32,332 nt of DNA. It comes from a virus. Taxonomy: Duplodnaviria; Caudoviricetes. Location: the IMG/VR virus record IMGVR_UViG_3300005805_000282, positions 1 to 32,332 of that record. One strand, 5' to 3'. How positions within the stretch are numbered: position 1 is the stretch's first letter; each line of letters starts with the position of its first letter. The notes under the pieces were generated by a model. That model made no database searches. It was not told the origin of the DNA and worked only from the letters and a program-made list of their open reading frames with translations. Below are positions 1 through 32,332 of this stretch, piece by piece. The translations under genes and the position numbers were made by a program.

Positions 1-2
1 GT

Positions 3-113
3 ATGTAACAAAACCTACTTTCTTCTATAATACTCAACTCAACAAAAAATGTCGAACGTAAAAGAACAAATCAAATCCGTATTCGCGAAGTACGGTATTG
101 ATCCATCGACAGT
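3..113. repeat. Terminal direct repeat, left copy (circular overlap)
   Basis: Aligns to 32222-32332 at offset 32219. Identical over 40-113, with 5 mismatches in 3-39. Confidence 0.97.
4..31 (+). promoter_or_regulatory. Putative late promoter TGTAAC-N16-TATAAT
   Basis: Lies upstream of the scaffold/capsid operon. The motif recurs at 20470-20498. The genome encodes a sigma factor. Confidence 0.55.
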
Positions 114-648
114 AGGTATCAAGTTCGAAGAGGAAGCTGCTGCACCAGTTGCAGAAATAAAGCTTGCAGTCGAAGGTACTCTATCGGATGGAACAAAAAT
201 CTACTCAACAGCTGATGAGTGGGTAGTAGGTGTGGACATCTACACAATGGACGCTGAAGGCAACCCGGTTCCTGTACCTGCAGGTGAATACCTTCTTGAG
301 GATGGTGTCACTAAAGTAGTAGTAGGTGAGGATGGTCTTATTGCTGAAATCGAAAGAGAAGAGCAATCAACTGAAATGAGCAGCGAAGATCTAGTAGCTG
401 TTATCGGTCAGTTGAGTGAGCGCATTGCAGCACTTGAGACTGAGAAGACTGAGCTTGCTGCTGCGGTTGAATCTGCTAAGAAAGATGCAGATGCTGTTAA
501 GGCTGAACTTGCTTCAGTTAAGAAAGCACCTGCTGTACCATCAGTTAAATCACAGGAATTTAAAAAGAACGCTGCACCTGTAGTTGCTTCGAATGGCTCA
601 TCATTCAGTGACTTCATGGCTGAGTTGCGTGCAAAACAAAGTAAATAA
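49..648 (+). CDS. Capsid scaffolding protein (putative)
   Basis: Acidic 199 aa protein with a coiled coil. On the circle it sits downstream of the protease gene and directly before the capsid gene. Confidence 0.7.
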   Translation: MSNVKEQIKSVFAKYGIDPSTVGIKFEEEAAAPVAEIKLAVEGTLSDGTKIYSTADEWVVGVDIYTMDAEGNPVPVPAGEYLLEDGVTKVVVGEDGLIAEIEREEQSTEMSSEDLVAVIGQLSERIAALETEKTELAAAVESAKKDADAVKAELASVKKAPAVPSVKSQEFKKNAAPVVASNGSSFSDFMAELRAKQSK

Positions 649-675
649 TTCACCTCATAAAAAAGTAAATAAGTT

Positions 676-1563
676 ATGCCAACAACAACTTCACTCACCA
701 CCACCTATGCAGGTGAATTAGCTGGTGAAATCTGCGCGAAAGCGTTAATGAGCAATGTATCTACTCAGTACGTTACATTCAAACCTAATGTTCCTTACAA
801 GTCAGTAGTTCGTAAAATCGACGATACTGTATCATTTGCTGCAGGTACTTGTGACTTTACCCCAACAGGTACTATCACTTTGACTGAGCGTATCTTGACT
901 TTGGAAGAGTTCCAAGTACAGCGTCAAATCTGTAAGAAAGACTTCTTCACTGATTGGTCAACTGCTGATGTTATGAGCGGTCGTGTAAGCACACAAATCC
1001 AAGATGCTATCGTTGAGCGTTTGGTAAGTGGTATCGCTGCTAACAATGAAAAAATCATGTGGTCAGGTGTTAATGCAACAGCTGGTCAGTACGATGGATT
1101 TGAAACTTTGATTGCTGCTTCTGCTGCCACTTCAGTTGGTTCAGGTACTTTGGATGATACTACTATCATCGGTGCTATTTGGGATTTGATTGATGGCCAA
1201 TCTACCGGTGTTAAAGGTGCTGCTGAAAAGCCAACTATCTACATGGGCCAAGTTGCATGGGAAGCTTACATGAAAGCTCAAATTGCTGATGGTAACGGAT
1301 GGTATCAAACTGCAGGCCCAGAAGTACAGAAGCGTTTCGTCGGTATGTACGAAATCGCAGTATGTCCAGGTATGAGTGACAACTTCTTGATTTTCTCACA
1401 GAAGTCAAACTTGATGCTTGGTACTTGGCAGGAAAACCAAATGAACGAAGTGTTCATTTTGGATATGCAGAATCTCGATGGTTCACAGAACGTACGTTAC
1501 GGTGCACGTTTCTACCTCGGAGCGCAGATCTGCGTTGCTGAAGACATCGTGTATTGGGGATAA
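676..1563 (+). CDS. Major capsid protein
   Basis: 295 aa following the scaffold. Motifs TTYAGE, 'CDFTPTGTITLTERIL' and 'DMQNLDGSQNVR' are typical of Bacteroidota phage capsids. Strongly biased codon use, followed by a hairpin. Confidence 0.85.
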   Translation: MPTTTSLTTTYAGELAGEICAKALMSNVSTQYVTFKPNVPYKSVVRKIDDTVSFAAGTCDFTPTGTITLTERILTLEEFQVQRQICKKDFFTDWSTADVMSGRVSTQIQDAIVERLVSGIAANNEKIMWSGVNATAGQYDGFETLIAASAATSVGSGTLDDTTIIGAIWDLIDGQSTGVKGAAEKPTIYMGQVAWEAYMKAQIADGNGWYQTAGPEVQKRFVGMYEIAVCPGMSDNFLIFSQKSNLMLGTWQENQMNEVFILDMQNLDGSQNVRYGARFYLGAQICVAEDIVYWG

Positions 1564-1576
1564 TCTTTAATTAAAC

Positions 1577-1598
1577 AAGGGGGTGTAAAAGCCCCCTT
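1577..1598 (+). terminator. Hairpin/weak intrinsic terminator after capsid gene
   Basis: AAGGGGG-tgtaaaag-CCCCCTT. Confidence 0.65.
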
Positions 1599-1615
1599 AT
1601 AAAACTATATAAAAT

Positions 1616-2158
1616 ATGGCTTGTGAATTAACTCAAGGCTTTACACTCGGTTGCTTAGAAGGCATCGGTGGTGTTAAAGAAATTTTGATTGCTAACTACG
1701 ATGACTTCACATCCGGTATCACTTACGGTGGCCCTGATGGTGAGGTTGATGGATTGCCAACTGCAACCATCTATCGTTACGTTCCATTCCGCAACAGCGG
1801 CTCTTACGTTGAGACTGTACAAAAGAATCTTGAAACAGGTACTTTGTTTTTCTCTCAGGAAGTTCAATGGACTTTCGGTAAGTTGAATCAGGAAATGCGT
1901 AACGAGTTCTTGAATGTTGCTAAAGCAAAGATGATTGTATTCGTACGCACGAATGATGACCAAATCTTGTTGCTCGGTGCAGGTGAAGGTGCGCAGTTGA
2001 CTGCAGGTACTGTTCAATCAGGTGCGCAGAAAGCGGACTTGATGGGTTACCAAGTTACAGCTATTGCTGAAGAACTCACTCCAGCTGTACACCTTGAGCC
2101 ATTTACAGCAGTACCTTTCGACAACTTCGCAGGTATTACTGTAAGCCCCGCTTACTAA
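1616..2158 (+). CDS. Major tail tube protein (putative)
   Basis: N-terminus 'MACELTQG..LGC..GIGGVKEI', 'ETGTLFFSQ' and 'TGTVQSG-like..DLMGY' pattern; beta-rich, 180 aa. Confidence 0.7.
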   Translation: MACELTQGFTLGCLEGIGGVKEILIANYDDFTSGITYGGPDGEVDGLPTATIYRYVPFRNSGSYVETVQKNLETGTLFFSQEVQWTFGKLNQEMRNEFLNVAKAKMIVFVRTNDDQILLLGAGEGAQLTAGTVQSGAQKADLMGYQVTAIAEELTPAVHLEPFTAVPFDNFAGITVSPAY

Positions 2159-2196
2159 GGGTTTTGGTTTCTAATTGTGTTCTGTTATTGATTGTG

Positions 2197-2228
2197 AAAG
2201 GGGCAGGTTATTCGTAACTTGCCCTTTT
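2197..2228 (+). terminator. Intrinsic terminator with UUCG loop
   Basis: AAAGGGGCAGGTTA-TTCG-TAACTTGCCCTTTT. Confidence 0.85.
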
Positions 2229-2241
2229 AATTTAAGCAAGC

Positions 2242-2631
2242 ATGATATATTTAAACACCAATACGTCAAACCAACAAGTGTTTTTATCACTTGATGAGGC
2301 AAGACAGTATTTTTCTACTGCATATACTGACTACTTGCTAGTGCTTACTCACGAAGAGAACAGCACAACAGGTACATACTTAGCACAAGTGCCTACGATT
2401 GTTAGCGAATCGGTGCGCATTACGCAGTTACTCGTAACTACTATTACACTAACTTTGCCGGGCAGGTATCGTTACGAAGTGTATGGACAAAATTCAAACA
2501 GCAATACAGATCCAGATGATGCATCCGTAGTAGGATTGCTTGAGCGTGGATATGCTGTACTAAAATCAAATGACCAATGGTATGATGTGCCTACTGATAT
2601 TATACCTAATGACATAATCTATGGAGCATAA
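2242..2631 (+). CDS. Virion structural protein, unknown function
   Basis: 129 aa in the structural operon; 'GRYRYEVYGQ..SNTDP..VVGLLERG'; overlaps the portal start. Confidence 0.6.
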   Translation: MIYLNTNTSNQQVFLSLDEARQYFSTAYTDYLLVLTHEENSTTGTYLAQVPTIVSESVRITQLLVTTITLTLPGRYRYEVYGQNSNSNTDPDDASVVGLLERGYAVLKSNDQWYDVPTDIIPNDIIYGA

Positions 2632-4561
2632 AGAATCAAATATCGTATCGCTAAAGCTTTCGGAATACGTAGCAAAGAGCGATGCTGAAAAAGTAGATAG
2701 AAAAGGTTGGGTTAACTATGGCGAGGAGAATGATTTCCCCGAATACTTGCGCGACCTATCGCACGAATCACCTGTACATGGTAGCTTAGTGGTAGCAATC
2801 GGTGATATGATTGCAGGTAAGGGTATCCAGTCGGAGCAATATCAAGCTGAATTAGATGCACTCAAAATTGATGAGTTAACCTATGCGTGTGCGCATGACT
2901 TGAAGTTGTTTGGTGGTTTCTTCATCGAAGTGATTTGGAGCAATGATAGAACGGTTATATCAAAGCTGAATGCTTTGCCATTTGAAGAGTGCCGTATAGC
3001 TATCAATCAAGAAGATGAAAGTGAGATAGGTGTTTATCACAGCTACGATTGGTCAAACATTCGCAAGAAAAAGAACACACCTGAATTCATACCCAAATAC
3101 AATTACTTATCACGCGAACAAGAGCCGCGACAAATATATTGGTGCTTCACTTACACAGGCAGCGATGTGTATCCGCGCCCTGATTACTGGAGTGCTATCA
3201 ACTATATTGAGCTAGACAAGCAGATATCGATATTCCATATCAACCAAATAAGCAACGGCCTATTCCCTTCTACCATTATCAACTTCTACAATGGTCAGGC
3301 AACACCTGAGCAGAAGCAGCAGATGATGATGGACTGGGAGAATAAGATGAGTGGTGCTCGGAATGCGGGTAAGGTTGTGATGTTTTTTAACGAGCGCGAT
3401 CAACCTAAAACTGAAATCACTCCCTTCCCGGTTAATGATGCAGACAAGCAGTATCAGTTAATGAATGATACAGCGCAGCAGAAGATAATCACTGCGCATC
3501 GTGTAACTACTCCATTGCTATTTGGTATTCGCGAAACATCAGGCTTTGGTAGCAACAAAGATGAGATGGCAACAGGTCTTGAGATATTCAATAAGCAAGT
3601 GATTGAGCCATATCAACAAAAGATTAATCAAAGTATTACCGAGCTGTTGAGCAATCAAATGCCGGGTGTTAGCTTTGAGATTGTACCAAATACTCCACTT
3701 GTAGCAGAACAAACATCTGTAGTAACCGATGCGAATGCAACAGGCACTACTACGGATGTTGCTGCTACGGCATTGAATGGTGCGCAGATTGCTTCGCTTG
3801 TTGACATCGTAATGCAAAGTGCTGCAGGTGCATTGCCTGTATCTAGTGCACAGGCGATTGTTGGTGCAGCATTCCCAACATTACCTGCAGATGTGGTTAG
3901 TGCAATATTTGCACAAGTAGTACCTGGTAGCTTACAGCCAACTGAAGTGATTCAATCAAGTGTTGAGTTAAAAAAAAAAGTAGAGGATAGTGAAGTGGCT
4001 AGTGCATTAATTGCACTAGGTGAAGATGCTACCGAAGATTGGTTATTGATTGATGCCTATAACGCAGATGAAGAGATTGAGCACGAGTTTGCAGTGCGTA
4101 CAGGTGCAGCAAGACCAGCGGCAAAGAGTGAGCAAGATGCTATTATTGATGGCAAATATTTTATTACTCGTTACGTTTATGCAGGTGACTTTAGGCACGA
4201 TAATATGCGTCCATTCTGTAAGAAGATGCTTGAAGCGGGTAAGCTTTATCGGAAAGAAGATATAGTGGCAATGGAGAATGTCGCTGTTAACCCTGGATGG
4301 GGACCTGAAGGTGCAGATACTTATGATGTATGGAGCTACAAAGGCGGTGGTAACTGCCAACACTTTTGGGAGAAGCGTGTGTATGTAGATGCAAATGGTG
4401 CTAAGATTAACCCGAATGACCCTGATGCACGAAGAATTGCTGTGGCAATGGCTGAACGTATGGGATATAAGGTGCGCAACAATTCATTAGTGGCAAAGCT
4501 TCCAACTGATATGCCTTATAATGGCTTTCTTCCAACTAACCCTATTTACGGAAATCAATAA
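2621..4561 (+). CDS. Portal protein with C-terminal Cys/His (MuF-like) extension
   Basis: Portal-type motifs 'WVNYGEEND', 'SPVHG', 'YPRPDY', 'GARNAGK' and 'IITAHRVTTPLLFGI'. The C-terminus has 'RPFCKKM...YKGGGNCQHFW'. Confidence 0.85.
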   Translation: MEHKESNIVSLKLSEYVAKSDAEKVDRKGWVNYGEENDFPEYLRDLSHESPVHGSLVVAIGDMIAGKGIQSEQYQAELDALKIDELTYACAHDLKLFGGFFIEVIWSNDRTVISKLNALPFEECRIAINQEDESEIGVYHSYDWSNIRKKKNTPEFIPKYNYLSREQEPRQIYWCFTYTGSDVYPRPDYWSAINYIELDKQISIFHINQISNGLFPSTIINFYNGQATPEQKQQMMMDWENKMSGARNAGKVVMFFNERDQPKTEITPFPVNDADKQYQLMNDTAQQKIITAHRVTTPLLFGIRETSGFGSNKDEMATGLEIFNKQVIEPYQQKINQSITELLSNQMPGVSFEIVPNTPLVAEQTSVVTDANATGTTTDVAATALNGAQIASLVDIVMQSAAGALPVSSAQAIVGAAFPTLPADVVSAIFAQVVPGSLQPTEVIQSSVELKKKVEDSEVASALIALGEDATEDWLLIDAYNADEEIEHEFAVRTGAARPAAKSEQDAIIDGKYFITRYVYAGDFRHDNMRPFCKKMLEAGKLYRKEDIVAMENVAVNPGWGPEGADTYDVWSYKGGGNCQHFWEKRVYVDANGAKINPNDPDARRIAVAMAERMGYKVRNNSLVAKLPTDMPYNGFLPTNPIYGNQ

Positions 4562-4569
4562 TTACAACT

Positions 4570-5139
4570 ATGGCTGAAGTACTTTTCATATCCGAAACAT
4601 ACATTAAAAAATACAGCACGATTAACGGTAGTGTTGATCCAAATCTGCTCTACCCATCTATCTACTTAGCGCAGGACAAGTGGTTAACTCCATTCTTGGG
4701 CACTGATTTGATGAACAAGCTTAAGACTGATATCGCTGCAAACACAGTTAGTGGTGATTACTTGATACTGCTTGAAGATTACGTGCAAAAGATGCTGCTC
4801 TGGTGGGTGCTTGTAGATGTTACTCCGAACCTTTGCTACCGAATGGACAACGGAACGCTAGTGCAACGTCAAAGCGAAGACACTGTGCCTATCTCCGATG
4901 CAGTGATGAAGGACATGATTGACCGGGCAAGGCAAAATGCAGAGCATTACACTACTCGGTTAGTGGATTATCTCTGCCATAACTCGTCTCTCTTTCCCGA
5001 ATACAGCAGCAACAGTTGGCCTGACGTATCTCCGCGCACTGATGTCACTAACACCTTGAATTATCAATTCTCTTCGGGCAATACCAGCACAAGTTATCGC
5101 CCTACCTATTCACGCAACATCATTAATCGCATACCATGA
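4570..5139 (+). CDS. Head-tail adaptor/connector (putative)
   Basis: Follows the portal; 'INGSVDP..AQD..LGTDL..YLCHNSSLFPEY'; helical, 189 aa. Confidence 0.6.
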   Translation: MAEVLFISETYIKKYSTINGSVDPNLLYPSIYLAQDKWLTPFLGTDLMNKLKTDIAANTVSGDYLILLEDYVQKMLLWWVLVDVTPNLCYRMDNGTLVQRQSEDTVPISDAVMKDMIDRARQNAEHYTTRLVDYLCHNSSLFPEYSSNSWPDVSPRTDVTNTLNYQFSSGNTSTSYRPTYSRNIINRIP

Positions 5140-5258
5140 TAGCTGAAAAGAAGACGTTAAGACAAGAGTACACAGAGCGTTTACGTAAATACGAGCGTGA
5201 ACTACAATTAAAATTACGCAATGGCAACAAAGAAGAAAGAAATCGTGACAAAAAGTAA
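5136..5258 (+). CDS. Small basic protein, 40 aa (MIAEKKTLRQEY...), not in ORF track
   Basis: ATGA overlap with the upstream stop; fills the gap to the next gene. Confidence 0.55.
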   Translation: MIAEKKTLRQEYTERLRKYERELQLKLRNGNKEERNRDKK

Positions 5259-5631
5259 CGTGCTTAAGAAAGCATTGTACTATGCTAAGTTATTCGATGG
5301 CATTTGGAGCGCACCATTAGCATTCCTGCTGTTTGCAGTATCAGGCTTCATTAGCTTTCACTATTTCGGTGATGCACTCATTAGCACCGAATACGTGCAA
5401 TACATCGCATTAGCCGCACTCATTATGGTGTGTGGTAATCTTGTTACGTTCTTAGGCATTCGCTTCAATTTTAGTGCCCTGCAAAAGGCCGTATATGATA
5501 AGGAGATTAAATACGAATTAAACACCTATCTAACCACATGGCAAAAGGTTGTCTTGTACCTGCTCTTATATGCATTCTACTTTGCTGCGTTTCTTTTTGT
5601 TCTGTACCTGCTAATGACGGTTACTGCGTAA
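5221..5631 (+). CDS. Holin-like membrane protein
   Basis: Three hydrophobic segments and a basic N-terminus; adjacent to the endolysin. Confidence 0.55.
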   Translation: MATKKKEIVTKSNVLKKALYYAKLFDGIWSAPLAFLLFAVSGFISFHYFGDALISTEYVQYIALAALIMVCGNLVTFLGIRFNFSALQKAVYDKEIKYELNTYLTTWQKVVLYLLLYAFYFAAFLFVLYLLMTVTA

Positions 5632-6116
5632 GGCAAACAGCGCAAAGCTATGTGGGTGTGCATGAAGTAGGCGGTAACAATAATGGCTTTAGTGATAAGC
5701 CTATGCAGCAAGCAATGGCTGCGCAGGGTTGGTTGCCCGGTTATGCGTGGTGTTCTTTCTTTGTTATGGCTGTACTTGACAAGTGCAATGTGCCTAACAC
5801 CATCACAGGTTGGTCACCTACTGCGTACAACAAAAAAGATGTGATCTATACCGATGGCAAAATGCAGCAAACGCATAGTGCAAGTGATGTGCTAGTAATG
5901 ACTTTAAGCTACAATCAATTCAAAGGTAGCAATAGGTACAAAGGCATTGGTCATACTGGCATAGTTGACAAGGTGAATGAACATAGTGTGCGATGCATTG
6001 AAGGCAATACTAATGCAGGTGGTACACGCGATTCGCGAACAGGCGATGCAGTATGTGTAAAGATTAGACCATTGACTAAAAACATACACATTACACGATG
6101 GAAAAAAAGCAACTGA
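5538..6116 (+). CDS. CHAP-family endolysin with N-terminal signal-like segment
   Basis: CHAP motifs AWCSFFV, GHTGIV and IEGNT. Confidence 0.8.
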   Translation: MAKGCLVPALICILLCCVSFCSVPANDGYCVRQTAQSYVGVHEVGGNNNGFSDKPMQQAMAAQGWLPGYAWCSFFVMAVLDKCNVPNTITGWSPTAYNKKDVIYTDGKMQQTHSASDVLVMTLSYNQFKGSNRYKGIGHTGIVDKVNEHSVRCIEGNTNAGGTRDSRTGDAVCVKIRPLTKNIHITRWKKSN

Positions 6117-6514
6117 CAAGGATTACTTACTTGTTCGCGATAATAGCCATAGTGCTAGTGTGCAGCATTACAGGCATTAATAGTTGCAATGAAAAAAGCA
6201 ACCCGGCTGTTGATAGACTTGAAACAATTAACGATTCTCTCTACTATATCATAGATGACAACAATCATAAAGTAGAATTGCTCTACGCTAAGATTGATTC
6301 ATTGAATGCTGTACGTGATACGATTATAGAAAAGCAATCGGTAACAACTAAGATTTACAAGAATGAAGTTTACAATATCGTATATAGTTCTGCTGCTGTT
6401 GCCGATAGTCTCTATCGCTCAACACTCAACAGCTCCGATAGCCTATACAAGCAAGGATTCTACGGCATTACTTACGACTTACGATCTCAAGCTTTCAAGT
6501 CTCAATTACCATAG
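6098..6514 (+). CDS. Spanin-like protein 1
   Basis: N-terminal TM or lipobox-like segment plus coiled coil; follows the endolysin. Confidence 0.5.
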   Translation: MEKKQLTRITYLFAIIAIVLVCSITGINSCNEKSNPAVDRLETINDSLYYIIDDNNHKVELLYAKIDSLNAVRDTIIEKQSVTTKIYKNEVYNIVYSSAAVADSLYRSTLNSSDSLYKQGFYGITYDLRSQAFKSQLP

Positions 6515-6809
6515 TATGCTTTATTGGTATAACACATCTAAGCAGATTGATTCGCTGTACCAAATGGAGAAGCAGAAGACTCACTTCTATTCTAAGATAA
6601 CAGGCATTCAAGCTAACAACTATGAGACGCTTCAGCAAATTTATAAGAACAAAAGCGCAATCGAGGAAGCAATAGCGAATGAGAAAGATGGTCAAATAAG
6701 CGACCTTAAAAAGCGCAATAGACGTTTGGTCTTACTGAATACTTTAACAACTATAACTACAGTTGCCGTTGCTACTTATACGGTGTACTGGACTTTAATC
6801 GTACCGTAA
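6363..6809 (+). CDS. Spanin-like protein 2
   Basis: Signal peptide (..SIA/Q), coiled coil and hydrophobic C-terminus; 152-nt overlap with the previous gene. Confidence 0.5.
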   Translation: MKFTISYIVLLLLPIVSIAQHSTAPIAYTSKDSTALLTTYDLKLSSLNYHSMLYWYNTSKQIDSLYQMEKQKTHFYSKITGIQANNYETLQQIYKNKSAIEEAIANEKDGQISDLKKRNRRLVLLNTLTTITTVAVATYTVYWTLIVP

Positions 6810-6813
6810 TAAA

Positions 6814-7050
6814 ATGCACTTCAACTTTGATCCAACAGACATCGACCTATCAAGACCAGGTGAAGCTTTCCTAAAATCAAGCGGTTACCTTATGATGGGT
6901 ACTATGTTTGAAGGCATAGATATCAACACCATGCATATACCACCTGTATTCATAGAGTTCGCAAAGTTGTGCGCATACTTAGGTGCAGGTGTGGCTTTCT
7001 TCAAATTTATTATTAAGCTATTCAAGAAACCAGATGTGGTTGAAAAATGA
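6814..7050 (+). CDS. Small membrane protein (holin/antiholin candidate)
   Basis: Hydrophobic segment followed by a basic tail. Confidence 0.45.
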   Translation: MHFNFDPTDIDLSRPGEAFLKSSGYLMMGTMFEGIDINTMHIPPVFIEFAKLCAYLGAGVAFFKFIIKLFKKPDVVEK

Positions 7051-7283
7051 TTCTTTTGCTATTGCTACCAATAGGCTTAATCATTTACTTAGTATATGAG
7101 TACTATGTAGTAAAGCGCACGCTTGATGAAAGTGCGAAGCGCATTGATGATAGTATTAGGAGAATGATAGATGGGGTAAAAACATTTTTTACAGTTAGCA
7201 TCATTGACAAGTTAGCGGCAAGTGATGAGTCGGATAGCGATGATGATGACACAGAAACCGACTCCGATGAATCCTTATTCTAA
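7047..7283 (+). CDS. Membrane-anchored protein with acidic tail
   Basis: N-terminal TM and D/E/S-rich C-terminus; ATGA overlap. Confidence 0.55.
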   Translation: MILLLLLPIGLIIYLVYEYYVVKRTLDESAKRIDDSIRRMIDGVKTFFTVSIIDKLAASDESDSDDDDTETDSDESLF

Positions 7284-8313
7284 AGACAATGCAGCAGTGT
7301 ATGAGTTCATACGTGCGTACAATGGCTCAATCAATCAAGCTGTAGCAGCAGCTATTGCGCATTTTAACCTGCCACATAAAGAGCACAGCCTTCGTCGGAT
7401 GTATTTGCGATGGAAGCAAATCAATCGAATAGAGCGCACAACTATCGTAAAGAATCACAATGGTGCATTACACAAATTAGACGACAAAATTGAAGGCTTT
7501 AATACGCTTATAGACGAGCTATTGCCACAGCATTCGAACCCACTTGACCTGCCGCCTTCACAGGAGAGCGATTACAAGCCATTCAAGCTACCGATTAATC
7601 ATAACAATATCCTTTTGCTGTCGGATATTCACGTACCATTCCACAATATCCAGGCATTAACGCTGGCTCTTAAGTATGGAATGGAGAATGATGTGAATAC
7701 CATACTGCTGAATGGCGATATCATAGACTTCTATGCTATTAGTCGCTTTGAGAAAGACCCTCGTAAACGTAACTTCGGGCATGAGGTCTTAATGACTAGG
7801 CAGTTCTTGACCACATTACGCAAGCTATTCCCGAATGCTGCGATATATTACAAGTGTGGAAATCACGATGTGCGTTATGACCATTACATCATGCGCAATG
7901 CACCTGATTTATTAGGTATGGATGAGTTCAGCTTTGAGAGTTTGATGCACTTGGATAAGCTCAACATCACGTTCATTCCGGATAAGCAAGTAATCCATGC
8001 AGGTAACTTGACAATCTTGCATGGGCACGAACTAGGTGCATCGGTATTCAGCCCGGTCAACATCGCTCGTGGTTTGTTCCTGCGTGCAAAAGCCAATGCG
8101 CTGTGCGGTCATCACCATCAAGCAAGTGAACATACAGAGCCTAACATCAATGGTAAGATTACTACTTGTTGGAGTGTGGCTTGTCTGTGCGAACTGCATC
8201 CTGATTACCTACCAATAAACAAACACCATCATGGATTTGCTCACGTACGTGTGATGGACTCAGGTGATTTTGAGGTAAGCAATTACCGAATAGTCAACGG
8301 CAAGATACGTTAA
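7267..8313 (+). CDS. Calcineurin-like metallophosphoesterase (start uncertain; ORF open from 7222)
   Basis: DIH, GDIID, GNHD, HGHE and GHHH motifs. Confidence 0.88.
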   Translation: MNPYSKDNAAVYEFIRAYNGSINQAVAAAIAHFNLPHKEHSLRRMYLRWKQINRIERTTIVKNHNGALHKLDDKIEGFNTLIDELLPQHSNPLDLPPSQESDYKPFKLPINHNNILLLSDIHVPFHNIQALTLALKYGMENDVNTILLNGDIIDFYAISRFEKDPRKRNFGHEVLMTRQFLTTLRKLFPNAAIYYKCGNHDVRYDHYIMRNAPDLLGMDEFSFESLMHLDKLNITFIPDKQVIHAGNLTILHGHELGASVFSPVNIARGLFLRAKANALCGHHHQASEHTEPNINGKITTCWSVACLCELHPDYLPINKHHHGFAHVRVMDSGDFEVSNYRIVNGKIR

Positions 8314-8340
8314 ACAAAAAGCCCCCACGTTTGGAGGCTC
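8312..8340 (-). terminator. Intrinsic terminator on - strand
   Basis: GAGCCTCC-AAACGT-GGGGGCTT-TTTGTTT. Confidence 0.8.
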
Positions 8341-8372
8341 CTTGCAATAACATATCACACAAAATGAATAGA
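8312..8372 (-). ncRNA. Candidate ~60-nt G/U-rich sRNA
   Basis: TATATTTG promoter element at 8377-8384 (-), then a G/U-rich tract, then a GC hairpin with U-tail. No ORF on this strand. Confidence 0.45.
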
Positions 8373-8388
8373 GCTGCAAATATAACTC

Positions 8389-8634
8389 ATGGCACGTAAA
8401 AAGCAACCGAAAGTAATACATCGCAAGTTAGGTCGTGAGCGTGCGGATGGCTTATACTGTGACAACATCATTGAGATAGATCCAACGCTACCACCTATGC
8501 GTTATCTAATCGTGCTTGTTCACGAGTATCTTCACCACATTCAACCGGAGTGGAGTGAGGAGAAGGTTGATGCGGAAGGTGAGGCACTGGGTAGGTTCCT
8601 TTGGCAGCAAGGCTATCGCAAGGTGCAGCAATGA
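8389..8634 (+). CDS. Small zincin-like (HExxH) protein
   Basis: 'IEIDPTL...VLVHEYLH...SEEKV'. Confidence 0.7.
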   Translation: MARKKQPKVIHRKLGRERADGLYCDNIIEIDPTLPPMRYLIVLVHEYLHHIQPEWSEEKVDAEGEALGRFLWQQGYRKVQQ

Positions 8635-8660
8635 TACGCCCGCTGCTAAGAATTAAGAAT

Positions 8661-8873
8661 CTATTCATCTAACAAGCCTTCAGTTATTTCACCACATCTA
8701 TCATAAAGCTCTGCAATCTTTTCGCTTACTTCATGGCTATGCTCACCATACTTCCATTCATGGCGCATCATGTGCATTATCTCTTTGAGTGCATCGCGAT
8801 ACCGGGCAGCGTTCAGCGTGTACTCGTATGCGTATGCATCTTTAGGTAAATTAAAGGTTAGTGTTGCTTTCAT
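8661..8873 (-). CDS. Hypothetical phage protein (MKATLTFNLP...)
   Basis: ORF with likely start at the internal Met; N-terminus is common in small phage proteins. Confidence 0.7.
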   Translation of the reverse strand: MKATLTFNLPKDAYAYEYTLNAARYRDALKEIMHMMRHEWKYGEHSHEVSEKIAELYDRCGEITEGLLDE

Positions 8874-9087
8874 TTCTTTTTGCTTTGCGTTTCTTGATTG
8901 TTGTCGGTTGTATGGTGTATGCACCATAAATGTTTTGGTCTACTTTGATTCCGATGTCTTTAAATAAGCGCAGATAACGGTATGCTGTGCGTTCGGTTAC
9001 CATGAGTTCTTTAGCTATAACATGTACTGGCATATCACGTTGCTGCATTTGAACCATAAGAGTTAACACGCGTCTAATCTTGTCCAT
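8851..9087 (-). CDS. Stand-alone winged HTH protein
   Basis: 'IAKELMVTERTAYRYLRLFKDIG', like the HTH_11 N-terminus of WYL regulators. Confidence 0.75.
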   Translation of the reverse strand: MDKIRRVLTLMVQMQQRDMPVHVIAKELMVTERTAYRYLRLFKDIGIKVDQNIYGAYTIQPTTIKKRKAKRNESNTNL

Positions 9088-9301
9088 CTTCTATTTGTGT
9101 TTTGTTTGGTAATCCTGCTTTGCAATCTGTGTAGCCTTCATTATAAGCATCATGGATGTGATTCATTTCAATCATTTGCGCTGACTTCAAAAAGAAGTTA
9201 TCCATCTCTGCCCACGATATGTTTATCGATGCGCCTTGAAAGCGTTTGCGTAAAGCTTTGTTCAGCCTACGTATGGCTGTTTCTTTTTTAACTGTTGTCA
9301 T
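9074..9301 (-). CDS. Hypothetical protein ('IxDAY' family)
   Basis: ORF with likely start MTTVKK; motif HIHDAYNEG. Confidence 0.6.
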   Translation of the reverse strand: MTTVKKETAIRRLNKALRKRFQGASINISWAEMDNFFLKSAQMIEMNHIHDAYNEGYTDCKAGLPNKTQIEDGQD

Positions 9302-9389
9302 CTTGTTTTTTAATTTGGTTGTATAGATCACGTAAAGCCAGTGCAGCTATCCATAGCGGTACGGCAATAATGAGTGCGGCTATTATCAT
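9288..9389 (-). CDS. Small membrane peptide, 33 aa (MIIAALIIAVPLW...)
   Basis: Translated by hand; overlaps both neighbours. Confidence 0.55.
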   Translation of the reverse strand: MIIAALIIAVPLWIAALALRDLYNQIKKQDDNS

Positions 9390-9559
9390 AGGTACTTTGT
9401 TTCTTTAGTTATGGTAAATAATTCGCGGTTAACTGATTTGATTTTGTGATGCAGATTGTTTTTAATGTACATAGTCTTCGCATCGACAAATGCGTTAAGC
9501 AATCTTAGTCGCTCCTCTTTGAGCTGCTCTAGCGTCCAGTTCTTTCTGTGTTTTCCCAT
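9386..9559 (-). CDS. Hypothetical protein, 57 aa (MGKHRKNWTLEQ...)
   Basis: Translated by hand; ATGA overlap with the next gene. Confidence 0.6.
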   Translation of the reverse strand: MGKHRKNWTLEQLKEERLRLLNAFVDAKTMYIKNNLHHKIKSVNRELFTITKETKYL

Positions 9560-9800
9560 TCAATCTTAGTATTTCATTTTTGACATGATGGTAGTAAGCT
9601 TTAACGCTGTAGTATTCACCGGTGCCATCGAAGTCTTGCATGATGTCGGTAGGTGCATTAATCAATGCTTCATCTACGCAATAGAGTGCGCAGTTGATTG
9701 CTTTCATATGCACTACTGCTAGTTGGCCTTGTTGCTCTTCGCCTTCGACTATATCAAAATAATTCGAGTACAGTTGCCATGCTTTGTCTTTTGCCTTCAT
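9495..9800 (-). CDS. Hypothetical phage protein
   Basis: 'KAKDKAWQL...CALYCVDE...YYHHVKNEI' pattern. Confidence 0.7.
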   Translation of the reverse strand: MKAKDKAWQLYSNYFDIVEGEEQQGQLAVVHMKAINCALYCVDEALINAPTDIMQDFDGTGEYYSVKAYYHHVKNEILRLNGKTQKELDARAAQRGATKIA

Positions 9801-9894
9801 TGTTTAGCTTATTGATTAGTTCAATTACCTGCTCTTTGTTGTAGTAGTGCTGCGTTGAATTGCGCACATGGTCTTTGAGTTGTTCGGTGGTCAT
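9754..9894 (-). CDS. Hypothetical protein, 46 aa (MTTEQLKDHV...)
   Basis: Translated by hand; ATGA overlap. Confidence 0.55.
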   Translation of the reverse strand: MTTEQLKDHVRNSTQHYYNKEQVIELINKLNNEGKRQSMATVLELF

Positions 9895-10121
9895 GGCTTA
9901 AAGGTTATTTCAAAATAAACATCTCCACATGGTGCGTTGTAATGATAACCATCTATTTTCATACCCGCATTGTATGCATCTTCAATTTGTTTGCGAAAGA
10001 TTTTCTTCGCTGCTTTCAATGCTGTAAATGCATCACTGCCTTCAATGGTATAGGAACCAATATAACCAGTGTCACCATAGATTTCTTTGAATAAAAATTC
10101 AACTGCTGATTGTTCTTTCAT
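9891..10121 (-). CDS. Hypothetical protein ('QTAVEWL/QIxDAY' family)
   Basis: QSAVEFL...KQIEDAYNAG. Confidence 0.7.
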   Translation of the reverse strand: MKEQSAVEFLFKEIYGDTGYIGSYTIEGSDAFTALKAAKKIFRKQIEDAYNAGMKIDGYHYNAPCGDVYFEITFKP

Positions 10122-10336
10122 AGTGCTTTACATTTAGGTGCTTTATATGTAGTTAGTTTTGGCAAGGTTGGATGATAGTAAATAACATTTTCTTCTCCTC
10201 TTAAATAGCTTAATCGTAATCTCATAAGCCCACACCTTTCACATATTGATTTGGCTTCATTATTTTCATGTTCCAAATCATGTGCGTTCATCCATTTGTG
10301 CCTCATACGTTCAAAGTATTTAAGTATTCTCTCCAC
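10118..10336 (-). CDS. Small Cys/His protein
   Basis: HKW..CERCG..C; start uncertain. Confidence 0.55.
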   Translation of the reverse strand: MERILKYFERMRHKWMNAHDLEHENNEAKSICERCGLMRLRLSYLRGEENVIYYHPTLPKLTTYKAPKCKAL

Positions 10337-11067
10337 ATCGGAACACGCTCTTGAAGCTTTGCGATAGCTGCTTCATCAAACTCAACTACCTTTTCATGGA
10401 TGCGCTCCTGCACTGGTATATCATAGCACCATTCGCTAAGGTCGCTTTCAAGGTTAGCGTGTGGGTTTTCTGCTATGTATGTAGGCATATCGTATATCAT
10501 GTTCTTTTCAATGCGCTGTGCCTTCTTAATAAATTCCTCGTTGCCTTGTGGATCAATAAGATTCATGCGTAAGGATAGTCGATACTTCTCACTATCTATC
10601 ATCTGTGATGGTGCGTTAACTAGCACAAAGCAAAACGTAGCTTTGGGCGCACCTGTTAGCCAGCAGTATGCTTGACCTTGCCAATAGTAATCCTTGCTAA
10701 TATCATTTAGCTTAGCATCGATGAAGGTGTGAATGTCCCAACTGCTTTTGATATCAGGTACATTGACAACTGCACCACCATCTTTGATAAGCAAATCAGG
10801 TGTGCCGGTTATGAAATCGTTTTGAAAGTTAACCTCGTTTTTGAATACAATAGCATTGCGTTCCCTGCGCCACATATCAATGGCATCATTCTCAACTGCT
10901 ACACCTTTCTCAATGTACTTGTTGCTGATGTCTTTGTAACGCTTGTACTTCTGCTGTATATAGATTTCAAGTAATGCGCTCTTGGTGGTTTCGGATAGGC
11001 CGCTTTTGGTGCGTGCATCGGTCATTAGCTTACCCAGCTGCGATGCTCTAAATTTTACTTGTTCCAT
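10303..11067 (-). CDS. YqaJ/lambda-type exonuclease
   Basis: FRAS, 'KG...E', GTPD, DIKSSW and YYWQ..AY motifs. Confidence 0.85.
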   Translation of the reverse strand: MEQVKFRASQLGKLMTDARTKSGLSETTKSALLEIYIQQKYKRYKDISNKYIEKGVAVENDAIDMWRRERNAIVFKNEVNFQNDFITGTPDLLIKDGGAVVNVPDIKSSWDIHTFIDAKLNDISKDYYWQGQAYCWLTGAPKATFCFVLVNAPSQMIDSEKYRLSLRMNLIDPQGNEEFIKKAQRIEKNMIYDMPTYIAENPHANLESDLSEWCYDIPVQERIHEKVVEFDEAAIAKLQERVPMWREYLNTLNV

Positions 11068-11095
11068 TGTGTGTGTTATTGTGGTGGCTAATATA

Positions 11096-11770
11096 TTACT
11101 TTACCAAAGACAATTGGTGCTTTTTAACAGCTATTAACTCTTGCACCTTTTCAAGATGTTCATCCGGGCATGCTTGCATAATGATATCACAATCATCTGC
11201 GCTCTGTGCCTTATCGATTAGTTCACTCAAGTACTGCAAGTCTTTGTTGACTGGTGCAAGCTTACCCTTTAGGTTGAAAGGCTTGTAGATGTCAATGTTA
11301 TTGCGGTTAAGGTCGCGGCCAAATAACTTACCTAATGATACAGCAGCATTCTTTATGCATTCTGTTTTCAGCTTTGGGAATGCCAGGTCAAGTGCATTCG
11401 ACTTTTTGTTTTCTGCATTCAATGCCCATCGGTTACGCTCTGTGCCTTGAATATTCTGCGGTGCTTTGTCAACCATAATAACAATGGATGCTGCACCACT
11501 TCTGCGTATCTCATAGCCGCTTATCGGATGGATCACTATCAGGTCAATACTGCCTACTACTTCATTCGCCATGCGCTCCCACTTAAAGTTCTCGGTGCGC
11601 CAATGCCCAAAGAACATTTCGTCTAGTGTAGTTTCGACATGGCTAATAACGAGCGTACGTGCCTTGCCATCTGGTGTGGATTCGATACCGACTTGGTCAG
11701 GCGATGCGTTAAGCATTTGCTGAAACTTTTGCAACGCTTCGAGGTTGTCTTTGTGAAAAGAATTGTTCAT
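11096..11770 (-). CDS. Single-strand annealing recombinase (Rad52/Sak-like)
   Basis: Next to the exonuclease; 'VETTLDEMFFGHW' and 'IKNAAVSLGKLFGRDLNR'. Confidence 0.65.
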   Translation of the reverse strand: MNNSFHKDNLEALQKFQQMLNASPDQVGIESTPDGKARTLVISHVETTLDEMFFGHWRTENFKWERMANEVVGSIDLIVIHPISGYEIRRSGAASIVIMVDKAPQNIQGTERNRWALNAENKKSNALDLAFPKLKTECIKNAAVSLGKLFGRDLNRNNIDIYKPFNLKGKLAPVNKDLQYLSELIDKAQSADDCDIIMQACPDEHLEKVQELIAVKKHQLSLVK

Positions 11771-11790
11771 GTGATTATTGATTTAATAGG

Positions 11791-11892
11791 TTAATACTTG
11801 GCTAAACAATCGTTTAATTCTTGACAATAGCTAAGAACAGCTAGAATGATTACTGCCCAAACGATGTACTTGATTACTTTACTTGCTTTCAT
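11791..11892 (-). CDS. Small membrane peptide, 33 aa (MKASKVIKYIVWAV...)
   Basis: Translated by hand; CAATAAC leader. Confidence 0.55.
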   Translation of the reverse strand: MKASKVIKYIVWAVIILAVLSYCQELNDCLAKY

Positions 11893-11946
11893 GTTATTGT
11901 GTTTTAAATTTTAGATGCGCGTTGGTGAGTCGCGCCCCTCGTTTGA

Positions 11947-12126
11947 TTAAAGTGATTTGAAAAATTCTGCTACTTTACCAATGGTTGTATTGTTAATCAA
12001 ATCTTGAATATTCTCATATGAGTTCTTGCGTGTAGTGCCAAGATAGTTAACAGTAGTTATAACGCAGTCAGTATAAATGTTTACTACTACTTCAAATCCT
12101 TTTGATACTTCAATTGTGTGTGTCAT
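11947..12126 (-). CDS. Hypothetical early protein, 59 aa (MTHTIEVSKG...)
   Basis: Translated by hand; first ORF after the promoter at 12157. Confidence 0.65.
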   Translation of the reverse strand: MTHTIEVSKGFEVVVNIYTDCVITTVNYLGTTRKNSYENIQDLINNTTIGKVAEFFKSL

Positions 12127-12156
12127 TGCTTTGTGTTTTTGTTGTTATTGATAGGC

Positions 12157-12164
12157 CAAAGATA
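12157..12164 (-). promoter_or_regulatory. Bacteroidota sigma-70 -7 element TATCTTTG
   Basis: Matches TAnnTTTG; intergenic, upstream of the early ORFs. Confidence 0.7.
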
Positions 12165-12274
12165 TGGTAACTTTTTACACACACAATAGGCAGTATGCAA
12201 TTTTAACAATTTTTAACAAATGCAGTATTGATAATCAGTAAGTTAGATTGAATCGGTTACAGATTGTAACCAGC

Positions 12275-13573
12275 TCAGGCCCACGAATAGCTGCCGTAAT
12301 TGGGGAATAGTTCAAAGTACATACGCATCATGATGGCATCAGCGTAGTCAGGAGACTTGCCATGCATCCGGGCAATCTCCTCTTTCGATATAACCGACAG
12401 CTTTGCGTCTGCATCCGGTTGCCTTCTGCGTATCATATCTAGTTCTTGTATAATCACATCGCGAAAAGCGTTGACTTTAAAGATAACTTTGTTCTGCTCT
12501 ATCAGTTCGGCTAACTTGAAGTAGCATTCTGCTTTTTGATTAGTAAACTTATCTGCTTGCTTAGCACGCCCACCATTAAGAAAGCCCCTGCAACGAAGAT
12601 GGTCAACCGCTCCCCCTCCTACCCCATCTTCATCACAGATCACATTGCTCAATTTGATGTGATGCCTATCGCATAGTTGGCGAATGATGCTAACTACTGT
12701 AGTGATGGGTTGCTTTCGCAGCTCGTGTATCTCGATTAAATGCAAGCCTTGCCACACGCATATCACACTGCGGTCCTTTCCTAGTCGTGCTATATCCGCA
12801 CTAATATATTTTTCTCCTTTGCTTTCTTCTTCCCGGAAGCAGCGCACTAAGTCATCATACTGATAAAGATTATCTACGCTTTCATCGTATTCCCAATCGC
12901 CATACAACAGCCTTCGCCTATCTATTTCGGGCAATCGCTCGAGAGTTTCGATATAGGTTTCAGGTAGGTGTGGGTTATCGGTAGGAAGCGATGGTATGAA
13001 TGCAAGATGTTGTGCTAGATTATCCATCTTGAATGGTGCGTAAAACTCATTATAGAGCCATCCTTTGGACGGATTGCAAGTGAGCAGCATCTTCGGTGGC
13101 AAATCATATTCGCGTAACTTAAAACGGATACGAGACTGCAGTATATCTATTGCACGTTTGCTCACTTGTGCTGCCTCGTCAACGTAGGCATCTGTTAATT
13201 CTAACCCGCCTAAGCTATGGAACTCCGCATCCGATGGATATGCAAATAGGTCTTTAAGGATTATTTCACTTCCGTTGTTGAAAGTAATTACGTGCGTTTG
13301 GTTATTGATGGTGTAGTGTTCATTAGGTGCAAGACCTAACATACCTGCTACCTCAAAGAATGTTTTCAGCGTAGTTTTTTTTAACGTATCAAGTTTACTT
13401 CTACCTATCAACCCTCTCGTGCCTGGATACTTAAACCTGCGGCTTATTTGCCATGCACATCCGATGAAAGATTTTGATCCACCTGCAGCTCCTCCGAAGA
13501 GCACTACACGTGCCGGGTGTGAATTACCCAGCACACGCAGTGCTTCCTTTTGTTTCGGTAGATACTCAATCAT
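12275..13573 (-). CDS. terL: Terminase large subunit
   Basis: Walker A GGAAGGSKS, Walker B YVDEA, TCNP, DNPHL, and nuclease motifs DIARLGKD and SPDYADA. Confidence 0.93.
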   Translation of the reverse strand: MIEYLPKQKEALRVLGNSHPARVVLFGGAAGGSKSFIGCAWQISRRFKYPGTRGLIGRSKLDTLKKTTLKTFFEVAGMLGLAPNEHYTINNQTHVITFNNGSEIILKDLFAYPSDAEFHSLGGLELTDAYVDEAAQVSKRAIDILQSRIRFKLREYDLPPKMLLTCNPSKGWLYNEFYAPFKMDNLAQHLAFIPSLPTDNPHLPETYIETLERLPEIDRRRLLYGDWEYDESVDNLYQYDDLVRCFREEESKGEKYISADIARLGKDRSVICVWQGLHLIEIHELRKQPITTVVSIIRQLCDRHHIKLSNVICDEDGVGGGAVDHLRCRGFLNGGRAKQADKFTNQKAECYFKLAELIEQNKVIFKVNAFRDVIIQELDMIRRRQPDADAKLSVISKEEIARMHGKSPDYADAIMMRMYFELFPNYGSYSWA

Positions 13574-13812
13574 TAGAACGGCAAATCATTACCACGTTGT
13601 GGTTCTTCACTTGCAGCAGATTCTTTGATTTCACTGATAGTCCATGAAATAAATTTAACTCCGTTCTTTCCTTCTTTAGTCCAACCTGCAATCCTTATAG
13701 GTTTGCCCGATTCATTAGCACCTGCACCTGACCAATCAGGTTGATTTGGTGAAGTCTTTTTGTCGTTTTTGAATAGCACTCCAGTGCCAGGTTTGTGTGT
13801 GTAATTACTCAT
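13573..13812 (-). CDS. Small ssDNA-binding protein (putative)
   Basis: 'GVLFKNDKK..QPDWSG..IAGW' and a C-terminal DLPF tail. Confidence 0.7.
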   Translation of the reverse strand: MSNYTHKPGTGVLFKNDKKTSPNQPDWSGAGANESGKPIRIAGWTKEGKNGVKFISWTISEIKESAASEEPQRGNDLPF

Positions 13813-13824
13813 TGTATTTGGTTT

Positions 13825-14007
13825 TTAATTATTAATGATTCCAATATCTTCTGTCATCAATGCTATTGATTTTGTGCCATCGAGTGCGGTTGTTTCAGCT
13901 ATGGTGAAGTCTTCTTGTATCACGTTGTGACCATCAATGAAACCAATATAGACTGGCATATCATCCGGGTACTTTGCAAGGTAATCCCACAGCTCACCTA
14001 TTGTCAT
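13825..14007 (-). CDS. Hypothetical protein (MTIGEL..YPDDMPV)
   Basis: Common small phage protein N-terminus. Confidence 0.7.
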   Translation of the reverse strand: MTIGELWDYLAKYPDDMPVYIGFIDGHNVIQEDFTIAETTALDGTKSIALMTEDIGIINN

Positions 14008-14165
14008 AGCTTGTATTCATCTTTGTCAGTTAGCAAATGTAGTTGCTCAAAGATAATGCGCATATCCATATTATCCTGCATAGAAGGGCGCATACTTCGT
14101 TTGCTTGTTAACACAAAGAGCTGACGCAGCAGTTTGTTTTCTTCGGCTATGTCGTAGTGCTTCAT
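14004..14165 (-). CDS. Hypothetical protein, 53 aa (MKHYDIAEEN...)
   Basis: Translated by hand; ATGA overlaps at both ends. Confidence 0.65.
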   Translation of the reverse strand: MKHYDIAEENKLLRQLFVLTSKRSMRPSMQDNMDMRIIFEQLHLLTDKDEYKL

Positions 14166-14407
14166 TTGTCAGCTCCGTATGTTTCGTTGTAGTATTGTTG
14201 AGCCGCCCTTTTTAACACGCGACGATTAGTATCATCATCCTCACCATCTATGTACGCATCAACAATCTGCTCCTTCTCCATTGCTAATGCTTCAATAAAT
14301 AGTTCATCGAACTTTTCAACGTGCAAATCTTTGCTGCGCCATTCTTTAGTTTGCATCAAATGTAGAAGATGATAGTGCAACCACTCTACTGCTGTTTGCT
14401 TTTTCAT
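14162..14407 (-). CDS. Hypothetical protein ('QTAVEWL/EKEQIxDAY' family)
   Basis: Likely start MKKQTAVEWL. Confidence 0.75.
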   Translation of the reverse strand: MKKQTAVEWLHYHLLHLMQTKEWRSKDLHVEKFDELFIEALAMEKEQIVDAYIDGEDDDTNRRVLKRAAQQYYNETYGADK

Positions 14408-14408
14408 A

Positions 14409-15092
14409 TCAATACTCTTTTTGATTGTCAATCTCTTCCATGTAACGCTGCTTTCGGTATTCGGTAAACTGATAAGGCTTATTTTGATAAACCTTAAACC
14501 ATTTGCTTTCCTTCCATTCGGGTAACGCATCGTATTCTTCCATGATTTGCTTTTCAAATGGTGAGTTACTCACACGCTTCGCTTCCGGCTTGGGTGCTTC
14601 TTGCAGCTTCAATCGGTCAACTGTCTCATGCAATGCTTGGTTGATTTGAGGATGATTGAAGATTTCATACAGATTGCCACCTCTTTGCTCTTGGCTACGC
14701 ATTGCAGTTATGTGAGCGTTGCGCTCTTGTTCAAACTTATGTACCCATTCATTCAGTATCGACAAGTCTAGTCGATTGTAAATTGCCCCGTACAAACCTG
14801 CCGCGCCACGATCTAAACAAAGCTGAATATCTTCAAGTGAGTATATCCAGTGATGCTCGACAAAGTGTTCAGCTGCAAATTTGATTTGTTGATTGTTCAT
14901 GTTCTTATCAATGTTCAGCATTGCACAGCACCGGGCAATGAGCATTGATATTTTGAACTTAGTTTCGTTTCTGTCAATGGCACGAAGTGAACTAATCTTA
15001 CTACATTTCACGCTCTCGTGCAAAGTCAGCTGCGATTTGGGCTGCCACGTTTTGATAGTGTGCAACGTTGTCAAACTTTGGTTTTGTTCCAT
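14409..15092 (-). CDS. Replication accessory protein (helicase-loader-like position)
   Basis: Directly follows and overlaps the initiator. Function is inferred from synteny only. Confidence 0.5.
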   Translation of the reverse strand: MEQNQSLTTLHTIKTWQPKSQLTLHESVKCSKISSLRAIDRNETKFKISMLIARCCAMLNIDKNMNNQQIKFAAEHFVEHHWIYSLEDIQLCLDRGAAGLYGAIYNRLDLSILNEWVHKFEQERNAHITAMRSQEQRGGNLYEIFNHPQINQALHETVDRLKLQEAPKPEAKRVSNSPFEKQIMEEYDALPEWKESKWFKVYQNKPYQFTEYRKQRYMEEIDNQKEY

Positions 15093-15753
15093 AGGTATTT
15101 GATTTTTGATTTTGGTCAAATTTAGAATTATTTACCATCCAATTACGTGCTGAAGCTTTCCAATCTTTCATCGGATTGCGGCCCTGCTTCCATCCATTGG
15201 CTTCGTAGTAGTTAAAAAATTTCGCGGCCTCGGTGTTTATTTTTTCATCAGTCCACTGCATGTGCTTTAGAACTGAATACTCACCCATAAAATTATAAAC
15301 TTCATTTTCGGTTGGGCGTGTAAACGCTATACTATTGTTTCTTTGTTTCTTTGTTTCTTGGTTTCTTTGTTTATCTATAGGGGCACTGCTGTGTTCAATG
15401 CCGTTGCTATGCTGTATCAATGCCGTATCCAATGCCGTATGCAGTGCTGTGGCTTTTTTGCTACGGCATATTGATATTATTGTACTGCTATACTGGTTCT
15501 TAGATTCGCTTATGATTTGAATAAAATTCCATTTGGCTAAATCACTAAGTGCATCCAAGTAGGTGCGCTTGTTACCAATGTGCAAACCTTCCATTGTCGC
15601 ATTGGTAGGTATGCCAAACTGCTCCTTCCATCCAAGCCGGTTGTTTAGTTCAATAATCCACATGAACAAAGCAGTGTGCTGGCATTTTACCTCCGAATGT
15701 TCAAAGGCAAAATCAAACCACTTGCGCGACAAATCATATCCGTTCGTTTTCAT
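15001..15753 (-). CDS. Replication initiator / replisome organiser
   Basis: N-terminal wHTH-like region, repeat-rich linker, C-terminal 'FFNYYEANGW..G..MKDWKA..RNW'. Confidence 0.75.
   Translation of the reverse strand: MKTNGYDLSRKWFDFAFEHSEVKCQHTALFMWIIELNNRLGWKEQFGIPTNATMEGLHIGNKRTYLDALSDLAKWNFIQIISESKNQYSSTIISICRSKKATALHTALDTALIQHSNGIEHSSAPIDKQRNQETKKQRNNSIAFTRPTENEVYNFMGEYSVLKHMQWTDEKINTEAAKFFNYYEANGWKQGRNPMKDWKASARNWMVNNSKFDQNQKSNTYGTKPKFDNVAHYQNVAAQIAADFAREREM
15336..15453. repeat. Putative origin: four TGTTTCTT octamers plus ~6 degenerate AATGCCGT-core iterons
   Basis: Tandem repeats inside the initiator linker. Confidence 0.6.
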
Positions 15754-15970
15754 GCTGTACTTTTAAATGGTCATGGTATGAATTAAGCAGCGCATAAAGT
15801 TTTTCGACTTGCTTTGCATCTAATGTAATAGATACGGCACTCATCTTATCATCATAATAGCGTATCAAATGAATGAATAGCTTATCATCTTCTGTGATAT
15901 GAGAAAGCAAACAGCGTTGTTCATCACCCCAAGGATTAAAGAAAGAAATACCAGTCTTGTTTTGTGACAT
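15734..15970 (-). CDS. Hypothetical protein
   Basis: 78 aa ORF overlapping the initiator start. Confidence 0.65.
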   Translation of the reverse strand: MSQNKTGISFFNPWGDEQRCLLSHITEDDKLFIHLIRYYDDKMSAVSITLDAKQVEKLYALLNSYHDHLKVQHENERI

Positions 15971-15974
15971 AAAA

Positions 15975-16074
15975 CTAAATACCCACCACTACACGTAAAG
16001 GCTACTCCGCGCACGAAAGTGCTATGGCATTACGGCAGTGATGGGATTTAAAATGTTTTTCATTACGAAGTAGC
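15975..16074 (-). promoter_or_regulatory. Structured 5' leader with uORF (16063-16022) and alternative pairing
   Basis: Long nested hairpin and a 9-bp alternative helix; G-U wobbles favour the - strand. Confidence 0.6.
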
Positions 16075-16078
16075 GTTG

Positions 16079-16109
16079 CAAATATACACAACCCTTTGAC
16101 AATTCCAAA
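16079..16109 (-). promoter_or_regulatory. Bacteroidota promoter TTTG-N19-TATATTTG
   Basis: Full -33/-7 consensus with canonical spacing. Confidence 0.8.
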
Positions 16110-16874
16110 TTAGAATCGCAGATTTACTTTATCTCTACGCTTGTAATTGTAGATTTCTTCAATCAATGAAATCATTTGATTGACATGCACACATGACTGC
16201 AAAGCTGATGGCTGAATTTTTACTTTTTGTAAAAGTTCCGTAATAGAAAAATCAGGATTATTGCTAAGTTTCATCAATGCAAATACAAATGAACGGCTTT
16301 TGAATCCATTAAAGTATGGCTCAAAAAGATACAGCATATCCATAAATTTTTCCGCATCTCTAACTTGTTTCTCACTAACTTTTAAAGTTCCATGTTTGAA
16401 AAATTCAAAAGGAGCTCCGGCCTTCATTCCCCCTTGACCAGTAGTGTTGCCTATCAAAATACTTGCGCCAATGCTTATGTTTAAATTATACTTACGCAAA
16501 AATTCACTAAGCGTTATGTAATCTTCATAACCAAGATCGCAGTAAGCCTGCAAATAATCTTGAGAACTCCAATTACTGCTATTAGCATTTAGAATTTGAA
16601 CCTGTAATAAACTATATCCAGGTATCATTGTGTAATGCAATGGCAATCCTAAATCACGAATGGCATGAAAGCGATGTTGTCCGTCAATAATTTCATACTT
16701 TTCATTTACCACAATTACGGTAAATAAATAGTGTTCCTGCATACTTTTCTTCAATCGGTTAATGTGCAGTAGATTTACATTTCGATTGCCATCAATGCTT
16801 TTAAACATTGAGTAATCAGTTGTCGTGTGAACTTGGTACGTAGGTACACTTAGTTCTTTCTTAGATAATAACAT
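16110..16874 (-). CDS. ParB/Srx-like N-terminal domain protein
   Basis: 'GNRNVN..HI..L..SM' and IIDGQHR. Confidence 0.75.
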   Translation of the reverse strand: MLLSKKELSVPTYQVHTTTDYSMFKSIDGNRNVNLLHINRLKKSMQEHYLFTVIVVNEKYEIIDGQHRFHAIRDLGLPLHYTMIPGYSLLQVQILNANSSNWSSQDYLQAYCDLGYEDYITLSEFLRKYNLNISIGASILIGNTTGQGGMKAGAPFEFFKHGTLKVSEKQVRDAEKFMDMLYLFEPYFNGFKSRSFVFALMKLSNNPDFSITELLQKVKIQPSALQSCVHVNQMISLIEEIYNYKRRDKVNLRF

Positions 16875-16924
16875 AAAATAAAATTGGTTTTAATTTGCCT
16901 ACTCTGTAAGGTTTTCGGCTACCC

Positions 16925-17287
16925 CTATACTTCCAAATAATTTTTAATGGTCAATGTGAATTCATCAAATGACCTGCACACTTTCACGCAATATCCTGCA
17001 TTGATTAGCTGTGCGTGAACGATTTTTTGCATATCGGAAAGCTTTCCCTTCTCGGTTTTCATCTCAATGAATAGCGCATGGTATGGGCCTGAGGGTATGC
17101 ATATCATTAAGTCAGGCATACCAGGCATGGCTCCTTCGGCTTTAAGGATGTTCCAGCGTTTGGCTCTTTGCACCGGAGTGCCACCGATAAAAACTCCATT
17201 AGGGAAGGAAGCGATTAATGTGCGCGGAAACGAATAACGAAACCACTCAACACATCGCTGCTGCATTTTGCTTTCATCATGCTTCAT
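16925..17287 (-). CDS. VRR-NUC domain nuclease (resolvase-like)
   Basis: E..Q, PNG, 'EG..PGMPDL', 'FIEMK..KGKLS..Q'. Confidence 0.88.
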   Translation of the reverse strand: MKHDESKMQQRCVEWFRYSFPRTLIASFPNGVFIGGTPVQRAKRWNILKAEGAMPGMPDLMICIPSGPYHALFIEMKTEKGKLSDMQKIVHAQLINAGYCVKVCRSFDEFTLTIKNYLEV

Positions 17288-17855
17288 TAGCTACAAGATT
17301 AGAGATTGCATACCAAAACTTACCTACATATTGTTCATCACCTTCAACCTCTATAATAGGTAGGTGCCTTTCTAGTTGGTTGAATTCCCAATGGCTCATG
17401 CTGTTTACCTCATAATCGCAGCCTAATGCAATAGGACAGTATGCAATTCTGTGCCGGTTTACAGGCGTATCAAACTTCACCAGGTAGTTAGTGCTATGGT
17501 TAATAGTTACCATGTAATAGCTGCGCAGCTCGTTAACTATTTTGCGCTTTACGATGTAATAGGTAGCAGGCCCAATGCGCCTGATGTTATGTACATCGTA
17601 TTCGCTTTGCAATGATTCATCAAAAGACTCAAGCATCTCCATTTCATCAAGATGCTGCTCCATTGCTCGGTAGCGTTTCTCCTTTTGATCTACGTCAAAC
17701 ACCATCTTGCACCAATTCAGCATCGTGTGCGTATTAATGTTTAATGCTTTTGCTATCGAATGATAGGGCATAGAGTTGATATGCTTAGTAATAAAGAGCA
17801 CATCTTCGCGTGATGGTACTTTTTGGTTCCGTTTTAGACTGATTCCTTTATTCAT
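17277..17855 (-). CDS. Hypothetical protein with N-terminal HTH-like segment
   Basis: 'IAKALNINTHTMLNW'. Confidence 0.6.
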   Translation of the reverse strand: MNKGISLKRNQKVPSREDVLFITKHINSMPYHSIAKALNINTHTMLNWCKMVFDVDQKEKRYRAMEQHLDEMEMLESFDESLQSEYDVHNIRRIGPATYYIVKRKIVNELRSYYMVTINHSTNYLVKFDTPVNRHRIAYCPIALGCDYEVNSMSHWEFNQLERHLPIIEVEGDEQYVGKFWYAISNLVANEA

Positions 17856-18081
17856 CGCCTTCGTGTTTAATGGTTATGTGTTCGACTAGTTCAGTTACAG
17901 GCATGTCTAATGCCTTTGCAAGGTTAACAAGTTGGCTCACCTTAATGCTTCCACTATCGTGCATCCAGTTGTATAGCGTCTTCCGTACGATGGGTGTATT
18001 GCTACGCTGCATCGCTCGAAGTAGGGCAAGCTTACTGCCTACCCTACTTTCAATTAATAGATTCAATTTACTATTCTTCAT
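17848..18081 (-). CDS. XRE/Cro-like HTH regulator
   Basis: 'RKTLYNW...QLVNLAKALDMPVTEL'. Confidence 0.75.
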   Translation of the reverse strand: MKNSKLNLLIESRVGSKLALLRAMQRSNTPIVRKTLYNWMHDSGSIKVSQLVNLAKALDMPVTELVEHITIKHEGDE

Positions 18082-18410
18082 TCTATCGGTTTTAGATGGT
18101 GATTTAATGCGTAGTACAAATCACGATGAGCCTTTGTGAATTGCTCTTCGAATTCATCGCTAGTGATGCGAAGCATATTGTCTTGATCCATTTGCTTCTT
18201 GAGATGTTCAGCAGCTTCCGTATCATCTTTGTACGAGCGTGTAGATACACTCCAATTACCATTCAAATCGTAGATGGTAATTAGTGTACGCTCTTCTGTC
18301 ATGCAGAAGAATGTTTTAAGATACCTGCCTGTGCTGAAGAAGAATGGCAGTTCAATGTTGTTGGTTTCAACTGTTACCGGTACACGGTGTTTGATTTCTA
18401 AAGTGTTCAT
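18078..18410 (-). CDS. Hypothetical protein
   Basis: ORF with CAATAAC leader. Confidence 0.7.
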   Translation of the reverse strand: MNTLEIKHRVPVTVETNNIELPFFFSTGRYLKTFFCMTEERTLITIYDLNGNWSVSTRSYKDDTEAAEHLKKQMDQDNMLRITSDEFEEQFTKAHRDLYYALNHHLKPIE

Positions 18411-18428
18411 GTTATTGAGGGTTTTAAA

Positions 18429-18680
18429 TTAATAGCAATTATCGCAAGAGCATTTCACGTATGACTTATCACGCAGCTCGTCAATGGCTTCTTCTATAAA
18501 TACTTTCCAATCTTGTTCGGCTTCGCTTTCATCATTGGCAGCATTCCACTGATGCATCAAGTCAATGCATCCAGCTTTTACTTCATCATAGTAATTGAAT
18601 GCCCAATCGCAGTTAATGCATGGTACATACCCATCGTTATTAGGTGAATCGGGGTAGTTATTAATTAGCGTTGTTATCAT
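18429..18680 (-). CDS. Acidic Cys-rich hypothetical protein
   Basis: First ORF after the leftward promoter; CxxC and CxCxxC. Confidence 0.65.
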   Translation of the reverse strand: MITTLINNYPDSPNNDGYVPCINCDWAFNYYDEVKAGCIDLMHQWNAANDESEAEQDWKVFIEEAIDELRDKSYVKCSCDNCY

Positions 18681-18692
18681 AGTGTTTTATGT

Positions 18693-18715
18693 TATCTTTG
18701 TTGTGTGCAAATATA
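18693..18715. promoter_or_regulatory. Face-to-face TAnnTTTG elements (+18693-18700, -18708-18715)
   Basis: Two consensus matches at the strand-switch point. Confidence 0.6.
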
Positions 18716-18769
18716 TATACGAAGTGCAATTAGTTACACCAAAAATTAACAATTTTAACATTTGGTATT

Positions 18770-19306
18770 TTGGATTGCATTGATTATGAGATAAATAAGA
18801 ATTACAAGGGGTGGCTGCAAAAAGCTACGGGGCTTGCGCACGATAAAAGCAAGGGTAGTGATCTACTGCACGAGGTTTTAGCCAGGCTAATGGATAGGCC
18901 GCAAGAAGATGTGCAAGATATCGTGTGCAATGGTAAGGTAAGCAGCTACGTTAATCGTGCGCTATGGCTATCGTGGCACAGCAATAGAAGTGATTACGCG
19001 GTTAAGTATCGCAAGTATTACGATGTGATAATAGACAGCAACATTGATGACGGGAAAACAGATGAGACTTGGATAGGTGCATTCATAGATGGCGAATATC
19101 TGTTCAATGCTATTGGTCGGTTAAACGAATTCGATGCTATACTGCTGCGCCTATACAGCAAACCCGATTTCGACTACAAGCAATTAAGTGCCGATACAGG
19201 CATTCCATATAATTACCTACGCACAAGCATTCATCGTGCGCTAAAACGAATACGCGAATATGTTCAACTTCAACGTGCCATTGCACATTCAACGAGAGAG
19301 GCTTAA
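18770..19306 (+). CDS. ECF-like sigma factor (TTG start)
   Basis: Region-2-like 'DLLHEV' and region-4-like 'YKQLSADTGIPYNYLRTSIHRA'. Confidence 0.75.
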   Translation: MDCIDYEINKNYKGWLQKATGLAHDKSKGSDLLHEVLARLMDRPQEDVQDIVCNGKVSSYVNRALWLSWHSNRSDYAVKYRKYYDVIIDSNIDDGKTDETWIGAFIDGEYLFNAIGRLNEFDAILLRLYSKPDFDYKQLSADTGIPYNYLRTSIHRALKRIREYVQLQRAIAHSTREA

Positions 19307-19709
19307 CATTTGTAAAACCTGCAAATTTTTCAAGCCGATAACACAGAGCTGCGGTACTTTGCTCATAGGTGGTGAGGTAGATCCTGAAGAAAACAACGTC
19401 ACGTTTTACCGAGAGAAGATAAAGTTATGCGGATGTGTTATGCCTATCAAGACAAAGTTCCGATTTACATCCTGCCCAGCTCACAAGTGGCACAGCCTTG
19501 ATTGGAAACCTGAAGAAGTGCAAGCATTAGATGAGTTCATAAAAAGAATTCATGGCAAGCACAAGCTTGAGATGGAAGATGTACAACTGTTGTATCATTG
19601 GTTCAGCAAAGTCACTAAGAAGCACCAACAACCTTCGCAGTGTGCATCGTGCATACGTGACTTGATTAACGAATTCCGCAGACAACTAGGTAAACTCGAA
19701 ACAAAATGA
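19260..19709 (+). CDS. Cys-rich putative Zn-binding protein
   Basis: RLNICKTC, SCG, CGC, CPAHKW and CASC. Confidence 0.7.
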   Translation: MFNFNVPLHIQRERLNICKTCKFFKPITQSCGTLLIGGEVDPEENNVTFYREKIKLCGCVMPIKTKFRFTSCPAHKWHSLDWKPEEVQALDEFIKRIHGKHKLEMEDVQLLYHWFSKVTKKHQQPSQCASCIRDLINEFRRQLGKLETK

Positions 19710-20035
19710 AGATACAACTAGCACTCACTAAGATATCATTTGACTATGATGGTACTCTATCAACTACTAAGGGCAAAGAGCTGGCTGCGGAGAAAATTGC
19801 GACAGGTCATGAAGTGTGGATAATCACAGCACGTACACGCGAAGACAATAACAACGCAGTATATACCACAGCTGAACGCTTAGGCATACCACGCAAGCGC
19901 ATCAAGTTCACTAATGGACAAGACAAGTGGAAGTTCATGCAGCGATATGATATCGATATTCACTATGACAACAATTTAGATCAAGTCAACCTGATAAACG
20001 AACGCACCTTAACACGTGCAATCCTATTTACTTAA
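19706..20035 (+). CDS. Minimal HAD-superfamily protein
   Basis: FDYDGTL, ITAR, K and HYDNN motifs. Confidence 0.75.
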   Translation: MKIQLALTKISFDYDGTLSTTKGKELAAEKIATGHEVWIITARTREDNNNAVYTTAERLGIPRKRIKFTNGQDKWKFMQRYDIDIHYDNNLDQVNLINERTLTRAILFT

Positions 20036-20039
20036 ACAT

Positions 20040-20180
20040 ATGCCATTACCAACACCTACCTCCGAAGAAACAAAGAATGAATTTGTAGCACGTTGCATGA
20101 GCGATGCTAAGATGCAAAGTGAATATCCAGATGCACAGCAACGCATTGCGGTGTGCATCGTCCAATATGAGCAGAAGTAA
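20040..20180 (+). CDS. Small phage protein, 46 aa (MPLPTP..EFVARCM..QRIAVC)
   Basis: Translated by hand; fills the gap between neighbouring genes. Confidence 0.75.
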   Translation: MPLPTPTSEETKNEFVARCMSDAKMQSEYPDAQQRIAVCIVQYEQK

Positions 20181-20204
20181 TTGTAACTAACAAAAGAAAA
20201 CAAT

Positions 20205-20474
20205 ATGCCATTTGAAAAAGGACAATCGGGCAATCCTAATGGTAGGCCACAAGGCGCAGTAAGCGAAAAGACCAAAATGTGGAATGAGTTAGGCGAATGG
20301 TTCACGCAGCAAGGTGCGGCTAAGTGTATGCGCATTATGAACGAGATGGAAGATGAAGAGTACATCAAACACTACACTGCGCTGCTCGAATACTTCAAGC
20401 CCAAACAAGCTAGAGTAACTCACGCTGGTGATGAAAAAGCACCTGTAGTTATCCAGGTGCATTCAGATTTGTAA
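20205..20474 (+). CDS. terS: Terminase small subunit (putative)
   Basis: MPFEKGQSGNPNGRPQG N-terminus and 'LEYFKPK'. Confidence 0.65.
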   Translation: MPFEKGQSGNPNGRPQGAVSEKTKMWNELGEWFTQQGAAKCMRIMNEMEDEEYIKHYTALLEYFKPKQARVTHAGDEKAPVVIQVHSDL

Positions 20475-20498
20475 CAAAAAGAAACCAAAAACTACAAT
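20470..20498 (+). promoter_or_regulatory. Putative late promoter TGTAAC-N17-TACAAT
   Basis: Resembles the motif at 4-31; heads the tail operon. Confidence 0.5.
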
Positions 20499-20511
20499 AA
20501 TAACAGAGGCA

Positions 20512-21114
20512 ATGAAAGTTAAAGTTCAAATAGCAGCTAACGCTACAGGTGTAACCCTTGGGAAATACATCGACTATCAAAACGCAGTCGATAAGATTGA
20601 GCAAGTGCATATCATCACAGGCAAGAGCAGCGAAAGCATACGCCAATTTCAAACGCAAGTGATTGATGAAATCATTATGCGTTTTGATGCTGCTATAAAA
20701 TTGGGCAGCGATAACTTCGAACGCAAGGTGCGCATAGGTGCAACCGAATATGGCTTCATTCCTAACCTAACTGAAATGACCTTTGGTGAATATGTAGACT
20801 TAGACAGCGCATGCACCAATCTGTACAAGGATGGAAAGATAAATGGTGAAGCTGCGCACAAGATGATGTGCATACTATATCGCCCTATCAAAGCCAAGTT
20901 CGGTAAGTATTACGATATCGATAAATACAACACCAACGCGAAGCGCAAGTACGAGGAAGATTTGAAGCAGCTAACGCTTGACCATGTGCTTAACACGTTG
21001 GTTTTTTTTTCGAGTTTAGAAATCGAACTATACAGCAGTTCCCTCGATTATTTGGCAAAGGAGATAACGGAGATAGTGAAGGAGATGACGGAGGAACAAC
21101 CCCAGACGGCCTAG
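20512..21114 (+). CDS. Tail assembly chaperone, zero-frame product
   Basis: 'YGFIPNL.EMTFGEYVDLD..ILYRPI'; contains a G-T9-C slippery site. Confidence 0.65.
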   Translation: MKVKVQIAANATGVTLGKYIDYQNAVDKIEQVHIITGKSSESIRQFQTQVIDEIIMRFDAAIKLGSDNFERKVRIGATEYGFIPNLTEMTFGEYVDLDSACTNLYKDGKINGEAAHKMMCILYRPIKAKFGKYYDIDKYNTNAKRKYEEDLKQLTLDHVLNTLVFFSSLEIELYSSSLDYLAKEITEIVKEMTEEQPQTA

Positions 21115-21278
21115 CTGTTTATGGTTGGTTTCATATTATTGAGTCGCTTGCAGATCGTGACATAACAAAGTTTGATGCTGTAACCGAGCGCGGAGTATAT
21201 GAAGTGTTCACGCACCTAACGTATCTAGCAGATTACGTGTATGTGCAGAAAGTTGAAATGAGAAAACGACAACATTGA
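21003..21278 (+). CDS. -1 frameshift extension of the tail chaperone (FFFEFRNR...YGWFHIIESLADRDITKFDAV...KRQH)
   Basis: 91 open codons starting in the T9 run, with no ATG until the last few codons. The stop overlaps the next ATG (TGATG). Confidence 0.8.
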   Translation, partial: FFFEFRNRTIQQFPRLFGKGDNGDSEGDDGGTTPDGLAVYGWFHIIESLADRDITKFDAVTERGVYEVFTHLTYLADYVYVQKVEMRKRQH

Positions 21279-24022
21279 TGAGTTACAACTATAGCTATAA
21301 CGTCCTGATAAATCGCCTTGAAGCATTTGCTGCAGGTCACTTTTTGATTAAGCGATTTACGCATGGTCAAATCGATATGGCTGACCAAATGCAGGACGAT
21401 GAATATCCATTCATGCACGTTACACCTGATACTATCGAGCCGGTGCAAGGTGGAATGCAGTTCGGTTTTCACATCATCTTCGCAGATATACCACGCGATA
21501 AGGAAGTAAAGACCGAATATCAACGCGAAGTGATAAGCGATTGTGTTAGGTTAGGGCAAGACTTGATAGCTGAAATACGCAATGGCTTGCAGCTATTCGG
21601 ATTCAATGTTCAGCTCGTTAATAACCCAGTGTTCGAGCCTTTCATGGAAGAGCAAAAGAACACGGTTACAGGTGTTGCCTTCACGATTAAATTGGAAGTG
21701 CCTTGGGATTGGTCAGCTTGTGATATACCTGCGATATGGTCAACAGGTGGAGAGAGTACAGGTGGTAGTGGTGAAGGCTTTGGCATATTGCTTCAGACTA
21801 ATAGCGTCAACAATCAAGTTCAATCGCTGCTCAACTTAGTCAATGGTACGAACATCACAATAGTTGACAATGGAGATGGCAGCGTTACCATCAATTCAAC
21901 AGGCGGTGGTGGTGGTGGTGGGAGCGTTACTAGTGTAGCATTATCATTGCCTTCACCTGCTAATGCTGCGTTAAGTGTTAGCGGTTCACCTATAACAACA
22001 AGTGGTACGTTTTCAATTACTGCTAACGGAACTGCCCTACAATATATCGACGGCACAGGAGCACTCAAAACGTTTCCCGATATACCTGCTACTTTAAACG
22101 ACCTAATAAAAGGAACTCAAAAAGGGCAATTAATAGAATACGATGGTACAGCGTGGGTTGTAATCAATGGACTTTCGCTTGATAAGTTAACCGATGTATC
22201 TCTTACGACTCCGAGCAACGGACAAGTATTAACGTATGATTCCACTTCAAGCAAATGGAAAGCCGTTACACCTGCGGCGGGAGGTTCGGTTACATCAGTA
22301 GGCTTATCAATGCCTGCTGCATTCAGCGTTACAGGTTCACCAGTTACCACATCGGGAACTTTAGCAGTAACGGCTACAGGTACTTCATCTCAGTACATTG
22401 ATGGTACAGGTGCGTTACAAACACTCCCAAGCGGTGGCATTAAACATGGCACAGCATCCGGCACAGATACCTATGCTGTAACAATTAGTGGTGTTGCATC
22501 ATACGCGGATGGCGATGCTTACTTGGTGCGCTTCTCGAATGGCAACACAACAGGATGCACACTTAACATCAATGCACTCGGTGCTATTCCGCTTTATCGC
22601 AACAATGATGGAGCGTTAATCGGTGGCGATATTTGGGACGGCGCAGAAATGCTTTGCATATACAACAGCACACTTGCAGTGTTTCAATGCATAGGTACTT
22701 CGCCAAATAGCTTGTTTGCCTATGTAACAAATGCTGAAGCATCTACTACCATCACAAAAGGACAACCTGTTTATGCCTTTGGTGGTACAGGCGACCGATT
22801 GACAGTGAAGCTTGCGTACAACACTAGCGATGCAACGAGTGCACAGACAGTTGGTATGGTAGTATCAACCTCGATAGCACCAAATCAAAAGGGTATTATC
22901 ATAGTAGCCGGTCAGCTTGACAATCTTAGCACACTGCCAACATCCACTTTTGCGGATGGAGATGCAATATACTTAGGTGCAACAGCAGGTTCAATTACTA
23001 ACGTCAAACCTGCAGCACCTAATCACCTTGTTTATTTAGGTATAGTAACAACAGCAAGTGCAGGTAACGCAGGTCGCATGTACGTGCGTGTGCAGAATGG
23101 CTATGAGATGAACGAGCTGCATGATGTGCAGTCTAGCGGTGCGGTTAACAATGATATTCTGTATCGCGATACTGCAGTGAATCTTTGGAAACCTGCTTCG
23201 ATTCCTGCCATACTTGGATATACACCTGTAACAAACGCACGCACCATTAGCACCACTTCACCTTTGAGCGGTGGTGGTGATTTGACAGCTAACAGAACGC
23301 TATCGATAGCAGATGCTGTTGCAGATGGAACAACAAAAGGAGCGGCGGCGTTTACTGCATCGGATTTTGATAGTGCAAGTGGTGTGATTTCACTTGACTA
23401 CACCAATGGTCAAAAGGCAAGTGCGCTGCAACCTGGCTTTCTTAGCAGCGCAGATTGGTCAACCTTTAATGGTAAGCAAAACAATATAGGTTTAACAACA
23501 GTAGGTACTAACTTAGCTACGCTTGCAAATCCTAGCGCGATACGCTACATCCGCATCAATGCAGATAACAGCATAAGCGCATTATCACTTGCTGACCTTA
23601 AAACGGATTTAGGCTTAGGCACAGTAATACTTGCAGCGGATTGGTCTAATACAGGAACAGCAGGTTATGAAGATGTAACTGGTTTTAGTTTCGCTGTAAC
23701 AAATGGCAAGACGTATAAATGGCGTAGCACTATAGCCATCACTCAAACAGCTACAGGTGCAGTTGCTATCAATGGGCCAACGGTAACATTCAACCGCTAT
23801 CGCTTCACCTATCCTAGTGGTGCATCGAGTAACGCAGTTGGTAACTACACTACGTACAATCAGCCAACAGTAAACACTACGTTAGCCAATGGTGTGGTAA
23901 CATCGGATGGTATTTTTAAAGCTTCAGCAAATGGTACTTTAATCATTCGTGGTAGATCATCATCAATCGGTGGATTAACAATACTAGCAGGTAGCATAGT
24001 TGAGTGGGAGGAGGTGTTGTAA
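21278..24022 (+). CDS. Tail-completion-like domain fused to a long fibre
   Basis: ~150 aa globular N-terminus ('YPFMHV', 'EPF.E', 'ACDIP') followed by G/S/T-rich repeats. Confidence 0.7.
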   Translation: MSYNYSYNVLINRLEAFAAGHFLIKRFTHGQIDMADQMQDDEYPFMHVTPDTIEPVQGGMQFGFHIIFADIPRDKEVKTEYQREVISDCVRLGQDLIAEIRNGLQLFGFNVQLVNNPVFEPFMEEQKNTVTGVAFTIKLEVPWDWSACDIPAIWSTGGESTGGSGEGFGILLQTNSVNNQVQSLLNLVNGTNITIVDNGDGSVTINSTGGGGGGGSVTSVALSLPSPANAALSVSGSPITTSGTFSITANGTALQYIDGTGALKTFPDIPATLNDLIKGTQKGQLIEYDGTAWVVINGLSLDKLTDVSLTTPSNGQVLTYDSTSSKWKAVTPAAGGSVTSVGLSMPAAFSVTGSPVTTSGTLAVTATGTSSQYIDGTGALQTLPSGGIKHGTASGTDTYAVTISGVASYADGDAYLVRFSNGNTTGCTLNINALGAIPLYRNNDGALIGGDIWDGAEMLCIYNSTLAVFQCIGTSPNSLFAYVTNAEASTTITKGQPVYAFGGTGDRLTVKLAYNTSDATSAQTVGMVVSTSIAPNQKGIIIVAGQLDNLSTLPTSTFADGDAIYLGATAGSITNVKPAAPNHLVYLGIVTTASAGNAGRMYVRVQNGYEMNELHDVQSSGAVNNDILYRDTAVNLWKPASIPAILGYTPVTNARTISTTSPLSGGGDLTANRTLSIADAVADGTTKGAAAFTASDFDSASGVISLDYTNGQKASALQPGFLSSADWSTFNGKQNNIGLTTVGTNLATLANPSAIRYIRINADNSISALSLADLKTDLGLGTVILAADWSNTGTAGYEDVTGFSFAVTNGKTYKWRSTIAITQTATGAVAINGPTVTFNRYRFTYPSGASSNAVGNYTTYNQPTVNTTLANGVVTSDGIFKASANGTLIIRGRSSSIGGLTILAGSIVEWEEVL

Positions 24023-24561
24023 TGAGCGAATTCGAAGCGTTATTGAATGAGTATGCGGCAACTGTTGTCGAACGTGCGAAGTCGAATCTGCGCATCAAAC
24101 GAAGGGTGCGTGGTAAGGTGGTTAATCGTGTTGCATCTGGTCACTTGCTTAACTCACTTGTGTACAAGCTACGCATCCGATATCGCAAGCCTACGCTAGA
24201 CTTCACAGTTGACAATGAACAGGCAGGACAATACGCGGATGTGATTGAGTGGGGAAGAAGGCCCGGTGCACGAGCACCAAAGTCTGAGTATATTGAAGAT
24301 TGGTTGCGCGATAAAATCAAAATAGGTACTCTTAAATTACGCAATAATCAGGGGCAATTTGTCAAGGCTACTGAAAGTAGAATTAAGAGTGCAGCATATG
24401 CCATTGCACAAAGCATTGGCAAGAATGGTATTGAAGGCATACACTACTATCGTGATGCTATCAATGATACTTGGGAAGATTACAAAGCACCTTTGATGGC
24501 TATGTATGCTAAAGATATTGAAACGAGATTATTGTTGAACAAACGAACAAGAAAAAAATAG
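24022..24561 (+). CDS. Neck/tail component (HK97 gp10-like, basic)
   Basis: TAATG overlap; 'ASGHLLNS', 'YADVIEWGRRPG' and 'AIAQSIGKNGI'. Confidence 0.65.
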   Translation: MSEFEALLNEYAATVVERAKSNLRIKRRVRGKVVNRVASGHLLNSLVYKLRIRYRKPTLDFTVDNEQAGQYADVIEWGRRPGARAPKSEYIEDWLRDKIKIGTLKLRNNQGQFVKATESRIKSAAYAIAQSIGKNGIEGIHYYRDAINDTWEDYKAPLMAMYAKDIETRLLLNKRTRKK

Positions 24562-25839
24562 ATGGCTATAACTATAGAAGACCAGCCGTATAATTGGGCA
24601 CTGCGTGGTCAAAAGCTAATGGTAGTTGCATCAAGTGATGAGACTGCACAAACAGGTTTCAAGTATGGTGTAGAGGTTACCATCGATGCGAAGGTGTACA
24701 ACTTCTATGTATCTGCTGCACCTGATGGTAGGTTATACTTTGACATCGCGCCTTTGCTTGATGACATGCGTAACTATGAGCCGCTCAATTATCACTTTAG
24801 CACAGATACAACGCAAGATGATGAAAGCAAAAAGACCGTATCAGTAGCACTAACTGAGTGGTGGATAGTAGGTGGCATCTTAACCGAAGCGGAAGGCAGT
24901 GAAGTATCAACAGAGGAGATGCTTGCAATCAATGGCTACTTTCAAGTTATAAATGGCTACAAGCCCGATGTAGAAACAGGTGTGCAAAAGGTGAAGCAAT
25001 CTCTCACATCTACTTCATCATACGCAATGAGTGATAGGTTCGAGTACATGAATGATAACTATCTAGCATCTACATGGAGTGCTGCATCTGCTAAGCTATG
25101 GATACCTGTATTCGAAAGTGACTACGGCCTACTATGCATACCGGGCAACAGTGCTTACTTAAGTAATAACGCAGTCGATAGTTTTAAAATTCAAATCTTC
25201 TCAAGCACAGGCGCTCCTACATCACAGACTATTTCACTTAGCGGTTATGATATCGAAGCACTGCCTGTATATCCGGCTAACTTAAATGCGTGGACAGGCT
25301 TAACGGTGAAGCCTTCGCTGTTTGCTAATTGGAGATTCTATACTGTTACCATTTACAATGGTGCAACAGCTAAGAGTGAGACTTATACTTTTTACAACGC
25401 AGCAGTATATGGTCAAAAGGATTGCCGCTATGATAACGTGCGATTAGGTTGGGTTAACTCGCGTGGCGGATGGGACTACTTTAACTTCATAAAGAAGTCC
25501 GAAACGACCGATGAAATCGAGCGCAAAAAATATCGCAAGGTATTGTTTGATGGTACGGTAGGAATATTCAGCGCAAATGATCGTGGCCTGCAAGAGCGCA
25601 GAAACTTAGTTCAGCAAGTGGTAACCATCACTAGCGATTACATCAGTGAAGGCGAATTCTTATTTCTTCGCTCATTGCTTGTGAGTAATCAAGTCACATG
25701 GTTAACAACAGAAGGTGGTAATGCTGTAACTATACCTGTTAACTTAGATGATACTAGCTATACCGAAAAGAAAACACGTGATGGTAAGTTGTACAACCTA
25801 ACGCTTAAGATGCGCATCGCTAATCAATACTGGACATGA
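24562..25839 (+). CDS. Tail structural protein (distal-tail-like)
   Basis: Beta-rich; 'WVNSRGGWDYFNF' and 'LLVSNQV'. Confidence 0.6.
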   Translation: MAITIEDQPYNWALRGQKLMVVASSDETAQTGFKYGVEVTIDAKVYNFYVSAAPDGRLYFDIAPLLDDMRNYEPLNYHFSTDTTQDDESKKTVSVALTEWWIVGGILTEAEGSEVSTEEMLAINGYFQVINGYKPDVETGVQKVKQSLTSTSSYAMSDRFEYMNDNYLASTWSAASAKLWIPVFESDYGLLCIPGNSAYLSNNAVDSFKIQIFSSTGAPTSQTISLSGYDIEALPVYPANLNAWTGLTVKPSLFANWRFYTVTIYNGATAKSETYTFYNAAVYGQKDCRYDNVRLGWVNSRGGWDYFNFIKKSETTDEIERKKYRKVLFDGTVGIFSANDRGLQERRNLVQQVVTITSDYISEGEFLFLRSLLVSNQVTWLTTEGGNAVTIPVNLDDTSYTEKKTRDGKLYNLTLKMRIANQYWT

Positions 25840-25840
25840 T

Positions 25841-28800
25841 ATGAACGGAGAAGTACATTTAATAGTAACAAGTGGTGGCATTGATACTGCAACATATAGT
25901 GGTGCTTTATCTACCTTTAATATTGCAGGATTAACGACCTTTACTTTAAGCGGCAATACATCTACTCCTTTCCCTTGCAATGATCCATCTATAGTTACAT
26001 TAGTGGGTGGTGTATTAAGTGTTCCTAATGCGGATGTAAACGGCACAGCAAACATTATCGGATGGGATGCGAACACATGTGAGATTACGATTGATAATGC
26101 TATACAATATAGCGGTGTTGTACCTGTAGATGATGGATGCACGATAACCTATACAATAACTTCAGTAGAGCAGAAGTACATTGACCTGTTCGAGAATGAA
26201 AGCATAAGCCAAAATTGGAAATTTCAAGACTTATATAACTTCACATCGCAAGGCGCATTCAGTCGCGAGTTTAGAGTGCCTTATAGCGAAAACAATCAAC
26301 TAGCTTTAGGTGCTTTATTCGATGTAAACAATGAAGCAGGTGCAGATGATTACTTTCACTATAAGTTGCCTGCGGAAATACGTGTTGATACGCTGCCAAT
26401 CGCTACCGGGTATTTGCGTGTGCGCAAGATATACAAGCAGCTTAACCGAATCAATGAAGTAGAGTTAGCCTTCTATGCTGAAACACCAGACCTTGTGCGT
26501 AACATCGGTGAAAAGAAGCTTGCGGATATTACTGATTTGTCCACGCTCAATGAGACTATCGATTACGATACAGTCACAACACCCACAAATGAGCGCATAT
26601 TCACCATCTTAGAACGTGGCTTACTATGGAGCGAAGCAGGTGAAGTTGGCACAAGAAGATTGTTTGACTTTGATAACCCGGTATATCCTGCTGAACTCAC
26701 TCCTGCTTTACGCTATGATTATATCCTTGAGCAGATATTTGCAGATGCTGGCTTTGAACTTGTCGCTGGATCACTATTGACAATCTTGTCTAACTACTAT
26801 ATGCCTTGGCTAAACAGCAAAGCAATAGTAGGAAGCGATTCATTCAATGACAATTTCTTTCGCGTTTATAACAGTGCTAGTGTGCCTTTAGGTATTACAC
26901 CAACAGCAATACCATTAAACACAGAGGTGTTTGATAATGGCAACGACTTTAACCCTGCAACCTATACTTATACAACACCAACAACAGGTTACTACACTTT
27001 TCGTGTATTAGCCTACTTAACAGGTTCAGCAAATGTGTTTGTCAAATTGCGAATAGATGGTGTTGACATACTCATTGATAATTACTTCATCAATACAAGC
27101 GGCACTATCGATGTGCAGTATCGTATCGGTATAGATGCAGGTAGTGCTGTTCAATTATTATTGTCAACACAGACAGCAACATCTGTGATATCCTTAGATG
27201 CTGGAGATGGTACTTTCAACAGCACCATCTTTGAACTTGTTAAGACTGAATTCCGATATGGTCAAACCATATTCTACAACTTGAATGCACCGGATGCAAA
27301 GCAGATAGACTTTCTCACCGATGTTATCAAGATGCACAACTGCGCCATCGTGCCGGATAGGATGAATGCGAATAAAATCTACATCGTACCACAAAACAAC
27401 TATCTCGGAAGTGGCAATGAATTAGACTGGACAAGCAAGCTCGATACTTCAAAAGACATTGTTATAAGTAGCGCAGCGGATTTGCAAAAGGCAAAGTTTC
27501 AATTCACATACACAGCAGGTGAAGATGTGATTAGTCAAGTCTATAAAAACGTCAATCGGGTTTATGGTGATTATGAAGTAAGTGGTTATACGGTTAATCC
27601 TGCAATCACTCCTAGCGACTTTGCAATAGGTGACCAAAAGATACAGCTTGTTACGCAATCAACTCCATGTGGTGTGGTGAATGGCAGCAACACAGTGCTT
27701 CCGATGTTTATTAATGCACAACTTGAATTCGTTGCACCAGGCATGCGCTGTTTATTTCACGCAGGTGATGCAAACATTCAGTTATATAATGACAATACAG
27801 GCTTTCCTTCAGTTAGCACCACACCTGTATTGAGCCATTACAGCCAAGTGATTGCGGATATAGATGATGAAGATTTGAACTGGGCACCTGAAGTACCCAC
27901 CTATAACATCATTGCTAACCCATACGCTAACCTATTTAATAAATATTGGCGCACCTATATGAATGCGTTGTATTCGCCAAGTGCTAGGTTAATGGAAGCA
28001 TCATTCGCGTTAGACTTGAAAGATATACTCACGTTTCAATTCAGTGATAAGATATGGATACAGAATGCATGGTGGCGCATACTTGAAATTAATGACTATA
28101 AGGTGGGCATGAATGAGAGTACGCAGGTTAAGCTGCTCAAGTTTTTGGAAGATACTGAAGATTGCAGTGCTACACCTGTATCCATTAGCACGAATGGTGA
28201 GGTTAACTTTGAAGATGGTGCAGGTGATGCTGTGCTACCTACTCAAGATTGCTGCACACGCTATGGTTATAATTGGGACGAAGAAAACGCAGTATGCTGG
28301 GCATTCACATCAACAGGCACACGACCAACAAATGGTGTATCAGGCAATGCTACGTCACCTGCAAGCAGGCCAACAACAGCGGCTGTGCAGAATCGAAGCG
28401 TGTTTGCAAGTGTGATTAATGGTGAGAACATTACTATTGAATCAGGTAACTATAACATGCTTGCGGTTGGCTCAAAGTTGGAACTAACAAAAGCTGTTCA
28501 AGGTAGCAATCTGCTCGGTAAAAACACCTACACCAATCTACCCGGTATTCACTTGGGTGGTGGGTATCGCTCAGGCAACACAGCCAACACTGAAAAGGGT
28601 TGGGCACAGAGCGGCACTGTGATATTGCACTACAAAGATGCATGGATAGATAGTCAAATCTATAACCTAGATATCGAAGGCATAGCAGCTGAATATCTTG
28701 AACTGCCTAATGATACTGTGTGGAGTTGCTTGATGAATGCTACCATCTTGGATACCGGAACAGGCGATTATTGCATAGGGCAATACTCATTCGGATTGCA

Positions 28801-29005
28801 AAAGATAGGCGGTAATGCCAATGCAACACCTGTTACTGTATTGAATGAAACTAATGGAACAGCATATACATACCTATTCAATATCGATGTAGCTGCTAAT
28901 GCTGCACAGCATCGCATCAACTTGCAAGTGAATGGACTTGGCATATTAACCGAAACATTTATAGTAACTGCATCAATACATTACCAACAAAACACATCTG
29001 TATAA
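25841..29005 (+). CDS. Tail tip/hub protein
   Basis: 1054 aa; 'DLFENESIS..FSREFRVP', 'DWTSKLD' and 'CCTRYGYNW'. Confidence 0.65.
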   Translation: MNGEVHLIVTSGGIDTATYSGALSTFNIAGLTTFTLSGNTSTPFPCNDPSIVTLVGGVLSVPNADVNGTANIIGWDANTCEITIDNAIQYSGVVPVDDGCTITYTITSVEQKYIDLFENESISQNWKFQDLYNFTSQGAFSREFRVPYSENNQLALGALFDVNNEAGADDYFHYKLPAEIRVDTLPIATGYLRVRKIYKQLNRINEVELAFYAETPDLVRNIGEKKLADITDLSTLNETIDYDTVTTPTNERIFTILERGLLWSEAGEVGTRRLFDFDNPVYPAELTPALRYDYILEQIFADAGFELVAGSLLTILSNYYMPWLNSKAIVGSDSFNDNFFRVYNSASVPLGITPTAIPLNTEVFDNGNDFNPATYTYTTPTTGYYTFRVLAYLTGSANVFVKLRIDGVDILIDNYFINTSGTIDVQYRIGIDAGSAVQLLLSTQTATSVISLDAGDGTFNSTIFELVKTEFRYGQTIFYNLNAPDAKQIDFLTDVIKMHNCAIVPDRMNANKIYIVPQNNYLGSGNELDWTSKLDTSKDIVISSAADLQKAKFQFTYTAGEDVISQVYKNVNRVYGDYEVSGYTVNPAITPSDFAIGDQKIQLVTQSTPCGVVNGSNTVLPMFINAQLEFVAPGMRCLFHAGDANIQLYNDNTGFPSVSTTPVLSHYSQVIADIDDEDLNWAPEVPTYNIIANPYANLFNKYWRTYMNALYSPSARLMEASFALDLKDILTFQFSDKIWIQNAWWRILEINDYKVGMNESTQVKLLKFLEDTEDCSATPVSISTNGEVNFEDGAGDAVLPTQDCCTRYGYNWDEENAVCWAFTSTGTRPTNGVSGNATSPASRPTTAAVQNRSVFASVINGENITIESGNYNMLAVGSKLELTKAVQGSNLLGKNTYTNLPGIHLGGGYRSGNTANTEKGWAQSGTVILHYKDAWIDSQIYNLDIEGIAAEYLELPNDTVWSCLMNATILDTGTGDYCIGQYSFGLQKIGGNANATPVTVLNETNGTAYTYLFNIDVAANAAQHRINLQVNGLGILTETFIVTASIHYQQNTSV

Positions 29006-29178
29006 TGGACTCAATTAAAAACTCAATGCGCTATATCCAGTTGGGCATAGCACCAAAGCAACAGCACAACTATTCACTACGCAAGTGGCAGCGTGTGATG
29101 TGGTATATTACCCTCTATGCTTGGCGAGCATTGCTTGTATTTGGACTTTGTTACTTAATCTATAACCTCATCTACTAA
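29005..29178 (+). CDS. Small membrane protein, 57 aa (MDSIKNSMRY...)
   Basis: TAATG overlaps at both ends; C-terminal TM helix. Confidence 0.75.
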   Translation: MDSIKNSMRYIQLGIAPKQQHNYSLRKWQRVMWYITLYAWRALLVFGLCYLIYNLIY

Positions 29179-31355
29179 TGGCACAACCGATTGTTCAAAC
29201 ATTTATCATTGATACTACCGAAAGTGAGCAAAATCTTAAAGACTTAAATGTTCAAATAAATGCGACAAGCACTGCCATTGATAGTAGTGCGCAGTCATTT
29301 CAAAATGTAGCCGCTGCTGAAGAATCAGTTGGTACATCGACTAAATCACTGAAGGCACAGCTGCGTGATTTACAAGCGCAGTTGGCAAATACAGAACCTG
29401 ATAGTGCAAAGTATCGTGAACTTGCGGCTGCGGCTGGAGATTTAAAAGACAAGATAGGTGATGCTGCAGAAGCAGTAGGCACACAGGCAGGTGGTGCGTT
29501 TGAGCGTGTTGGTGGATCACTAGGATTAGTCACATCGCGTATTTCAAATCTAGATTTTGAAGGTGCGGCTGAAGGGGCAAAACTCCTTGCACAAAACATT
29601 ACCGAAATCAAGCCGGGTGATATTGCCAAGGGCATCAAAGGTATAGGCAGTGCATTTGCTTCAGTTGGTAAAGCCTTACTCACTAATCCAATATTCTTAA
29701 TAGGTGCAGCCATAGCAGCGGCTATCGTGTATAGCAAAGAGTTGTTGAGTTTAGTCGATGGTGTAAGTAGTGCTGAAGAAGAGGCTTTAAATAAGCAAAA
29801 AGAACGTGCTTCACTTGCCAAAGAGCAGGTAGATATCATAGGACAGCAAGAAGAATCGTTAAAACGTCAAGGCAAAAGTGAAGAGGAAATACTTAAACTT
29901 AAAGTAGATGCGCTGAATGCTGCCATCCTTGAACAGCAGATAGTAGTTGAGACAAGCAAAACTCAGGCACAAGCGCAGATAGCAGCAGCCGAACGTAACT
30001 ATAAATACCTTAAAGGTTTTTTGGATTTTGTTACGCTACCACAGCGCAAGATTGCTGAGTTCTTTTTTAATTTCTACAATGGAGCAGTTGATTTACTTAA
30101 CAAGTTAGGATTAGGATTAGAAAAAGTAGATGTTACTCAAATAACTGCAGGCTTTGATGCTGTCAATGATACCATTGCTAAAGCACTATTTGACCCTGAG
30201 CAAACAAAAAAAGAAGGTGAAAAGGTTATTAAAGAAAGTGAAGCAACACTTCGTCAATTAACCAACCAGCGTGATGGTTTGCTGAATCAACAAGATGCAA
30301 AAGACAAAGCTAGGAGAGATAAAAATAAGCAAGATGATAAGGAAGCAAACGACAAAAAACTTGCTGATGAAAAAAAGTTAAATGAAGAAATTGCAGCACT
30401 TAAAGAACAACAATATCAAGAATCATTAAGTGCGGAGGAAAAAGAATTAAGAGCAACATCACTCAAATATCAAAAGTTGCGCGCTGAAGCAGGAGATAAT
30501 GCTGAACAACTAAAGCAATTACAAATACTTGAAGCGCAAGAATTACAAGATATTAGTAATAAATATTTTGATGATCGTTTAGCCGCTGAAGCTAAGAATG
30601 AAGAAGAAAGATTGCGTTTAAAAAATGAGCAGGAAGCATTACGTTACGATTTAACTACATCCGCACAGCAAAAAGAAATCGATGCAATAACGGCTGCTGG
30701 TCAAGCAAAGTTATTAGTTGCTCAAGGCGATGCTGAATTAATTAAAATTATTAATGCTCAAACAGAAGCAGAGATACAAGCTGTTAAAGACAAGTATGCA
30801 GACGAAGACAAAGCAAAACAAGAAAAAAAAGCTGCGGATGAAAAAGCATTGTTGCAAGGTAAATTAGATTTTGCAAAAGGCATACTAGGTAATATTGCAT
30901 CAATTACTGAATCATATTCTAAAGGAGATGAAGCAAGAGCAAAGAAAGCATTTAAAGTACAGAAAGCTATTAGTATTGCTCAAGCTACTATTGATACTTA
31001 CGAAGGTGCTCAAGCAGCTTTTGTTAGTACTCAAAAAAATCCTGTATCGGTATTATTTCCTGCCGCACCGTATATCGCTGCCGGTGCTGCGGTTGCTGCT
31101 GGTATTGCGAACGTAGCAGCAATTACAAAGCAGCAGTTTCAAGGTAGCACCACACCATCAACAAATGAAACACCACCACCTGCACTCGATGGTGGCGGTG
31201 GTGGATCACAACCTGCACAATTCAATCCACTTGCTGCGCAGTTCTTACAGAACAGACCAGAGCAAGTAACGCCACGCGCATTTGTTCTTGCAGGTGATGT
31301 GGCAAGTCAACAAGAAGTGCGACAAAAAGTAGAAGACCTATCACGTATCGGATAA
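29178..31355 (+). CDS. Tape measure protein
   Basis: Ala/Glu/Lys-rich coiled coil with 'LLTNPIFLI' and hydrophobic segments. Confidence 0.8.
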   Translation: MAQPIVQTFIIDTTESEQNLKDLNVQINATSTAIDSSAQSFQNVAAAEESVGTSTKSLKAQLRDLQAQLANTEPDSAKYRELAAAAGDLKDKIGDAAEAVGTQAGGAFERVGGSLGLVTSRISNLDFEGAAEGAKLLAQNITEIKPGDIAKGIKGIGSAFASVGKALLTNPIFLIGAAIAAAIVYSKELLSLVDGVSSAEEEALNKQKERASLAKEQVDIIGQQEESLKRQGKSEEEILKLKVDALNAAILEQQIVVETSKTQAQAQIAAAERNYKYLKGFLDFVTLPQRKIAEFFFNFYNGAVDLLNKLGLGLEKVDVTQITAGFDAVNDTIAKALFDPEQTKKEGEKVIKESEATLRQLTNQRDGLLNQQDAKDKARRDKNKQDDKEANDKKLADEKKLNEEIAALKEQQYQESLSAEEKELRATSLKYQKLRAEAGDNAEQLKQLQILEAQELQDISNKYFDDRLAAEAKNEEERLRLKNEQEALRYDLTTSAQQKEIDAITAAGQAKLLVAQGDAELIKIINAQTEAEIQAVKDKYADEDKAKQEKKAADEKALLQGKLDFAKGILGNIASITESYSKGDEARAKKAFKVQKAISIAQATIDTYEGAQAAFVSTQKNPVSVLFPAAPYIAAGAAVAAGIANVAAITKQQFQGSTTPSTNETPPPALDGGGGGSQPAQFNPLAAQFLQNRPEQVTPRAFVLAGDVASQQEVRQKVEDLSRIG

Positions 31356-31374
31356 TTAAATATAAATTTGTAAA

Positions 31375-31965
31375 ATGGAAAAGCGTAAAATTGTCAAATG
31401 TGTAATAGATGAAGAAGGCCGTTTGGGTATAACCGCAATGGGCCTTGTTGATTCACCTGCTATCGAAGAGAATTGGATAGCGTTAAGCAAAATGCAGTTA
31501 GCTAAAGCGGACGATGAGCGCAGGATGCTGTATGGCCCTGCACTGATTCCGGATAAAGAGATACTGCGTTATGATGAGAAGGGTGATCCGTACTATGTGT
31601 ACTTTGAAAAGGCAACAGTTAGTGCTATCGCTCATCAGTTCTTTAAAAAAAATCTGCAACACACAACTAACTTGCAGCATGAGATGCCTGTAACAGGTGT
31701 GACTGTTGTTGAGTCATGGATTAAAGAAGGTAAGATGGATAAATCACTTCAGCTAGGATTGCCTGAGCTTCCTGATGGTACATGGTTTATCGGAACTAAA
31801 GTAGATGAAGACCATGTATGGGAAGATGTGAAGGCAGGTAATATTAAAGGCTACAGCATCGAAGGCTTCTTTAATGAAGTGGGTGTATCGATGAGTGGTG
31901 TGAAGAATTATGAAGCAGAGTTACTGCTTGAACTGGACAACATTGTATCAAGAATTCGTGGTTAA
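31375..31965 (+). CDS. Prohead protease (XkdF-like)
   Basis: 'RRMLYGPALIPD', 'NLQH', 'VVESWI', 'GTW' and 'KGYSIEG'. Confidence 0.85.
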   Translation: MEKRKIVKCVIDEEGRLGITAMGLVDSPAIEENWIALSKMQLAKADDERRMLYGPALIPDKEILRYDEKGDPYYVYFEKATVSAIAHQFFKKNLQHTTNLQHEMPVTGVTVVESWIKEGKMDKSLQLGLPELPDGTWFIGTKVDEDHVWEDVKAGNIKGYSIEGFFNEVGVSMSGVKNYEAELLLELDNIVSRIRG

Positions 31966-31988
31966 TACTTAGTGTTTTGGTTTAGTGT

Positions 31989-32024
31989 AAAAAAGAAAGG
32001 CCCAAACGTGGGCCTTCTTTTTTT
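31989..32024. terminator. Bidirectional intrinsic terminator
   Basis: A-run, GGCCC-AAACGT-GGGCC, T-run, between convergent genes. Confidence 0.88.
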
Positions 32025-32041
32025 AACCTCAAATCAAATAA

Positions 32042-32176
32042 TCATAGAACACAAGCGCGAATATACTCAGCGATATTCATCTTGTTTGCTTTCGCGTTTT
32101 TTGTAAGCATCTTATACTGCTTATCAGTTAAACGTGCGCTAATCTTTTTGGTGTAGGGTTGTTCTGCAACTTTCAT
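32042..32176 (-). CDS. Ribbon-helix-helix DNA-binding protein, 44 aa
   Basis: MKVAEQPYTKKISARLTDKQYKMLTKNAKANKMNIAEYIRACVL. Confidence 0.75.
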   Translation of the reverse strand: MKVAEQPYTKKISARLTDKQYKMLTKNAKANKMNIAEYIRACVL

Positions 32177-32221
32177 AATAGTGAGTATTTAATTATACTG
32201 CTAAGATAGTACAAAAGCATC

Positions 32222-32332
32222 ATGTAACAAAACGTGCTTTCTTCTATAATACCCAAACCAACAAAAAATGTCGAACGTAAAAGAACAAATCAAATCCGTA
32301 TTCGCGAAGTACGGTATTGATCCATCGACAGT
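32222..32332. repeat. Terminal direct repeat, right copy; restarts the scaffold gene (ATG 32268)
   Basis: Direct alignment with the window start. Confidence 0.97.

Follow-up and report, generated by a model that had tools for sequence, protein, structure and literature searches.

A conserved minus-strand promoter, G/U tract and terminator in phages of likely Bacteroidota hosts: a probable small RNA gene with predicted pairing to early-gene leaders

The phage and the minus-strand unit

The window, that is, the whole stretch of DNA analysed here, is a 32.3-kb virus record (32,332 nucleotides) rated 98% complete by CheckV. It encodes a portal, a terminase, a lysin, a metallophosphoesterase, a lambda-type exonuclease (exo), an SSB, a ParB-like protein and a sigma-like protein. 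The terminase matches that of Flavobacterium phage 11b best (48%), followed by that of phi10:1, a Cellulophaga phage (43%), and the gene leaders in the window are A-rich and without a Shine-Dalgarno sequence; on account of this kinship and these leaders a Bacteroidota host is likely. A leftward gene block occupies 8661-18680 and the structural genes run rightward. No integrase was found among the scanned proteins, which comprised those of the window and 22 of 47 unassigned long ORFs of its relatives, and the scanned proteins give no sign of lysogeny. The window ends resemble a repeat of about 280 bp, with some differences between the copies. The scaffold gene is preceded by a motif of the TGTAAC-N12-TCTA type (4-30 and 32223-32250, +), which looks alike in the 15 records compared; it may be the late promoter of the phage sigma-like protein, its pattern being ECF-like. 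Some relatives carry additional genes (L093, 3737-5803; L112, 874-1644): a subtilase of about 685 aa inserted beside the ribbon-helix-helix (RHH) gene in some, a TET-associated glycosyltransferase in one, and DNA methylases in the early arm of several.

The element under study lies between two + strand genes, at the following positions:

7222..8313, + strand: metallophosphoesterase gene, its stop codon abutting the terminator U-run
8313..8372, - strand: predicted small RNA of about 60 nt, its start placed 4-5 nt past the box
8313..8345, - strand: intrinsic terminator hairpin and U-run, directional for the minus strand
8346..8372, - strand: G/U-rich tract of 27 nt, single-stranded in the fold prediction, the predicted seed
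8364..8399, + strand: ORF of 11 codons, not conserved and judged incidental
8377..8384, - strand: TATATTTG, a -7 box of the Bacteroidota primary-sigma type, fitting the consensus TAHHTTTG
8389..8634, + strand: gene for an 81-aa HEXXH protein with weak metalloprotease similarity (phrog_87, E 0.008)
8404..8406, - strand: TTG, a -33-like element 19 nt upstream of the -7 box and within the HEXXH coding sequence

On the minus strand, 8406-8377 reads TTG-N19-TATATTTG and is followed by the G/U tract and a U-tailed hairpin. The first-pass annotation had placed a consensus box at 8384-8377 and a strong terminator after the tract; both were confirmed, and the TTG is an addition to them. The refined promoter consensus of Flavobacterium is TAHHTTTG, with transcription starting 4-5 nt behind the box (PMC6847099), and because the box fits it the RNA is predicted to run from 8372/8371 to about 8313. 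Sites of the form TAnnTTTG number 30 in the window, and four of them (18693+, 16086-, 12164- and 8384-) have a TTG at 19 nt. Two such boxes face each other at 18693-18715 (18715 minus, 18693 plus), with the first leftward gene on one side and the sigma-like gene 18770 on the other; their predicted starts nearly overlap, and they are a possible switch. A sigma-70 promoter and terminator scan did not pick up the unit at 8313-8384, the promoter type being wrong for that scan.

The 63 nt of the minus strand fold at -21.8 kcal/mol (z -4.1; none of 200 shuffles was as good), against -10.4 kcal/mol for the + strand of the same 63 nt. The hairpin proper spans 8345-8314, with the U-run after it. As the element sits between two + strand genes, a minus-strand terminator serves neither neighbour. 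An attenuator was considered and rejected, there being no minus-strand gene downstream. The tract reads UUCAUUUUGUGUGAUAUGUUAUUG at 8368-8345, and the seed as a whole (8346..8372) contains CAU (anti-AUG) and UGUUAUUG. It had been claimed that no ORF lies between box and terminator, which holds for complete ORFs within the predicted RNA; an AUG at 8353 on the minus strand does open a frame that runs beyond the terminator, and a minus-strand ORF of 53 aa (8421-8260) covers the whole unit. A small peptide encoded on the RNA was rejected: of 38 distinct units from the first scan, 22 have an AUG in their single-stranded part, and its position varies.

The HEXXH protein model (pLDDT 81) has three strands and two helices and gave no match in the PDB at E<=0.001. 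Its Atlas neighbours are annotated as SprT-like (14% of members) or Peptidase_M78 (13%), and its relatives also occur in GC-rich unrelated phages without the unit.

Conservation among related phages

Two scans were made. The first used the HEXXH protein as query; 185 relatives were found, the best 80 were kept and 4 of these had too little upstream DNA. Box, tract and terminator were present in 75 of the 76 contigs with 130 nt upstream, the sole exception (L003) having the box only. The second set held 35 new close-kin contigs, one of them too short, and was scored on the box and a terminator-loop motif, both of which were found in 34/34. Combined, the complete unit is present in 109 of 110 close-kin phage contigs, which bears out the conservation of the promoter-tract-terminator unit that the first-pass annotation had named as a check.

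Across the 110 loci the box varies at its two free positions (TA, TC, CC or AC, never G) and at its last base. It lies 2-6 nt from the HEXXH ATG among the relatives, and an antisense box stands at this distance before the ATG in 45 of 50 distinct HEXXH leaders, compared with 0-2 for each of 17 other genes. The spacing of the -33 TTG varies among relatives and is not conserved. Of 42 distinct units, 41 have a hairpin that is more stable on the minus strand than on the plus strand. The MAFFT alignment yielded no pairs with RNAalifold, the terminators being offset by a column, so that the family model built from it (R1) is sequence-only; in a second model (R2) the stem was set by hand, and alignment A3 (49 matches from 59 sources, none of them the window) was fitted to R2. 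In the structure-fitted alignment 88% of cells pair, with a covariation score of 0.31 against 0.13 when shuffled. Of 41 distinct units, 40 retain a core of TGTTAT or GATTG; the 5' part differs between units in both length and sequence and often forms its own hairpin after the box. The core of the family is UUGUUUUUGUUAUU(U)GAUUGA, and the window copy is short against it, the GAUUGA half being missing. The window unit, which is among the training sequences, matches the family model at 51 bits (E 1.3e-6). The unit is therefore real as a conserved feature of the minus strand, and to judge from its sequence it is probably transcribed.

Strong matches to the family model are found once per record in 16 records. 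Weaker second tracts were found in the window at 2156-2231 (28 bits) and 31950-32060 (24 bits). The former region (2159-2231, +) is the 3' UTR of a tail-tube-like gene and holds a near copy of the family core ahead of a terminator; its G/U tract is present in 18/18 records with the gene and also in distant kin without the main unit, and its best partner is gene 18410 (z -1.9), its pairing with the exo leader being weak (mean z -1.3). The latter is a two-way terminator between the prohead protease gene (+) and a 44-aa NikA-like RHH gene (32176-32042, -), with G/U tracts on both sides. Its minus side scores 34.4 bits with the Rfam model for FopS (threshold 56) and looks complementary here to the leader of the putative ssDNA-annealing gene (rec) described below. 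The idea that the FopS-like match at 31986-32052 is a paralogue of the unit was set aside, since this match forms half of a terminator that works both ways and 3 of 15 records lack its tract. In G003, G005 and G007 the + side of this terminator has its own TAHHTTTG box and is a possible second RNA unit. In bacterial genomes there were 11 exact pattern matches, none above 25.2 bits with R2, and in the two that were inspected (Chitinophagaceae MAGs) the terminator was absent. No annotated phage gave a DNA match to 8100-8700.

The relation of the unit to the HEXXH gene bears on two alternative readings. Three contigs without the HEXXH gene retain the unit, in minimal form, and in L277 the last leftward gene terminates just ahead of the box. 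In four distant kin (HEXXH identity 64-65%) the phosphoesterase gene abuts the HEXXH gene with no unit between, and in the near-complete distant kin G036 and G037 no homologous unit was found anywhere (best E 0.04-0.6). As the unit is kept without the HEXXH gene in the former and absent with it in the latter, it is not the HEXXH leader. A + strand ATG occurs within 75 nt before the HEXXH gene in 20 of 45 distinct sequences, at 16-43 nt, and these scattered ATGs together with the HEXXH-less units remove the upstream-ORF reading and make a purely cis-antisense role unlikely.

In one alternative the tract matters on the + strand, as an A/C-rich leader of the 11-codon ORF or as a standby site for the HEXXH gene, with the box arising by chance. 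The first-pass annotation itself had named the ORF leader, setting the ORF start at 8363 where it is in fact 8364. The tract does look like a strong Bacteroidota leader and an ATG does follow in the window, but it is missing in 25 of the 45 sequences, the terminator works in the minus direction, hardly any other gene has such a box in front of it, and the unit persists where no + strand gene follows. The contigs without the HEXXH gene already refute most of this reading, which retains a next to negligible probability.

A cis-antisense RNA like Sar of phage P22, controlling translation of the HEXXH protein as a possible antirepressor-type protease, has more to recommend it. The promoter overlaps the HEXXH start, the late message is perfectly complementary to the predicted RNA up to about -17 of the HEXXH AUG, this duplex is the strongest in the window (-25 kcal/mol), and the protein has weak ImmA/IrrE-type similarity. 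Against it, the RNA stops short of the -13 to -3 determinants of the HEXXH gene, no integrase was seen in the scanned proteins, and unit and gene occur apart from each other in the seven contigs described above. Cis antisense also has no need of a conserved core, and a kept core beside a freely varying 5' part is more than a purely cis-antisense RNA would need. We regard such a role as the main function as improbable; a side effect of the RNA on HEXXH translation is possible.

Predicted pairing with early-gene leaders

The tract had been described as complementary to the leaders of the leftward early genes. The shared motif is narrower than that: it concentrates on genes that stand just behind a host-type promoter box. 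The predicted targets, all on the minus strand, are:

11065..11081, - strand: leader and AUG of the exonuclease gene (11067-10303), the predicted main target from duplex and family tests
12113..12150, - strand: leader and first codons of a 59-aa accessory gene (12126-11947), behind the box at 12164
18678..18702, - strand: leader of gene 18680-18429, which opens the leftward arm, behind the box at 18715; a weaker predicted target
11768..11785, - strand: leader of gene 11770-11096 (rec), presumably an ssDNA-annealing protein, a label given from position only; a target at family level and weak here

The exo leader reads CAAUAACACACACAAUG as had been claimed, and the gene sits behind its own relaxed box, TATATTAG (11095-11088). 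Duplex energies for 41 trans leaders were obtained with RNAduplex and cofold and compared with those of shuffled RNA. The leader of gene 12126 gave the top trans duplex (-18.4, p 0.010 uncorrected), followed by that of exo (-17.1, p 0.023 uncorrected) and then by 18680, 17855 and 18410, so that all of the top five are leftward; leftward against rightward leaders gave p 0.057. Duplexes as good as the top two are also formed by 0.8% and 1.5% of random 50-nt windows. With accessibility included, exo and 12126 lead again at about -15 (p 0.025, 40 shuffles). The exo cofold duplex partly uses bases upstream of the predicted start of exo, and the leader of gene 12126 is the second-best match to the family model in the window, in antisense (E 8.5e-4). 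The longest exact matches between RNA and leaders in the window are 8-9 nt, the rec leader has a z of -0.8, and no trans target in the window alone survives correction for 41 leaders. Taken alone, the predicted trans pairing in the window is borderline by RNAduplex and cofold. Elsewhere in the window, the ParB-like gene leader carries an Rfam DUF805b motif at 16896-16928 (-), with 42.8 bits and above the gathering score.

The family gives a clearer result. Of 35 related records searched, 26 were used together with the window; gene starts came from a custom caller and include some errors. The exo leader paired with its own RNA better than with shuffled RNA at a mean z of -2.9 (19 of 28 below -2, 27 records), and was followed by the orthologues of 18680, the first leftward gene (-2.4, 5/7 below -2), and 17855 (-2.0, 6/15), and by rec (-2.0, 10/27). 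The capsid (z +0.4) and scaffold (z +0.8) leaders pair no better than shuffles. When 66 distinct RNA/exo pairs were taken with the target trimmed to the predicted transcript, z was below -2 in 47 and below 0 in 64, and the duplex covered -14 to -2 in 77-98% and the AUG in 67-79% of pairs. Adenines at -13, -12, -6 and -3 promote initiation in Flavobacterium (PMC6847099), and the span of the exo duplex includes these positions. Exact matches of at least 9 nt were found to 78 leaders, against 33+/-6 in 30 shuffles. Among leftward genes the matched leaders are 29 of 115 where a promoter-like box stands in front and 35 of 388 elsewhere; among rightward genes they are 14 of 445. The relaxed box of exo itself is present in 48 of 53 distinct leaders. 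At family level, then, the predicted seed is complementary to start regions beyond what composition controls give; the pairing that had been expected to exceed shuffled controls does so across the family and is borderline in the window.

Co-variation of RNA and leaders was examined by comparing cognate with swapped pairs after removal of row and column effects, in counts that share ancestry. Subject to this shared ancestry, cognate pairs beat swapped ones for exo (p 1e-4, 20/25), rec (p 2e-4, 20/24) and the first leftward gene (p 0.003, 11/15); for 10 other gene groups cognate was no better than swapped. In the clade of G011, G013 and G014 the seed and the exo and rec leaders have all changed. 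For scaffold, the cognate RNA pairs worse than swapped RNAs (0/15 better) and the control tract behaves alike, a pattern that could be avoidance or an artefact.

The two-state test of seed against leader, made on pairs that are independent in the tree, gave a null result (p 1, with 5 starred pairs). In a tree-aware energy test with 14 independent pairs, about 10 favoured the cognate RNA for exo and 4 did not, at a median p of 0.006 over 30 pairings; exo is 1 of 15 genes tested, for which a Bonferroni correction gives about 0.09, and it had been named in advance. After the same correction for the tree, rec is not significant (p 0.20), and the 12 other genes with enough pairs gave p 0.08 or more, two controls being at 0.08-0.09. 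The control, a G/U tract that these phages carry in the 3' UTR of the tail gene, showed no co-variation with exo (p 0.54, 14 distinct); of 23 groups, rec and the RHH gene reached p 0.04-0.05 with it. There is thus moderate support for an apparent co-evolution of seed and leader, for exo only.

The hairpin probably doubles as the terminator of the leftward exonuclease operon, a point absent from the first-pass annotation. It leads to the main rival reading, in which the element is chiefly the 3' end of that operon: the hairpin terminates, the G/U tract acts in cis, by folding onto the exo leader within the message that carries both or by binding a stabilising RNA-binding protein, and the box adds little. 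What makes this the main rival is that the stretch from the last leftward gene (8927-8661) to the unit showed no U-tailed hairpin, and that G/U tracts precede further terminators, here those of the tail gene, the protease and the RHH gene, and in other phages, for example that of the phi10:1 capsid gene. In L235, L243 and L277 the last leftward gene has the unit itself as its 3' UTR, and the best and sole tree-robust target is the first gene of the same operon. On the other side, the box is present in every close-kin unit, in two upstream contexts (a HEXXH start or the stop of a leftward gene), many units have their own variable 5' hairpin directly after the box, and leaders outside the operon, such as that of the first leftward gene, pair well too. 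We judge a role chiefly as the operon's 3' end to be unlikely. A further hairpin with a U-run at 20431-20508 (-) stands behind the antisense of the gene-20512 leader and has no box upstream.

Proposed mechanism and comparison with known systems

The reading we favour, and consider rather more probable than not on these sequence comparisons, is that the predicted RNA of about 60 nt is driven by the host sigma factor, pairs in trans and represses exo together with further early genes that lie close behind a promoter. Transcription would presumably be by the primary sigma factor of the host, and the RNA would appear with the early messages and accumulate. It would cover the A/C-rich leader and AUG of exo and of other genes directly behind host-type promoters, and pairing would hide the AUG and the adenines at -13, -12, -6 and -3 that drive Shine-Dalgarno-free initiation, and ribosome loading would be blocked. 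Translation of the targets would then drop as the RNA builds up, and the capsid and scaffold leaders, which do not match, would remain open. The purpose would most likely be to slow the recombination nuclease and the early accessory genes after a delay; an unchecked exonuclease would be expected to erode DNA ends that are needed late. The late + strand message through the locus would be a perfect antisense and could soak up the RNA.

Units of similar layout occur in cultured phages. In six cultured Bacteroidota phages a box lies 15-55 nt upstream in 7 of 36 predicted terminators against 0.8 expected, an expectation taken from genome-wide rates that is an underestimate, as boxes cluster between genes. 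Three of the look-alike units, each with box, G/U tract and terminator, are:

about 19965-20045, - strand: phage phi10:1 (L287)
30326-30400, + strand: phage 11b (L212)
9826-9900, + strand: phage P12024L (L213)

Their G/U-rich spacers are 31-35 nt long (33 in the window), and the phi10:1 unit shares UAUUCAUUUUG with the window. Their leader matches are suggestive, with an enrichment that was not significant in 11b (8/65, p 0.135), P12024L (4/58, p 0.105) or phi10:1 (5/98, p 0.62). A wider proposal, possible in our view and still somewhat doubtful, is that Bacteroidota phages widely use a minimal anti-leader RNA gene, made up of a host-sigma box, a G/U strand of about 30 nt and a terminator, as a timer, in which C/A early leaders would be shut and A/U-rich structural leaders would escape, with seed and tag drifting together between clades as specificity groups like those of the c4 RNA of P1. 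Such groups, if real, could also silence a co-infecting relative.

The occlusion of a start region by a small RNA is already a well-known mechanism; post-transcriptional shutoff of early genes in phages of Shine-Dalgarno-free bacteria is poorly described. If the favoured reading is true, the unit would encode a trans-acting phage RNA that finds its targets by the Bacteroidota leader itself, the exonuclease first among them. It would offer a natural series of seed and leader variants, and similar units exist in phages that are in culture along with their hosts. Titles and abstracts of the open-licence literature gave no account of an RNA of this kind from phages of Bacteroidota. The nearest precedents are a FopS-like sequence noted in one phage and six uncharacterised non-coding RNAs of a Cellulophaga phage, phage non-coding RNAs being given in PMC5335546, Table S4.

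In Rfam the unit has chance-level matches only, and by these comparisons it is a member of no Rfam family, neither FopS nor c4. The Rfam c4 model gave no match for the window or the related units. The FopS model (RF04319, gathering score 56 bits) gave none on 8200-8500 (E<=10), nor on related loci, 13 of them searched at E<=5 and 12 at E<=10. GcvB (RF00022) scored 18 bits against a gathering score of 42 on three related units, with no match on the window.

GcvB had been cited as a known parallel to the unit. The two share a G/U-rich single strand predicted to pair with C/A-rich upstream elements of several mRNAs. GcvB, reportedly, sets a G/U seed against C/A-rich enhancers, is about 200 nt long and chromosomal, and depends on Hfq. 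Closer precedents are GibS and FopS, for the way of working, and the c4 RNA of P1 and P7, for the role.

Sar of P22 is said to overlap its own target locus. Sar and OOP of lambda share with the unit that they are short phage RNAs (68-77 nt) with their own promoter and antisense to a phage message, and OOP is classed as cis (PMC12197685). The unit differs in being decoupled from the neighbour that it overlaps and in having a core that matches distant leaders; the obligate linkage to the overlapped gene that marks Sar-type cis-antisense RNAs is not seen in it.

The c4 RNA of P1 and P7 is likewise a phage RNA that pairs near the ribosome binding site of a phage mRNA, and there, too, sequence differences between related phages track matched targets (PMC12197685). 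The pairing bases of c4 lie in loops of a structured RNA, whereas the seed of the unit is predicted to be a long single strand; and c4 controls an antirepressor in temperate enterobacterial phages (PMC12197685), whereas the predicted lead target of the unit is an exonuclease.

GibS and FopS of Bacteroides thetaiotaomicron (PMC7366714, PMC11697453, RF04319) have in common with the predicted RNA of the unit a single-stranded 5' seed, an intrinsic terminator and a similar length, and pairing at or over the start codon of genes at transcript 5' ends (PMC7366714, PMC11697453). FopS also shares a primary-sigma promoter and the G/U-rich look of its Rfam consensus, for the unit at sequence level only (PMC11697453), and a FopS sequence is reported in one Caudovirales phage (PMC11697453, Supplementary Fig. 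5a). This likeness suggests another reading, in which the RNA is directed at the host, as a FopS-like anti-leader on host mRNAs or as a decoy for an RbpB-type protein, and the match to phage early leaders is a by-product, RNA and leaders alike having followed the leader preferences of the host. By eye the family core resembles the FopS consensus; FopS hits the 5' ends of many host polycistrons, binds RbpB and occurs in a phage; and phage early leaders should, we infer, resemble strong host leaders. We nevertheless find a host-directed role distinctly unlikely, in view of the lack of a FopS match in Rfam and of a co-variation that is specific to exo and that other phage leaders and the control tract do not have. 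In the reading that we prefer, the unit would differ from GibS and FopS: it seems to be present as one main copy per phage, whereas FopS is multicopy, and its predicted targets are the phage's own early genes and not host glycan transporters.
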